Source: Fibrobacterota bacterium (lineage in GTDB: Bacteria > Fibrobacterota > Fibrobacteria > UBA11236). From it: 64,000 nt of DNA. The DNA lies in NCBI GenBank assembly GCA_043753995.1, contig JAYUVP010000304.1, positions 348 through 64,347 of the forward strand. Reading direction: 5' to 3'. Of this stretch, positions 1 through 64,000 are shown piece after piece (the first letter of the stretch is position 1; every line of letters begins with the position of its first letter). The position numbers and the translations under genes are program-made. Under the pieces are notes generated by a model. The model saw nothing but the letters and a program-made list of their open reading frames with translations, did not search any database and was not told where the DNA came from.

Positions 1-402
1 CGTGCCAACCGAAGCATTGCTGCTTTGATCACCCTTTTCCTCGCGAATTTGATCGCGCTCGCCTTTATTCGCCACGAATTCGATTTTGCCCGAATTGATC
101 AAGGCGCGCTCGATATCATTGATAAAGGTTTCGGTAGAAATATGCTCGTGGCTCTTATTGCGAATTTGCCCGACAATTACCGTGGGCGTCTTATTCGCGC
201 CGACAAACTTGTTCATCCAAGCGCCCGCGAGACAATCTTTCACCATTTCCTGGGCGGTGAGGCGAGAGTCGGTATCATTCCAGCGGCCAGATAAATCGAT
301 GGTCGAATCGTGAGTCACCCGGGTGACCTTATTATTGCTGCATCCCGTGAACGCCATCACAATGGCCAAGAGGGGCGCACAGGCCAGAGCAGCCCTACGC
401 AT
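1..402 (-). CDS. lpoB: Penicillin-binding protein activator LpoB-family lipoprotein (5' part; runs off the window start)
   Basis: Not in the ORF track. Manual translation from ATG at 402 gives MRRAALACAPLLAIVMAFTGCSNNKVTRV...DLSGRWNDTDSRLTAQEMVKDCL...IRNKSHEHISTETFINDIERALINSGKIEFVA, with a lipobox (FTGC) and LpoB-like motifs. Confidence 0.8.
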   Translation of the reverse strand, partial: MRRAALACAPLLAIVMAFTGCSNNKVTRVTHDSTIDLSGRWNDTDSRLTAQEMVKDCLAGAWMNKFVGANKTPTVIVGQIRNKSHEHISTETFINDIERALINSGKIEFVANKGERDQIREEKGDQSSNASVGT

Positions 403-562
403 TTTGGGCAAAAGACGAAAAGCCGAGAAGCTGTTTTGGGGGCGCATGAAAATCCTTTCGAGACTTGACGGCCACAAGTTACTCATTGGCGATGGCCGGG
501 AAAAGCCGGGCAATGTAGCTTGAAGGAGAATCACTTCGCGCCGAACGCGCTACGGAGGTCTC

Positions 563-1177
563 ATGAATCCTGGAAATCATATTCCGCTGGTCTCGGTCGA
601 ATCCATGCCCAAGGGGCCTCGTTTTGCCCGCCATGTGGCTTTTGCCGCCATGGCAGCGGTAGGATGGGCTTCGGCCGCTACTGCCCAAGCCGCAACGACC
701 AAGGAAGAAAAGACGGTAACCGTCATTTCCGCTGACGCCAAAATCGACGGGAGTTCGGAAATCAGCCGCGAAGTCGTCAAGGATTGCATCGCGGCCTTGC
801 CCGATGCTTCCACTCTTGAGCCGGAAATCACCTCGGAAAACCTCTATTTGCGCGAAATCAACGGGGATGCGGGTAAAAGCGAATGGACACGAGTTTACTC
901 CGCGAAACTGGAAGTCAATTACATGCAGACAAAAAAAGAAATGCTTGTGGTGACCACCAAATCGGTGCAGGCGCAAGCACCGGTATTTAAGGAAATCGAT
1001 AAATCCTTAAGGCAATCCCAGTCCTTTGTTTCCGATCCAGCAGGCGGTGACATGTTCGCGGGACGCAGCAAGCGGCAATATTATTTCACCAAGGCCGAGG
1101 GCGCCGCCAAAGACGTGCGCCAACGGGCCCAATCCTGGGTGCAGCAGCACAAATCCGTATTGTGCCCCTCCCCTTAA
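563..1177 (+). CDS. Secreted hypothetical protein
   Basis: 204-aa ORF with a signal-peptide-like stretch (AFAAMAAVGWASAATAQA). Start may be ATG 605. Family not recognised. Confidence 0.6.
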   Translation: MNPGNHIPLVSVESMPKGPRFARHVAFAAMAAVGWASAATAQAATTKEEKTVTVISADAKIDGSSEISREVVKDCIAALPDASTLEPEITSENLYLREINGDAGKSEWTRVYSAKLEVNYMQTKKEMLVVTTKSVQAQAPVFKEIDKSLRQSQSFVSDPAGGDMFAGRSKRQYYFTKAEGAAKDVRQRAQSWVQQHKSVLCPSP

Positions 1178-1191
1178 TTCTGACTCTTATT

Positions 1192-1779
1192 TCAATAGTT
1201 CAATTTCTTGACCCGTGTCGTGCGATGCGGGCTTGAGAAAAGCAAAGCGAAATCAACGCCGGCCAATTGGTCAAAATTTTGATTCGTCACCATGGTGATA
1301 GGCACTCGTAGGCGCAATTGCAAGGCATCGGTGATGTCAAAAAGAATGCCTGGATGAAGGGTTCCCGAAACGCCAAAGGCATCGCCGAATTTGAGTCCAT
1401 TGTCCAAGTATTGCAAGCCTATCCCGACACCGAAGAAAGGCCGAAAGGCGCCTTGGCCAAGGATATAATCCAAGGTGATGCCACCGCCGAAACTACTGCC
1501 GCGCAAAAGCCAATCCACATTGGCGCCTAAGGCGAAATGATCGGCGAATATCGCCGAGGTGGCCACACCTAATTCCAAAAAGGCTTCACTCTTGTCGCGC
1601 AATTCCTCGTTGAGAGCGAATAGGCCGCCCAATTCAGGACCGAAACTAAAGGGACTGAGCGCCACCGTGGTGGTTTCAGGGGTTTCTTTCAGATTGAGCT
1701 CTTCAGCCTGAACCCATTGGGGGGCGCCCAAGCTTAACACGGCCGCGAAGGCGAAGAGAGACTTTGAGGCGAAGGTCAT
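1192..1779 (-). CDS. Small outer-membrane beta-barrel protein (OmpW/OmpA-TM-like)
   Basis: Likely start ATG 1779 with GGAG RBS and signal peptide. Alternating beta-strand patterns (RPFFGVGIGLQY, LHPGILFDI, AGVDFALLF). Confidence 0.6.
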   Translation of the reverse strand: MTFASKSLFAFAAVLSLGAPQWVQAEELNLKETPETTTVALSPFSFGPELGGLFALNEELRDKSEAFLELGVATSAIFADHFALGANVDWLLRGSSFGGGITLDYILGQGAFRPFFGVGIGLQYLDNGLKFGDAFGVSGTLHPGILFDITDALQLRLRVPITMVTNQNFDQLAGVDFALLFSSPHRTTRVKKLNY

Positions 1780-1857
1780 ATTGGACTCCAGGTGAATTCG
1801 AAGAGGAATATATAAAGGGCGCCCTTCCCGGATTGTGCGCGGAAATATCTTTCCAGA

Positions 1858-2562
1858 ATGCCTAATCGACATGTCCATGCCTTTTATCACGTTGCTTTTG
1901 AAAATTTGGCCGCGATTCAACCTTGGCTACAAAACCATGGCTGGACCGTAAGTCAAACGCGATGGGATTTAGGCGATACGGCCCCAGAAACGAATGCTTA
2001 TGACTGGCTCATTGTCATGGGCGGCCCGATGGGTGTGCATGATGAAGCCGAATTGCCTTGGCTGCGCCAGGAAAAACAAGCCATTCGCGAGGCTATCACG
2101 GCGGGTAAACCGGTTTTAGGCCTATGCTTAGGAGCGCAACTCATGGCCGATGTTTTGGGTGCCAATGTCACGCGCAATCCGCATAAGGAAATCGGCTGGC
2201 ATTCCGTGGGGCTTGAGGAAAATGCTGAAGCGACATGGCTACACCAGGCCATGCCGGAGTCTTTGCTCACTTTTCATTGGCATGGCGACACTTTTGCCCT
2301 CCCGCCCAATGCCGTGCGACTTGCCCATTCTGAGGGCTGTGCGAATCAAGGCTTTATTGTTGGCGACAAGGTAGTGGGCCTACAATTTCATCCCGAGGTC
2401 ATGCCTGAAGGCATCGCAGCTTTGATTCAAAATTGTGCATCGGATTTAAAGGCGGGACCCTTTGTGCAAAGCCCCGATCAAATCGCGGGACGTCCAGATT
2501 ATTTCGCGGCCAACCGCGTATTCTTAGAGGAATTGCTATCGGGATTGGCTTCTCGGGCTTAG
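1858..2562 (+). CDS. Type 1 glutamine amidotransferase (GMP-synthase-like)
   Basis: GGPM, GLCLGAQL nucleophile and QFHPE motifs. Confidence 0.92.
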   Translation: MPNRHVHAFYHVAFENLAAIQPWLQNHGWTVSQTRWDLGDTAPETNAYDWLIVMGGPMGVHDEAELPWLRQEKQAIREAITAGKPVLGLCLGAQLMADVLGANVTRNPHKEIGWHSVGLEENAEATWLHQAMPESLLTFHWHGDTFALPPNAVRLAHSEGCANQGFIVGDKVVGLQFHPEVMPEGIAALIQNCASDLKAGPFVQSPDQIAGRPDYFAANRVFLEELLSGLASRA

Positions 2563-2575
2563 GGCTCCAACGCTT

Positions 2576-3610
2576 CTAATACCCGAAATTTGTTCCCAGG
2601 GTATCGATTTTAAGCGGCTTCATCCAAATATTTCGAAAGCGCACGTCACCGCTTTCATTCTGCATTTTAAGGCCATATAAAACCGCATTCATCTCCTCGC
2701 CGCTGTGATTGGCCAGGCCGCTGGCGACGCCCTTCACCTTGCGGTTGAGATGAATGAGCACGCCATTCCACCATACCGACATCATGGCCAGAGTATCGCC
2801 AGGGCCTTGGGTATTGCCATTTCGGTAACGGGCGGTTCGAAAGGTGATGTCATAAGCCTGCCATTGACCATTGGCACGCATGGGATTGGCGCTGGGACGG
2901 TATTCCCTGACGATTGATCCGACCGAATGATTGTCACGCTGGGCACCGCTAAGTATTTGTAATTCGTATCGACTTTGCACATAAATGCCGCTATTAAATT
3001 CACCCATTCCGATCCATTCGATATGCCATTGCACATCGCCGTGGGCCTTTTTGCTTTGAAGGTCATGATAACCCCAAAAATGGTCCTCGCTGCAACACGA
3101 TCGCATGGAGGCGCGAAGGCTATCGGTTGGAAATTTCGGATCGTTGGCGATTTTAAAAGTAATGTCGGTGACAGGAGGGCGTTGTCCACCCTTTTGGTAA
3201 GCGGTGTCGAATCGCCACCAAGGCTTCCAGTTGGCCTGCATTTCTTTTTCCGCCGCTGCGGCGCCTTGGCTTCCGTCGAAAAGTATTTCCGCACCATAGG
3301 GCGGCTTCGCGCCAATATCCAGAGCGCGCGGGGGATAGTCGAGCACGATGTCGCCGAGTTTGCTTTGGCCTTCTTCAAAGTTCACGGTTCGGCTCAGCAA
3401 TTTTTCCTTGCTGACGATTAAGCGGGCTGCGGAAGTAGGAATCTCGAAGCGGCCAGCGCTGTCGGTTTGGGTGCTACATCCACCCAAGATTTGAATTGTG
3501 GCCCCAGGCACGGGGGCATTCAGGGCTCTTTCCAAGACGCGCCCGGTAATGGCCCATGATGAGGATACACCCATCCCGATGCAAACCAGTATGCCGGTAA
3601 TAAGGTTCAT
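2576..3610 (-). CDS. DUF1080 (3-keto-disaccharide hydrolase-like) protein with N-terminal carboxypeptidase-regulatory-like domain
   Basis: Signal peptide; LFDG, NSGIYVQSRYELQI, GQWQAYDITF and LQ/NESGDVRFRNIWMKPL-type motifs. Confidence 0.8.
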   Translation of the reverse strand: MNLITGILVCIGMGVSSSWAITGRVLERALNAPVPGATIQILGGCSTQTDSAGRFEIPTSAARLIVSKEKLLSRTVNFEEGQSKLGDIVLDYPPRALDIGAKPPYGAEILFDGSQGAAAAEKEMQANWKPWWRFDTAYQKGGQRPPVTDITFKIANDPKFPTDSLRASMRSCCSEDHFWGYHDLQSKKAHGDVQWHIEWIGMGEFNSGIYVQSRYELQILSGAQRDNHSVGSIVREYRPSANPMRANGQWQAYDITFRTARYRNGNTQGPGDTLAMMSVWWNGVLIHLNRKVKGVASGLANHSGEEMNAVLYGLKMQNESGDVRFRNIWMKPLKIDTLGTNFGY

Positions 3611-5052
3611 GACCGAGGTTTCAAACTAGGGTCATGCTTGGCTTCCTGCATTACTCGCAAGGCGGCCAAGGCTCGTTCGCGGGCAGGAGCATGCTCAACC
3701 AGGGGGAAAGGGTAATCGCGGCCCAGCATGACTCCGGCCTCGGCCAAAGTCAAAGGCGCGGCAGCGAAGGGCTGGTGAATATCGCGATCGGAAAGCCGCT
3801 TCAATTCCGGCACCCAGCGGCGGATATAATCTCCCGCCTCATCGAATCGTTGGGATTGCGTGACGGGATGAAAAATTCGAAAGTAAGGCGCGGCATCGGC
3901 ACCTGAACCTGCCACCCATTGCCAGCCCATGGTATTGTTGGCGAGGTCGGCATCGACCAGAGTATCCCAAAACCACGCGGCTCCCGCCTGCCAAGGCAAA
4001 AGCAAATGCTTGACGAGAATGGAGGCCGCCACCATGCGCACGCGATTATGCATGAAGCCGGTGGCCCACAATTCGCGCATGCCCGCATCCACCAGGGGAT
4101 AGCCGGTTCGTCCCTGCTGCCAAGCTTTTAAGGCCTTGGCGTCTTTGCGCCAGGGAAAGTGCGCAAAAGCGGGGCGTAAAGGTTGTTCGGGCGTATGCGG
4201 AAAATGCCGCAGCAAGTGATGCGCAAATTCGCGCCACCACAATTGCCTTATCCATCCCGTGGCCTTGACGCTATTGGCAGCATGCCACAAAGTGCGTGGG
4301 CCGACTTCACCGAAATGCAAATGGGGGGATAGGCCTGAGATTCCCTCGCGAGCCGGAAAATCCCGGTCGCGATCATAAGCTGAGGCGCCTTCCTGAAGGA
4401 AATGCTTAAGCCTTGCCGTGGCGCCAGCTTCTCCGGGAGTCCAGGCATTACGCAGACCAGAATCCCAGTTCAGGCGCGGCAACAAATTCAATGCATCCAG
4501 CTTTAAGCCTGACAGGGGTTTATCTAAAGCTTGAACGCGCTTCGGTGTTGGATAGGGGCTATCCGGGATACCATCGGCCATACGTGATTTGTAAAATGGC
4601 GTGAAGACTTGATAAGGCTTGCCTTGGCCATTGAGCCCGCGCAGAGGATTGTGAAGCAAATGGGCATCGCCGCTGATTTCGACCTGGATGCCGCGAGTTC
4701 GCAAGATCTTGGCAAGGGTGGCATCGCGCACATCCAAACCGGGTTCGGGCAATTCATTCCAGTAAACTGAAACCACTCCACTTTCCTCAGCGAGGCTGAG
4801 CAAATGCTTCTGTGTATTTCCCTGGCGCAATACTAGGGTGACACCGTGCTTGCCGAGAGCCTTATCCAGCGCAGCAAGGCTGTGATGCAGCCACCAGCGG
4901 GAAGCTGCACCGGGTGCCCAGGGCTTTTCCTCGTCGGGGGCCCAGATAAAAACGGCGATCAGGGGTAGCTTCGATGCTACGGCGGAAAACCAGGCGGGAT
5001 TGTCTCCCAGCCGCAAATCACGGCGAAACCAAAGGAGGGCGGGGGAGGGCAT
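3607..5052 (-). CDS. phrB: Deoxyribodipyrimidine photolyase (class I CPD)
   Basis: WFRRDLRLGDN, SGLSPHLHFGE, WQQGRTGYPLVDAGMREL, MHNRVRM and DADLANNTMGWQW motifs. Confidence 0.95.
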   Translation of the reverse strand: MPSPALLWFRRDLRLGDNPAWFSAVASKLPLIAVFIWAPDEEKPWAPGAASRWWLHHSLAALDKALGKHGVTLVLRQGNTQKHLLSLAEESGVVSVYWNELPEPGLDVRDATLAKILRTRGIQVEISGDAHLLHNPLRGLNGQGKPYQVFTPFYKSRMADGIPDSPYPTPKRVQALDKPLSGLKLDALNLLPRLNWDSGLRNAWTPGEAGATARLKHFLQEGASAYDRDRDFPAREGISGLSPHLHFGEVGPRTLWHAANSVKATGWIRQLWWREFAHHLLRHFPHTPEQPLRPAFAHFPWRKDAKALKAWQQGRTGYPLVDAGMRELWATGFMHNRVRMVAASILVKHLLLPWQAGAAWFWDTLVDADLANNTMGWQWVAGSGADAAPYFRIFHPVTQSQRFDEAGDYIRRWVPELKRLSDRDIHQPFAAAPLTLAEAGVMLGRDYPFPLVEHAPARERALAALRVMQEAKHDPSLKPRS

Positions 5053-5101
5053 GTCGAAGCGGTCAATTGGGTTCGAGATGCCCGGAGCTGAAAAGGTCAG
5101 G

Positions 5102-6547
5102 CTAAAAAAGGCTTACGGTTTGCGATACCCATTCTTGGCCGCGCAACATTTTCGCGAAATACATCCCCGGCGCCAAAGTGATTTCCTTTTCAGTGGCCAA
5201 ATCGACTGCGGAGAAGGATTGCATCAGGTGTCCCGAGGTGTCGTAAATTTGCATTGCCTGGGTACCCTCGCCAAAACCGTCGCGAACCTTCCAACCCTGT
5301 GAATTTTTGTGAAAAGATTTTTGCAGGCCTTTTTGTTTGCGCAACTTTTCCAAGTTAGTGCCCGAAGGTCGCAAATCGGGGCTTTCCAAACGATAGATGA
5401 TGCCTTCGCGAGTGAGCACATAAAGCGAGCCCGCATTGTCCGTGGCGAAAGAGGTGGGATGTTGATTGACAAAGGTCGTCATTTTTAAGTTCTCGCCTAC
5501 TTTTCCACCCGCAAGCGTGATGGCATGCATTTCCCCATTGGTATAGTCCGCGTAAAAGTAGGCCCCGTAAAAAGGCGAGGCAGGATTGGCGCGAAAAACA
5601 TGACCGCCAATCACGCATTGCGCGGCTGCAATCTTATAATCCAAGATCGGTAATACTAGACCGGTTTTATTGCAGGTTTCCGCGGTATTGCCATAACAAT
5701 GAGTCCCTTCCATGGTATTCCAACCCATATTGCCGCCTTTAGGAACCACATCCACTTCTTCATAGGCGTTTTGCCCTACATCGCCGACCCACAAAGTATC
5801 GGGATGGAGTGGATCAAAGCTCCACTTCCAGGGATTTCGAAGTCCATAGGCCCAAATTTCAGGCTTGGTGCCGGTTTCGCCAACAAAGGGATTGTCCGCC
5901 GGGATGCCGTAATTGTTTCCGTTTTCAGCCTTGTTGACATCGACTCTTAATATTTTGCCGAATAGTGTGTTTTTGTTCTGGCCGTTTTTTTTCGGATCGC
6001 CGCCATCTCCTCCATCGCCGAAACCGACATACAGATATCCGTCCTTAGCATTGAAACCAATGGTACCGCCATCGTGATTCCAGAAGGGCTGGTCGAATTG
6101 AAATAGGGTTTTGGCGGGGCTGCCGGAGTCCTTGATAAAGGTGGCATCGGTGAGTCGCTCTTCGACAATGCTCTGGTAATTTCCGGTGGGATTGTAACTC
6201 ACGTAATACTTTTTATTCTCAGCGAACTTGGGATGAAAGGCAAATCCCAGCATTCCCATTTCATCGTTTTGTTGGACATTGACGTGAAACAGGGTGTCCT
6301 TGATCCAGTTTCCATTGTCTTTATGAACCACCAAGACATTGCCGCGCGCCTGCTCCAGAACGACGAAAAATCCGGGTTTATTCGGATATTCGGCCATGAA
6401 AACGGGGCTTCCGAATTTCGCCTTGCCTTCAAAAGCATCGACATAGGTCACGTTATTGGGAAGTGCACCCCAGGACAGCAGGACGGCCCCCAGTAAAGTG
6501 GCGAAGGAAAGGCGGGTTTGCCGCATGAATCGGTGTTTTGAACTCAT
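5102..6547 (-). CDS. PQQ-dependent sugar dehydrogenase (glucose/sorbosone DH beta-propeller) with T9SS-like C-terminal tail
   Basis: GMLGFAFHPKF, NHDGGTIGF, GKILRVD, EIWAYGLRNPW and GDVGQNAYEEVD motifs. Likely start ATG 6547 (ORF extends to 6613). Confidence 0.88.
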   Translation of the reverse strand: MSSKHRFMRQTRLSFATLLGAVLLSWGALPNNVTYVDAFEGKAKFGSPVFMAEYPNKPGFFVVLEQARGNVLVVHKDNGNWIKDTLFHVNVQQNDEMGMLGFAFHPKFAENKKYYVSYNPTGNYQSIVEERLTDATFIKDSGSPAKTLFQFDQPFWNHDGGTIGFNAKDGYLYVGFGDGGDGGDPKKNGQNKNTLFGKILRVDVNKAENGNNYGIPADNPFVGETGTKPEIWAYGLRNPWKWSFDPLHPDTLWVGDVGQNAYEEVDVVPKGGNMGWNTMEGTHCYGNTAETCNKTGLVLPILDYKIAAAQCVIGGHVFRANPASPFYGAYFYADYTNGEMHAITLAGGKVGENLKMTTFVNQHPTSFATDNAGSLYVLTREGIIYRLESPDLRPSGTNLEKLRKQKGLQKSFHKNSQGWKVRDGFGEGTQAMQIYDTSGHLMQSFSAVDLATEKEITLAPGMYFAKMLRGQEWVSQTVSLF

Positions 6548-6684
6548 TGTGACCTCAGGCATGGCAAAAAGGATACACCTTAGAACACAAGCAACAATAG
6601 GGAAAACAGCCAAGATTCATCTTTTGCTGAACGAAAAAATCAGTCAAAATACGGTTTCAGTCGGTTTTCATCCCTCAGAAAACC

Positions 6685-6743
6685 TTGACATTCTGTCGCA
6701 ACCGCATTAATTTCCGGAAACTTTGAGAACGAAGAAAGTTTCC
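6685..6743 (+). promoter_or_regulatory. Sigma70 promoter of the tetR-efflux operon with an adjacent inverted-repeat operator
   Basis: TTGACA (6685-6690), 17 bp, TAATTT (6708-6713), followed by GGAAACTTT-N10-AAAGTTTCC (6716-6743). Confidence 0.65.
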
Positions 6744-6808
6744 ATGGTAGCGGCAGTTTCCAAAAAGCACCCTATTTTATCGGGTTTTTCCTCATTTTAA
6801 GTCTATTT

Positions 6809-7486
6809 ATGGAGAATTTCCCCATTGACTCTGAAGCGTCGTTGCAACGATCCCCTGAGGTGGGTGAGAGCGGCGGAGATGAGAAGCTCGTTTTGCGTGA
6901 GCGGATTTTGATTACCGCTCGGGAGCAATATATGCGCTTGGGGTTTTCCCGAGTGACTATGGACGAAACGGCTTCGGCCTTGGGTATAAGCAAGAAAACG
7001 CTTTATCAGCATTTTGAAAGCAAAGAGGACTTGGTGAAGGCTGTTTGCGACCATCATCAGTTGGAAACCGATGCGGGCTTGCGAAATATTCATCAAAACC
7101 CCCATTGGTCGCCTCTAGAAAAGCTGCGTCGGCAAAGCGCCTTCATCGCTGAAATATTCGGGCGCATGAGCCCTAGCCTCATTCACGATTTACAGCGCAG
7201 CCAGCCGGAGATTTGGCGACAGGTTCAGGATTCGCGCAAGCACTGCATCGAAACCGATTTCGTGGCCTTGGTCCGCGAAGGCCAAAAACAGGGGACGTTT
7301 CGCTCCGACATCGACGAGCGGGTCTTTCTCAAGGTGTACATGGCTGCCATTGACGGCGTATTGCAGCCAGCTGTCTTGGCCGAGCTTCCTATACGGCCAG
7401 ATGAAGTCTATGAAACGGTATCGCGGATTTTGTTCGAAGGTTTTCTCACCGATACGGCGAGGATGGATTACCATGTTAAAACGTGA
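6809..7486 (+). CDS. TetR/AcrR family transcriptional regulator
   Basis: N-terminal HTH: GFSRVTMDETASALGISKKTLYQHFESKEDL. Confidence 0.93.
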   Translation: MENFPIDSEASLQRSPEVGESGGDEKLVLRERILITAREQYMRLGFSRVTMDETASALGISKKTLYQHFESKEDLVKAVCDHHQLETDAGLRNIHQNPHWSPLEKLRRQSAFIAEIFGRMSPSLIHDLQRSQPEIWRQVQDSRKHCIETDFVALVREGQKQGTFRSDIDERVFLKVYMAAIDGVLQPAVLAELPIRPDEVYETVSRILFEGFLTDTARMDYHVKT

Positions 7487-8858
7487 TTGGAATCACGATA
7501 TGAGTTCAGCAGGACTGCTAGGCCTACTGGGCCTCGTTCTAGCCGCCGCTCCGGTGCGAGCCGGCGTGACCTTGTACGATGCCATCGAGGCAGCGCAAAA
7601 GCTGAGCGAAGAGGCTTTGCTGCTCGAAGAAAAAGACACGCGGCTGCATCACCAGAAAAACGAATTATGGGCCGGCGGTCTTCCCAGCGTGCAGGGCTAT
7701 GCCAATGCGGGTCGCGGTGCTCAACCCATCAATACCTCCATGTTCGGATCCTTGGGTGGTGGAGGGGACAGTGCCGGCTCGCAAAGAATGCCACCTGCCA
7801 TTAATCTGCAACAAGACATGTTCAGCTATGGTATACAGGTAACCCAGCCGATATATGCCTTTGGCCGATTGGGCCAGGCCTTTAAGGTGGCGGAGCTGAC
7901 CATAGACGCACAAAAGCGAAACAAGACGCGTTCCTTGCAGCAAATTCAATTGCAAGCTCTGGATGCTTGGTACGGCGTGGTGACCAGCCGCGCTCGCATG
8001 CAAGTACTTGAAGCCTCGCTTAAGCGCCAAAAAGAAACCGTGGCCTTCATGCAGAGCAATTTCAATATGGGCTCGGGATTGCGCGCCCAGGTTTTGCTTG
8101 CGGTGGCTTCGCTCAAAGGTCTTGAGCCCGAACATATTCGCGCTAAACAGGGTGCTATCGCTTCCGGCATGGCCTTGAATCGCCTATTGGGCAAGGCAGT
8201 GGATGAAGCTGTCGATCCTGACACTTCGGTTCATCTCTCGGCCTTGGATCAAGCTCTAGTTCGAGATGAACAAACCGTCGCCAAATCCATCGAAGCGCGA
8301 CCCGATCTGCAAGCCTTGAGCCTGCAGCGCCAGGCCTTGGACGGCACGGCAAAGGCTTATCGCATGCTCTATCGCCCATCGCTGGGCTTTCAGGGCAAGC
8401 TGGGTATGATGGCCTATCATTTGAATCAACTGGGTGAGTTTGAGCAAAACAAGGATTGGTCGATTGGTTTGGGCTTGACCTGGAATTTGTTCGACGGACT
8501 TTCTTCCTCCTCCAAAGCGAATGAATTTCAAAGCGATGCTCGTGGTCTCGCCTTGGTCGAAAGGCAAGCCTCGAAATTCGCCAAAATTGAAATCGAGACG
8601 GCCTTTCAAGAACGCGATGCCTCGGACTCGGCATATGGCGCTGCCGTCGAGGCCGTCAAGGCTGCCACCGAAGCCGTGGAATTGCTCACCCAGGATTTTC
8701 GCGCCGGTAAAGGCAATGTCACCGACTTGCTGCAAGCCGAAGAAGGCCTGCGCAATGCCGAATTCGGCGTGCTTGCTTCACGCTATCAAATGGCCCGCAG
8801 CCGCGCGGCCCTACGTATCGCTTTAGGTTTGAATTTGATGAATCAGGAGGCCCCATGA
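7473..8858 (+). CDS. TolC-family outer-membrane efflux protein
   Basis: Likely start ATG 7473 overlapping the tetR end; signal peptide; OEP repeats (QPIYAFG, LTWNLFDG, DLLQAE). Confidence 0.88.
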   Translation: MLKRDWNHDMSSAGLLGLLGLVLAAAPVRAGVTLYDAIEAAQKLSEEALLLEEKDTRLHHQKNELWAGGLPSVQGYANAGRGAQPINTSMFGSLGGGGDSAGSQRMPPAINLQQDMFSYGIQVTQPIYAFGRLGQAFKVAELTIDAQKRNKTRSLQQIQLQALDAWYGVVTSRARMQVLEASLKRQKETVAFMQSNFNMGSGLRAQVLLAVASLKGLEPEHIRAKQGAIASGMALNRLLGKAVDEAVDPDTSVHLSALDQALVRDEQTVAKSIEARPDLQALSLQRQALDGTAKAYRMLYRPSLGFQGKLGMMAYHLNQLGEFEQNKDWSIGLGLTWNLFDGLSSSSKANEFQSDARGLALVERQASKFAKIEIETAFQERDASDSAYGAAVEAVKAATEAVELLTQDFRAGKGNVTDLLQAEEGLRNAEFGVLASRYQMARSRAALRIALGLNLMNQEAP

Positions 8859-9970
8859 CCGCCCATCGCTTCGGGAAGGAGATTTCCATGCCCGCCTTGA
8901 AAACGGCCAACCGTACCCTTTATCCCCGCTCTTTGGCGGCCTTGGCTGTGGTTTCGTTGGCCTTGGGACTTGCTTCCTGCAAGAAAGAGGAAGGCAAGGA
9001 AGACGCGCACGCTGAAAAAAGCACCAAGGTAACGGCCGACAGCAATGTCGTCGTTCGAGTGGTCGTGCAGAAAGTGCAAGCCGTCCCATTTGAGGATTGG
9101 AGCACGTACTCCGCTGATTTACGTGGCGGACGCGATGCCGTTCTCAGTGCCGGAGGTGGTGGACGCGTCAATAGCATGGCGAAAATCGGTAAGGTGGTCA
9201 AGGCTGGAGAAGCTTTGTGCGACATCGAAACCGATCGCTACGAAGCCATGCTGAAGCAAGCTCGGTCAGGAATGGATTTGGCGAAAGCCGAAGTCGATCG
9301 TATGCAAAACAATGTCGACAAAGGCTTTGTCGGCAAGACGGCTCTCGACCAAGCCAACTTTGCCTTTCAACAAGCGCGAGTCGGGTTCTTGCAAGCGCGA
9401 CGGGCCTATGAGGACAGCCGTTGCCAAGCGCCCTTTGCCGGAATTTTGGCAAGTCGTTATGTCGAAGAATTCAATACTGCTCCTCCTGGATCGCCCACCG
9501 TTCGCATTTTCTCCCTGGATCGACTCGAAGCTGTGGTTGCCATTCCCGAATCGGAGAGCTTCGGCTATCGCGAGGGACAGCCTGCCGAATTCATGGATTT
9601 AAGCTCAGGCAAAATCACCAAGGGCCACATCAAAACCATCGATCGCGCGGTGGAATCGAAAAATCGAACCGTTATGGCCCGGGTCGAATTGCCCGGAACC
9701 CAAATGCTCAAACCTGGCATGGTGGGACGCGTGCGAGTCTTGCGCCAAAAAATGGACAAGGCCCTAGTCGTACCCTCCCAAGCTGTGCTGCGTTTGCAAA
9801 ACGGCACCGCGGTCATGATTGTGAAAGACAATCATGCCTCGCAAGTGGCCGTGACCTTGGGATCGACAACGGGAGATTCTGTTCTCGTGACATCGGGTTT
9901 GCAGGAAGGCGATGCCCTCATTACCACGGGCGGCTTCCAGGTCACCGACGGCACTCGAGTGTCCTTCTAA
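8855..9970 (+). CDS. RND efflux periplasmic adaptor (membrane fusion protein)
   Basis: Lipobox LASC; lipoyl-like halves (VKAGEALCDIE, CQAPFAGI); LKPGMVGRV. Confidence 0.9.
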   Translation: MTAHRFGKEISMPALKTANRTLYPRSLAALAVVSLALGLASCKKEEGKEDAHAEKSTKVTADSNVVVRVVVQKVQAVPFEDWSTYSADLRGGRDAVLSAGGGGRVNSMAKIGKVVKAGEALCDIETDRYEAMLKQARSGMDLAKAEVDRMQNNVDKGFVGKTALDQANFAFQQARVGFLQARRAYEDSRCQAPFAGILASRYVEEFNTAPPGSPTVRIFSLDRLEAVVAIPESESFGYREGQPAEFMDLSSGKITKGHIKTIDRAVESKNRTVMARVELPGTQMLKPGMVGRVRVLRQKMDKALVVPSQAVLRLQNGTAVMIVKDNHASQVAVTLGSTTGDSVLVTSGLQEGDALITTGGFQVTDGTRVSF

Positions 9971-10075
9971 GCTCAAGTAAAAATTTTGAAGTGAAGAGTC
10001 GAAAGTGAAACTTGTAATTCTGGTGAGAAAAGCATGCGGGGGGCGGCCGAGCCGCACCGCATTTGAAAGGCGCTC

Positions 10076-13000
10076 ATGACTCGCTTTGCTGTTAAAAATC
10101 CGGTAACGGTCCTGGTGCTGGCATTCATTCTGCTGCTAGCCGGTTTCGTCAGCTATCAGGGCATGCCTCGCGAAAGCTCGCCTGAAATCAAGATCCCCCT
10201 GATCTTCATTACCACCATATATCCAGGCGCATCGCCTGAAGACATGGAAAAGCTCGTCACCGAAAAAATCGAAGACAAACTTGAAGGCCTAGATGGCTTG
10301 AAAAAAGTCTCCAGCACTTCGGGGCAGGGTTTTTCTTCCGTCACAGTTGAATTCAATCCTGACGTGGTGGTGGAAACCGCCTTGCGCAGGGTCAAGGATA
10401 AAGTCGACGAAGCCAAGCCCGACCTGCCCACCGATGCGGAAGAGCCCACGGTGCAGGAATTGAATTTCAGCAACATTCCCATTTTCGTGATATCGATGTC
10501 GGCGGAATATGAAAGCGAACGTCTCGACGCAGCCGCTGAGGATCTCAAGGATCGCATCAAATCCATACCCGGCGTGCTGGAAGCCCAATTGACAGGCAAG
10601 CAAGCCCGAGAAGTGGCCATAGACGCCGATCCTTCCAAGTTGCGTCAATACGGCCTATCGCTCAATGACATCGTGAAAGCCGTACAAACCCAACATCGCA
10701 ATATTCCCGGCGGCACCTTATTGGCCGGCGGTAATCGCTTCACTATTCAATTAACGGGGGAATTGACCCATCCTGAGGACTTCGCCGATCTCGTAGTGCG
10801 CAGTGAAGGTTCGACTCTGGTGCGCGTCCGCGATGTGGCAGCCGTTCACTTCGGATATTCCCGCGATCGCAGCACGATATTCCGATTGAATGGGCGTAAT
10901 AGCATTGCCATTTCGGTCACTAAGCGCACGGGCGCCAATATCATTAAGGTCGTGGACGAGGCGAAGGAGACCGTGAAGGCTGCCCAGGCCAAATGGCCCA
11001 AAGGCACTTCGGTCGACTATACCTTTGATCAATCGGTGCAAATTCGCCACATGGTGAATGAATTGCAAAACCACATCATCATGGGACTGATTCTCGTGGT
11101 GGGCGTGATTTCTTTTTTCCTTGGTTTCCGCAATAGCTTCTTTATCTCAACTGCCATTCCATTTTCGATGATGATGGGCTTTCTCATTTTGGATAGCGCG
11201 GGCATCACCCTTAACATGGTCGTCCTTTTCTCCCTCGTGATAGCCCTGGGCATGCTTGTCGATGACGGCATCGTGGTGGTCGAAAATATTTACCGCCATC
11301 TGCAAATGGGCAAGGACAGGGTCACGGCCGCCATCGAAGGGACTCGCGAAGTCATGATTCCCGTGGCCACCGCGACCATTACTACGGTGGTGGCCTTTTT
11401 GCCAATTCTTTTCATGCCCGGCATCATGGGCCAATTCATGAAATACTTGCCTATCACGGTGACGGTGACCTTGATGGGCTCCCTTTTCGTGGCCTTCGTC
11501 TTCAATCCCGTTTTTGCTTCCCTATTCATGAAAATAAGGGCCGGAGACAAACACGAGGGCGGTGAATTTTTCGATAAGGTGAAGGCGGTTTACCGGCGTA
11601 CCTTGAATGTGACGGTAGACCACCCCTTCTTGGTTGCTCTGGGCTGCGTGCTATTCGTTGTCTTCGGAATGATGGCATATGGCATGCTTGGCACTGGCGC
11701 GGTTTTCTTTCCCAAAATCGAACCCAAGGTGGTAGCCGCTGAAATAACGGGGCCCATCGGCATCAGCAATCAGGCCACGGATTCAGCTCTGAAAACCATC
11801 GAAGCGCGCCTATTCCAAATTCCAAAGGACAAAGGCAGTGTAGAAAGCTTTTCCAGCGTGGTCGGCTTCGGCAAGGTGGATATGCCCGGGGGCGATCGCC
11901 GTCCGGAAAGCCACTTGGCTTATATCGATGTGACCTTTGTCGACTATGACAAGCGTGACGTGGATTCCTGGACTTCCATGAAATGGATGCAGGACGAATT
12001 GCCCAAAATCCTGCCTGGCTGGAAGGTCGCGGTGAAGCAACAGCAGGAAGGCCCGCCTCAAGGCCATCCCGTGGAATACGAAATCACCGGCGAGGATTTC
12101 GAGACTTTGGCAAAAATCGGCCAACAGGTTAAGGATCGCTTGCTGAAGGTTCCGGACTTGGTCAATGTGAATTGGGACTATGATCCCGTTCAGCCGGAAT
12201 TGGGCATTACCATCGATCGCGACCAGGCCAAGGCCATGGGCGTGTCGACCATGGATGTGGCCCTCGCCGTGCGCGGTTCCATACATGGCATAGAAGCCGC
12301 CAAGTTCCGCGTAGGCAAGGACGAGCACGATGTCATGGTGCGGTTGAATCCGGAAACCCGTGAAAGCTTTAGCGGCCTGGATCAAATCGTCATCCCCCGC
12401 GAAGGCGATCTCATTCCCTTGACCTCGGTGGCCACGATTACCCAGAAGGGCAGCTTGTCGGCCATCAAGCACATCGATGGAGCTCGAACCATACAGGTCT
12501 GGGGTGAATTGGCACCGGGTGTGCAAAATGAGCAGGCCGTGAAATCTGCCGCCGCCGCCGCCATCAAGGACATTGAAACGCCTCCGGGCTATCGCCTAGG
12601 CGCCGGTAGTGGAAATCGTGAACAAGAAGAGTCGCAAGCTTTCCTGATCAAGGCCTTTTTCATCGCCGTGGCTCTCGTGGTTTTAACCATAGTCGCCCAG
12701 TTCAATTCCATCGCCCAGCCCTTCCTGGTTTTCATCGGCATTCTGCTATCCCTGGGCGGCGTATTCTGGGGTTTGCTCTTTGTTCATGTGACATTCAGCA
12801 TTATGATGACGGGCATCGGCATCATCGCCCTCGCGGGCGTGGTGGCCAAGAATGGCATCGTGCTCATCGACTTCATCAATAAGCTGCGCGAGGAAGGTAG
12901 GCCGCTTCGTGAAGCCGTCATTGAAGGCGGCGCCACCCGTTTACGACCCGTCATCCTGACTGCCATTACGGCCATGATTGGGCTGCTGCCCATGGCCACC

Positions 13001-13207
13001 GGCAAAGGTTTTGACTTCGTGCACTTAGAAGCCGTGACTAAATCAGAAACCTCGATGTGGTGGGCGCCCATGGCCTGGGGGATTTTCTGGGGCTTGCTTT
13101 TCAATACCGGTTTGACCTTGGTGGTGGTGCCAACATTCTACTACGCCTGGGAAATGTTCAAACTGCGCGTGCGCCGGTGGTTTGGAAAAGAAGCCAAGGC
13201 GGCTTGA
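10076..13207 (+). CDS. RND efflux transporter permease (AcrB/MdtB-like)
   Basis: 1043 aa; ALGMLVDDGIVVVENI, GVVAKNGIVLIDF and RLRPVILT motifs. Confidence 0.96.
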   Translation: MTRFAVKNPVTVLVLAFILLLAGFVSYQGMPRESSPEIKIPLIFITTIYPGASPEDMEKLVTEKIEDKLEGLDGLKKVSSTSGQGFSSVTVEFNPDVVVETALRRVKDKVDEAKPDLPTDAEEPTVQELNFSNIPIFVISMSAEYESERLDAAAEDLKDRIKSIPGVLEAQLTGKQAREVAIDADPSKLRQYGLSLNDIVKAVQTQHRNIPGGTLLAGGNRFTIQLTGELTHPEDFADLVVRSEGSTLVRVRDVAAVHFGYSRDRSTIFRLNGRNSIAISVTKRTGANIIKVVDEAKETVKAAQAKWPKGTSVDYTFDQSVQIRHMVNELQNHIIMGLILVVGVISFFLGFRNSFFISTAIPFSMMMGFLILDSAGITLNMVVLFSLVIALGMLVDDGIVVVENIYRHLQMGKDRVTAAIEGTREVMIPVATATITTVVAFLPILFMPGIMGQFMKYLPITVTVTLMGSLFVAFVFNPVFASLFMKIRAGDKHEGGEFFDKVKAVYRRTLNVTVDHPFLVALGCVLFVVFGMMAYGMLGTGAVFFPKIEPKVVAAEITGPIGISNQATDSALKTIEARLFQIPKDKGSVESFSSVVGFGKVDMPGGDRRPESHLAYIDVTFVDYDKRDVDSWTSMKWMQDELPKILPGWKVAVKQQQEGPPQGHPVEYEITGEDFETLAKIGQQVKDRLLKVPDLVNVNWDYDPVQPELGITIDRDQAKAMGVSTMDVALAVRGSIHGIEAAKFRVGKDEHDVMVRLNPETRESFSGLDQIVIPREGDLIPLTSVATITQKGSLSAIKHIDGARTIQVWGELAPGVQNEQAVKSAAAAAIKDIETPPGYRLGAGSGNREQEESQAFLIKAFFIAVALVVLTIVAQFNSIAQPFLVFIGILLSLGGVFWGLLFVHVTFSIMMTGIGIIALAGVVAKNGIVLIDFINKLREEGRPLREAVIEGGATRLRPVILTAITAMIGLLPMATGKGFDFVHLEAVTKSETSMWWAPMAWGIFWGLLFNTGLTLVVVPTFYYAWEMFKLRVRRWFGKEAKAA

Positions 13208-13463
13208 GTCATTTTGGCCGGTGAATGCCGGCCGAATCTGGCCTACAAAAAGAATTGGGTCGAAGACCTCCGTGAACTCGCAGGGGGTTTGTTTACCACT
13301 CCGAGAGCAAACCCGTGATTTTGAGGTTGAGACGTCCGCAGAATTAACTTGACTTAGCGCCCTGTTCCAGCGATATTGCACACAAATCGACTGCAACAGT
13401 CGAGTTTAACGGACATGGGCGCTAAACCAGGTCTTGTTCGATACACTTTTCCTGGAGTCGGTA

Positions 13464-14705
13464 ATGGTCAAAGCCAATATACGAGTTCTTATTACTGCAG
13501 CACTGTCGGTTTTTGCCGTGGCTACCTATTCTCAGCCTGCTGCTCCCACCACCCCGGATGCGGTATGCGCTGAGGTTCCTGCGGCCACAGGCTTTGATAC
13601 GGTCCAATCCGCCGCCACCAAGGACGGCTTTTATCAGCTCTTCAATGGCACAGATTTTACCGGTTGGTGGCAAAGCTGCAAGACCACGCACTCTAGCTCG
13701 AATACCCAATTGGGAGGTGTTTTTCGTGTCGACCCTACGTTGAAGGCGATTTATACAACTCAACGAGGTTCGGCGGGCGGAATCTTGATGACCAAGAAAA
13801 AATATTTGAATTACGAACTCGTCTTCGAAACCTGGCCCGACTTCGGCAATGACGCCGGTATTTTCAATCGCACCACGGCTACGGGCGCCTGCTTTCAAAC
13901 CGTGATGGATTATATCTCGGGCGCTTCGGTCGGAGGAACTTGGGGTGAGGGTAGTTTTACCGGTCGCGATAACCGTCCTTGGACTTATGGCAATGACGAC
14001 AAGACCATCAATATTGGAACAGGGACCGACCCCAATAAGAACTGGACTCTTTTCACCAAAGGCCTGAGCCCCGAGACTTATGGATGTCCTGCAACAGGTT
14101 GTGTGGCGGCCGATTACTCACGGCTTTGGGACGTTGATGGCTGGAATCAATTCCGAATTAAGTTCTATGGTGGCGTGAGCGGCAATACCCGAATTCGTAT
14201 GAAGTCCTATTTCCGCAAATCCACCAATGGCGATGCCTTGCCATGGGTGCCCGTCGAATTCGACACCACCTTACTCCAAACCGTGGCTGAAGGTTATGTC
14301 GGGCTTCAAGTGCATGGTGGTGGCCGATTCAGTGGAGCCAAGGGAACTTGGTACCGCAATATTTTTATTCGTCCGCTCACCGCCGAAGGCAAGCCTTTGG
14401 CCGGAGCTGAAGAGTTTATGGAATATCCGAAGTCGGGGGTTTCGAGTGCGCAAAATCACTTGCAGGCAAACCAGTTGACCAATGGTTTTGAAGTGTCCTT
14501 GGTCGGCCGAAAATTGTCGGGAACCGCAGCCTCGGGTCACACCATCGCCGTAAGCGATGCCAATGGAAAAGTGGTCGCCAACTACGAAGGCCAGGCTGGA
14601 AATTTCAATTACATCCTACCGGCATCCGCTAAAGGTGCGCTGTATTTGTCTTTGAAGAGCAAAGACGGCGTGCAGCGATTGACCTTGATCGCGCAAGACA
14701 AGTAA
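13464..14705 (+). CDS. Secreted DUF1080 protein with T9SS-like C-terminal tail
   Basis: ATG 13464 with GGAG RBS; signal peptide; LFNGTDFTGW, WNQFRI and GYVGLQVHGG...YRNIFIRPL motifs. Confidence 0.8.
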   Translation: MVKANIRVLITAALSVFAVATYSQPAAPTTPDAVCAEVPAATGFDTVQSAATKDGFYQLFNGTDFTGWWQSCKTTHSSSNTQLGGVFRVDPTLKAIYTTQRGSAGGILMTKKKYLNYELVFETWPDFGNDAGIFNRTTATGACFQTVMDYISGASVGGTWGEGSFTGRDNRPWTYGNDDKTINIGTGTDPNKNWTLFTKGLSPETYGCPATGCVAADYSRLWDVDGWNQFRIKFYGGVSGNTRIRMKSYFRKSTNGDALPWVPVEFDTTLLQTVAEGYVGLQVHGGGRFSGAKGTWYRNIFIRPLTAEGKPLAGAEEFMEYPKSGVSSAQNHLQANQLTNGFEVSLVGRKLSGTAASGHTIAVSDANGKVVANYEGQAGNFNYILPASAKGALYLSLKSKDGVQRLTLIAQDK

Positions 14706-14731
14706 CCAAGTCTCATTTTTAAGTCCATGTA

Positions 14732-14766
14732 AGGCGGGAATTGCCAATGCTCCCGCCTCTTGTTTC
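14732..14766 (+). terminator. Putative intrinsic terminator
   Basis: AGGCGGGA-N11-TCCCGCCT followed by CTTGTTTC, just after the DUF1080 stop. Confidence 0.5.
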
Positions 14767-14874
14767 ATTTGGAAGTTTTGTTTCTGCGGTAGAAACGGTT
14801 TCAAAAAGCCGGTACCACCGATGAAAGGCCGAGATGCTGGTTTTGGATTCATTCCATTTCAAGGATTCGTGTCC

Positions 14875-16329
14875 ATGAGTATACACCTCTCCTTTGCAGC
14901 TATTGCGGTAGCCGTATTGCCGGTCATGGCCAATGTGGCCTACAGAATTGAGGGCGGTGCATGGACCGAAATGGGGCGTATTGGTAAATCCAGCGACTCC
15001 CTACAAACCGGTATTGCCGCGCCCAATAATGTGATCAATTTCAGCAAAACTTGGATGTACAGCGCGGGAGCGCAAGCCACGGTTTTTGCCGATCTCGGTG
15101 AGCATTGGGACGGCGCCTTTGGTTATGGGGCACACCAGGTTTCACATTCCCAAGGAACATTTCACGGCTCGAATCAACCCAGCTTTCTTGCCATTTCGAT
15201 GTTTCAAAATTTCGTGACCCAGGCGCGCATCACCTACTACTCGGATCAAAAAAGCTCGGAAGGCCTAAACTTCACCATCGGAAACTTTCCCTTTCACTAC
15301 AATAGCGAGGCGCAAAATCTCGGCTCTTATTTATTGAGGGGTACGGTCTATCCGCAAATCCTTATTGGTGGCTTTGAAGATTTCTCGCTGGACACCACCA
15401 AGGCGAATTTGCTCGGAGCGAATCTGCATTATGGGCTGGGAAACCTCAATTTGGACTTGTTGCTGAACAGTGAGCGAGACATTCCACCCACTTTCGATTG
15501 GTCCATAGCCTTCCTCGCCAAATACAAGGCGCTCGAGGCCATTGAATTTGGCGGTGGCGTCAATTTTTATCGCCAGCTTCCCTCGAATCCCAGCTTGACG
15601 GAACCCGGACGCCTGAAAAATATCGGCAATATCGCGAAGTACGCTGAATTCGACACCACGGTTACCGCCGCCGGAACGACAATCGACACCTTGTATTTCA
15701 CGCATAAGGGCGTCAAGTTGATGGGCATGTTTTCCGTGGATTTCAAATCGTTGTTCGGAATTTCGAATATGTCGCCTAATGACTTGAAGCTTTACGGTGA
15801 AGCGGCCATCCTTGGTGTTGAAAATTACGGAAAAACCTACAACAAATTGAGTGAACGCATCCCGGTGATGCTTGGTTTCAATTTTCCCACATTTGGCCTG
15901 CTCGATCACATTTCCATAGAAGTCGAATATTTTAAGAATCGATACCGCAATGACATGGCGCTATTAGGTAATCAACGCAATGTCGCCGATTGGACCTTGC
16001 AGGACCATCCCATACCAAGTCCGGCTCCACCCCGGTATAGCGATTACGGGATTGAAAATGGAGCGTGGGTGAATGGGAATGGTGACACGACCCAAGTGGC
16101 GGGAACGCCGCTCGATATGGAAAACCTTCACAGTGATGATTTCAAATGGTCCTTGCATTTGGAAAAAACCATTCATTCCAGCATTCGGCTTACGGGTCAA
16201 ATTGCCAATGACCACTACCGCCCAAGGGCTATAGCCACTGGCTTTATCACTCAGGCAGGTGGTACGGCCGAGGCATTTAGCTCGAATTCCGACTGGTATT
16301 TCATGCTTCGGCTAGGGTATTTCTTCTGA
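14875..16329 (+). CDS. Putative outer-membrane beta-barrel protein, paralog 1 of 3
   Basis: Signal peptide, C-terminal YFF; shares YNxxxxNLGxYLLRGxVYP, DLxLYxExAxLG, KWS and ANDH motifs with the two following genes. Confidence 0.7.
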   Translation: MSIHLSFAAIAVAVLPVMANVAYRIEGGAWTEMGRIGKSSDSLQTGIAAPNNVINFSKTWMYSAGAQATVFADLGEHWDGAFGYGAHQVSHSQGTFHGSNQPSFLAISMFQNFVTQARITYYSDQKSSEGLNFTIGNFPFHYNSEAQNLGSYLLRGTVYPQILIGGFEDFSLDTTKANLLGANLHYGLGNLNLDLLLNSERDIPPTFDWSIAFLAKYKALEAIEFGGGVNFYRQLPSNPSLTEPGRLKNIGNIAKYAEFDTTVTAAGTTIDTLYFTHKGVKLMGMFSVDFKSLFGISNMSPNDLKLYGEAAILGVENYGKTYNKLSERIPVMLGFNFPTFGLLDHISIEVEYFKNRYRNDMALLGNQRNVADWTLQDHPIPSPAPPRYSDYGIENGAWVNGNGDTTQVAGTPLDMENLHSDDFKWSLHLEKTIHSSIRLTGQIANDHYRPRAIATGFITQAGGTAEAFSSNSDWYFMLRLGYFF

Positions 16330-16349
16330 TGCGTAAATCGGAGGATAGG

Positions 16350-17699
16350 GTGACCAAGTTTTTCAGTGCGATCCGGACCGCAAGTTTTTTGGGCTTAGCC
16401 TTGGCTGCTGCATTGGCATCGGCGGAAGGCAATTCCCAGACCAAGTTCACCGGAATCGGATTCATACAAATGGGTAAAATCGGGAATAGCTCCGATACCC
16501 TGAATAACAACCTCGACAACAATTACAACGGAACTTGGCAACAAGGCACGGGTGCAATGATTGTCGGCAATACCACCATCAATGAGAACTGGTCCGGTGC
16601 CTTCGGGTTGGGCATAGTGCAAGCTCACATTTCGCGCGGCAATCGTGACAAAGCGAGTTTGTGGTACCCCTTCTGGGTTCCATTTGTTTCCGAGGCCGAT
16701 ATTAAATACACATCGTCCTTGGGTTCCAGCGACGCCAAATGGTATTTCACCCTCGGGGCCTTTCCCTACAATTACAATCCCGACGTGAAAAATCTCGGCT
16801 TGTATTTGCTGCGCGGCTATGTCTATCCGGGCTTGCCGGTTTCGGGATTTGAAACCAAGCCTATTTCCGGGGGTGCATCGCAAACCGGTGGTATGGTCGG
16901 CTTCGCGAATGGCACCTTGAGCAATGATTTGATCGTGAATGTTGAAACCGAAGACAAGCCGCTCTATGACATTTCGGTCGCCGATGTCGCCACCTGGAAA
17001 GTTGCCAATGGTTTGGAATTGGGAGCTGGTTTCAACTTGTATCGAATTCTAGCGAATGATCCCAAAATCACCTCGCCGGGAAAAGACTGTATCGAATCAC
17101 GCGATTTCGGCATTTACTCCCTTGAAGATCCGCATTGCTTCGTGGTGGAAGAGGATACAGCGACTAAGCTCATGGACACCGTCCTTGTTTCTCTGTCGGG
17201 AACCAAATTGATGGGGCGTGTTCACTTTGATCCTAAGGCCTTTTTTGGTCTTGGCGGTGGACTCGGTCCGAATGACTTGATCCTCTATAGCGAAATCGCC
17301 GTGCTTGGTCTGACGGACTACAAGACAAAAACCAAAAGCATCTATGGCGACCTCGTTCACCGCATGCCGGTGATGTTCGGCTTCAACCTGCCCGCCTTCG
17401 GTTATCTCGACTACTTAAATGTCGAGGTTGAATATTATGCGTCCAAGCTCTATCCCGATCAGGGCATGGCCCAAGCGGGATCGGCTGTACCGCGAATTGT
17501 CCCCTATGGCAATGGCCGCAACGATTGGAAATGGTCCGTCTATGCCTCGCGAGTGTTGGCCAACCATATCAAGCTTTCAGCGCAAATCGCGAATGACCAT
17601 TTGCGCCTCGGCGGCTTCCACAATCTGGGAACGGGAGCCGAAGCCTTGTCGACCCCGAAGGACTGGTATTGGATGACCAAGCTCGCCTTTTTCTTTTGA
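16350..17699 (+). CDS. Putative outer-membrane beta-barrel protein, paralog 2 of 3
   Basis: GTG 16350 with GGAGGA RBS; same motif set; ends DWYWMTKLAFFF. Confidence 0.7.
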   Translation: MTKFFSAIRTASFLGLALAAALASAEGNSQTKFTGIGFIQMGKIGNSSDTLNNNLDNNYNGTWQQGTGAMIVGNTTINENWSGAFGLGIVQAHISRGNRDKASLWYPFWVPFVSEADIKYTSSLGSSDAKWYFTLGAFPYNYNPDVKNLGLYLLRGYVYPGLPVSGFETKPISGGASQTGGMVGFANGTLSNDLIVNVETEDKPLYDISVADVATWKVANGLELGAGFNLYRILANDPKITSPGKDCIESRDFGIYSLEDPHCFVVEEDTATKLMDTVLVSLSGTKLMGRVHFDPKAFFGLGGGLGPNDLILYSEIAVLGLTDYKTKTKSIYGDLVHRMPVMFGFNLPAFGYLDYLNVEVEYYASKLYPDQGMAQAGSAVPRIVPYGNGRNDWKWSVYASRVLANHIKLSAQIANDHLRLGGFHNLGTGAEALSTPKDWYWMTKLAFFF

Positions 17700-17718
17700 T
17701 ATGTACGGGGAAAGCAAA

Positions 17719-19164
17719 ATGAACCGCATTGCAAAAATTGTCGGCTTCTCCGCCATCTTGCCCATTCTTGCTGTGTGCATGATTTCAGGTGCATTGGCCC
17801 AAGAGGATAGTGTCGAATTTTCACCAAGGCTGGCTAAAGAAAATCTCCCGGAGACAAAGCCTTCGGTCTTAGCTGGAAACCTGGAAATTAAGGCCGGCGG
17901 GTGGATCAGCTGGGGAATGGTAGGGCATAGTAGCGACACCACCTTGGGCCTTCGTCTTACGAATAAGCCGGTGCAGAATTATGTCGCGGCCATAACCTTG
18001 TCGAGCGCGGTGTCCGAAGATTTGCGTCTGATCGCTGGAGGTGGCGTCGGCGCAGGGCATACCGTCAATGGACAGATCACCAATAATGGCGGATATGCCC
18101 CGATGCAATTCGGTCCATTCCTGACGGAGGCTTCGGTCGATTATACGATTTCCAAATCAGAGGGTTCGGAAATGCGTTTGAAGGCTGGGTATTTTCCATA
18201 CACTTACAATACAGAGTCGCATAATTTGGGCTCCTATTTATTGCGTGGTTCCGTCTATCCCGGGTTTGTGATTTCAGGATTTGAAATGAAACCAGCCTAT
18301 GTCGCTGGCTTGCAATTTCATCATGGCATCGGTGGGTTTTATTATGACCTCATGATCAATAGCGAAACCGAACTCTATCCCTATTTCGACATGTCACCCG
18401 CTGCGATGGTGGGTTATAGCGACGGCAAGGCATTTCGATTGAGCGCGGGTATCAACCTTTACCATTACATCTCTATCGACAACCAATTGACCTCCCACTC
18501 CGATAATAAATGGGAAGAACAGGGAAATCGACCTTTCGATCGAAACTGGATTTATGTGGACTCGGTCGCGAAAATCAATGATACGACTTGGAAAGTGGAT
18601 ACCACCTATTTGACCTTCAAGGGCATCAAGCTAAACCTCAATGCCATGTTCGACTTCAAATCGCTGTTCGGGGAGAGCTCACTTTTTGGCCCAGAAGACT
18701 TAAAGCTTTATGGCGAAGTCGCCATCTTGGGTTTGGATCAGAGCAAGCCCTACAATGCCCTTTATGGAAAGCTTTCGAATCGAATGCCTATGATGATAGG
18801 CTTGAATCTTCCGGCCTTCGGGTTTTTGGACAGGCTCAGCATTGAAATCGAATCGTACAAAGCAAAATTCCGCGACGATCTCACACGACTCATGCCGACC
18901 ACGGGGAAAAAGCAATCGCCTATACCACGAGCTTGGCCTACGGATCCCGACCCCAATGCCATTGCAGGCGACGACTTGAAATGGTCGGTTTATGCCGCCA
19001 GAACCATAGCCGATCACCTAAAGATTTCTGTGCAATTGGCAAATGATCATTTCAGACCTGGCGTGTTTGCAGGCTATGGCGATAACAATTGGCCGAAAAT
19101 GGAGGCCATTCTAATCGATAAAAAAGATTGGTATTTCATGAGCAAGGTCGCTTACTTCTTCTAA
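17719..19164 (+). CDS. Putative outer-membrane beta-barrel protein, paralog 3 of 3
   Basis: Same motif set; ends DWYFMSKVAYFF. Confidence 0.7.
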   Translation: MNRIAKIVGFSAILPILAVCMISGALAQEDSVEFSPRLAKENLPETKPSVLAGNLEIKAGGWISWGMVGHSSDTTLGLRLTNKPVQNYVAAITLSSAVSEDLRLIAGGGVGAGHTVNGQITNNGGYAPMQFGPFLTEASVDYTISKSEGSEMRLKAGYFPYTYNTESHNLGSYLLRGSVYPGFVISGFEMKPAYVAGLQFHHGIGGFYYDLMINSETELYPYFDMSPAAMVGYSDGKAFRLSAGINLYHYISIDNQLTSHSDNKWEEQGNRPFDRNWIYVDSVAKINDTTWKVDTTYLTFKGIKLNLNAMFDFKSLFGESSLFGPEDLKLYGEVAILGLDQSKPYNALYGKLSNRMPMMIGLNLPAFGFLDRLSIEIESYKAKFRDDLTRLMPTTGKKQSPIPRAWPTDPDPNAIAGDDLKWSVYAARTIADHLKISVQLANDHFRPGVFAGYGDNNWPKMEAILIDKKDWYFMSKVAYFF

Positions 19165-19273
19165 TTCCCCATCGCCGGTGGGGAGCCGGATGCCGACCAG
19201 GCTTTCATAGCTTGGCGGGCTGACGGCGGGGGAGGCGGAGCCACCCCCGAAATAAGTCAAAAGTTGCAGAACA

Positions 19274-19852
19274 CTAGCGCCAATTTCCTTCAAAAGCGAT
19301 TTCGTTTAGGGTTTTTCTTGGGCTGGGAATTTCACGCGCTTGAAGTGGTTCGGGTAAGGTTTCTTTCGGCGCGGGATAGCCGACGGCAATCATGACCTCT
19401 ATGGCCATGGTCTCGGGGAGGGCGAGTTCACTGCGGGCGCGGTCATGATCGAAGCCACCCATGCCATGCACTACGAGTCCGAGCAAACTTCCTTGCAGAG
19501 ATAAGCTCATCCATGCTGCACCGGCGTCAAAGCTGTGGGACTCATAGGGTTTGCCATTGTTTTCTTGAAAGCGCGTGGAGACGAGAAGTAAAAGTGCGCC
19601 GGCCTGCTTAGCCCAGATTTGATTGTTGGGGACAAGCCAATTCAGATAGCGCGGGAAATATTCAGAATCACGCGTAGCATAAAGAAAGCGCCAGGGCTGC
19701 CCATTGCCGCCGGAGGGTGCCCATCGGGCGGATTCCAGCAAGGTGAACAAGGTGGGCTTTTCCAAGGTCTTGCCGCTCATGGCACGTGGCGACCAACGTT
19801 GTAAAAATTGCGGATGAACTTGGTTTTCCAGGGCTCGACTGGGTGAGGTCAT
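19274..19852 (-). CDS. Nitroreductase family protein
   Basis: RWSPRAM, ARWAPSGGNGQPWRF, FDAGAAW and GMGGFD motifs. ATG 19852 has a GGAG RBS. Confidence 0.9.
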   Translation of the reverse strand: MTSPSRALENQVHPQFLQRWSPRAMSGKTLEKPTLFTLLESARWAPSGGNGQPWRFLYATRDSEYFPRYLNWLVPNNQIWAKQAGALLLLVSTRFQENNGKPYESHSFDAGAAWMSLSLQGSLLGLVVHGMGGFDHDRARSELALPETMAIEVMIAVGYPAPKETLPEPLQAREIPSPRKTLNEIAFEGNWR

Positions 19853-20048
19853 GGGTGTCTCCGTTGTATGTGGAGAAGATATATGTATAGACATTAAAAA
19901 GCGAGGGCTTGAGATCCTTTGCCTGTATGCGTTGTATGAGGCACCTCATCCTCTAGTCTCTAGAAAACCGCTGAAAGCAAGGGCTTGACTTTGAGTCCAA
20001 TTTGAGTTCTCCACCCGGGATAATGAAATCAAGGGTCAGGAGGGACCA

Positions 20049-22631
20049 GTGAATCGCAGTCAATCATGGGGCAATCGGAATGGCATGAAATGGTGGTCGG
20101 CACTTTGTCTTGCTGCAGCGGTGACCGCAGGGGCAGATGGATTGTTGACGCCGCTTTTTCCGGTCTATGACGGAGTGAATGATCGGCATCCCGAATGGGG
20201 TTGGCAACGTAACTTGGAGATTCAGCATCATCAAAAATATCCAGTGCTTACCTATATCACATTTGCGACGGAAGGCTATGAATTGGCCAAGGCGCAAAGT
20301 GGGCTTTTGCATGTCTATGCGCAAAATGTCCGCCGGTCCGGTCGTTTGACGGTTTATCGATTGACCAAGGCGATTCCCAGGGTGCCGGATCGTTGCGTGC
20401 GTTCGCAGCAGATTTTTATCGACGGCAGTCGCCCGCTCGCCAAGGTGGAAATTTCGGTGGCCGATGAAGGCCGGCAATTTGTGATTGATTTGGGCAAGGT
20501 CTTCAGCGAGGGTCAACCATTTTACGGCCTTTGCCTAATGGGTGAAAACGGCCTTTGGGCGACGGTCGGATCCATGGAGACGGATCATCCCCCGGTGATC
20601 ATGCTTCGCTATGCTTTGCCATCCCTCGATTCCTTGGACTTCACCGAAAAGCTGAAGCAAATCAATAGCGCGACGGCCCGAGCGGATTCCGCGGCCTTGA
20701 TGGCATGGAATGCTTCGGCTTTGTCTCAGCAAGCTTCGGGCGATGCTTTCACGGCTTTGAGGCTGGCTCGCGATGCGGCGGATTCAGCGCGTATTTCCGC
20801 GGCGAAAGCGGCGGCATCGGCCTTGGCTTCCCAAGTGAGCGAAAGGGCGGCAGGGGTGTCGGCGAAGGCTTCGCAAGCGTCGGCGGACTTGGCGGAATTG
20901 GCGGCGACTAGGGCTCAGGCTTCAGCTACCTCGGCGGAAGTTTCGGCGCAGCAAGCCAATACTTCGGCGGTAGCAGCGGCGGCATCGGCGAACAATGCGG
21001 CGACATCAGCGAAAGAATCCATGAAATCGTCACAAGTATCCCAAGTGGCGGCAGAGTTATCGGCTCAATCGGCGGAGGCCTCGGCCAATTCGGCTAATTC
21101 GGCGGAGGCGTCGGCTGCCACTGCATCGGCATCGGCGACGGCGGCCACGGCTGCGGCGGAGACGGCATCGCGATCGGCCTTGGCCTCTGAGGAATCGGCC
21201 TTAAAGGCTGAAAATGCGGCCAATGCGGCGCAAGGATCCGCGAATACCGCGATACAGTCGGCGACGGAAGCCAAGGGATGGGCGTCGGCTGCGGGAGCCT
21301 CGGCAAACCTTTCTGAAAGTTCGGCGCAGGCATCCCAGGGATCAGCGGGTGAGGCGGCAAGGTCAGCGCAGGAGGCTTCTCTAGCGGCATCGCAAATTCA
21401 TGCTGATGTGGCTGCCGTGCAGGCCGCCGCTGTTTCGGCGCAAACGGCGGCAACTTCTTCGCAGTCCTCGGCCCTACAGGCGCAAAGCGCGGCCACCTCC
21501 GCGGAAGTTACCGTCACTCAGGCGTTAACCTCGGCGAATGCGATTTTGGCGCAAACCCAAGCCGCGGCCAATGGCGCGCAAGGTTCGGCTTCGCAGGCTT
21601 CGGGCTCGGCCACATCGGCGGCGAGCTCTGCCTCGCAAGCGGCAGCGGCTTTGCTGGCTATGGGTCAAATCGCGATTCAAGGGGTCATACCCAAAGGCTT
21701 TTCCTTATTGAGTGACACACGTGATACCCTGGGAGGATTTGAATGGACGGGTGGCATGCTGAGCTTCGACAGCCCCTGGCAAGATCGAACGGTGATGCCG
21801 GCCGTGCGAGGATTTGGCGCGGCGGTGACCATGGAGAATAAAGTCCATTACCTCGGCGGCTATACGGGTACGGCGCAAAAAACGCATTTTGCCTACGATA
21901 CCTTGAGTAAAACCTGGGAAACTTGGGAGCCACTGGCCACCGCTCGTTACCAGCATGTCGCGGAAGCAGTGAGCAATCAAATCATTGTGATCGGTGGAAC
22001 AATTAGTTCGGTAGCGACCCGATCGGTTGTGGCTTACGATATGGGATCGAATACGTGGAGCAGTCGCACCTCCATGCCAACGGGAAGACGGCTATGTGCT
22101 TCGGTGGTGCTGAATGATGAAATCCATGTGATCGGCGGCCTGGCTTCGGCCGTGGTGGCGACGCATGAGGCTTATAATCCGATTCTCGACACCTGGACAA
22201 CTCTGGCCCCCATGCCCACAGCTCGTCAGCAAGCCGTCGCAGGTGTGGTGGATGGCAAGATTTATGTCATTGGCGGACGCAGTAGCGTGGATTTGAGCGT
22301 GGTGGAGGTTTATGATCCGACTTCCAATTCATGGAGTACAGTCGCGGATTTGCCTTCGGCGCGGCGCGCCATGGCGATTGCCGTGGTGGGGAGAAAAATT
22401 CACGTGATGGGAGGTCTGGCAACCAAGGCACAAAGCCTGCATCAAGTGTATGACGTAGACAATGACATTTGGACCACCTTGCAGTCGGTGAATCAGGCCC
22501 GGTCTTCGGGTTCGGCTGCGGTATTTGGGAAGACGATTCTCATGATCGGTGGATATGACGGCTCAAATTATTCTAATCGCGTGGAAGAGTATTTACCAGC
22601 CTCTACTCTATATGTGATGCGAAAAAAATAG
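20049..22631 (+). CDS. Secreted Kelch-repeat protein with a long Ala/Ser-rich stalk
   Basis: Signal peptide, ~160-aa globular N-domain, ~340-aa A/S/Q-rich region, then six GG-containing Kelch repeats (YLGGY, VIGG, VIGGL, VIGGR, VMGGL, MIGGY). Confidence 0.8.
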   Translation: MNRSQSWGNRNGMKWWSALCLAAAVTAGADGLLTPLFPVYDGVNDRHPEWGWQRNLEIQHHQKYPVLTYITFATEGYELAKAQSGLLHVYAQNVRRSGRLTVYRLTKAIPRVPDRCVRSQQIFIDGSRPLAKVEISVADEGRQFVIDLGKVFSEGQPFYGLCLMGENGLWATVGSMETDHPPVIMLRYALPSLDSLDFTEKLKQINSATARADSAALMAWNASALSQQASGDAFTALRLARDAADSARISAAKAAASALASQVSERAAGVSAKASQASADLAELAATRAQASATSAEVSAQQANTSAVAAAASANNAATSAKESMKSSQVSQVAAELSAQSAEASANSANSAEASAATASASATAATAAAETASRSALASEESALKAENAANAAQGSANTAIQSATEAKGWASAAGASANLSESSAQASQGSAGEAARSAQEASLAASQIHADVAAVQAAAVSAQTAATSSQSSALQAQSAATSAEVTVTQALTSANAILAQTQAAANGAQGSASQASGSATSAASSASQAAAALLAMGQIAIQGVIPKGFSLLSDTRDTLGGFEWTGGMLSFDSPWQDRTVMPAVRGFGAAVTMENKVHYLGGYTGTAQKTHFAYDTLSKTWETWEPLATARYQHVAEAVSNQIIVIGGTISSVATRSVVAYDMGSNTWSSRTSMPTGRRLCASVVLNDEIHVIGGLASAVVATHEAYNPILDTWTTLAPMPTARQQAVAGVVDGKIYVIGGRSSVDLSVVEVYDPTSNSWSTVADLPSARRAMAIAVVGRKIHVMGGLATKAQSLHQVYDVDNDIWTTLQSVNQARSSGSAAVFGKTILMIGGYDGSNYSNRVEEYLPASTLYVMRKK

Positions 22632-22677
22632 GCTGCAAATCTTGGGGCTGGCGGGCGCCGGGGCTTAGAATAGTCGG

Positions 22678-24699
22678 GTGCCTAGCGCCAATCGCGCTCT
22701 ATTGCGCTTATTTCCAGGACCCGAAAGGGATTTCGCCGTCGGCCATGACTTGGAGGTCCGGCCCCTAGCGTCGCTATCCTCTTGGCCGGCGCGTTTTGCG
22801 GGCGCCGTTTTGGTGCTTGTGAATGCCGCCTTTGCCTGCCTTGGAACACTTTCTGTCATCAGGGGTGGGCAATTCTTATGGGACGCTCTGCCATCCCCCA
22901 ATCGATTTTGGATGGCGGAATTTTGGCTCGGCTTGGCCTTTGTCGCGGTGGGTCTTTTTTTGTTTATCGAGGCTTTTTGGCCTTGGCTATTGCGTGTGCC
23001 CGAGGAAACAAATTGGATTTCGGATGCCGATGAGGGGCCGGAAGGCCCAACTTTTTGGGTGACGCAATGGTGCCAGGAATTGGATTTTCCAGAACCCATA
23101 GCTGTAGAAACCACTTGGGACGTCAATGCCGGGCTGGATTTGATGGCTGCGGTGAATGGCAAAATACGCATCCGGGTAGGACTGCCCCTTTGGCTCGGTT
23201 TGGATGCGAACCAATTGCGCGCTGTCCTTTTTCATGAGCTGGGGCATTATACCCAGCGCAGGCGCCTTGCGGCCGTCATGCGGCACCAGGAATTGGGACG
23301 GCGAATTGAACTCGGCGCCTTATGGCCTGGCCATGCAACGTGGAAATTGTTTTTTAAATCGTGGCCTATGGTACAGGGATTGGCTCAACCCTGGTTGCGG
23401 GGACTAGAAGCGGAAGCGGATCAGTTTTCCTTGCGCCATGGCGGTGACGGCGCCTTGGCTTCGGCGATGATGCAATTGAAGGTTTTGGAACAAGCCGCGG
23501 CCCAAACCATGAGAACCGTGCAATCGTCCATGGCTTCGGGCATCGTCCCTGAGGACCTTTGCGCCTTGTTTCGTCAGGAGGCAGCGGCCTTGCTCCGTCC
23601 ATTAGCGGGAAGCCTGGATCGCAGGACTCAGGAAAGTCCGGCCAGTTTTACTCATCCCCCGATGCGCGAGCGACTAGAACGCCTTGGCGCGGTAACCCAG
23701 CAAAGTCAAAAGGACCCGACCGGACCTAGGGCGGTCTTTACCGAAAAACCCGCTTGGCAACCCGATGAAACTTTGTCTCGAACCTTAACCGAGTCTTATT
23801 ACCGACACGAACTCGGTGAGGACGCGGCCATGCTTCGTCGCGTGAGTGTGGGGGATGCGCGCTGCCGTCTCAGCCGATCGCAAGATACGCAATCCGCCCT
23901 GGAGCATTATTTCCTGGGCCTGGTACGTGACGCCGCGCCGATTCGCCCCTTGCCGCAAACTCTCGATGCCAACCGCGAATGGCTAGGGGCCATGAATGCG
24001 ATGGCGCGCTTGCCGGTGATGCGTAAAACATTATTGCTCAGGCGCGAGGATTGGGCGCTTCAACGCGATCGATGGGAAGATGCCCAACAGGCCTGCCGAT
24101 CGGTAGCTGCAGGAAACGTAACGAATGGTAAAATAGCCATGGATTCCCAGGCGCTTTTGCTCGATTTCATGGTTAAACGCGAAACGGCTTCGGCGGAATT
24201 GCGTAATGCCACCGAGCAATTGTCGGAGAGGCTGACCCTCGGGCTTTTACTTTTGGAGCATCCCGATGTCGCCAAGACTTGGCCGGAAGCCAGGCTTTGG
24301 CGCAAGGTCGCCGCAGCTTGGCGCGAAGAATTGCCTTTGATTTCCCGCTTGCTCGGCTTCCTGGAAGAAACGGCCTTTGACGTGGCACGCCTGAATGGCC
24401 TCGACGACATGGCTGCGGGTCGCAGACGGGTATGCGAAAGCGAATCGCGCCGGCAGCTTTGGCAGGCGCTTTCGCGAGCCATGAATACCCTGGAGAGAAA
24501 AACATTGAGTGACACGGATTTGCAAAAATCCATAGCCGAAGTTTTTGAACGCATGGGGTCCATGGCTTCGAATGTCCTGGTAGAGCGCATGGAGAATCTG
24601 TATACGCGGCTGTCCCAGTCTTATTTACAGGCCTTAGGCGATTTAGCCTATGCGGCGGGCAAGGCCGAACTTGCCGCCGGCCTCAAGCCCTGGGAGTAA
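22678..24699 (+). CDS. M48-family (HtpX-like) membrane zinc metallopeptidase with long helical C-terminus
   Basis: Two N-terminal TM helices, HELGH zinc motif, EAEAD and THPPMRER motifs. Confidence 0.8.
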   Translation: MPSANRALLRLFPGPERDFAVGHDLEVRPLASLSSWPARFAGAVLVLVNAAFACLGTLSVIRGGQFLWDALPSPNRFWMAEFWLGLAFVAVGLFLFIEAFWPWLLRVPEETNWISDADEGPEGPTFWVTQWCQELDFPEPIAVETTWDVNAGLDLMAAVNGKIRIRVGLPLWLGLDANQLRAVLFHELGHYTQRRRLAAVMRHQELGRRIELGALWPGHATWKLFFKSWPMVQGLAQPWLRGLEAEADQFSLRHGGDGALASAMMQLKVLEQAAAQTMRTVQSSMASGIVPEDLCALFRQEAAALLRPLAGSLDRRTQESPASFTHPPMRERLERLGAVTQQSQKDPTGPRAVFTEKPAWQPDETLSRTLTESYYRHELGEDAAMLRRVSVGDARCRLSRSQDTQSALEHYFLGLVRDAAPIRPLPQTLDANREWLGAMNAMARLPVMRKTLLLRREDWALQRDRWEDAQQACRSVAAGNVTNGKIAMDSQALLLDFMVKRETASAELRNATEQLSERLTLGLLLLEHPDVAKTWPEARLWRKVAAAWREELPLISRLLGFLEETAFDVARLNGLDDMAAGRRRVCESESRRQLWQALSRAMNTLERKTLSDTDLQKSIAEVFERMGSMASNVLVERMENLYTRLSQSYLQALGDLAYAAGKAELAAGLKPWE

Positions 24700-24738
24700 C
24701 CTTTAAGTGACGTAGCTCTGAGATTACTTCGCGGGCGT

Positions 24739-25839
24739 TTAGCGCTGCACGCGGGCGGAGCCGCCATCGACCAGGGCCTTGACTTCGGCGAGAGAGGCCA
24801 TGGAAGTGTCTCCCGGCGTGGTCATGGCGAGGGCGCCATGGGCCGCACCATATTCGATGGCAGACTGGCCATCGCCGATTTCCATGAGGCCATAGATGAA
24901 GCCCGAGGCGAAACTGTCGCCACCTCCAACCCGGTCATAGATTTCCATGTCTTGGCGCCACGTGGCTTCGTGGAATTGCCCTTTCACCCAGGCAATGGCG
25001 CCCCAGTCATTGCGCGTGGCACTGCGTACGGCGCGCAAGGTGGTAGCGACGGCCTGGAGATGGGGGAAGGCGCGCGTCACCTCACCGATCAAGGCGCGAA
25101 AGCTCGCGGTTTCAAGGTGGGATAAATCGGACGGGGTATTGGGCGGAGAAAAGCCGAGACAAGCCGTGAAATCTTCTTCATTGCCTATCAAGACATCAAT
25201 GAGAGGTGCCAGCTGGCGATTGATGGCTTGGCATTTGGCTTGGCCACCGAAACCTTGCCAAAGGCTGGGGCGATAATTGAGATCATAGCTGATAAGGGTG
25301 CCATGCCTACGTGCTGCCAGCATGGCTTCTTCGATGACGGCGGAAGTCGATTCAGATAGGCCCGCGAAGATGCCGCCGGTATGAAACCAGCGCACACCTT
25401 GTTTGCCGAAAAGATTTTCCCAATCGAAATCACCCGGTTTTAGCTGAGAGGCCGCCGTGAGTCCGCGATCCGAAACGCCGAGGGCGCCGCGCACCCCAAA
25501 ACCTCGCTCGGTGAAATTGAGGCCATTGCGTACGGTTCGGCCTATGCCGTCAAAGGGAACCCAGCGGATAAAGGAGGTATCGACACCGCCCTGCAAAATG
25601 AAATCTTCGACCAATCGCCCAATGTCATTATCGGCAAAAGACGTGGCTATCGCCGTGCGCATGCCGAAGCACCGGCGAAGGCCGCGCGCGACATTGTATT
25701 CGCCGCCGCCTTCCCAAGCCGTGAAATGCCGGGCCGTGCGCACGCGCATGTCCCCGGGATCGAGACGCAACATCACTTCGCCGAGACTTACTTGGTCGTA
25801 GCGACAGGCGCTTTTGGGTTTGATCACCAAGGCTGGCAT
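24739..25839 (-). CDS. kdgK: 2-keto-3-deoxygluconate kinase (PfkB family)
   Basis: GEVMLRL, GGGEYNVA, DLNYRPSLW, GNEED and DRVGGGDSFASG motifs. Confidence 0.85.
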   Translation of the reverse strand: MPALVIKPKSACRYDQVSLGEVMLRLDPGDMRVRTARHFTAWEGGGEYNVARGLRRCFGMRTAIATSFADNDIGRLVEDFILQGGVDTSFIRWVPFDGIGRTVRNGLNFTERGFGVRGALGVSDRGLTAASQLKPGDFDWENLFGKQGVRWFHTGGIFAGLSESTSAVIEEAMLAARRHGTLISYDLNYRPSLWQGFGGQAKCQAINRQLAPLIDVLIGNEEDFTACLGFSPPNTPSDLSHLETASFRALIGEVTRAFPHLQAVATTLRAVRSATRNDWGAIAWVKGQFHEATWRQDMEIYDRVGGGDSFASGFIYGLMEIGDGQSAIEYGAAHGALAMTTPGDTSMASLAEVKALVDGGSARVQR

Positions 25840-25881
25840 GCTTCTCTCCGTAACCGTTTATGATATACGTGTCAATTAAAA

Positions 25882-26679
25882 TTATAATCGAGGTAGGGTG
25901 AGGCCGCCGTCGACGGGTATCACCGCGCCGGTGCCATAAGGCAGACCGCCATTTGCCAAGAAGGCCGAGACTTTGCCAATATCTTCGGCCTGGCCCCAAC
26001 GCGGAGTCACCAGCAATCCGGATTCGATGAGATTGTCATATTTCTCCTTCACGCCCGCCGTCATATCGGTGGCAATTATGCCGGGCCGCACATCATAAAC
26101 GGGTATGCCGTATTCGCCTAGCCGGGCGGCAAAGAGCTGGGCCGCCATGGCTGCACCCGCCTTGCTCAAGCAATACGCGCCGCGCGCGGTGGAGACCACG
26201 GTGGCGGAAATGGAGGTGATGAAAAGTATGGAGCCTTCCCACCTTGGGTCTGCCTTTTTCTGTTCGACCATCCAGCGCGCGGCATCGCGGGTAAGAAAAA
26301 ATGGGCCCTGCAAATTGGTTTTCAGCAGTCTTTCGGCATCCGCTTCGTCCGCGTCGAGCAAGTCACCCCGTACCGTGGGCGCTACCCCGGCATTGTTCAC
26401 TAGCACGTGCAAGACCCCGAAGCGATCGCGCGCGGCGGCCAAAAGAGCCGCTCGTCCTTCCGGGGAGGCCACATCCCCGCGGCCATAGGCCACCTGGGCT
26501 CCTAGCCCGCGTAGGCTGGCAAGCACGTTGGCAATTTCGTCTTCAGGGCGTTGCCCGCCAAGCACTAAATCGAATCCTGCTTCGGCCAGGGCTTTGGCAA
26601 TGCCGAGGCCGATGCCACGCGTACCGCCAGTGATCAAGGCCACGCGACGCGTCGCCGAATTTGCCTTAGGCTTATCCAT
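25882..26679 (-). CDS. SDR-family oxidoreductase (annotated elsewhere as 3-ketoacyl-ACP reductase-like)
   Basis: TGGTRGIG, NNAG, YCLSK and VDGG motifs. Confidence 0.88.
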   Translation of the reverse strand: MDKPKANSATRRVALITGGTRGIGLGIAKALAEAGFDLVLGGQRPEDEIANVLASLRGLGAQVAYGRGDVASPEGRAALLAAARDRFGVLHVLVNNAGVAPTVRGDLLDADEADAERLLKTNLQGPFFLTRDAARWMVEQKKADPRWEGSILFITSISATVVSTARGAYCLSKAGAAMAAQLFAARLGEYGIPVYDVRPGIIATDMTAGVKEKYDNLIESGLLVTPRWGQAEDIGKVSAFLANGGLPYGTGAVIPVDGGLTLPRL

Positions 26680-28057
26680 GCGGTGTGCCCTTGCCGAAAA
26701 AGGTCAATTCGCGGCCCTCGGCCAAACGTTGCACTAGAAGGGCAAGTTCGCGCAAATGATAGTCGCCCCATTGGCAAGCTTCGCCACATGGCACGCTTTG
26801 CCCCACGGGAACATCATCCCAGCCATTGGGTCGGTGATAAACCGAATGCATAAGCAAGCCTTGATGGTTTGTATCCTCGGAGAGATAAAGCGGATCAAGC
26901 AAGCGGGCCAGTACGGTCAAGCCAGCTTGGTAAAAGCGGCTGCCTTCGGCCTGGCCTTGCCTTTGCAAGCGCCGGCCATAACGGAGTAGTCCCTGAGCGC
27001 CGATGGCGGCGGCCGAACTGTCCACGGGCTCGTGGGCATTGAATGGTTCGGCGTCGCTGCCTTGCCAATTACCTAAGGCGGTCAAACCCGGAGCGCCAGT
27101 ATCCCAATAGGGAATTCCGTCCCGCGCCGTGGCTTTTTCGAGATAAAAAGCACAGGTCACTTGTGCGGCACGTTCCAGCGGCGTGACGCAGGCGGCCTTG
27201 CCGCCAAAGGGCGCGAAGCCTTCTTCGGGCAAAACATCGAACCATTCCAGCAATTCGCTGAAACCTAACATGGCCCAAGCCAAGCCACGGGTCCAGGTGG
27301 AGAAAGGCGAATAGCCTTGCTGCGAGGAGGGGCAGCGATAACTGCCATCGACCACGTCGAAAAGGCTTTCATGGGCAGTGCGGCCAGCTACGTCATAAAT
27401 GTCCCGGCCTTCGCCGTAATAAATATTGTGATTGGCCGTGGCATGGGCATGCTGAATCACTCGCTCTAGCAAATTGTGCCTAGCGTCGCGCTCGCCCATA
27501 AGCACATGGCCTAATTGATGCGAGAGAGCCAAGGCGCGTAGCGAACGCACCGTATCGACAAAAAGCGAATGCGGACCATTGAAGCTATGAATGAAGCCGC
27601 CTTGCGGCGTGCGCGTCCAGCGTGCGGCCTGTACTGCCCCGGAGCATTTGAGGGCCAATGCATAGGCCTCACGTTCGCCGCGATCGGTCGCGAAGCGACC
27701 TTCTCCTATGAGGCGCCATAGGCCGCCATAGGTGCTGACATTATTGAAACCGTGATCGTGCACGCCAATATGGGTGACATGGGGGGCCATCACCTCAAGC
27801 GTGCGCGAGCGGCCGAGTTCCAAAAAAGATTTGTCGCCTGTAGCGTCAAATTGCAAAACGGCGGCGCCATATTGAAAGCCTTGCGTCCACTCGGTCCAGC
27901 CGCGCGCCGTGTAGCGGCCCTTGACCGTGAAAACGGGGGAGGCCGTTCCCGGGGGGCAGGTTTCTTCGAGGCTGATGATTTTAGCGCCGGAAAGCGCCCA
28001 CATTTCGGCGATACGTGGAAGCAAGTCTTTGGGCTGAAGATTGTCGCGAATTTGCAT
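26672..28057 (-). CDS. GH88/unsaturated glucuronyl hydrolase-like (alpha/alpha)6 protein
   Basis: EWTQGF, HDHGF, STWTRGLAWA, DSSAAAI and WGDY motifs. Confidence 0.75.
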   Translation of the reverse strand: MQIRDNLQPKDLLPRIAEMWALSGAKIISLEETCPPGTASPVFTVKGRYTARGWTEWTQGFQYGAAVLQFDATGDKSFLELGRSRTLEVMAPHVTHIGVHDHGFNNVSTYGGLWRLIGEGRFATDRGEREAYALALKCSGAVQAARWTRTPQGGFIHSFNGPHSLFVDTVRSLRALALSHQLGHVLMGERDARHNLLERVIQHAHATANHNIYYGEGRDIYDVAGRTAHESLFDVVDGSYRCPSSQQGYSPFSTWTRGLAWAMLGFSELLEWFDVLPEEGFAPFGGKAACVTPLERAAQVTCAFYLEKATARDGIPYWDTGAPGLTALGNWQGSDAEPFNAHEPVDSSAAAIGAQGLLRYGRRLQRQGQAEGSRFYQAGLTVLARLLDPLYLSEDTNHQGLLMHSVYHRPNGWDDVPVGQSVPCGEACQWGDYHLRELALLVQRLAEGRELTFFGKGTPHG

Positions 28058-28620
28058 CAGGCGTGACGACCTTTACGGATATGCACGATGACGATTCGGC
28101 AATCCTGCACGGCGCGATACTCATGGCTTAGCACAGCGTCGAACTCGACCGCTTCGCCTTCGCGCAAAAGGCGGCGAGATCCATTACAGGTGAATTCCAA
28201 GGTGCCTTGCAAGACCCAACAGATTTCCAAATCATTGTGATGCACTTCGGGTCGATTGACCTTGGAACCTGCGAGGGCCGATCCCACGAAGCATTGCGCA
28301 TTGGGAAAGGACACATTGTTGAATTGAAAGCCGCCCGAGGTGTATTGCTGGGCTTGGGCATGCAAAAGGCTGCGGCTTTCGGCCATGCCCAGAAGATCGG
28401 CGGCCGTCATCCCGAAGGCACGCGCCAGGCGCGCCAGAGTTTCGAGTTCGGGCAAGGCCTGATTACGTTCCAAGCGCGAGATCACGGCAGTGGAAATACC
28501 CGAGGCTTCGGCCAATTCGGTGATGGTGAGGCCCTGGGTCTTACGCAATTGCCTGAGAAGGGTAAAGTCATAAATCGGTGCAGCCGAAGTTTTGACATTG
28601 GGGGTAGGTGCAGTCGACAT
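28057..28620 (-). CDS. XRE-family regulator with C-terminal cupin
   Basis: HTH LRQLRKTQGLTITELAEASGISTAVISRLERN plus cupin (EICWVLQG, FDAVLSHEY). ATG 28620 has a GGAG RBS. Confidence 0.88.
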   Translation of the reverse strand: MSTAPTPNVKTSAAPIYDFTLLRQLRKTQGLTITELAEASGISTAVISRLERNQALPELETLARLARAFGMTAADLLGMAESRSLLHAQAQQYTSGGFQFNNVSFPNAQCFVGSALAGSKVNRPEVHHNDLEICWVLQGTLEFTCNGSRRLLREGEAVEFDAVLSHEYRAVQDCRIVIVHIRKGRHA

Positions 28621-28651
28621 GGAGGTCTCCTGTTTTAACATAGTGTGGCTT

Positions 28652-30004
28652 TCAATCGGGGAGTGGTTTGCCCTTGGTCTCAGGTGCAAACCAGATCAGC
28701 ACCAGTCCGAAAACATAGACGAGGCTCATCACGGCGCACATGCGGGCAAAATCTTCATGGAAAGAAGTGAGCAAGGCGCCGCTGGCCAGAGTGCCCATGG
28801 CGGCGAGTATGCGGCCTGCATTGAAGGCAAAGCCTGATCCCGTGGCGCGCAGCCGGGTGGGAAAAAGTTCGGGCAAATAAAGGGGGAGCCAACCATAAAA
28901 CGATGCCGTCAATCCGCCTACCAGGAAAGTCCAAAACAACATGCCCGCGCCATATTGCATGGGGATGCGGAAAAGAATGGCGCAGGCGGCTAAGGAAAGC
29001 AGAGACATGCTGAAATACAGTCCGCGACGATTGAAACGATCTGCTAGTAAACCCATAAGGAGGGTAAAGACGATGGCACCACAAGCCGAGGCTATTTGCA
29101 GAGACTCGCGGACACCGTGGGCGCCTTGAGTAAGCTTATGTCCCCAGGAGGGAATCGATTGCACCGAAGCCCAGGTGCCAAGCAAGGCCACGGCCCCAAG
29201 TAAGGCTCCGAGCAAGGTATGCTTCAGGAGGCCGCCGCGAAAGATGTCGCCGATTTTGGCTTTGACCTCGGCCTTCTCGTGCGCGCTTTTCCAGGCTTCG
29301 GATTCGGGTACGAAAATGCGGATAAAAAAGGTGAGCAAGGCAGGAAAGGCACCCAGTAAAAAAAGCAGACGCCATGCGCCATTGGCTACCAGGGCATTGG
29401 CCCACGCGCTCGGCAAAAGGGCAGAGAAAAAATCGGTCAATCCCGAAACGATACTGTTCAGACCTAGGGAAAGCAAGGCGATGAGGAGAAAGCCCACGTT
29501 GGCGGCGGCGCCAATCAAGCCAGCCATGAAGGGCCGCGATTTATTGGGAAAAACTTCCGACACCAAGGCCACGCCGAGAGCCCATTCGCCGCCCATGCCC
29601 AGGGCCGCAAGGAAACGCAAGCCACCGATTTGCCATGGGGCATTGGCGAAGGCGCAAAGTCCTGAGAAAAGCGAGTAAGCAAGTACGCTCCACATCATGG
29701 CCTTGGTACGTCCAATGCGATCGCCTAGCCAGCCGAAGACGACGCCCCCCAGGGCCGCGCCAACGAGAAAAAGAGCCGTGATGCCGGCAATCCAGGCGGG
29801 CCAACTCGCCTTGGTGGATTCCGCGCCCATCAATTCCATCATGGCGGGGCGGGCGACCAGGGGAAAGAGCCCCATTTCTAGGCCGTCGAACATCCAACCG
29901 AGTATGGCGGCAGTCAAGGCGAGGTAACGTCCCTGCGACGGTAACCGGCCGGATTCGGTGGTCGACGCAGTCGTCTTCATGGCGGGGGCTGCTTTCACGG
30001 TCAT
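28652..30004 (-). CDS. MFS transporter (MucK/aromatic- or sugar-acid-like)
   Basis: 12-TM pattern; GWLGDRIGR, GMGGEW and PELFPTRLRATG motifs. Confidence 0.9.
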   Translation of the reverse strand: MTVKAAPAMKTTASTTESGRLPSQGRYLALTAAILGWMFDGLEMGLFPLVARPAMMELMGAESTKASWPAWIAGITALFLVGAALGGVVFGWLGDRIGRTKAMMWSVLAYSLFSGLCAFANAPWQIGGLRFLAALGMGGEWALGVALVSEVFPNKSRPFMAGLIGAAANVGFLLIALLSLGLNSIVSGLTDFFSALLPSAWANALVANGAWRLLFLLGAFPALLTFFIRIFVPESEAWKSAHEKAEVKAKIGDIFRGGLLKHTLLGALLGAVALLGTWASVQSIPSWGHKLTQGAHGVRESLQIASACGAIVFTLLMGLLADRFNRRGLYFSMSLLSLAACAILFRIPMQYGAGMLFWTFLVGGLTASFYGWLPLYLPELFPTRLRATGSGFAFNAGRILAAMGTLASGALLTSFHEDFARMCAVMSLVYVFGLVLIWFAPETKGKPLPD

Positions 30005-30023
30005 GGTCTCTCCTTTTTCAGCC

Positions 30024-31466
30024 TTAAGCCGGCAAGTGGAAAATGATTTGCTGATGAAAAGTATCGGGAATCAAAGATCCGCCGAAGCCAACGGCATTGA
30101 TGTCGGACAAATCGATGGAGCCATCGGCGATGCGCAAGGTGGGTTCGCCTTCGAGCCCTGGGGCATAAAAAGTGGGGAGACCCCGCAATGCCTCTGACGC
30201 CTCGCGTCCCGTCAAATGCCTTCCTCCGCGGGCGAAGTGATGGCCATTGCGTTCGCTATGCGTCAGTCCAAGGGCCGCGGCCAGGGCCAAATCCTGTTGC
30301 ACCGGTAAGGTCGGCACCGTAGTCAAATCTTCGCTGGAGAGAAAGCCGGGCAAGCCCTGCTTGCGACGTGCGGCTACGAGCTTGGCATGATGCAGAGCGC
30401 GAAACAATCCCTTGCAGGCCTTCACCGAAACGCCGCTATAGCCGAGGGCGAAAGCAGCCTCTGCAATTCCGGGCTCGCCGTCGCTTTCGTCGATGAGCAA
30501 GGGCACCTGGGTGGCCACGGCTTTCACCGCTTCGGCCGCATCGGCGGCGGTGGAGCATTCTCGACGCACCGGCTGTTCCACATAGAGAATGCGCTTCAGA
30601 AAACTTTTCAGGCGATTTTCGCTTTCGAGGTTTTGCCACAGAGAGAAAAAACCCGTCATATTTTCCCACTGCTCATTGCCATCGAGAGAGAGTCGATAAT
30701 CTCCCGCGGTGGAATCTAAAAGATGGGCCAAGGTGATGAGACGTTTTACCGTGGCCTCATCACCGCCACCGATTTTGACCTTGAAGTAACGCGGACGATA
30801 CGTGGATATCACTTCGGCGAGGGTTTGGGGCAAACCGTCCCTGAGACGATCCATAGGTCCAAGGTCGGCATCAGTCAGTGGATCGGCCATGCCCACGGTA
30901 TGTCGCAAATGCATATGTGACGTAGGCGAGGTAGGCAGGTAGGAGGTTGGGTCGCCCATGCCGAGCCCGTCATTTTGCAATAAGGAGAAAAAGGTGCGGC
31001 CCTGATGGCGGCAAAGACCATCGACCATGGCCAATTCAAATAAGGCGGGACCGAAACCGGCTGCGAGCGATGGCATGGGATCGGCGCTTTTCGCCAACTT
31101 CGCCCGCGTTCCTGAATCTACGGCCTGATGCAATTCCCAAGGCGATCCCATGGGAGTGGAGAGGGCGGTCGCACAAGCCTCGCGAATCGAAGCGAGTAAA
31201 TCCGCGACATTGCCATCCAAAGTGCGGCCCTCGCGTTTGTCAAACCACATAGGCGGTAATCCGGAAGCGGCCCAGCCCTCGAATAGGCAGCCCGAGGCAT
31301 TTTCGAGGGATAACTTAAGGGTTGCGACCGGCAATTCCGTCATCACGGCTTTGCCAAATCGAAAGGAAATGCGCAGGGGAATTTGGCGAAACCAAGCCTT
31401 TGCGGCTCGGACGCGTAAAGAAACGCTCTTTGACGCAAGGGATGAGATGACAAACTGGTTGTTCAC
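30024..31466 (-). CDS. Enolase-superfamily (mandelate racemase-like) protein
   Basis: FKVKIGG, LDGNEQ, YVEQP, IDESD, VKACKG and ERNGHH motifs. GTG start with AGAGG RBS. Confidence 0.75.
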   Translation of the reverse strand: MNNQFVISSLASKSVSLRVRAAKAWFRQIPLRISFRFGKAVMTELPVATLKLSLENASGCLFEGWAASGLPPMWFDKREGRTLDGNVADLLASIREACATALSTPMGSPWELHQAVDSGTRAKLAKSADPMPSLAAGFGPALFELAMVDGLCRHQGRTFFSLLQNDGLGMGDPTSYLPTSPTSHMHLRHTVGMADPLTDADLGPMDRLRDGLPQTLAEVISTYRPRYFKVKIGGGDEATVKRLITLAHLLDSTAGDYRLSLDGNEQWENMTGFFSLWQNLESENRLKSFLKRILYVEQPVRRECSTAADAAEAVKAVATQVPLLIDESDGEPGIAEAAFALGYSGVSVKACKGLFRALHHAKLVAARRKQGLPGFLSSEDLTTVPTLPVQQDLALAAALGLTHSERNGHHFARGGRHLTGREASEALRGLPTFYAPGLEGEPTLRIADGSIDLSDINAVGFGGSLIPDTFHQQIIFHLPA

Positions 31467-31493
31467 GAAATTTCCTCTGCCCTTAATTTACTT

Positions 31494-31519
31494 CAGTAAT
31501 ATATTTGTGCCAGTAATAT
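31494..31519. promoter_or_regulatory. Direct-repeat operator candidate in divergent promoter
   Basis: CAGTAATAT at 31494-31502 and 31511-31519, inside the 70-bp gap between the two divergent starts. Confidence 0.45.
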
Positions 31520-31536
31520 CTTGTCGAGGAAAATTG

Positions 31537-32991
31537 ATGGACTTCAAAAAAATCCCGACCCTCAAAAATCCCCAGGGTTTTGCCCAGCGGCTTAACGACT
31601 TGGGGGTCAACCTACCCGTGGATGAGTCCATTCTTTTGGCCGCCGACTCCCCTTTAGGCAAGCCTTTGTCTATTGGCGGTTTTATAGCCGGCAATCGCTG
31701 GGCGGTGCATCCCATGGAGGGTTGGGATGCCACTTCCGACGGCAAACCCACGCCCGAACTCGAACGTCGCTGGCATCGTTTCGCCATTTCAGGTGCCAAA
31801 ATCATTTGGGGTTTCGAAGCCATGGCGGTGCGCCAGGATGGCCGCGCCAATCCTAACCAACTTGTGATCAATGCCACCAATGCCCCTTTGATTCGTGATG
31901 CCGCCTTGCGCGCCGTGGAGGCGCATGCCAAGCGCTTCGGCACTGCCGACGATTTGTTCTGGGGATTTCAACTCACGCATTCGGGCCGCTTCAGCCGCCC
32001 CAACCGACGTGATTTGTTGGAGCCCATGCTGGCTTATCATCATCCCATACTCGATAAGCGCTATAAGATTTCGCCTGACTCTCCCTTAGCCAGCGATCAG
32101 GATATACAGGACTTACGCGATGCCTTCATCGAAGCTGCGGTATTGTCTGAGCGTTGCGGTGCTCGCTTTATCGACTTCAAGCAATGTCATGGCTATTTCG
32201 GTCATGAATTGCTGGGTGGTTTTACCCGTCAGGGTGAGTATGGCGGCGAATCCTTGGCAGCGCGCACTCGTTTTGTCCGGGAGACCCTAGCCGGCATTCG
32301 CGCCGCTGCTCCTAAGCTCATCCTCGGGGTGCGCTTGTCGGCATTCGACATCTTGCCCTACCGGCCTGGATCCGATGCGGGTACCGGCATTCCCGAAGAA
32401 TACGAGCAGGGCAAGCCTTATCGGTATGGTTTCGGCATCAATCGTCACAATCCAAATGAATTCGATCTCACCGAGCCCATTGCTTTATTGAAATTGCTGA
32501 AGGAATGGGGCGTGGCCATCGTGAACGTCTCTTGTGGATCTCCCTATTACAATCCTCACATTCAGCGGCCGGCTTTGTATCCGCCCTCCGATGGTTATCA
32601 GCCCCCCGAGGATCCCTTGGTCGGCGTGGCACGGCAAGCCCAGGTGGTGAAGACTTTGCGGGCCGCGGTGCCGGACTTGCCGCTCATCGGTTCCGGCCTC
32701 ACCTATTTGCAAGAGTTCACTGCGCATGTGTCTCAAGCCCTGGTGCGTGAAGGTTGGATGGACGCGGTGGGTCTCGGGCGCATGATGCTCAGCTATCCCA
32801 CCTTGCCCGCCGATACTCTGGAGAAAGGCAAAATGGAGGCCAAGCTGATTTGCCGCACCTTCTCAGACTGCACAACGGCGCCGCGCAATGGCATGCCTTC
32901 TGGATGCTATCCGCTCGATCCCGAGTACAAGAAATTACCGGAGGCGGCCATGCTCAAGGAAACCAAGAGGGCGCTGAAAACTGCGGTTTGA
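31537..32991 (+). CDS. NADH:flavin oxidoreductase (old yellow enzyme family)
   Basis: ATG 31537 with GAGG RBS; HPMEGWD, QLTHSGR, KQCHGY and DAVGLGR motifs. Confidence 0.85.
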   Translation: MDFKKIPTLKNPQGFAQRLNDLGVNLPVDESILLAADSPLGKPLSIGGFIAGNRWAVHPMEGWDATSDGKPTPELERRWHRFAISGAKIIWGFEAMAVRQDGRANPNQLVINATNAPLIRDAALRAVEAHAKRFGTADDLFWGFQLTHSGRFSRPNRRDLLEPMLAYHHPILDKRYKISPDSPLASDQDIQDLRDAFIEAAVLSERCGARFIDFKQCHGYFGHELLGGFTRQGEYGGESLAARTRFVRETLAGIRAAAPKLILGVRLSAFDILPYRPGSDAGTGIPEEYEQGKPYRYGFGINRHNPNEFDLTEPIALLKLLKEWGVAIVNVSCGSPYYNPHIQRPALYPPSDGYQPPEDPLVGVARQAQVVKTLRAAVPDLPLIGSGLTYLQEFTAHVSQALVREGWMDAVGLGRMMLSYPTLPADTLEKGKMEAKLICRTFSDCTTAPRNGMPSGCYPLDPEYKKLPEAAMLKETKRALKTAV

Positions 32992-33166
32992 TTTTGGCCT
33001 TCGGATAAAACCTGAGACCAAGTCCATTTCATGTCAGAAATTTTTTTGTCTAGTCGGGTAATTCCTGAAATTCCTGGGGTTAATTGGGCTTTCCGCGAGA
33101 GATGACCCCACAAGATTGCGCGTTTTTCCTCTTGTTTACGGGCCAAGATTCAAATAACTAAAGACC

Positions 33167-33646
33167 ATGTCTTCTAGCCTTCAAGCCGAACTTAAGCAGA
33201 ACAAGCCTTTTGCCCTTCCCGAAGAAGAGCTTTTCATCGGCTTATTTCGAACCATTGATTTGTTGGGGCGAGCCACAAGCCAGCTCCTCAAGCAATACGA
33301 TTTGTCTTCAGCGCAATACAATGTTCTCCGCATTCTCCGTGGAGCCGAACCTGATGGCATGCCTTGCGGTGAGGTGGGATCGCGTATGGTGACTCGTGAT
33401 CCTGATATCACTCGCTTGCTGGATCGCATGGAAAAAAGGCAATGGGTGATTCGCATTCGCGTTTCTACGGATCGACGCGTCATCACCGCCCGTATCACTG
33501 AGAATGGCATGAAATTGCTTGAAGTCCTCGATACACCCATGCTTGAATTGCACCGTCAGCAATTGGGTTTTCTCAGCCGACCCGAAATCCAGTCTTTGAT
33601 GGATTCTCTCGATCGAATTCGCCAAAACCTTGCCGTGAAGGAATAG
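33167..33646 (+). CDS. MarR-family regulator
   Basis: LSSAQYNVLRIL, DITRLLDRME and DRRV motifs. Confidence 0.92.
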   Translation: MSSSLQAELKQNKPFALPEEELFIGLFRTIDLLGRATSQLLKQYDLSSAQYNVLRILRGAEPDGMPCGEVGSRMVTRDPDITRLLDRMEKRQWVIRIRVSTDRRVITARITENGMKLLEVLDTPMLELHRQQLGFLSRPEIQSLMDSLDRIRQNLAVKE

Positions 33647-33662
33647 CTATTCCGGGAAAGGC

Positions 33663-33703
33663 TTGACTTTGAGAGGGCGCCGGACTATTATATGTTATAA
33701 CGA
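33663..33703 (+). promoter_or_regulatory. Sigma70 promoter of pirin with a palindrome at the start site
   Basis: TTGACT (33663-33668), 17 bp, TATTAT (33686-33691); GTTATAAC palindrome just downstream. Confidence 0.6.
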
Positions 33704-33733
33704 TTAATGTTTAGACGTTTATGAGGGGGCGGC

Positions 33734-34471
33734 ATGATCACGGTAAGAAAATCAAATGAACGCGGACATTTCGACCATGGTTGGCTGAAAACCTGGCACA
33801 CTTTCAGTTTTTCTGAATATGTGGACCCCGCGCATATGGGATTTCAATCCCTGCGTGTCATCAACGAGGACGTGGTTGCCCCCGGCAAGGGCTTCGGCAC
33901 GCATGGCCATCGCGATATGGAAATCATCACCTATGTGCTTTCGGGATCGCTGGAGCATCGCGACTCGCTAGGCAATGGTGGACTCCTGAAACGCGACACG
34001 GTGCAGCGCATGCGCGCGGGGACGGGCATACGCCATAGCGAAGCCAATCCCGATCCCGAAAAGCCCCTGCATCTGTTTCAAATCTGGATTTTGCCCAAGG
34101 TCAAGAATCTAGCGCCGGCCTATGAAGATCGGTATTTCGATCCCCAGGGCGCGCTGGGCAAGTGGCAATTGCTGGTGTCTCCCGACGGTGCCGAAGGTTC
34201 GCTGGATATTGCACAAGACGCCCATTTCTGGCGGGTATTCTTGCAGGCCGGCGAAGAGGTAGCGCTCCAGTTACCAGAAGGCGAGAGAAATGCCTGGCTG
34301 CAATTGGCCGAAGGCGAGGTCGAGGTCAGCGCGGCGGGTGGGGGAGAGGCAGCGGCGTCCACCGAATCGGCGACGCTAAGTGCGAGCGACGGGACGGCTT
34401 TAAGTCATGTTCGAACCGTGAAGGTCAAGGCCCTGCAAGCCACCGAAGCTTTGTTGTTTGGGTTGGCGTGA
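33734..34471 (+). CDS. Pirin family protein (YhhW-like); intact but probably chimeric (host 5' part plus element-borne 3' part)
   Basis: RGHFDHGWL, HTFSF, LRVINED, HGHRDMEIITYV, HSE and QIW motifs. From codon 62 it aligns to the fragment at 52605. Confidence 0.92.
   Translation: MITVRKSNERGHFDHGWLKTWHTFSFSEYVDPAHMGFQSLRVINEDVVAPGKGFGTHGHRDMEIITYVLSGSLEHRDSLGNGGLLKRDTVQRMRAGTGIRHSEANPDPEKPLHLFQIWILPKVKNLAPAYEDRYFDPQGALGKWQLLVSPDGAEGSLDIAQDAHFWRVFLQAGEEVALQLPEGERNAWLQLAEGEVEVSAAGGGEAAASTESATLSASDGTALSHVRTVKVKALQATEALLFGLA
33917..33946 (+). repeat. attL: 30-bp direct repeat
   Basis: ATGGAAATCATCACCTATGTGCTTTCGGGA, identical to 52605-52634. Confidence 0.9.
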
Positions 34472-34647
34472 AGAATGCGAAGGGTGTTAAGGCTTGTCGT
34501 CTGTAAACCAGGCATCGCGATACGCACCTTTTGGAGGCGGCATTTGCTGTGGCCGGTCCGTGGTAGAAAGGAGTCCGGTCCTCTTATCGATTTCCAAGTG
34601 CGGCCGTCTGCAGACCAAGCGGCAATCGCGCTCGTGCTGTCGGCCAA

Positions 34648-35544
34648 TCAACGCTCTCTCCCACGGGCATCCTTCTCAGATTTAGGGCCGAAACGGCGCA
34701 GAGCCGACTTGATGGTCGAATGGTCCCACGAATTTTTTCGTCTGTGTTTCGACGCTGGTAACTGAAGTGTGGAAGTTGGTTCTTGAATATTCAATAAGTA
34801 AACCATACCTCCCCAGAGATGGTTTAAAAATGTCGAATCCGGTGCCCCGCGGTATGGAGGGGTAATATGGCCCATGGCAGTAGTCCAAGCCTTTCCGCCC
34901 AGGTAGCTGCAAGACCAAGTCATGGGGTGATCAGTTCCAGGCTTGCCTTTGGGAAAGCTCGACTCGTCTACCGTCGTCAGAATTCGCATGCTGGGATTGC
35001 TTGCCGAACGGGGATTAGCTCGAAACCCATAAATCTCATCTATACGGGACCATCGTTTCGGCATACCCTTGGTTGAAGGATCCGTCGAATCCTCAACAAC
35101 TATCGTATGGGTCGTATTGGAATCTCCAGGCAGGCTTTGAAAATAAGCACCGCCGATCAGCTTTCCGTAAAAGACCCAATTCGTTTCCGCATCTAAGGCG
35201 GCATGGATAAATTGAGCGCTTCCACCCTTTTTAAACCAGGATTCAAAGGCATCTTGCTGGGAGTTGTTGAGAAAATCCCCGGTTGTCTTCAAGAAAATCA
35301 CGGACTTATAGTGGGCTAATCCGGTATCTGATATCAAGGCGGCATTTTCCGATGTGTCAACCAGTAAACCCTTGGTTTCGTAAAATTTTTTCAGAGCTGA
35401 TCGAGTGTCGGCAATATTGTTTTCACGAGTTGAGGATGTCTTGGTGAAAATCAAGACCCGATCGGCGGCCAAAGCTACGCCGGAAGCTAGGAGGGTCACA
35501 ATCCACCCGTGGCACCGAAACCGAGGACTCCTGTTTTCCATCAT
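34648..35544 (-). CDS. ThuA-like (class I GAT-fold) secreted protein
   Basis: VLIFTKT, FLKTTGDFLN, DEIYGF, DHPMTW and TAMGH motifs; basic tail ending DARGRER. Confidence 0.82.
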   Translation of the reverse strand: MMENRSPRFRCHGWIVTLLASGVALAADRVLIFTKTSSTRENNIADTRSALKKFYETKGLLVDTSENAALISDTGLAHYKSVIFLKTTGDFLNNSQQDAFESWFKKGGSAQFIHAALDAETNWVFYGKLIGGAYFQSLPGDSNTTHTIVVEDSTDPSTKGMPKRWSRIDEIYGFRANPRSASNPSMRILTTVDESSFPKGKPGTDHPMTWSCSYLGGKAWTTAMGHITPPYRGAPDSTFLNHLWGGMVYLLNIQEPTSTLQLPASKHRRKNSWDHSTIKSALRRFGPKSEKDARGRER

Positions 35545-35553
35545 TTCTCCAAT

Positions 35554-38500
35554 TCAGTTCGGTTCTGGGTCAAAGGATATCTGATAAACCGACGCGGCTT
35601 TTGCCTTGGCCTCATCGGAAAAGCCGACATAGGGAACGCCGGTCGAGCTTATGGCCATTGAAATGTAGGATGCGCCCTTGGTGGTTAGACCGGGTTCTCC
35701 CGCATATTCCCAGGTTAAATGATGCCATCTCATAACGGAGAGGTTGCTGTTAACACCCTCACCAAAGGCAAAATACGGGATTCCATTTTTGTCGATCGCA
35801 ATCGCGTTAGACTGTGCGATGTCGTCTGAAAATCCAGGCTCGCCAACGTATTCCCAGGAGCTTTTCTGAAGGCGCATTACCGTCGCTCTATTGCCGTTTG
35901 CAAAGTCTTGAAATCCCACATAGGGAATGTCTTTGTCATCCGCAGCGATAACGGGCTGACTGATATAACCCGGCGTGAATCCCGCATTACCTAGAACGAC
36001 CCACGATGTGCCATCGAACTTCATTGCCGTGAGTCGGTTCGTTTGTGTCTCGTCTTCAAATAAAACGATGAGGGTACCTGATGGGCTGACGGTGTGCTTT
36101 ACGGCACCGACCTTACCCGGTGAAAAGCCGGGAGGGCCTAGGTCAACCCAATTGGTCCCATTGAATCGCATGGCGGAAGCTTTAGCGGAAGTGTCGCGGT
36201 AGGTCACAATGGGTGAGCCATCTTTTAAGATGCCCAGTTGAAGATCGCCTGCCATACCAGGAGTAAAACCTGGGGAGCCAATCACGGCCCACGTTGAACC
36301 TGTATACTTCATCACAGTAGCCCGAAATTCAAGATCACCATCCAGGTAGGCCACCAAGGGCGAGCCTTGATTGTCGATTTGCAAGGTAGTGCCGAATACT
36401 CGGCCAGAAGAAAACCCAGCTGTGCCCACGAATTGCCACGAGAGACCGTTTAAGCGCATCACGGTCGCTTTCTCCTCGTTCATCGCATCTCGGAATGCAA
36501 CATGGATCACGTTTTCTTTGTTTAAAGAAAGAGACAGATCGTAAACATTAGCGGGGGAAAAGCCGGTATTGCTTACCGGCCCTCGGATCGCGAGGGTTAA
36601 TTCCCGAGAACCTGACGCGGACCAATTCCCCGCAGAATCTCGCTCTTGAACAAAAAGGGTGTGCGGGCCTTCCGAAAGTTGAGGGGAGGCGGTAAAGCGG
36701 GTGGCAATGGTTTCTGCCGCACCGGAGAGATCGGCATTATCCAGCTTGAATCTATAACTCGCAATTCCATCTCCTCCCGAAATCCAGCCCCAAGTTGGAG
36801 TGAGGCTATTCAACGGTGATTTGGGTAAGGCAAACAACATGGGTGTGCCTGGGGGCGTTCGGTCGATCTTAATTGAAGACGCACTGACCTTTGACCAGTT
36901 TCCGGCGGAATCCCGCTCCCGCACATAGAGAACGTGAGCGCCGTCTTTCAGGCCCAATGGCGACACAAATGATTTTGCCTTTGTGGTCGAATCGCTTGAG
37001 GTGAAATCAGGGCTATCCAGTTTGGCCTGGAAAACTCCTAAATCTCCTTGGCCACCAGTGAGCCACGACCATGAGGGTTGGGCGTTATTCGTTAGGCTGC
37101 CGGTGGTGCTTGAAACAAGCGGTGGGTTCGGCGGTGTCGTGTCTATTCGTACGGCCGCAGAACCGCTAGAAGACCAGTTGCCAGCCAAGTCTTTTTCCTG
37201 CACAAAGAGGGTATGGGTTCCGATGCTGAGATCGGTGGCGGCTGTGAATGCCGTGTCCCTGGTTGCGATGGCATCGGAAAAATTTGCTGAGTCGAGCCGA
37301 ATCCTAAACCGGCCGGAACCGCCGCCACTTCCGATCCACTTCCATTTAGGAGTGCGGGTATTCACCGGAGATTCGGCAAATACCATTGGTCTTTCTGGGG
37401 CGGTTGTATCCAATTCAATGGTGATGGTGTCAAAGGCTGTTCGCCCTAAAACCGTTGTATCCACAAAAAGCCTGTTCTTGCCTTCGGATAGCCTGAATGT
37501 TTTTTGTCTCGGCGTTCCATTCACCGTGAATTGCACGGTTACGGGCGTGTAATTGATCAACGTGTCTTGGGTGGGAGATGTGATTTCGATAGTCAAGGGC
37601 GGCGGCGGCTCAATGTCGCCGACTGAAATAAGGACAGCGACTAAATCGGAGTCTTGCCCATCAAATGCACGGAACGTAACTGAACGGTTACCTGTCTGGT
37701 TGCCGCTGGGTGTCCACGAGAATGATTTGCCCAAGAAGGTCGCCCCATCGGGAAGTTCGCGAGCAGTAAAGGAAATTGTGTCGCCGTCGGCGTCGGTTGC
37801 TGCGATTTCGAAAGAAAGAGTTGCACCCGCATTGACCGTCTTGTTTCCTATTTCCGCCAGCTTAGGAGCGCGATTCTGATTTCGGATCGAGATCGAAAGT
37901 GTTTTTTCGACCTGGGTAGTTTCATCCTTGGCCCGAATGACGAGACGGTAAGGGTCCTTGCGGCTTTGGTCAAAGCCCGGTCGCCATGTGATCGTCCCTT
38001 GGCCGGGGCCGGGTTTATCAACCGTGACTATACAGCCCTTAGGCAATTCAGGGTTCCCTGAAATGAAAAGCTTGGGTGTTGTGCCATCGGGATCGGATGT
38101 GCTGATTAGGAGTGTCAGGGAGTCGTTTTCAAAAATTGTCGTGTCGGCGGTAAAGGAAAGAGTCGGCGGCCTGTTCACATTTCCGATGGATAGAATCACG
38201 GTCAGGGAGTCGGAGTCTTTTCCGTCATTGGCGCGAAACTTGATTGGATAGTTTCCTGTCTGTGTGGCATTGGGCGTCCAGTTGAACGCGCCTTGGATGA
38301 AAGTGGCCGTCTGGGGAAGTGTTGTTGTATCTACCGAAACGATAAGCCCGTCCGGGCCATCTGGATCGGTGGCGGTAACCTGGAAGGTAACGGGGCTCTC
38401 CGGTTGCCCCGTCTTGTTTTCAATGGGCGAGAGCTTCGGCGGGCGGTTCACGTTGATCACCTTCACACGGGTGATCTTTTCCACCTTCTGGGTCGCCGAG

Positions 38501-39144
38501 GAATACACGAAGGTTACGGCATAGGGTTCGGCGCGGCCTTGCTCGAAGCCGGGCCGCCAAGTGAAATAGCCATCACCCGCATCGCGACCCGCCGTTTCAA
38601 GCACGGCACCGGAAATGGAATCCTTGAGAGTCAAGGTCGTGCTGCCAGCCCAGGGATTCCGAACGCTAACGCGGAAGTGGAGAATGTCGTCTTCGTTGAT
38701 GGCCGTGTCGGTGGGTGCTTGTATTTCGGGGATGCTTGGTGCGACCACAACCGTTTCCGGCGTGTCTCTCTTGATCGGTAAATCCTTCGATTGAGAGCCG
38801 GATTCAAGAAAGGTCACTTCCTTGTTAACCCCTACTTTTCCATCCTTGTAGCCAATGATTGTGATCGTGTACTCGCGTCCTACCCGAGGATCGAGAGGTA
38901 GCCCCTTGACTTGGTTGGAGTCCCGCAAAATGCCGTGGAAAACCTCCTGCGAGAATTTCCCATCCTTGCTGTGTACGGTCACGATAAGAGAATCGAAGCG
39001 CAAAAGGCTGTCATTACTCTTGTCGATCTGCATGCTTAGCACATGCGCATTTTCCTCCGAGGTCGGACAGGCGACAAGGAAGAGACCGACGACGAGGGAA
39101 AGCCCTAAAAGGATTCGGCTAAGTAGGTTGTGATTCATTCGCAT
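35554..39144 (-). CDS. Large surface lipoprotein with cadherin-like/Ig-like repeats and a C-terminal beta-propeller
   Basis: Lipobox LVAC; three NRxPxL cadherin-like repeats; three DxTxP...GxHxLxVxExDxAGNWS Big-type repeats; repeated GxxGF blades. Confidence 0.75.
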   Translation of the reverse strand: MRMNHNLLSRILLGLSLVVGLFLVACPTSEENAHVLSMQIDKSNDSLLRFDSLIVTVHSKDGKFSQEVFHGILRDSNQVKGLPLDPRVGREYTITIIGYKDGKVGVNKEVTFLESGSQSKDLPIKRDTPETVVVAPSIPEIQAPTDTAINEDDILHFRVSVRNPWAGSTTLTLKDSISGAVLETAGRDAGDGYFTWRPGFEQGRAEPYAVTFVYSSATQKVEKITRVKVINVNRPPKLSPIENKTGQPESPVTFQVTATDPDGPDGLIVSVDTTTLPQTATFIQGAFNWTPNATQTGNYPIKFRANDGKDSDSLTVILSIGNVNRPPTLSFTADTTIFENDSLTLLISTSDPDGTTPKLFISGNPELPKGCIVTVDKPGPGQGTITWRPGFDQSRKDPYRLVIRAKDETTQVEKTLSISIRNQNRAPKLAEIGNKTVNAGATLSFEIAATDADGDTISFTARELPDGATFLGKSFSWTPSGNQTGNRSVTFRAFDGQDSDLVAVLISVGDIEPPPPLTIEITSPTQDTLINYTPVTVQFTVNGTPRQKTFRLSEGKNRLFVDTTVLGRTAFDTITIELDTTAPERPMVFAESPVNTRTPKWKWIGSGGGSGRFRIRLDSANFSDAIATRDTAFTAATDLSIGTHTLFVQEKDLAGNWSSSGSAAVRIDTTPPNPPLVSSTTGSLTNNAQPSWSWLTGGQGDLGVFQAKLDSPDFTSSDSTTKAKSFVSPLGLKDGAHVLYVRERDSAGNWSKVSASSIKIDRTPPGTPMLFALPKSPLNSLTPTWGWISGGDGIASYRFKLDNADLSGAAETIATRFTASPQLSEGPHTLFVQERDSAGNWSASGSRELTLAIRGPVSNTGFSPANVYDLSLSLNKENVIHVAFRDAMNEEKATVMRLNGLSWQFVGTAGFSSGRVFGTTLQIDNQGSPLVAYLDGDLEFRATVMKYTGSTWAVIGSPGFTPGMAGDLQLGILKDGSPIVTYRDTSAKASAMRFNGTNWVDLGPPGFSPGKVGAVKHTVSPSGTLIVLFEDETQTNRLTAMKFDGTSWVVLGNAGFTPGYISQPVIAADDKDIPYVGFQDFANGNRATVMRLQKSSWEYVGEPGFSDDIAQSNAIAIDKNGIPYFAFGEGVNSNLSVMRWHHLTWEYAGEPGLTTKGASYISMAISSTGVPYVGFSDEAKAKAASVYQISFDPEPN

Positions 39145-39743
39145 TAGGGTTTTATCCGGTCATCATGGGTGACGGGTTCGTCGGATTCATTCATCAAGAC
39201 ATACAAGGTGGTTCCGACGGCGGCGCTAAGGCCAATACCACCCGCCGTCCACCAAATCCAATTCGAAGACTTCTTCTTTGTTCCTTTTGCGGTCTTGGTT
39301 CCTGCGGCTGTTTCATTGCCCACGACATCATGGCCCTGAACATATTCCTGGTGCTTCAGGTGGTTTAGTTTCACGCTCTTGAAAATGGCGTCAACATTGT
39401 CGCTAATATAGAGATCGACCAATTCAATGGACGGTTTCAACTTCAAGAGTTGAATCATGTAGCTCTCAGCTTTCAGCCTTGTGGCTGAATCTGAGGCATA
39501 TATCACGCTGAGGTATTTGAAAACGAAGATGCTGTCTTCGCGGGTTTTCGGGGCGAATCTTGCCCGCCATTCCTCCAAGGCAAGCGTTGCTTGCTGGAAA
39601 TCGCCTTCAAAGAATGCGCTGTTGATTGTGTCTCTATCCAGCGATCCATTGGATTTGAACCCGAATTCCGCATTTGCGGCGGGAGCGAGTAGGCAAAAGC
39701 CAACTAGCAGGGCGAGCTTGAAAAATGGGGCCATCAGGGGCAA
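39144..39743 (-). CDS. Hypothetical secreted/membrane protein coupled to the Ig-like gene
   Basis: Signal peptide, helical TPR-like core and C-terminal TM (WIWWTAGGIGLSAAVG). Its stop overlaps the next start. Confidence 0.65.
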   Translation of the reverse strand: MPLMAPFFKLALLVGFCLLAPAANAEFGFKSNGSLDRDTINSAFFEGDFQQATLALEEWRARFAPKTREDSIFVFKYLSVIYASDSATRLKAESYMIQLLKLKPSIELVDLYISDNVDAIFKSVKLNHLKHQEYVQGHDVVGNETAAGTKTAKGTKKKSSNWIWWTAGGIGLSAAVGTTLYVLMNESDEPVTHDDRIKP

Positions 39744-39906
39744 AAGCTACTTTTTCCATGGTTCGCCCTATGGCGGGGAAGCGGCTGGATGGCATTGCGA
39801 ATGCCGGTTACACTTCACCGATTTGAATCGTCCAAGCGCGTACTTTTATGGTTCTAATGTGATTTACTGGCCTTTCAAGTAGACCGATGAACAAAAACAA
39901 ACTTCG

Positions 39907-42354
39907 ATGACCTCATACCTCAAACCCAGTGATCTATCCGGCGGTGACCTCTTGGGTTTGGGGAAACCCGATTTCCCATCAGGGCAAGCGCCTTCTGATA
40001 TTTTCACCAAGCCGAAGAGCGGCGGCGGCCTAGGTGGTGGTGGCAGTCTAGCCGGTCAACGTGCCCGCGACGATGCGAAGAAAACGCAAGAAGCGAAAGA
40101 TTGGAATGAAGCGACGGCGGGTATCGACCCGCCTCCTCAGCAAGCGACGCGGTCTTCAGGTATAAAGCCTCGCCTAGCCCGCGTGCGCTTTCTCGGCAAA
40201 GATCATCGAGTCGGCGATATGGTAGGGGTAGCCTGCGATACCTTAGACGGAGCAACGGCCCAAGGCGTCGTGTTCACCGTACTTGGCAAAGACGCCAAGG
40301 GTGAGTGGGCCGACCGTGATAGGGTGACCGGCCAAAAGGCATCCCAAGGCAGCGGGGCCGAAATGCTGCTCAATAAGCCCTATGACCAAGGCGATAATAC
40401 TCCCATCACCTTCAAGGTGAAAGCCACCCACCAGGGGGCCGAAACCGTTGAAAGCGCACCCATCACCGCCGAACCCGAAGAAGATTTCGACGGCATTCTG
40501 TATTACTCGCCAAAGCGTGAGGCCTATCTCTTGCTCGAATCGCAAGACGAGGCGTTGCCCTTTCTCGAAAAGATGCAGCAAATGCACGACTTGAATGAGG
40601 CTCGCCTTTCGGCCTGGCGGGAACCTGACTTGCAAAAGCGCAATGTATGGCTTGAAGAGGTAGAGAAGAAAACCGATGCCATGTTCGGCGGCAAGGCCAA
40701 TGTCAAAGCCGACAAGGCCTTTGAAGAATTGATTCAGGTTCAGGGTAATAAGGCTTGGGGCAAGAGCCATGAATGGGCTTATCTACCTGACGAACAAAGT
40801 CAAAAAGGGCGCTGGGTCGAGAAGAAGGCCCCTGAGGTCGTCAAGAAGCTTGAGAAGGTGCGTCAGAAGGTCATCAAGCAAAGCAATAAGCGAAGCCAGG
40901 CGCGATATGCCGAGCAAAAGCAAAAGGGGCAACAACAAAGTCAGAATCAAGCCAAGAAAAACGAATCCGATGACAGCAAGGCTCCTATCTGGAAAGGCAG
41001 CCTCAAAGCTCAACTCTTCGAAAAAGAGATCGAACCTTACAAGTACTGGGAATGGGCGGCGTATCACAAGAAGAAAGATTTTCTGAAAAAGGCCGACGGC
41101 AGCGATAACCCGTATTTCGATTTCAGTGGCGAAGCCGCCGTCATGCGTTTTATTGCGGGTTGGAGCGGCCCCGAAATTGATTTCAAGCCGCATAAGGGCA
41201 CCCTCACCCTTGGGGCATCGGGTGCTGTTTCATTCGCGGTTCGTGAGGGCAAGCTCTCGGGCAGCGTGAGTTGGCCTTCTGAAAAAGGCGTGAATATGCT
41301 GGGCTTTCTCGGTGAGATCAAGCATAAAGAAAGCTTCATCGAAAAAGGGCGTGGCGTTTTCATGCGCCTGCATTTGTCGGGTGTGGCCTCTTATTTCGAA
41401 GGCGTGTCGATCAAGGGCGCATTGGCTTTTCCCAAGATCGACTTCTCAAAGGCGAACGTGAAGAAAGAGGACAAGGGAAGCGATGCTACGGCCAGCAAGC
41501 GCAAGAACGAAGTGGGCGCGAAGGCCAGTATCCACGGGCTGGTAGGCGCTCAAGCCAAGGTCGAGGGGTCTTTGGCCGTGCAATGGCACATGGCAGGTGC
41601 AAGCAAGTTCGATACCTTGGCGGAGGTGAAAGGCGAGGCCGCAGGTACCTCCGGATTTGCAGCCAAGTTTGAAATGGAGATCGCTTACTCGAATGGCAAG
41701 TTCATTTTCAAGGCTTCGGCTGGTTTGGCCAAGGGTCTGGGTGGTGAGGGCGGCTATTCCTATGAAGTGGGTTTTGACGAAGGGGTTGTGCTCATTGGCT
41801 ATTTGCTTGATAGCGTGAATTGGCATTACATCAAGGCCATTCAGATAGAGGCATTCAACGCCTACACCGATTACACTTTTGCCATGATGGTCGAGGGTGT
41901 GGATGCGGTGAAAGAGAATGCCACGGATGCTGTCGCCAGAGTCGAGAATTTTACCGGGTGGTTTAGTAAGGAAGCTACTCGAAAAATGACATCGATCAAG
42001 TCGTACATACGCAGTTTTGCCGACAAGGTGCACCTTATGCGCCGTTCATCACCCGAGGCCTTAGGACGTGCCTTGAATGTGCTCATGCGCACCCGCGAGG
42101 ATGATGACTTCGAACACATCCTGTATATCCTCAAGTTTGCCCAAAGTGATCACAAGCTGCGGTGGATCGTGCGCGAGATACCCCAGGTGGCATTGCCGCC
42201 GGAAACGGCTCCGAACTATGAGTCAGAGAAAGAGCGGTTGTATCAGGAGGGGAAGAAGATGTTGTTTGTGTTCGGTATGGGTGACGGAACCCCGAAGGCA
42301 AAACCAAATGAAAACTACCTGTCAAAGCTACAAGTGATTCTGGGGGCTCCATGA
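39907..42354 (+). CDS. Putative antibacterial toxin/effector (815 aa)
   Basis: No signal peptide; Gly/Ala-rich beta region (GASGAVSF, GLVGAQAKVEG, AGLAKGLGGEG); ATGA overlap with a MORN/YwqK-type gene. The toxin call is inference. Confidence 0.45.
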   Translation: MTSYLKPSDLSGGDLLGLGKPDFPSGQAPSDIFTKPKSGGGLGGGGSLAGQRARDDAKKTQEAKDWNEATAGIDPPPQQATRSSGIKPRLARVRFLGKDHRVGDMVGVACDTLDGATAQGVVFTVLGKDAKGEWADRDRVTGQKASQGSGAEMLLNKPYDQGDNTPITFKVKATHQGAETVESAPITAEPEEDFDGILYYSPKREAYLLLESQDEALPFLEKMQQMHDLNEARLSAWREPDLQKRNVWLEEVEKKTDAMFGGKANVKADKAFEELIQVQGNKAWGKSHEWAYLPDEQSQKGRWVEKKAPEVVKKLEKVRQKVIKQSNKRSQARYAEQKQKGQQQSQNQAKKNESDDSKAPIWKGSLKAQLFEKEIEPYKYWEWAAYHKKKDFLKKADGSDNPYFDFSGEAAVMRFIAGWSGPEIDFKPHKGTLTLGASGAVSFAVREGKLSGSVSWPSEKGVNMLGFLGEIKHKESFIEKGRGVFMRLHLSGVASYFEGVSIKGALAFPKIDFSKANVKKEDKGSDATASKRKNEVGAKASIHGLVGAQAKVEGSLAVQWHMAGASKFDTLAEVKGEAAGTSGFAAKFEMEIAYSNGKFIFKASAGLAKGLGGEGGYSYEVGFDEGVVLIGYLLDSVNWHYIKAIQIEAFNAYTDYTFAMMVEGVDAVKENATDAVARVENFTGWFSKEATRKMTSIKSYIRSFADKVHLMRRSSPEALGRALNVLMRTREDDDFEHILYILKFAQSDHKLRWIVREIPQVALPPETAPNYESEKERLYQEGKKMLFVFGMGDGTPKAKPNENYLSKLQVILGAP

Positions 42355-43106
42355 AATGGGTAGGACTCATACTGGCGATGACGGCCATAAGCTGTTTCCC
42401 TGCTGGAAAGAAATATCCGAACGAATGCGAGAAGCGCAGGTTTTCTCGGCACAATGGAAAACCGACGGAAATTGTGACCACCTGCATTTACGAAGCCAAA
42501 TTTGTGACGGAATACTATAAGGGCAAGAAAAACGGCAACCAGGTTGCCTTTGTCAACGGCGTGAAACGGTCAGAGACCCATTTTTTAAACGACAAAGAGC
42601 ACGGTCTAGTTCAAATCTTCGACAGCCTCGGCAATGTGACCGGCATCGAGCATTTTCACAACGGCAAGCAGGTGGGCGAAATACGACGATGGCACCGCCC
42701 CGATCAGTTGAGCGAGGTTATTCAATACGACAGCTTGGGCCGCAAAAATGGCTTGTGGCAGGCCTGGTGGCCAGATGGCAAACTGATCCAGGAGTCGCAC
42801 TATGTCGCCAACATTTGCACCCTAACCACTGAGTACTACCGCAATGGAAGAAAGCGCTATTACGAGCGCTTGCCACTAAAGGAATCAACAGGGATTATGT
42901 CTGAAAAGCTCATCGATGCCGAAAGCTGGTCTTGGTCGGGTAAGTCGATTGCGAAAGTGGTTTCTGGCACCGGCGTCCTCATTACCTTGCCTCAAAACTT
43001 TGAGGATAGCGCAACCCCGTGGGTGGCCTATCGTGCCGACTATAAAGACAGCATCGTCATTAAACTCACCGAACTCGACTCGGTCACCATTCAGAAATAC
43101 AAGTAA
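42351..43106 (+). CDS. MORN-variant repeat (YwqK antitoxin-like) lipoprotein, putative immunity protein
   Basis: Lipobox-like AISC; repeats KKNG, KEHG, KQVG and RKNGLWQAWWPDGKL. Confidence 0.75.
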   Translation: MKWVGLILAMTAISCFPAGKKYPNECEKRRFSRHNGKPTEIVTTCIYEAKFVTEYYKGKKNGNQVAFVNGVKRSETHFLNDKEHGLVQIFDSLGNVTGIEHFHNGKQVGEIRRWHRPDQLSEVIQYDSLGRKNGLWQAWWPDGKLIQESHYVANICTLTTEYYRNGRKRYYERLPLKESTGIMSEKLIDAESWSWSGKSIAKVVSGTGVLITLPQNFEDSATPWVAYRADYKDSIVIKLTELDSVTIQKYK

Positions 43107-43288
43107 CTCATGCGAAATCTTCTATTCATCCTCTCCCCGTTGCGCGGGGACGGCACCCGGTAGGCGCTTCATTACGTTTGCCGGGTGCCAACAAATTGAA
43201 GCGAACCTAAAGCCGCCTTATCGCCGTGATCAGTCGTTGACTATGTCTTGATGGTTCTGCGTAGAACCCCGTTTTCGTCCGGTGAAGG

Positions 43289-44083
43289 TCAGCGGATGGC
43301 AATAATCGTATCTAAAACAGTATCGATTTTTCCTTCGTCCGTCAGGCGGTTGCCCGTTCCTCTGAGCTTCAAAGTATCGGGTAACGTCTCGCCTTCATTA
43401 AGGATTTCATATTTGAAGCCGTAGCAAGTATTCGCGGTGGAATCACAACTCCCAGCATTGTCTCCATAAAGATCAATGAGTGTTGTTTGTGGCGGCGACT
43501 CCAAGGACGTGAGCTTAATACCCGAAATAATTTCTCCAAAGTGTAGGCTGTTGAATTCCGTGCGCAGGAAAATCCTGCCCTTGGTATCATGGGTGATTCG
43601 GATGCCCTCGGGTGATTTGCCATACTCCCCAAACTCGCCCAGATCAGGAATGAAGCGAATATCCGCGCGCTTGCTTCCTACGATAGCAGCGCTCAGCGTC
43701 GGCGAGCAAGCGTGGCACTCACTCCGATCTGAATTTTCGATGATAAATACGGTGCTAGAATCACTCAGCTTTTGTTCCAGCAAGATCCGTGAATAAACCG
43801 TACCCTCGATCCTTTTCAAAGGATTGTCCGCCGCCGGAGTCCAGGCTGTATGCGGTGAACCGCAACCTGAATAAGCCGTATCGCTTCCGATGCAAACATG
43901 AAGCGGTGCGCCATGGGAGTGTTTAATCAGCACATCGACGGCGAGCGGCACTGATGGCGAGTTGGGTGGTACCGGCTTCGGCTCCCGGCATTGGGTCACC
44001 GCCATGAAAAGGGCCAGTGAAAACGCTAGGCCAAGGATCGCAGGTTTCGACTTTTGCCGATTGAATATCATCTGATTGTCCAT
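43289..44083 (-). CDS. Hypothetical exported protein/lipoprotein
   Basis: 264-aa ORF; hydrophobic N-terminus ending VTQC; several Cys pairs (CHAC). Family not recognised. Confidence 0.6.
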   Translation of the reverse strand: MDNQMIFNRQKSKPAILGLAFSLALFMAVTQCREPKPVPPNSPSVPLAVDVLIKHSHGAPLHVCIGSDTAYSGCGSPHTAWTPAADNPLKRIEGTVYSRILLEQKLSDSSTVFIIENSDRSECHACSPTLSAAIVGSKRADIRFIPDLGEFGEYGKSPEGIRITHDTKGRIFLRTEFNSLHFGEIISGIKLTSLESPPQTTLIDLYGDNAGSCDSTANTCYGFKYEILNEGETLPDTLKLRGTGNRLTDEGKIDTVLDTIIAIR

Positions 44084-44097
44084 TGCCGAGAGTCGCC

Positions 44098-44496
44098 CTA
44101 CCGGGCGGCTTTTTTATTTGCGGGCTTTTTGCTGGGTGCTTTCGCCTCGCGTCTGCCCTGGCCCGTATGAGCCGTATAGCCTTCGATCAGCTTGAGAAAG
44201 GCCCGCTGTTCGTTCGACGGCAGCTTGGCAAAAATTTCCTGTATCCTCGCCATGCGGCTATTGCCGTGAAAGAGCCGATTCGGTTCGGTCTTTAGAGGTT
44301 CACCTATGCCGAGCAATTGATTGGGGGTAACGCCAAGGATCTTGCCGATCTCAATGAGCTTTTGAATCGAAGGGTAAGCTACTCCTTGCTCATAGCGGGT
44401 TATGAGTTGTTGAACCACGCCCAAGGCCTCGGCCATTTGGACTTGGGTTAAGCCCTTGGCTTGCCGTAGCTTGCGAATGTTTGCTCCGAGTTCCAC
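44098..44496 (-). CDS. XRE-family HTH repressor of the element
   Basis: IRKLRQAKGLTQVQMAEALGVVQQLITRYEQG; divergent from the primase operon. Confidence 0.9.
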   Translation of the reverse strand: MELGANIRKLRQAKGLTQVQMAEALGVVQQLITRYEQGVAYPSIQKLIEIGKILGVTPNQLLGIGEPLKTEPNRLFHGNSRMARIQEIFAKLPSNEQRAFLKLIEGYTAHTGQGRREAKAPSKKPANKKAAR

Positions 44497-44535
44497 GAAG
44501 CAAAAGGTAGGGTGGGGTTTCGTGGGGCCTTCCGA

Positions 44536-44556
44536 AATACTATCCTAAGTAGTATT
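44536..44556. promoter_or_regulatory. Inverted-repeat operator between xre and the primase operon
   Basis: AATACTA-N7-TAGTATT in the AT-rich intergenic gap. Confidence 0.55.
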
Positions 44557-44603
44557 ATGATCTATCTTAAAAAACTTACGATCACCCCTTGACACCCCTC
44601 CCG

Positions 44604-44969
44604 ATGAACCCACCCACAGGCACCCCCCAGACCCCCGGCGAGCCCCGCCCCAAGGACGACCTGCTGGTCTTGATTGCCGATCTCCACTTGGGGGCCTTCC
44701 TCATGTGCAAGGGCGTGCCCTTCAAAGGCCTGCAATTCGACGTGCGGGGCCGCGCAACCCTCATGTTCGAGGGCCGCGAAGCCATCCGGCTTCGAGCGGC
44801 CTATCACCAGGATGAAGTCAGCGTTCACCTTCCCAAGTTCAAAGGGGCCTACAACGCCCTGCGTGACTTGCTCTGTGCAAAACCCGAAGATACCCGTAAC
44901 CCCGAAGGTACCCATGCCCATACCCGAAGCCCTCTTGCAGAAGGTCAAGGCCGAAACCAATCTGCTTGA
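44604..44969 (+). CDS. Small hypothetical protein, possibly DUF5659-like DNA-binding protein
   Basis: DLHLGAFLMCKG...LMFEG...YHQDEVSV...YNALRDLL pattern; first gene of the primase operon (ORF from TTG 44589). Confidence 0.5.
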   Translation: MNPPTGTPQTPGEPRPKDDLLVLIADLHLGAFLMCKGVPFKGLQFDVRGRATLMFEGREAIRLRAAYHQDEVSVHLPKFKGAYNALRDLLCAKPEDTRNPEGTHAHTRSPLAEGQGRNQSA

Positions 44970-47643
44970 AATCGCCCGCTCTTTCGGTCTTAGCTTAACC
45001 CCCAAGGGCGATGACCACTTCACCCGCTGCCCCTTCCATCACGACGACACGCCGTCACTCTCGCTCAATGCCAAAAAGGGACTCTTCCATTGCTTCGGCT
45101 GCGGGGCCAAGGGCAATGCCATACAGTTCGTGCAGAAAATGGAAGGGCTGACTTTCCCCGAGGCTTTCAAGAAGGTGGCGGGTAATCGTGCCACACCCGA
45201 AGCCGCCACACTCGTGAGCCCAATGCCCGCAAGTCCCCTAGCCGCATCTGCCTCAAGGCTCATCACCCAAGCCCTCTCCCGCATGCGTCTTTGCCTCGAA
45301 GAAACGCCCAAGGTGCTCGAATACCTCACGCAAACGAGGGGCCTTGCCTTCTTGCTCAACCGGCAAAGCCGTGAGGCTGTCGGCGCGGGCTTTTGCCCCG
45401 AAGATTTCGGCATACGGCTGGATGCCAGGGCCAAGAAAGAATTGACCGCCGCCGGGCTTCTGACGCCCGAAGGCTTTCCGCATTTCGCGGGCTGCGTGGT
45501 CTTTCCGCTTCGCGATGTTAACGGGGAGGTTACCGGCCTTTACGGCCGCAAGATTGCGGGCGACGGCCACTTCTACCAGAAGGGCGAGCGGCGGGGCTTG
45601 TTTGCCTTGCATGGCGGCGGAGGCAGTGACAGCAACGGCAGCAATGGCGGGCTCTTCATCGCCGAATCGGTGATCGATGCGCTCAGCTTGCATCAAATGG
45701 GCGCTTCATCGGTGTTGGCCTTGCATGGTGTTAACGGCTTCACGCCCGCGCATGAGGCTTATATCAAGGCTCGCGCTCAAGATGGCCTTGGCTTATACCT
45801 CGTGCTCGATGGCGACCGGGCGGGCCGTGAAGCCTCGGTCAAACTCGCCGAGCGCATCAAGGCCATGGGACTTTTGGCGCATATCCTCGAAATGCCCGAA
45901 GGAAAAGATCCCAACAGTTTTCTTTTAGCCGCACAAGCCGCCAGCCCACGCACTTTGAAAGACTTGCAGTCCCTTACAGGTTACCCCAAGCCGCACGCGC
46001 CCGCCATAAGCCTGCGCCGCGACGGTGATAGCTTCATCGCCCTTACGCCCCTGCGCCGCTATGTCATCACCGGCCTTACCGCCCATGGTTTCGACCGCCT
46101 CCGGGTCACCCTCAAATGCATTTGCCTCAAGAGCCCCGGCATATTCCATATCGACAGTCTCGATCTCTATGCGGCCCGTGCCCGCGCCTCTTTTGCCGAA
46201 GACGCCGCCGCCGAGTTGAAGCATAAAGAAGCCGACATCGCCGCCGAACTCAAGACCTTAATTCCCTTGCTCGAAGAAGCCCGCTTAAGCCTTGCGAACA
46301 GCACGCAAGAGGCGGCAGTGCCCACCATGAGCGAAGCGGAAAAGGCCGAGGCCTTGGCGGCCTTGAAGTCGCCGACCTTGATAGCCGATCTCATCAAGAA
46401 TTTCGAGGCTATGGGGCTTGTGAGCGATGAGAAAGCCAAGCTCCTCGGCTATCTCGGCACGGTGTCGCGCCTGCTCGAAATGCCCTTGGGCATGCTCATC
46501 ATTTCACGTTCGGGCGCGGGCAAGACGGCTTTGCAAGATGCCATTTGCGCCTTGGTGCCCGGCGAGCACGTGATCAAATACACCCGCCTCACGGGCCAAG
46601 CCCTCTTCTATAAGGAGCGCGACGGACTCAAGTACAAAGTCTTAGCCATCGAAGAAGAAGACGGCATGAGCGCCGCGAAATATTCGATACGCACCCTCGC
46701 CAGCTCGCAGCGGCTCACCGTGGCCACCACCCGAAGCGATCCCAAAACCGGCAAGCTCAAGACCGATGAATACTTGGTCGAAGGCCCGGTCTTCATCCTC
46801 ATCGCCACCACCAACCCCGACGCGCTGGACGCCGAGACGCGCAGCCGCTTCATCATCTTGACCATAGACGAGAGCCCCGAGCAGACGCGGCGCATCATGG
46901 AATCGCGCAAGCTGAGCTACACCTTGGAAGGCAGGCGCAAGCATCGGGCGGGAAGAAAAACGCTGTCGCATTACCACAACATGCAGCGCTTGCTTAAGCC
47001 CATCGAGGTGGTGAACCCTTTTACGCCTTATATCGATTACCCCTTCGACCGCCTGCAAATGCGCCGCGAGTTCGGCAAGTACATGGCCCTCATCAATGCG
47101 ATAACCCTTTTGCATCAGCATCAGCGCGAGGTGAAGCATGATCTTGATGACGGCAGCAATACGCCCTATATCGAAACCACGGTCGAAGACATCGCCTTGG
47201 CCAATGAGCTTGTGCTTGAGTTCTTTCCTAATTCGCTCGATGAATTAGCCCCGCATACCCGCAATCTCGCAGCCGAGGTGATGAAGCTCATCGAGAAGAG
47301 CGGCGGCGACACTCGCTTCACCCGCAAGGCCTTGCGTGACTTCTGCGGCTGGACGGATTGGAGCATACGCCAAGGGTTAGAACAGCTTGTGATCCTTGGT
47401 TATATCATCAAGACCATGGCGCAAAACGGCCTTTGCAATACTTATGAACTGGTGATAGACCCTTGCGGAGAAGACCGCAGCTCACTCTTTCTCACTTCAC
47501 CCGACGAATTGCGCAAACGCCTGGAAGCGGCTAGGGCTGAGGCCAGGACGGCGGGGAAGGTGGCCACTCTATCGCCGAACCTTGTGCCGATGAAAAACGG
47601 CGGCGAGGCGGCTAAAAGAAAAACCACTGGGGGCCGGTCATGA
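44914..47643 (+). CDS. CHC2 zinc-finger/TOPRIM DNA primase fused to a P-loop ATPase (putative primase-helicase)
   Basis: CPFHHDDTPS...CFGC zinc finger; TOPRIM (AESVIDAL, LDGDRAG); Walker A SRSGAGKT; Walker B-like LAIEE. ATG 44914 has a GAAGG RBS. Confidence 0.88.
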   Translation: MPIPEALLQKVKAETNLLEIARSFGLSLTPKGDDHFTRCPFHHDDTPSLSLNAKKGLFHCFGCGAKGNAIQFVQKMEGLTFPEAFKKVAGNRATPEAATLVSPMPASPLAASASRLITQALSRMRLCLEETPKVLEYLTQTRGLAFLLNRQSREAVGAGFCPEDFGIRLDARAKKELTAAGLLTPEGFPHFAGCVVFPLRDVNGEVTGLYGRKIAGDGHFYQKGERRGLFALHGGGGSDSNGSNGGLFIAESVIDALSLHQMGASSVLALHGVNGFTPAHEAYIKARAQDGLGLYLVLDGDRAGREASVKLAERIKAMGLLAHILEMPEGKDPNSFLLAAQAASPRTLKDLQSLTGYPKPHAPAISLRRDGDSFIALTPLRRYVITGLTAHGFDRLRVTLKCICLKSPGIFHIDSLDLYAARARASFAEDAAAELKHKEADIAAELKTLIPLLEEARLSLANSTQEAAVPTMSEAEKAEALAALKSPTLIADLIKNFEAMGLVSDEKAKLLGYLGTVSRLLEMPLGMLIISRSGAGKTALQDAICALVPGEHVIKYTRLTGQALFYKERDGLKYKVLAIEEEDGMSAAKYSIRTLASSQRLTVATTRSDPKTGKLKTDEYLVEGPVFILIATTNPDALDAETRSRFIILTIDESPEQTRRIMESRKLSYTLEGRRKHRAGRKTLSHYHNMQRLLKPIEVVNPFTPYIDYPFDRLQMRREFGKYMALINAITLLHQHQREVKHDLDDGSNTPYIETTVEDIALANELVLEFFPNSLDELAPHTRNLAAEVMKLIEKSGGDTRFTRKALRDFCGWTDWSIRQGLEQLVILGYIIKTMAQNGLCNTYELVIDPCGEDRSSLFLTSPDELRKRLEAARAEARTAGKVATLSPNLVPMKNGGEAAKRKTTGGRS

Positions 47644-47661
47644 CGGCGGCAGGCTTGGCCC

Positions 47662-47767
47662 ACCCTGTGAACCCTGAGGCACCCTGTGAGACCCTGTGTG
47701 AAAAGAAGTCACAGGGTTTAAACCCTTTTGTTTCCGGGCCTTACGGTCGCTTTTACACCACCCTGCG
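47662..47767 (+). repeat. Iteron-like ACCCTG(TG) array downstream of the primase
   Basis: ACCCTG at 47662, 47671, 47681 and 47691; inverted CACAGGGT at 47710-47717; further ACCCTG at 47760. Confidence 0.7.
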
Positions 47768-47817
47768 GGCTTTTCGGTAAAAGGTGGGTGGGGGTGCGAA
47801 AAACGAGGGTAAAGCCG

Positions 47818-48819
47818 ATGCAAAGCGGCATGAATGCGACCCTGCCCCCGGCTTTTACCGGCCTTTCGCTTCGCTTTCGTCTCTGCCTTGAGCGCTATCG
47901 TGAGCACTTGGAGGCCAAGGGTCATTCATCGCATACCGTGCGCAGCTACACCCACACGGCCAAAGACGTACTAGGGTATTTGGCTGGCTTTCATATCGAG
48001 ACCTTACGAGAGGTCTTGCCGCAACACCTGCACGCCTATCAAAACAGCCTCATGGAAACAAGGTCAAGCGGCAAGCCCCGCAGCCTACGCACCGTAACCT
48101 TGCGGTTAACCGAGGTGCGGGCCTTCTTCGCCTACCTGCATGCCCAAGGCGAAATCCTGCTCAACTCGTCTTTAAGCCTGGTCCTGCCCAAGGCGCAAAA
48201 ACGCTTGCCGCGTTTCGTGCCGCCGGTTAACGACATGGCAAGCCTCATCGAAGCGCCGATTTTGGACGGGCCTTTGGGCCTAAGAGATCGGGCCATATTG
48301 GAATTGCTTTACTCATGCGGATTAAGAAGCAGTGAGGCCCGCGCCATGGAGGTCGCCGATCTCGACATGCGGAGCCGGGTTCTCTTCGTGAGAGGCAAGG
48401 GCGGCAAAGATGCCCTGGTGCCTTTCGGCAAGACGGCGGCCAAGGCCTTGGTCAATTACTTGCACCATGGCCGCCCCAAGCTCACTGGCAAAGGCGGTGA
48501 TGCACAGCCTTACCTCTTTCTCAGCAAGAGTGGCCGCAGCATCACTTCACAAAATTTGCTCGACATGGTGCGGCGTCATGCGAAGGCTTTGAACCTGCAA
48601 GGCAATATTTCGCCGCATGGTTTGCGGCATGCGTGCGCCACCCACCTTTTGCAAAACGGCGCCGATATACGGCACATTCAAAAGCTCTTGCGGCATAGCA
48701 GTCTCAACACCACTCAGATTTACACCCGCCTTTGCATCGACGATTTGAAAACAGCGCAAGAGCGCTACCACCCGCGTGAAAAAATCGCTGCAAAAACCGA
48801 TGCCGAAATCAGCGCATGA
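47818..48819 (+). CDS. Tyrosine recombinase 1 (XerC/XerD-like)
   Basis: RDRAILELLYSCGLRSSE, RGKGGK, HGLRH and LLRHSSLNTTQIY give a complete R-K-H-R-H-Y set (ORF from 47728). Confidence 0.93.
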   Translation: MQSGMNATLPPAFTGLSLRFRLCLERYREHLEAKGHSSHTVRSYTHTAKDVLGYLAGFHIETLREVLPQHLHAYQNSLMETRSSGKPRSLRTVTLRLTEVRAFFAYLHAQGEILLNSSLSLVLPKAQKRLPRFVPPVNDMASLIEAPILDGPLGLRDRAILELLYSCGLRSSEARAMEVADLDMRSRVLFVRGKGGKDALVPFGKTAAKALVNYLHHGRPKLTGKGGDAQPYLFLSKSGRSITSQNLLDMVRRHAKALNLQGNISPHGLRHACATHLLQNGADIRHIQKLLRHSSLNTTQIYTRLCIDDLKTAQERYHPREKIAAKTDAEISA

Positions 48820-49831
48820 GAATGCCCGCCTTGGTGAACTCGGCGGTTTTTTAGAAGGCTATCTCTTTTCTTTTAGCCGCGAAAGCCGCCAAGGTTTTTC
48901 GCTTTTGTCGCACCCGTCTTCGTCACAATCGTCTGCTAGGCTATCGCATGCGAAGAGCACGGCTTTGCACCTGCATTACACCTTGGGGCTCTTTCTTAAA
49001 AACATGCGGGCCATGGGCTGCGAAGCGCCGTCAGACATGCAGGCCGAGCACATCACGCGGTATTTCGCGGGCATGCGGAATAGGCGACCCGCCACCTTGG
49101 CTTATCATCGCTGGGCCATACAGGATTTCTTCGCGTGGCTTATTGAGCGGGGTTATTTGCTCATCAGCCCATGGCCGGAAAGTCTTGCACTCAAAACCCC
49201 GCCGCCGTATCCGCGCCTCATTTTACCGCCGCAAGAAATTCTCGGGCGGTTTGCGGCCGTCACGGGGGCCGCTGGTGATGACGATAGGAAGAGCGGCACG
49301 CCGCTGGCCCTAAGAGACCGCGCAATTCTGGAAATCGCCTACGGCCTGGGACTACGCATGAGCGAATTGTGCCGCTTGAATGTGGGCGATATTCGCGGCG
49401 ACCTGCTTTTCGTGCGGGGCAAGTTCGGCAAAGAGCGCATGATGCCGCTAGGGCTTTCGGCGTCTGAGTCACTTGCGCGTTACCTCGCCTTATCTCGCCC
49501 TATACTCAAGGCCCGTCAAAAAGCCGAGACGCAAGCCGCCGGGTATCCGTTGGAATCAAGCGACCCGCTTTTCCTTTCACGCTGCGGAACGCGGCTATTG
49601 CCCGGCGGTTATGAATGGCTCATGAAGCGGTGTCGCAAGGCCATGCCGGGGCGTTTCTCAATGCACGGTTTGCGGCACGCTTTCGCAACCCACATGCTTG
49701 AAGGCGGCGCACCCTTGCCGGTGATACAAGCCTTGCTCGGACACGAGAAAATGGAAACGACCTCACGCTATGCCCATGTAAGCGTGAAAGCGCTTCGAGA
49801 AGTTCTAGACCGGTGCCACCCAAGAGCGTAG
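48776..49831 (+). CDS. Tyrosine recombinase 2 (XerC/XerD-like)
   Basis: RDRAILEIAYGLGLRMSE, RGKFGK, HGLRH and LLGHEKMETTSRY give a complete catalytic set; overlaps the end of recombinase 1. Confidence 0.93.
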   Translation: MKKSLQKPMPKSAHENARLGELGGFLEGYLFSFSRESRQGFSLLSHPSSSQSSARLSHAKSTALHLHYTLGLFLKNMRAMGCEAPSDMQAEHITRYFAGMRNRRPATLAYHRWAIQDFFAWLIERGYLLISPWPESLALKTPPPYPRLILPPQEILGRFAAVTGAAGDDDRKSGTPLALRDRAILEIAYGLGLRMSELCRLNVGDIRGDLLFVRGKFGKERMMPLGLSASESLARYLALSRPILKARQKAETQAAGYPLESSDPLFLSRCGTRLLPGGYEWLMKRCRKAMPGRFSMHGLRHAFATHMLEGGAPLPVIQALLGHEKMETTSRYAHVSVKALREVLDRCHPRA

Positions 49832-50429
49832 GCGACCCGAGCGCGGGAATCATCACGTAAAATTCAGATTGACGCTGAATGCGTATCTGAGGGCGACGGT
49901 TTGCCACCTATTCCGAATATCTGAGCCAATGGTTGATGGGTTTCCGTTGCCCACTGGTTTTTTGAGGGTGAACACATACATACCGCTCAAGTGTTCGCGC
50001 AGATCTACCGCAATGCCAATTTCACCCATGCTGGTTTTGATGTTTTTGACAATTTCATGGATGCATGCCTTGTTTATCGCGATTATATCTGTCGTACACG
50101 TCACCATAAGTAGATCCTTTGTGACTTATCGTTACCATGCTTGCATTATGTTTCGAGCCAATCAAGTTGGCGGGGTCTTTCGCGCCTTTGCGGTGCTGTT
50201 AGGTTTCTCTTTGTCCTGACAGGCCAAGGCTTTGCATTTGATGCGAGGCCACGGCCAAACGGAGTTTGTCCCGCCGCCGCCTCGCTTGACATTCTTTGCG
50301 CCATCGCCTGCCATGGGTTCACATCACCGCAAGCACGCTTTGGCGGCTTTCATCAAATCCGCCAAAGCGTGCGCGTCATTGCCGGCGGGCCGCTCGCCCT
50401 TCCTGTTCGCTTCTGCTTCGAGGCGAGCT

Positions 50430-50506
50430 TTTACATAATGACGTTTACGCAAACCCTGTCGGGTGCGGCCGCACGGCGGCCTTCGCGTAAAGCGGCATTA
50501 TGCAAA
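50430..50506 (+). other. Composite recombination site A: two inverted dif-like sites (6-bp and 7-bp spacers)
   Basis: TTTACATAA-TGACGT-TTACGCAAA (50430-50453) ... TTCGCGTAA-AGCGGCA-TTATGCAAA (50482-50506). The function is inferred. Confidence 0.7.
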
Positions 50507-50616
50507 CCAGCCGGTTCCACATACGCCCGCTAGGGCGGGCTATGCCATGTCGCGGCGCGAAAGCCCCCTTTGCGCACCCCTGGTGGTTAGATTTCATCCA
50601 CTGTCACTCATCAAGG

Positions 50617-51279
50617 ATGAATTCGGATATGCTTCGATTTGGAAAATTTGTCGTGTTCTCAGGAATGATTTGCTTGCTTGCATTATCAGGTTGCAATGAC
50701 CCGAAATCAGCTTCAAAAGAAAATTTCAAAAAGGCTCTTCAAGTCTATTACGATGCCCACCCTTTGATTGTCACTCAAATTTGGCTGACGCTGCCGGTGA
50801 TTGAGGGCAGTTCGGCGTATAAAACGAATGAAGAATTTGTGACGTTTTTCGCCTCGGTCGGCTACTTGGAAGGCCGTGACACGGTTGCCGAAATTGATTC
50901 TGTCGGATATTTGGAAGGACACTTTGCGCGTGTCAATATCAAAATCAAGCGCCCCACAAAAGTTTGGCAATTGACCGAAGAGGGAAAAAAGAATTTCATA
51001 ACCACGTCAAACCCTTTGGTTGGTTCGGTAGGTGGTTTCAGATGGGCCGATGTTCAGGTTAAGGACGTGGAGTCGTTCACCGAACCGGCGGACATGATGG
51101 GCAAGCGTGTAAGCGAGGCAACCTATTCGATCACCCTTGTGAATGAAAAACCTTGGGTCAACCAAATCAAGGGGAAAAGGGGGTTCGCTGCCAACTTTAT
51201 GTACCTCGACCAAATTGGCGCTGCAAGAAAATCGAGTTTGGTTCTGACTTCGGACGGATGGGTTGACGCAAGGCAGTAA
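50617..51279 (+). CDS. Hypothetical lipoprotein
   Basis: Start ATG 50617 or 50629; lipobox LSGC followed by NDPKSASKENFKKAL. Lies between composite sites A and B. Confidence 0.7.
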   Translation: MNSDMLRFGKFVVFSGMICLLALSGCNDPKSASKENFKKALQVYYDAHPLIVTQIWLTLPVIEGSSAYKTNEEFVTFFASVGYLEGRDTVAEIDSVGYLEGHFARVNIKIKRPTKVWQLTEEGKKNFITTSNPLVGSVGGFRWADVQVKDVESFTEPADMMGKRVSEATYSITLVNEKPWVNQIKGKRGFAANFMYLDQIGAARKSSLVLTSDGWVDARQ

Positions 51280-51287
51280 ATCCAGGA

Positions 51288-51912
51288 CTTGGGCGTCCGC
51301 GTAGCGGAAACCCATTTCGGTACTCTTTTCCGCTGCCACCATCATTTTCAAATGGCTTCCCAAGCATTGAAATTCTGTGTTCATCGACCTTGGGCTTCCG
51401 CGCAGCGGAAGACCAAGGCCACAAGCAAGCACTAGGCCGCTACAGCGTGGCGGCGTCTCATGCGCGTGCGGGGTACGGCTCCACACGCGCCAGCCCGCAC
51501 CGCCGCCGTCATATACGGGTTACCCTCTCGTTTGGCCTTCCTCTCCCGCTGTCTCATGACTCGCCCGTGCCTCGACATTTGGTCCTTGCTTGCGACAGGA
51601 CTCGGGGATTAGGCCGCTCGCTTCGCGAGACGTCCTAACCCCCGAGTTCGTCGGAACGCCTCGTAGCATTGTCCACTCTCCAGGGAATAGGGTGGGTGGC
51701 GCGCTAGGCGACCCTAAGCCCCTTGGCGGCTTAATGCCCACAGGGCCGCCAAGGGGATTGCGGCAAGTTTGCATAATCACGACTTAAACGAACCCCGTCA
51801 ACCGGGGTTTGAGTAAGTCGGATTATGTAAAGCCGCCCGCGAAGCGTGCGGCGGACTTGGCGTTGGGTCGCCAGCCCTTGGGGTGCGGGGAGCGCGGAGC
51901 ACACCAAGGGCT
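51288..51912. other. Hairpin-dense non-coding region
   Basis: Stems at 51388-51418, 51600-51647, ~51720-51756 and 51873-51912; a 22-bp direct repeat at 51288 and 51389; no convincing ORF. Confidence 0.65.
51768..51831 (-). other. Composite recombination site B: inverted copy of site A architecture
   Basis: Minus strand reads TTTACATAA-TCCGAC-TTACTCAAA-CCCC...GGGG-TTCGTTTAA-GTCGTGA-TTATGCAAA. Confidence 0.7.
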
Positions 51913-52096
51913 TGACGCAGTATGCGCGGTGCCGTCATGAATGCCAAAGTGGCGGACGGTCGCCGGGCTTGCCCGGCGGTGGTCTGCCACCATGCTAGGC
52001 ACGGCGCAGGATGCGGCAAAGCGCGGGGGGATGGGAGGAGGACAGGGAATCTCCTGGTTATCTTTCGTGTTACCTCGTTATACCCGGAGTCTTTAC

Positions 52097-52549
52097 ATGG
52101 ATTGGCGCAGCGTCATGCGTATTGTCTATGCTGCATCGCTGGCTTTCGTTGGCTTGTTCTTCCTTGCCGTCATGCTGGCGCAAATCGAGGTGGCTAAACA
52201 AATTGCGAAGCTCCCGGTACTCTCATTCAGCATGATGTCCTTGCTTTGGCTATCGCCGGGCGTGTTGGCCGTGCTGTCGGCTTGGCGTCTATGGTCCGCT
52301 AAAGGGGCGGCGCTCGTCTTTTGGGCTTCGGTGAGTCCGGCTTATGTCCTTGCACGCTTTTGGGCGCATCAGCGCCCCGCATGGCTTGGCGGCATGGTTC
52401 ACGGCGAATGGGGGTTGGCTTCGGCCATGAGCGGCGGCCCCGACAAGATGCTGGCGGCAGTGATATGGCTTGCCATGCTCATCCTAGGGCTTGGGGGCTT
52501 ATTCGCCGTTGCCGCCTTCTTTTTCCCTAAAGGCAATCCTAAGCCCTAG
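52097..52549 (+). CDS. Hypothetical integral membrane protein (~4 TM)
   Basis: ATG 52097 with GGAG RBS (ORF from 51941); hydrophobic helices. Confidence 0.6.
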   Translation: MDWRSVMRIVYAASLAFVGLFFLAVMLAQIEVAKQIAKLPVLSFSMMSLLWLSPGVLAVLSAWRLWSAKGAALVFWASVSPAYVLARFWAHQRPAWLGGMVHGEWGLASAMSGGPDKMLAAVIWLAMLILGLGGLFAVAAFFFPKGNPKP

Positions 52550-52595
52550 AGTGGGGGGTCAAAAAAAGAGCCTTATACGATTTTTTGGACCTCTG

Positions 52596-52634
52596 TAGGT
52601 GATAATGGAAATCATCACCTATGTGCTTTCGGGA
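52596..52634 (+). repeat. attR: symmetric tyrosine-recombinase core plus the 30-bp direct repeat
   Basis: TAGGTGATAA-TGGAAA-TCATCACCTA (9/10 inverted arms); 52605-52634 is identical to 33917-33946. Confidence 0.85.
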
Positions 52635-53144
52635 GCTCTGGAGCATCGCGACTCGCTGGGCAATGGCGGTCTCCTGAAACGCGATACCGTGCAACGCATG
52701 CGCGCGGGCACGGGCATACGCCATAGCGAAGCCAATCCCGATTCCAATAAGCCCTTGCATCTGTTTCAAATCTGGATTTTGCCCCAGGTCAAGAATCTTT
52801 CGCCGGCCTATGAAGATCGGTATTTCGATCCGCAGGGCGCGCTTGGCAAGTGGCAATTGCTGGCTTCGAAGGATGGCCGCGAAGGCAGTTTAGATATCGC
52901 TCAGGATGCGAGCTTATGGCGGGTGTTTTTGCGGCCAGGCGAAGAGGTATCGCTCACGTTACCTGAGGGCGAAGGCCACGCCTTTCTACAATTGGCGAGC
53001 GGCGAAGCCGAGGTCAGCACGGTGGGCGAAGGAGAGGCGGCGGCTACACTCAAGGGGAGTGATGCCGCCGCGATGAGCCAAGTGAGGAGCGTGAAGGTGA
53101 AAGCACTGCAAGCCACCGAGGCCTTATTATTCGGGTTGAGATAG
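52605..53144 (+). pseudogene. Displaced 3' fragment of the pirin gene (lacks codons 1-61)
   Basis: Begins MEIITYVLSG and is highly similar to residues 62-245 of 33734-34471; upstream sequence is unrelated to pirin. Confidence 0.88.
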
Positions 53145-53154
53145 GCCTTGCAAA

Positions 53155-53496
53155 TTATTCCTTAGAAGGAAACTGCGACGCGATCCAACCCACTACGGTG
53201 ACAACGAGCCAACCCAATACAGCGGGCCATAGTCCGTCTATGGTAAATCCCGGTAATAGCCAGGCCACCAAGCCCAACATGGCCGCATTGATCACGATTA
53301 AGAAAAGTCCCAAAGTGATCACGGTGATAGGAAAGGTGAGTAAGATGAGCACCGGTTTCACCACCGCGCTTACCACGCCAAAGAGGATTGAGGCTAGGAT
53401 TAAGGTCCCCCATCCCTCGACTCGGAATCCTGGTATCAGATAGGCCGCGAGCCACAAGCTCAGGGCGACGACTAAAAAACGGATGAGTATGGACAT
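53155..53496 (-). CDS. Phage-holin-family (YvlD-like) membrane protein
   Basis: PGFRVEGW, VKPVLILLTFPITVITLGLFLIVINA and PGFTIDG motifs. Confidence 0.88.
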   Translation of the reverse strand: MSILIRFLVVALSLWLAAYLIPGFRVEGWGTLILASILFGVVSAVVKPVLILLTFPITVITLGLFLIVINAAMLGLVAWLLPGFTIDGLWPAVLGWLVVTVVGWIASQFPSKE

Positions 53497-53526
53497 GTTA
53501 CCTACTTCCGAAGCTGTAGTTGCCGA

Positions 53527-54039
53527 TTAGGCGAGTTTGGTGCCGCTGAAAGAGGGAGTTGCGAGAGAAGGCAGCCCTTCTGCCTCGTATTGCGCGGTCA
53601 AATTCTCCTTCGCTTCGGCAATCTGATTACCAAGCTCCTCAAAGTCGACACCAGCCTCTTTGGCTTGGGCGAACATTCCGTCCTCTCTTTTTTCTTCTTC
53701 TTTGACATGGTGTTTGATTAATTCCGATAGGACTTTGACCTTGGCGTCGAAAAAATCGTCCTCTGGAGAACCGGTCTCGATTTCCGCGAGCATCACCTTT
53801 GCGCCGTCATGCTCCACAAAGGCCTCGTGCCACAATTCCTCTTCCACCTTACCCTTGCAGGCGGGGTAAAAAATGTCCTCTTCTATTTTGGTATGGATGG
53901 CCAGTTCCATGCAGATTTGCGCGGCGATGGTTTTTTTCTTGGCCTTGGAATTAGTGGCGTCGTATTGCTCAAAAAGGCTTTCCACCTTACGATGGTCGGC
54001 TTTGAGTAAGGCCACGGCGTCGATGTTGGAATTTTTCAT
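53527..54039 (-). CDS. Hemerythrin/HHE cation-binding domain protein
   Basis: LLKADHRKV, HTKIEEDIFYP, EHDGAK and HHVKEEE motifs. ATG 54039 has a GGGAG RBS. Confidence 0.88.
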   Translation of the reverse strand: MKNSNIDAVALLKADHRKVESLFEQYDATNSKAKKKTIAAQICMELAIHTKIEEDIFYPACKGKVEEELWHEAFVEHDGAKVMLAEIETGSPEDDFFDAKVKVLSELIKHHVKEEEKREDGMFAQAKEAGVDFEELGNQIAEAKENLTAQYEAEGLPSLATPSFSGTKLA

Positions 54040-54331
54040 GGATATCTCCCTGTTATGGACATTTTTGAACATATACGAAGCTAGCCAGTCGGACTATGGG
54101 GTGTTTCCATAAGTCGCCGGAATATTCTTGGCTGTAATTGATATGTGTAAAACGATACAAAAGTTATAATACGAAATATTGCGTAGTGCCGTTATTGAGA
54201 AATAAAGTCGGTTCTGTCAATGGAGTGAAATGCGCTCAGGATATGGTATTGATATATAAAGGCGGGCCTTTTATGACGATATTGTTTGTAAGTAGCTCCG
54301 TGGCGATTCCGCCAATGTGATCGGAGATAAA

Positions 54332-54535
54332 ATGTTTAAAGGACTCTTTGCAGCGCTAATGCTCGTGGGACTCGTTTTGCTTGGGTGGGGATTGCAGGCC
54401 TACCGGAGCGTAGGTTCAGAAATGACGGAGACCTTCACGGGAGCGCCGTCCGACAAGGCTATTTGGTTGCTTGCGGGTGGGGCCATTGCCGCACTAGCGG
54501 GAGGCTTTGGGCTTATCCGGGGTGGACGCGCTTGA
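54332..54535 (+). CDS. DUF3185-family small membrane protein
   Basis: GLVLLGWG...SVGSEMTETFTGAPSDKAIWLLAGG. Confidence 0.8.
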   Translation: MFKGLFAALMLVGLVLLGWGLQAYRSVGSEMTETFTGAPSDKAIWLLAGGAIAALAGGFGLIRGGRA

Positions 54536-54586
54536 AGCCTTTCGAAAAGGTTTAGCTGCTTTCGCCCGTGGCGAAGGCCTTGGCTT

Positions 54587-55699
54587 TCACTCTAGCGTCG
54601 AGGCCGTCACGGTATGACGCGTATCTTCATGCATGGAAATGCCCGGCAGGGCATACCATGTACCACCCAAGTTACCCCGTATCACGGAGCGATCAATGAC
54701 AATGTCGCCGGAATGATCATTGGTGACGAAGAAAATTCCTGCCCCATGAGCGATGACTTCGTTCTTTTCGATGGCGACACCGCAAAGCGAAAGTGTCATG
54801 GTATTGCCGTCATTATATATGGCTCCGCCGCTACCGCCTCCAGGCGTGCCCGATTGCGCGGGGTTTCCGCCCCGACCCACGGCGCGATTGTGCGAAAACA
54901 AGCTATTGATGATTTTCCAGGAGACGCCGATGCTGCTGACGCCGCCACCATTGGAGCCGATATTGCCGTAACCTGGAGCTCCGCCGAAAGTGGAATTCAC
55001 GACATAAACGGGCTGGCCCTTGTATTGGCTGAAAACGCGCAAGGCAGCTCCACCCACATCGGGGCCTTCCAGGGCGCAGGCATTGTTGAAGAAACGGCAA
55101 TTCACCACCTTGAGCCGTCCGCCGCGCACCCAAACGGCACCGCCGCCGTCATACTCGGTTTCGCTGCGTGAATCCCCGTTGATAAAGGTGAGGTTTTGCA
55201 AGGTCAGGCGGGGATGATCTTGATCCTGGCAATGCGATGTCGTCCATTTTTGATTCGAGTCGCAGGTATTCATATACAGGATGCGGGTCTTGTTTTCACC
55301 GCTCAAGGTGATGAGGCCGCGACCATCGAGTACGATTTCGGGCGAGGCGTCATTGAAAACCTTGGCCGGACGCGAAAGCCGGATGAGGGTCGGCTCTTTG
55401 CCGCAATCGAAAGCAATGCGGCCGCCTAAAGCAACGGCTTGGAGAACAGCCGCTTCGGTGCAAGATTCCGCCGTACCGGACCCAATGACGCGATCGGGAG
55501 AGTCCATGTCGACCAGGCCCCCCTCGGCGGGAATGGAGCACGTACCGTCTGGGTTACCGGCGGCAGGGCCATGGGCGGGATTCTTGAGGGGATTGTCCAC
55601 GGACACCGTGGGGCTAACGGATTCGCGGCAGGCCACAAGGCAAAAAAAGACTAGGCAGGCCCAAGCCCTTGGTTTATTCACGGCAAAACTGCAAAACAT
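54587..55699 (-). CDS. Right-handed parallel beta-helix (pectin-lyase-fold) lipoprotein
   Basis: Lipobox LVAC; GGGAVW, GGAAL, GGGVS and GGAIY repeats with N-x-A/FxxN. Likely start ATG 55699. Confidence 0.7.
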   Translation of the reverse strand: MFCSFAVNKPRAWACLVFFCLVACRESVSPTVSVDNPLKNPAHGPAAGNPDGTCSIPAEGGLVDMDSPDRVIGSGTAESCTEAAVLQAVALGGRIAFDCGKEPTLIRLSRPAKVFNDASPEIVLDGRGLITLSGENKTRILYMNTCDSNQKWTTSHCQDQDHPRLTLQNLTFINGDSRSETEYDGGGAVWVRGGRLKVVNCRFFNNACALEGPDVGGAALRVFSQYKGQPVYVVNSTFGGAPGYGNIGSNGGGVSSIGVSWKIINSLFSHNRAVGRGGNPAQSGTPGGGSGGAIYNDGNTMTLSLCGVAIEKNEVIAHGAGIFFVTNDHSGDIVIDRSVIRGNLGGTWYALPGISMHEDTRHTVTASTLE

Positions 55700-55741
55700 T
55701 GATATTTCACCCCTTAATTTCTCCCTTGTGTGTCCTCTCCC

Positions 55742-57226
55742 ATGGCCGCTCCCGACGCTTCGCATCATCATTTTATCAATCGAGCGCTGAGTTTTGCCTT
55801 ATGGGAAAATTTATTCAAGCCCATAGCCCCCTTACTGGAACTGGTTTGCGCCGGCCTTTTCGTAGGTGGAGCCTGGGGCAAGTACAAGTTTTATGAATCA
55901 TTGATTTATTTCCTGTTCCGCATCAGCCTCATGGGCATGGATCGGGGCATTATTTGGTATTACTCCCAAGTCGACGAAAAGGCTTACCTGAAAGCCGTTT
56001 TCCGCAGCTTGAATTGGTGCTTGCTGGCTTTTTTGGTGCTTGCGGTTTTCGCCACGGGTAGCCATTATGGCTGGCTGCCCTTTTCATCCATGCTGGGCAA
56101 AAATGAGGCGGCCTTTAGCACTACTGCGCCCGAATTTTTCCTTTATCTGCTCAGCGTGCCGCTCATGGTGATTATCGAGCTATGCGTCCTAGCCAATGTG
56201 AATAAGCGCAATTTGAAATACCGCATCCTGGTGCAAAGCCTGGCCGTACCCTTATTCACCTTCGGCGCAGCCTTGGCCGGGCGTCTGGTTGCGCCCCATT
56301 TTTTCACCTTGCCCTTTTGTCTACTGCTCGGAAATACCGTTGGCGCAGCCTTGGCTGTATTCGGCTTTTTACGTACCCATCGGCCTACCTGGAGCGATGT
56401 CAGTTTCGGTGCGCCTCCCGCCCTAGCCATGATTCGCTATTCCTTGCCGCTGGCCGGAGCCAATCTATTTTCAGCCATGGCCGTGCGCGTCGACATCTTC
56501 ATGTTGGCAGGACTTTCGGGTGTGCACGGTCTTGAGGTGTATTCCGTGGTGAGCATGGTGGGGAAGGCCTTAACCTCCATTCGGCAATCCTTTGAGAACA
56601 TTATTTTGTCGGCTTTTTCTTCTTCGGGGAAAGGCGAATTGACCCTAAAGCTCAAACACTATTTTAATTATGCGATTTGGCTTGTCATGAACATACAGGG
56701 TGCTCTTTTAGCTTTGGCGGTGGTATTCGGAGCCGAAATGCTCGGCTTGGTAAACCCCCAATATTCGTCGGGAGGCACGGTGCTGGCCGTGACCGCTTTC
56801 TTCATTTACATCAATACCGCTTCTGACTTTTCAGCTCTCTTGTCCTTGGGTCTGGGCCGCACCGCTATCGTACCCATAAGCCAAGCGGTTTTTTTCGCAG
56901 TCAACCTAGGTCTAAACATCTTACTCATCCCGCGATGGGATGTCTTAGGTGCAGCGGTGGCTTTGGGGTTAGCCAATATGACGGCAGGAATATTGTATTA
57001 CGGGTACTTGGCTATAAGGAATCGCAGCACCTTACTCTTGCCCGAATATTGGTTTTCGATCTTTGCGAGCATACTGCTTTGGCTTTTGCCTTCGGGTGTA
57101 GTCCTTTATTGGGGAGGCAAATATGAATTCAAGATTCTGGCTTTGCTTGTGAGCGCGATTTTGGTTTTCTCCATCCAAAGAACTTGGTATAAAAGATTCA
57201 ATCGTATTCTCCATGGCCTTATCTAA
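55742..57226 (+). CDS. Oligosaccharide flippase (Wzx/MOP superfamily)
   Basis: Multi-TM; YSLPL, RVDIFML and NILLIPRWDVLGAAVA motifs. Confidence 0.8.
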   Translation: MAAPDASHHHFINRALSFALWENLFKPIAPLLELVCAGLFVGGAWGKYKFYESLIYFLFRISLMGMDRGIIWYYSQVDEKAYLKAVFRSLNWCLLAFLVLAVFATGSHYGWLPFSSMLGKNEAAFSTTAPEFFLYLLSVPLMVIIELCVLANVNKRNLKYRILVQSLAVPLFTFGAALAGRLVAPHFFTLPFCLLLGNTVGAALAVFGFLRTHRPTWSDVSFGAPPALAMIRYSLPLAGANLFSAMAVRVDIFMLAGLSGVHGLEVYSVVSMVGKALTSIRQSFENIILSAFSSSGKGELTLKLKHYFNYAIWLVMNIQGALLALAVVFGAEMLGLVNPQYSSGGTVLAVTAFFIYINTASDFSALLSLGLGRTAIVPISQAVFFAVNLGLNILLIPRWDVLGAAVALGLANMTAGILYYGYLAIRNRSTLLLPEYWFSIFASILLWLLPSGVVLYWGGKYEFKILALLVSAILVFSIQRTWYKRFNRILHGLI

Positions 57227-58496
57227 ACAAGAATCTTTTTTAGCGGCTATTGATATTTCCGTTTTGGGAACGGCTTTGATTTATCGCGCTCACCAAACCG
57301 GAGTGCATCGAGCTACAGTGGAATTGTTGCGAGAGTTTTCTTTGCGACCGGAATTGTGCCTTGAATTCGTCAGTGTTGGGCGTGCGCCTTGGCTCGAATT
57401 CGCCACCTACATCGCCTTTGAGCGCCAATTGAAAAAAACCGGATGGGTATTTCGCAAGCGCTCGACCTGGCTGCCGTTTTGCTATTCCATCTCGCTCGCT
57501 CTCGTCAAAGTCGCCCTGGTCGCCAAGAATAAGGGCTGGATGTCCGAGTCGATTCTGGCTGGTTTCATGCAATGCCTAGGCAAAGGCTTGAAACCCCAAG
57601 TCGCGGCTTTTTCCGCTATCACTTATTATTCGCCTGCGCATGCTTTGCCGAATTTGCCTAAAGGGGTGAATCGCTGCATCACCATCAACGATATGATTCC
57701 GGTGAAATTCCCGAATTGGTATACCGAAGTCAGCAGTTTTCAGAAAATCGTGAAAAGCATTGATGTCGATCAAGATTGGGTCATAGCCATCAGTGAATCG
57801 AGTCGTCGAGATTGGCTCGATTATTCCAAAGGCAATACGGAACGGTCCAAGGTCATACTATGCGGTGTCGCGGAGTATTTCTATCCACGTCGTGATTCGC
57901 ATGCCTTGAGCACGATTCGATTGAAATACGGAGTTGGACAATCGCGTTTTATTTTGGCCGTGGGAACTCTTGAGCCGCGAAAAAATCTTGAGGTCTTGAT
58001 TCAATCGTTTATCAACCTCAAAAAGAAAAAGCCGTTTCACGATGTTCAATTGTTGGTGGTTGGCCCCAAAGGGTGGAAAAACGATGGCATTTTCCAACTT
58101 TTGCAAAGCAACCGTGATTTGAAAGATTCTATTCGGCTCGCGGGTTTCGTACCAGATGAAGACTTGCCCTTTCTTTATTCGGCTTGCGAGTTTTTTGTTT
58201 TTCCAAGTCTCTATGAAGGATTTGGCCTGCCGGTTGCGGAAGCTCTGCGATGCGGTGCCGCGGTCATTTGTGGGCATCACTCGTCCTTGCCTGAGGTTGC
58301 CGCCGATGCCGCGGAATACGTGGATGTGACCAAGCCCGAAGAAATAGAAGCGGCCATGGCTGGACTATTGTCAAATCCAGAACGATTACTCGAATTGCGC
58401 GAAAAATCACCGAAGTCTTGCGAACGGCTAACTTGGAAAAAAACAGCCGATGAATATCTCCATTTATTTCAGTCTTTTTTCCGTTCCATCGACTGA
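57213..58496 (+). CDS. GT4 glycosyltransferase
   Basis: VGTLEPRKN and FVFPSLYEGFGLPVAEA motifs. Confidence 0.92.
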   Translation: MALSKQESFLAAIDISVLGTALIYRAHQTGVHRATVELLREFSLRPELCLEFVSVGRAPWLEFATYIAFERQLKKTGWVFRKRSTWLPFCYSISLALVKVALVAKNKGWMSESILAGFMQCLGKGLKPQVAAFSAITYYSPAHALPNLPKGVNRCITINDMIPVKFPNWYTEVSSFQKIVKSIDVDQDWVIAISESSRRDWLDYSKGNTERSKVILCGVAEYFYPRRDSHALSTIRLKYGVGQSRFILAVGTLEPRKNLEVLIQSFINLKKKKPFHDVQLLVVGPKGWKNDGIFQLLQSNRDLKDSIRLAGFVPDEDLPFLYSACEFFVFPSLYEGFGLPVAEALRCGAAVICGHHSSLPEVAADAAEYVDVTKPEEIEAAMAGLLSNPERLLELREKSPKSCERLTWKKTADEYLHLFQSFFRSID

Positions 58497-59281
58497 AATT
58501 GAAAGCGTAATTTCTCTTCTAATTTTTCCCTATCGCGGCTAATAAAGGGAATCGAGTCCGGTAAAAAAGTCTTTTGCCAGATAAAAGGCATCTTAGCCCA
58601 TAGATTCCAAGGCGTGGATATTCTTTCCTTGGAGAAAATCAAAAGTCGATTTCTGGTGGAAAAGTGATAGGAGAATCGCTGAGCTATGTATTCACAAGTC
58701 ACCGTGGAATAGAATGCAATGTGCTGTCCTGTTTCATGGGCATAGTATTTCCAGCTTGTAGGCGGCACGGATCTCTTAGGGCGGAGGGTGGTTTCAAACA
58801 GAAAAAATTTCGGTGCCCATTGGTCAAGTATTTCGCCGAGCTGAATGTGCGGCTCATTGAAATGTTCTAATACTTCAAAGGCCGTGATAAGATCGTATTT
58901 CAGTTCTGGATTCGCCTCAAAACCGCGTGCAACTAGATTCGAACCATATTTATCGGCCCAAAAAAAATCCAATCCGCGATCGCGGAGCATGCGCACAAGA
59001 ATTCCATAACCACCCGCGAAATCCATTCCTTGAGTTTTATCGAGCCCATGTTCGAAACAAAACTTGGCCACCCTTCCAGCCGTCATTTGGTTTCGGTGTA
59101 TCAAACCGGTATCTAAAATGGAAATGGAGCTTTGATAAGCTTCTTCAAGCCAATAGGGCGTTTCGGTTTGCAAAAGGTCGCAAGTGGGGCAGAGGAAATA
59201 ATTCACCGAATACTTGCCCAATAAAACGGAGGTATGGGTTTTCGGGGCTTTGGATTGGCAGAGTCGGCACGTGATTTCCAT
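58469..59281 (-). CDS. Class I SAM-dependent methyltransferase (glycan-locus type)
   Basis: N-terminal CxxC...CxxC; MDFAGGYGILV, ITAFEVLEH and HIAFYS motifs. Confidence 0.85.
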   Translation of the reverse strand: MEITCRLCQSKAPKTHTSVLLGKYSVNYFLCPTCDLLQTETPYWLEEAYQSSISILDTGLIHRNQMTAGRVAKFCFEHGLDKTQGMDFAGGYGILVRMLRDRGLDFFWADKYGSNLVARGFEANPELKYDLITAFEVLEHFNEPHIQLGEILDQWAPKFFLFETTLRPKRSVPPTSWKYYAHETGQHIAFYSTVTCEYIAQRFSYHFSTRNRLLIFSKERISTPWNLWAKMPFIWQKTFLPDSIPFISRDREKLEEKLRFQFQSMERKKD

Positions 59282-60421
59282 TTATCGATTTCCCCAATTC
59301 AATTCCTGCCCCAACCACGCCGCTTCTTTTTCCGCAATCGCATCCCAACTGAAGCCCCGGGCCCACTCTCGCCCCTGCCGGCCCAGCTTCGTTCGCAATT
59401 CCCCGTCGCTTACCATGCGATGCATGGCCAAGCTCAATGCTTGCTCATCCTCTAAGGAAATCCGAAGACCGGAATATCCCTGGCTGACACTCACCTGAAA
59501 ACCGGAGGCCTCGGAAACGAGTACGGCCTTGCCAGCCGCACTGGCCTCCAGAACAGCAATACCAAAGCCTTCAAACCGCGAAGGACTGCAAAAGAAAAGA
59601 CATTGAGAAAGTAAGTCCTGCTTCTCTTTGTCGCTCACGTCCTTGCGAAGGGTGATGCGGTTTTCCAATCCGAATTGACGGGCTAAGGTCAGGATTTCAT
59701 TCTCGGAAGCGGGATCACCATGTCCGGCCAAAACCAAATTCAGTTTGGGAAAATCGGCCGCCACTTTTGCAAAGGCTTTGACCAGCAGATCGAGCCCTTT
59801 CATGAAAGGGTCGAGGCGGCCCAAAAAAAGCACGAAGGGCGCGCAGCCCGCGGACCTATCCGGCAAGGTCAATAAGGTGGGATCGAAAGCGTTCGAGGAA
59901 CGCAGCACCCGTGCCCGTGGTGATTCCCTCAATAAGGCATCGCCGACATCGGGATTGGACACGACAAAAAACTTCGGCAGGCGACAGTAAATCGTCTCTA
60001 AGCGCCAAAGTATTTGTCCGAGCCAACCCAGCTTTTGCACCCAACGTGACCCGATGATGTGATGCGAAACGGCAAAGCCTTGATTGCGATGCGGCAGAGC
60101 AAGAATAAAGGGCGAGTAAATGGAAAGAACTATTCCGAAGGGTTCTCGTCCGCGAAAAAGCAGACTCCAATTCGCCCGGAGTACATAGGCGATGCGCGAT
60201 ACCCATTCTTTCCGTCCCAAGCCCAAGGGGATGACTTCTATACCCCGAAGCCTATGCCGCTTCGCTCCCGGGTAGGAGCCGACATAAAGGCGCACTTGGT
60301 CAAAATGCTTGGCCATGCGGCTGAGAACCTCGATGTCGCGATAGGCTCCACCGCCTCCCAGCCACGGATTGGCCACAAAGTCATAGGAATAGAAGTGGAG
60401 GACGCGGCGAGAAGGTTGCAA
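59282..60421 (-). CDS. GT4 glycosyltransferase
   Basis: FLGRLDPFMKG and PSRFEGFGIAVLEA motifs. Confidence 0.9.
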   Translation of the reverse strand: MQPSRRVLHFYSYDFVANPWLGGGGAYRDIEVLSRMAKHFDQVRLYVGSYPGAKRHRLRGIEVIPLGLGRKEWVSRIAYVLRANWSLLFRGREPFGIVLSIYSPFILALPHRNQGFAVSHHIIGSRWVQKLGWLGQILWRLETIYCRLPKFFVVSNPDVGDALLRESPRARVLRSSNAFDPTLLTLPDRSAGCAPFVLFLGRLDPFMKGLDLLVKAFAKVAADFPKLNLVLAGHGDPASENEILTLARQFGLENRITLRKDVSDKEKQDLLSQCLFFCSPSRFEGFGIAVLEASAAGKAVLVSEASGFQVSVSQGYSGLRISLEDEQALSLAMHRMVSDGELRTKLGRQGREWARGFSWDAIAEKEAAWLGQELNWGNR

Positions 60422-60546
60422 GGGCTAATGAAATTAAAAAAGACGTCCCACGCCACCACCTAATCCCACCCTCCGCCTTTATAGCCTCACCGGGTCTTGT
60501 TACCTTGGGCCCTTAAAATTCAGGAACCTTCAGGAATCCACATTAG

Positions 60547-61152
60547 GTGACCTCCCCGAATCTCGACTCCATCCCCTTCGCCACCGATTTGATCTTCATC
60601 GTTTGTGCCGGGGTCATTTTAGCGGCCTCCATAGCCGTGGTGACCTTGCGCAATCCGGTGCGCGCGACCCTCATGCTCATCCTGAGCTTTTTGCCCACCA
60701 GCCTCCTCTATGTGATGCTGCACGCCTCCTTCGTGGGCGTGCTGCAAATCTTGGTCTATGCTGGCGCTATCATGATGCTATTCACCTTCGTCATCATGAT
60801 GATCAATCCGGCTCCCAAGGGCGGAGAAACTCCCGAAGATGGCCCCCAGGCCGTGGGAGGCCGCAATCCGCCCTCCTTGACCGTAACACTCGGAACTCTG
60901 GGCTTGCTCATTGCCATCGCCGCCTTGTTTTTGCCCGTGCTTCGCCAGGCCGCCGCCGGTGTGGGACCGGGACAGCCTCTCAAGGAAGGCTTCGGCGGTT
61001 TGCAAAGCATCGGAGCCTTGCTTTTTACCCATCCGGGCGAAAATCCCCTGACGATTTCCTTTGAACTGATCTCCTTTCTGATTCTAGTGGGCATTATCGC
61101 CGCACTTAACTTTTCGCGACGCAAGCAAAATTCCTCTCCCAATGAGCCCTGA
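60547..61152 (+). CDS. nuoJ: NADH-quinone oxidoreductase subunit J
   Basis: NPVRATL, QILVYAGAIMMLFTFVIMM and FELISFLILVGII motifs. Confidence 0.9.
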   Translation: MTSPNLDSIPFATDLIFIVCAGVILAASIAVVTLRNPVRATLMLILSFLPTSLLYVMLHASFVGVLQILVYAGAIMMLFTFVIMMINPAPKGGETPEDGPQAVGGRNPPSLTVTLGTLGLLIAIAALFLPVLRQAAAGVGPGQPLKEGFGGLQSIGALLFTHPGENPLTISFELISFLILVGIIAALNFSRRKQNSSPNEP

Positions 61153-61167
61153 GGCGCAGACCGCATC

Positions 61168-61497
61168 ATGACCGCTTCGCCGCTTTTCAATCTGACGAAT
61201 TGCCTGACCTTGGCCGTAATATTGGTCCTCATTGGTTGCTACGGTGTTTTTCGCCGCCGCAGCCTCATCATGGTTTTGCTGTCCGTGGAAGTCATGCTCA
61301 ATGGCGTGAATTTGACCTTGGTGGCCTTCAATTATTTCCGCTGGGGCAGTAACGAAAACAGCCACTACCTCTATATGCTTTCCATCGGGGTCGCAGCGGT
61401 GGAGGCGGCGGTGGGCTTGGGCATGGTCATTGTGCTCTTCCGCAATTTCAGCGATATCACACGCGATCGCATTGCCAAGCTCGGAGAGAAATTCTGA
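61168..61497 (+). CDS. nuoK: NADH-quinone oxidoreductase subunit K
   Basis: LLSVEVMLNGVNL and VAAVEAAVGL motifs. Confidence 0.93.
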   Translation: MTASPLFNLTNCLTLAVILVLIGCYGVFRRRSLIMVLLSVEVMLNGVNLTLVAFNYFRWGSNENSHYLYMLSIGVAAVEAAVGLGMVIVLFRNFSDITRDRIAKLGEKF

Positions 61498-63467
61498 TGG
61501 CTCCCGAACTCCTTTTGGCCATCCCTGCCATACCGGCGGGCATGGCTGTGCTCTTGGCCTTATTCGGCACACGCCTGCCTTACAATGCCCTGGGGATTTT
61601 GGCGACCTTGGCGGCAGGAGCGGCCTTTGCCCTTGGCCTATCCTTTATCTCCAGCGGTGTGCTGGGGAGCGGCGCTCCCATTCAGGTCGACTTTGGTCCC
61701 TGGCTGCGCACCGAGGCCTTTCAAGCCGGCATCACCTTTCGCCTCGACTCCGTGGCTTTATGCATGGTCTTGCTGGTTTCGGGCTTTGGCACCTTAATCA
61801 CCCTGTATTCCGTGGGCTATATGCGCCACGATCAAGAGCAACATCGCTTTTTCGCCAGTCTCAATCTCTTTGTCGCCTCCATGCTCACTCTGGTCTTGGC
61901 CGACAACTTGGTCTTGATTTTCCTCGGTTGGGAAGGCGTTGGGCTTTGCTCTTATTTACTGGTCGGCCATTACTGGGAACAAGACGGCGTGCCCTTGGCG
62001 GCCTTTCGCGCTTTTTTCGTCAATCGCATTGGCGACATCTTTTTCCTACTCGGCGTCTTCACGCTTTTCGCCACCTTCGGCACGGTTTCGCTTTCCCAAT
62101 TGGCCGAACATGGTCCGGATTTCACCTCGACCTATCCCTGGGCGACCAAGGCTGCGGCCTTTTTGCTCTTGGGTGGGGCTTTTGCTAAGTCGGCCCAAGC
62201 GCCCCTGCATATTTGGCTGCCCGATGCCATGGCCGGGCCCACCCCGGTTTCGGCCCTGATTCATGCCGCCACCATGGTGACGGCGGGTATTTATCTCGTG
62301 ATGCGTTTGGATTGGCTTTACGCGGCGGCGCCCGAGGCGCGCGTGATTTTGCTTCTCTGCGGCTTGGTGACTCTGGTGGTGGGTGCGACCTTGGCTTGCG
62401 TGCAAACCGATGTCAAAAAAATCCTCGCCTATTCGACGCTCAGCAATTTGGCTTTAATGTTTCTCGCCTTGTCGGCAGGGGCGAGTGATGCGGCTATGCT
62501 GCATCTCTTTGGTCATGCCTTTTTCAAAGCCTTACTCTTTTTGGCGGCCGGTTCGGTGATTTTCGCCGCCCATCACGAGCAAGATGTCCGTCGTCTCACG
62601 GGTTCGCTGAAAACCTTGCCCTTCACCCGATTGGCATTTATCGTCGGCGTCATCGGCGGCGCGGGACTGATTCCCTATGTGGCCGCGGGTTTTTTCACCA
62701 AGGAAGCCGTGCTTTTTGGCATTGAGGAGGGCGAATTCAGCGGCTTCGGCCTTTTGCTCTCGGGCAAGGTCATGCATTGGGTGGTGCTTGCCGTCGAATC
62801 GCTTTCGGCGGTTTATTTGGGTCGCATGCTAGGCTATTTAATGGGTGAGGCCGAACCGGCTTATGCCCATGCCAAGGAGCACGATAAAAAGCATGACAAA
62901 GGGCATGATTCGCATGCTTCCCATGGCGAGGCACATGAAACCAGCTGGACCATACGCGGCGTTCTATTAGTCTTGGCCATCGCGGCTCCAATTTTTGGAT
63001 TCTTCAGCGCTTTGCCGTCTTTCGGCGGTCACGGATCGATTTATGGCCTCTTGACCAATGGCCGCGAAATGCATCATGGGCCTTCCATAGGTGCCTTGGT
63101 ACCGGTGATGATTTTCAATTTATTGCTCTTTGTTGGAGTTTTCTGGGCTTATCGCTCCAGCAAAAACCGTCAGGCCGTGCTGGCATTCACTGCCAAGTTC
63201 CGCTTGGGCAAGGTCGGACCTCTTACGCGCCTTTGGTATTTCGATGACCTTTATGCCGCGGTGGTGATTGCCCCCCTCAAAGGCATTTCCTGGATGCTTC
63301 GCCTGGTCTTGGAAACCGTATTCATGGGAATAATCGGCTTGGTGGGCTTTGCCGCCGAAGGCCTTTCCTGGAGCTTGCGCCGCTTTCAAACCGGCAAGGC
63401 TCATCAATACGCCATGGCTGTCCTTGTTTTTGCCGTCGTTTTCGCCTTAGTCCTTTTTAAACGGTGA
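61497..63467 (+). CDS. nuoL: NADH-quinone oxidoreductase subunit L
   Basis: GWEGVGLCSYLL, KSAQAPLHIWLPDAMAGPTPVSALIHAATMV and HAFFKALLFL motifs. Confidence 0.95.
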   Translation: MAPELLLAIPAIPAGMAVLLALFGTRLPYNALGILATLAAGAAFALGLSFISSGVLGSGAPIQVDFGPWLRTEAFQAGITFRLDSVALCMVLLVSGFGTLITLYSVGYMRHDQEQHRFFASLNLFVASMLTLVLADNLVLIFLGWEGVGLCSYLLVGHYWEQDGVPLAAFRAFFVNRIGDIFFLLGVFTLFATFGTVSLSQLAEHGPDFTSTYPWATKAAAFLLLGGAFAKSAQAPLHIWLPDAMAGPTPVSALIHAATMVTAGIYLVMRLDWLYAAAPEARVILLLCGLVTLVVGATLACVQTDVKKILAYSTLSNLALMFLALSAGASDAAMLHLFGHAFFKALLFLAAGSVIFAAHHEQDVRRLTGSLKTLPFTRLAFIVGVIGGAGLIPYVAAGFFTKEAVLFGIEEGEFSGFGLLLSGKVMHWVVLAVESLSAVYLGRMLGYLMGEAEPAYAHAKEHDKKHDKGHDSHASHGEAHETSWTIRGVLLVLAIAAPIFGFFSALPSFGGHGSIYGLLTNGREMHHGPSIGALVPVMIFNLLLFVGVFWAYRSSKNRQAVLAFTAKFRLGKVGPLTRLWYFDDLYAAVVIAPLKGISWMLRLVLETVFMGIIGLVGFAAEGLSWSLRRFQTGKAHQYAMAVLVFAVVFALVLFKR

Positions 63468-63482
63468 ACGGAAGGTGACCCC

Positions 63483-64000
63483 GTGCTGACCGTACCTAGT
63501 GACATGCTACTTCTGGTTATTCTGATTCCTTTCTTGGCCATTTTGGTGCAAGCCTTCGCACCGAATCAAGCGCGATTGCAAGGCGGCATTCATACCGCCA
63601 TCACTTGGGCTTGGGGCGCATTTGCCGCAGCCGTGGCCTGCATGGCGCTCTGCCAGCAACAAGTATTGACCTTGGAGTGGCCACATATCGCCTTATTCGG
63701 CGGTAGCATCGATTTGGCTCCGCGCCTGATGCTCAATGCCAGCAATGCTGTTTTTCTCTTGCTGCTGGGCTTGGCGCAAATCATCGTCTTCGGTCTTTTG
63801 CGCGACAAGGAAGGCCGCTATGGCCGCTCCTATTACATCTCCGCGCATCTTATGGCGGGTAGCCTGGCCGGGCTCTTTCTTTGCGACAGCCTGCTGCTGT
63901 TTTACCTGTTCTGGGAATTGGCCTTGGTCGCAGCGTATTTCTGGATAGGCATGCATGGCCGGCCAAGCTTTTTTTCAGGCTCGGTTTACAACACCTTAAT
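63483..64000 (+). CDS. nuoM: NADH-quinone oxidoreductase subunit M (partial, runs off the window end)
   Basis: Not in the ORF track. Manual translation from GTG 63483 (GGAAGG RBS) is open to the window end and contains DSLLLFYLFWELALVAAYFWIG. Confidence 0.85.
   Translation, partial: MLTVPSDMLLLVILIPFLAILVQAFAPNQARLQGGIHTAITWAWGAFAAAVACMALCQQQVLTLEWPHIALFGGSIDLAPRLMLNASNAVFLLLLGLAQIIVFGLLRDKEGRYGRSYYISAHLMAGSLAGLFLCDSLLLFYLFWELALVAAYFWIGMHGRPSFFSGSVYNTL

Follow-up and report, generated by a model that had tools for sequence, protein, structure and literature searches.

The window analyzed here, meaning the whole stretch of 64,000 nt, contains a pirin gene whose 3' part is present twice, once at either end of an 18.7-kb segment (Table 1). 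The upstream copy completes an ORF that matches the Pfam families Pirin and Pirin_C_2, and its hybrid nature is supported by alignment with relatives and by synteny with contig L013. The downstream copy is followed by a Holin_4_2-like gene and then by a hemerythrin-like gene, the same as in L013. Both copies open with the identical 30-nt block and continue as a direct repeat that has diverged (81% identity over 540 nt). When 33917-34471 is compared with 52605-53144, the first 240 nt are 90-95% identical and the rest about 70%. Conservation of the N-terminal cupin domain may explain this drop in identity, as may gene conversion close to the crossover.

Table 1. Coordinates of features in the window, and core sites of related elements on other contigs.
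Feature	Position	Strand	Description
Complete pirin ORF, hybrid	33734..34471	+	245 aa; host codons 1-61 plus element-borne 3' part (33917-34471)
attL core	33908..33933	+	Host pirin arm CATCGCGATA, spacer TGGAAA, arm TCATCACCTA; same as predicted attB core
Identical 30-nt block	33917..33946 = 52605-52634	+	Opens the diverged direct repeat; Logan k=31 unitigs break exactly here
Inserted element	33918..52605	+	18,688 bp; absent from syntenic empty site in L013/L014
Cargo region	34648..43106	.	ThuA-like, Ig-like surface protein, 199-aa partner, 815-aa, MORN-repeat
HTH repressor-like protein	44098..44496	-	RstR/cI-like, below cut-off; divergent from the 113-aa gene and primase operon
Small conserved protein	44589..44969	+	Upstream of primase; 113 aa in relatives; matches no known family
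Primase-helicase-like protein	44674..47643	+	989 aa; DnaG zinc ribbon, Toprim, C-terminal part with GAGKT P-loop
Yr1, Xer-like tyrosine recombinase	47728..48819	+	Pfam Phage_integrase and Phage_int_SAM_1
Yr2, paralogous Xer-like tyrosine recombinase	48776..49831	+	Tandem with Yr1
Conserved element-side flank	52547..52595	+	G-run, A-run, GGCCTTATAsG, T-run; adjoins core
attR core	52596..52621	+	Element-side arm TAGGTGATAA, spacer TGGAAA, pirin-side arm TCATCACCTA; same as predicted attP core
Displaced host pirin 3' part	52605..53144	+	179 codons, 5'-truncated, frame still open
Putative strand-exchange (overlap) region	52606..52612	+	TGGAAA, at most TGGAAAT; twin at 33918-33924
E2 attP	L026, 4391		...AAAGGTGATAT / TGAACAA / TATCACGTTCGGGGATGGG...
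E2 attR	L024, 12131; L025, 12152		...AAAGGTGATAT / TGAACAA / CGTCACCTTCGGGGACGGG...
E2 attL	L025, 70		...CCAGGGGACGA / TGAACAA / TATCACGTTCGGGGATGGG...
Core, L004			TAGGTGAGTA / TGGAAA / TACTGTCCTA
Core, L006/L027			TAGTACAGTA / TGGAAA / TACTGTCCTA
Core, L001			TAGGTGACAT / TGAACA / ACGTCACGTT
Core, E2 attP			AAGGTGATAT / TGAACA / ATATCACGTT
Core, L010			TAGAAGTGTA / TAAAAG / TACAATACTT

The segment encodes a cargo region and a replication/recombination module. Among the cargo genes, those for the ThuA-like protein, the 1196-aa Ig-like surface protein and its 199-aa partner lie on the minus strand, and the 815-aa and MORN-repeat genes on the plus strand. The 199-aa gene and the surface-protein gene (about 1100-1200 aa) form a pair at 35554-39743 (minus strand), inverted relative to other members of the element family described below; the same pair is found at 2227-6265 of L001 and 2069-6001 of L004. 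Two long contigs found via the 199-aa protein (L022 and L023) carry a chromosomal paralogue pair and no element, and the 199-aa gene with a large surface-protein gene is also an ordinary chromosomal pair in other Fibrobacteria. The primase-helicase-like protein is 58-60% identical in family members and is probably the replication protein of the element, which is itself probably self-replicating. The HTH repressor-like gene is a conserved neighbor in all relatives. At the right end, the flank adjoining the core belongs to a stretch of 45-50 bp kept in every family member found (G6-8, TCR, A6, GGCCYTATAGG, A3-4, T4-5), and is a candidate accessory or bending site. The same flank was considered as a promoter or terminator and set aside, with no consensus match to either, and RNAalifold returned weak, non-covarying pairing for 52547-52595. 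In the related element E2, the middle of this flank is replaced by a perfect 9-bp hairpin (GATCCGAAA-AA-TTTCGGATC).

The two recombinase genes, Yr1 and Yr2, overlap or abut with nothing between them, and all nine family elements seen have the pair in tandem. The best NCBIfam models for Yr1 and Yr2 are XerC/XerD (about 240 and about 160 bits against cut-offs of about 330-335), and the best solved relative of both is E. coli XerD (1a0p). Xer-like recombination, as proposed in an earlier note made from the sequence of this window, is in keeping with these matches, even with scores below the cut-offs. Alignment with the XerD catalytic domain places all six residues of the R-K-HxxR-H-Y active site in both proteins. 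Searches with Pfam and NCBIfam identified SAM-like core-binding and catalytic domains only, with no N-terminal arm-binding domain in Yr1 or Yr2, and no match to an Xis-like family in the element. The longest Yr1 ORF opens at a TTG codon; the identical database protein (P0001) has 333 aa, and the true start is therefore probably the Met near 47818. Several relatives also have a 71-aa ORF between the primase and Yr1 genes, which is missing from the window.

Read from the window, positions 52596-52621 are TAGGTGATAATGGAAATCATCACCTA and positions 33908-33933 are CATCGCGATATGGAAATCATCACCTA. The right arm TCATCACCTA is TAGGTGATGA when reverse-complemented, and the attR arms pair at nine of ten positions around the 6-bp TGGAAA. 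Ungapped identity between the two junctions starts at A33917/A52605, the base adjoining the spacer. Both of these readings had been made in the earlier note and are confirmed here. The 16-mer TGGAAATCATCACCTA has two exact copies in the window (33918 and 52606) against a chance expectation of 0.03, and the overlap sequence TGGAAA(T) is identical in attL and attR.

The closest homologue of the pirin (P0122, 82% identical) sits on contig L013, and its neighbors match both flanks of the window (MarR, pirin, a 113-aa holin_4_2-like protein and hemerythrin) with nothing in between. By blastn, L013 aligns to window positions 32375-34465 and 52605-54050, the second alignment starting exactly at the A of ATGGAAAT. 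The empty site and this alignment boundary therefore set the length and the ends of the element given in Table 1. The L013 empty site reads CATCGCGACA-TGGAAA-TCATCACCTA, one synonymous base away from the attB that had been predicted in the earlier note, and the empty site in L015, a more distant relative, reads CACAAGGACA-TGGAAA-TCATCACCTA. Pirin is uninterrupted at the syntenic locus in L013, L014 and L015. An apparent joint in a wastewater run (33934>52756) was also considered as an empty site and rejected; it is the pirin of another organism, with only short conserved patches in common. The window thus shows the arrangement of a gene-end replacement: the pirin 3' part is directly repeated, and pirin has an intact ORF on one side of the element and lacks its 5' part on the other. 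We conclude that 33908-33933 and 52596-52621 are very probably the attL and attR sites left by conservative site-specific integration of the 18.7-kb element into a pirin gene, and that the host is probably one of the Fibrobacterota.

Homologues of Yr1 (50-54% identity) all lie within one conserved module. Its order is the HTH gene (minus strand), the 113-aa protein, a primase of about 900 aa, sometimes the 71-aa protein, Yr1, Yr2 and variable cargo, and its right end consists of the conserved 45-50-bp motif and the core, beyond which lies a target gene truncated at its 5' end. L004, L006-8, L027 and L028 have pirin as the target, at the same codons, and L001 and E2 have a hydantoinase-B gene; no tRNA targets were found in L006, L008 or L010. 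One family contig comes from a Fibrobacterota MAG, and the cargo homologues are named Fibrobacteria. The contigs of three Yr1 homologues (L030-L032) end before the att sites, and the L001 contig stops short of the left end of its element. In L010, the core is followed by non-coding DNA and a cargo-like ORF (1150-1925) with no truncated target gene, and this end may be an attP or belong to a member without gene-end replacement. A scan of IMG/VR with the conserved end motif gave no match, and a scan with the Yr1-family alignment gave only Xer-like integrases of 29-45% identity; the family is absent from IMG/VR.

The cargo and the end regions differ between members. Restriction-modification cargo lies just before the right end in L024 (9495-11772), L027 (11643-13890) and L031 (9747-12184), and is of two kinds: Vsr with a Dcm methylase and an Eco29kI-like enzyme, or Eco57I-like with BsuBI/PstI-like. 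RadC-like genes are found among the cargo of other family members. Repeated palindromes of the type TTTGTACAAA / GTACA lie 60-100 nt inside the right end in L001 (14570-14615), L004 (14630-14665) and L028 (13810-13865), and may serve as iterons or accessory sites; the corresponding place in the window is coding. A distant version of the module occurs on the Ralstonia solanacearum Po82 megaplasmid (L029, 157611-161700), with an HTH gene (minus strand), a 1036-aa primase-helicase and a single Xer-like recombinase. Its primase-helicase is 33-36% identical and its recombinase 35% identical to Yr1, and the region is unannotated in the PLSDB table. Caballeronia megaplasmids carry the same distant module of HTH, primase and single recombinase.

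By itself, the attR palindrome is not significant, because inverted repeats of its quality (10-nt arms, at least nine matches, 6-nt spacer) occur three times in the window and 2.3 times in shuffles, which rules it out as statistically exceptional on its own. The chance of its placement exactly on the junction is about 1e-4 by position. The argument for the palindrome is a comparative one from sequence, and rests on this junction position together with recurrence and covariation in relatives. In the register of 10-nt arms and a 6-nt spacer, eight distinct family cores have 81% complementary cells against 59% in shuffles (reached by 0 of 500), although the set is small and partly non-independent, because the attP and attR of one element have one arm in common. 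Seven of the ten arm pairs show compensatory changes on both sides, the covariation score is 0.47 versus 0.14, and sliding the register by 1-3 nt lowers pairing to 29-52%. All eight cores have a complementary pair next to the spacer, A-T in those of the pirin type and T-A in those of the hydantoinase type. The arms of E2 attP and of L006 each pair at 9/10. In wastewater runs, contigs of an element about 96% identical to that of the window cross the same end, with an A>G change at 52604 that makes a perfect 10/10 palindrome and leaves the spacer unchanged. Taken together, these comparisons indicate that the palindrome is functional.

The Xer-type geometry that had been claimed for the core is upheld by the covariation in eight cores and by the 10/10 wastewater relative. 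The dif-like ATAA/TTAT inner ends, which the earlier note had also pointed to, are not kept in the family, where the cores vary at this place (ATAA/TCAT, ATAT/ATAT, AGTA/TACT), which qualifies this part of the claim. A further proposal was that the left arm of the element had evolved to mirror pirin coding sequence. The element arm does covary with the target arm (GTGAT/ATCAC, ACAGT/ACTGT, GTGAC/GTCAC), so that the mirroring itself holds; the element might instead pick targets that resemble its arm. In L004 (14728-14753), the left arm TAGGTGAGTA matches the host-derived right arm at 7/9 with 9-nt arms and is the exact mirror of TACTCACCTA, from which the pirin copy carried by that element is predicted to be ATA CTC ACC TAT (ILTY). 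The pirin attB is non-palindromic, with a left arm that matches the consensus arm at 2/10, and binding there must therefore be weak or cooperative. The left arm of the hydantoinase attB matches at 7/10.

The position of the crossover was mapped in E2 (12,082 bp, hydantoinase-B target), which was recovered as attP, attL and attR from three assemblies. The attP lies mid-contig in L026 (12,080 bp), which represents one element unit, circularly permuted, and could stem from a tandem dimer instead of a free circle. In a shorter reading, attP is GGTGATAT/TGAACAA/TATCACG, attR is TGAACAA/CGTCACC and attL is GGGGACGA/TGAACAA/TATCACG. The sequence common to all three is only the 7-bp TGAACAA, with no longer identity in the flanks, which makes the exchange site-specific and places it inside this 7-bp core. 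When the sites are aligned by their arms, TGAACAA falls on TGGAAAT of the window (52606-52612), and its left edge is the spacer edge. E2 thus bears out the crossover at the spacer edge that the earlier note had proposed, by confining the exchange to 7 bp whose left bound is that position. The left bound of the overlap is also set by the window itself, where identity starts at 52605; both bounds are set by the E2 sites. The symmetry of the arms has its axis in the middle of a center of 6 or 8 bp. A reading with 9-bp arms and an 8-bp center was rejected, as its first center base differs between E2 attP (T) and attB (A); a symmetric 6-bp spacer is therefore the best fit, and it is this symmetry of the arms that favors a 6-bp overlap.

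Read depth and distribution bear on the mobility of the element. In sediment runs X1 and X2, the element forms one 18,521-nt unitig (34114-52634) at 15.4x and 14.7x, and the host flanks (20000-33900 and 52700-64000; about 30 kb) have a depth of 7.3-9.1x. The resulting ratio of about 1.9 could be accounted for by roughly one additional copy per genome, circular or in tandem, or by a second host strain; in the Logan k=31 unitigs, all four junction types give the same words, and the circle cannot be separated from the integrated form because the identical block (30 nt) is one base shorter than k. The replication/recombination module (44700-49800) is about 96% identical in wastewater runs (X3, X4, X5, X10 and others), with weaker matches in sludge, soil and freshwater runs. 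The wastewater relative is without 34.1-38.0 kb, a span that holds the ThuA-like gene and the greater part of the 1196-aa gene. The host flank was found only in X1 and X2, and the wastewater, sludge, soil and freshwater runs that contain the module gave no sign of it. A widespread module with a host flank confined to two runs argues for horizontal movement.

The following course of integration is proposed. The attP would be the near-palindrome TAGGTGATAA-TGGAAA-TCATCACCTA, with its right half and the sequence downstream serving as the element's own copy of the pirin 3' part. Yr1 and/or Yr2, which are without an arm-binding domain, would bind to the 10-bp arms in both attP and the pirin attB (codons D-M-E-I-I-T-Y). 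Cleavage at both edges of the 6-bp TGGAAA (at most the 7-bp TGGAAAT) would be followed by strand exchange via a Holliday junction. Integration would cut pirin after codon 61, and the full-length ORF would be restored at attL by 184 element-borne codons, with the host's own 179 codons left intact at attR. Sequence comparison bounds the region of exchange, within which the exact cleavage points are putative, as are the arm that each protein binds and the order in which strands are exchanged; both recombinases may be needed, and the window copy may still excise.

How the two recombinases divide this work allows more than one reading. One of them may be the sole integrase, acting as a homotetramer on the near-palindromic core in the manner of Cre, XerH or the Brujita integrase, with the other doing a different job such as circle multimer resolution or directionality. 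We hold this tentatively, as a possible account somewhat short of a probable one. An arm symmetry of 9/10 to 10/10 fits well with one specificity of DNA binding, and near-palindromic arms need not imply two different recombinases; moreover, the distant primase-module relatives in Ralstonia and Caballeronia megaplasmids have a single Xer-like recombinase. Set against it are the retention of the tandem pair, both with all catalytic residues, in 9/9 family elements, and the overlapping or abutting genes, which resemble those of co-translated partners. A second specificity would also more easily explain the poor left arm of attB, and we may speculate that this arm is one reason for having a second recombinase.

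The alternative division of labor is that Yr1 and Yr2 constitute an element-encoded heterotetramer in the style of XerC/D, the target of which can be reset by a few base changes that make the element's own arm mirror a conserved coding motif. We consider this unlikely. If it held, related elements could hop between unrelated genes and repair each with the 3' part that they carry, and the pair would be a naturally retargetable integrase directed at motifs such as HGHRD-MEIITY in pirin and GT-MNNxTFG in hydantoinase B.

Site-specific integration by the element's own recombinases is favored over two accounts that dispense with them. Entry by homologous (Campbell-type) recombination between the roughly 550-bp pirin fragment of the element and the host pirin would make the palindrome incidental, which agrees with its not being statistically rare in the window, and the 90-95% identity of the first 240 nt of the pirin copies is enough for RecA-type recombination. 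This account is nevertheless very improbable, since the flanks of E2 attP, attL and attR diverge at once on both sides of the 7-bp core, the palindrome covaries across members with different targets, and two recombinase genes and the conserved end motif always adjoin the site. About equally improbable is that host XerC/XerD act here on a dif mimic, the strategy of CTXphi and other IMEX elements. Arms of 10-11 bp, a spacer of 6 bp and ATAA at the inner end of the left arm are reminiscent of dif, but the target is inside pirin or hydantoinase-B coding sequence and not at chromosomal dif, the element brings its own recombinase pair, which is missing at this locus in the empty-site relative, and the ATAA/TTAT ends are not kept in the family. 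The site is neither dif nor the place of a host XerCD/dif reaction.

In design, the site is a canonical tyrosine-recombinase core, with inverted arms around a 6-bp spacer, an identical overlap in the partner sites and a cognate active site in the encoded enzymes. As the att core is textbook, the main value of the finding lies in having given access to the element. The family to which it led consists of integrative elements of 12-19 kb in Fibrobacteria, probably self-replicating and always with two tandem Xer-like recombinases and a primase-helicase, which insert in conserved motifs within genes for enzymes and supply a long substitute for the gene end. It appears not to have been described. 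The family is tractable, with natural attP, attL, attR and attB sites, arms that covary with the target and two different targets already in hand, and it lends itself to testing how arm-less tyrosine recombinases select their targets and switch between them, and whether an XerC/D-like heterodimer can be run by a mobile element itself. The restriction-modification and surface-protein cargo point to a role in the ecology of Fibrobacteria.

Among known systems, XerC/XerD-dif and the IMEX elements that use it (CTXphi, the gonococcal island) share with the window element simple recombinases without an arm-binding domain, for which XerD/XerC are the nearest relatives. E. coli dif has 10-11-bp arms, a 6-bp spacer and an ATAA inner end, and two paralogous recombinases side by side, on inverted arms of about 10-11 bp with a 6-bp spacer, are likewise common to XerC/XerD-dif and the window. 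In contrast to that system, the window recombinases are element-encoded and fall below the XerC/XerD equivalog cut-offs, the target is coding sequence, the ATAA/TTAT ends are not conserved and there is no known FtsK link; the outcome is an integrated replicon with a replacement gene end.

Phages 21 and e14 integrate in icd and carry a replacement gene end. Gene ends are likewise replaced by genomic islands that integrate in dusA or at the trmE 3' end (PMC8409611). All of these resemble the window element in inserting inside a conserved protein gene, in restoring the ORF with their own copy of the gene end, and in recombining at the edge of the duplicated segment. They differ in using lambda-type integrases with arm-binding domains, usually together with an Xis, whereas the window has two simple Xer-like enzymes and a long replacement segment (554 bp, 184 codons). 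The Brujita integrase, XerT of Helicobacter TnPZ and the IntKX group are simple Xer-related integrases on mobile elements (PMC8138268). They too have only core-binding and catalytic domains and small palindromic att sites, but one recombinase acts in each, unlike the tandem pair always found in the window family.

Multi-recombinase elements include Tn554 (TnpA/B/C), SEs (IntA-Tfp-IntB-Srap), GInts and RIT elements (PMC10214605, PMC5385486). Here again, at least two tyrosine recombinase genes in one operon drive site-specific insertion. However, neither between Yr1 and Yr2 nor next to them do the gene tables show a Tfp, Srap, TnpC or GinD-like partner, and the window family has no GinC/D or recombinase trio, its neighbors being the primase and variable cargo. 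In NCBIfam, the Yr proteins match Xer models and not those families. The window further differs in that exchange is conservative, takes place across the spacer common to both sites and restores the gene, rather than transferring a 6-bp footprint, and in the element's own primase-helicase. Lastly, the Tycheposons of Prochlorococcus (bioRxiv 10.1101/2020.12.28.424599) were compared by their general design. They belong to another phylum, use tRNA targets and have a single recombinase; like the window element, they are small and integrative, unite a tyrosine recombinase, a replication module of primase/helicase type and cargo that varies, and bring along a piece of the gene that they target.
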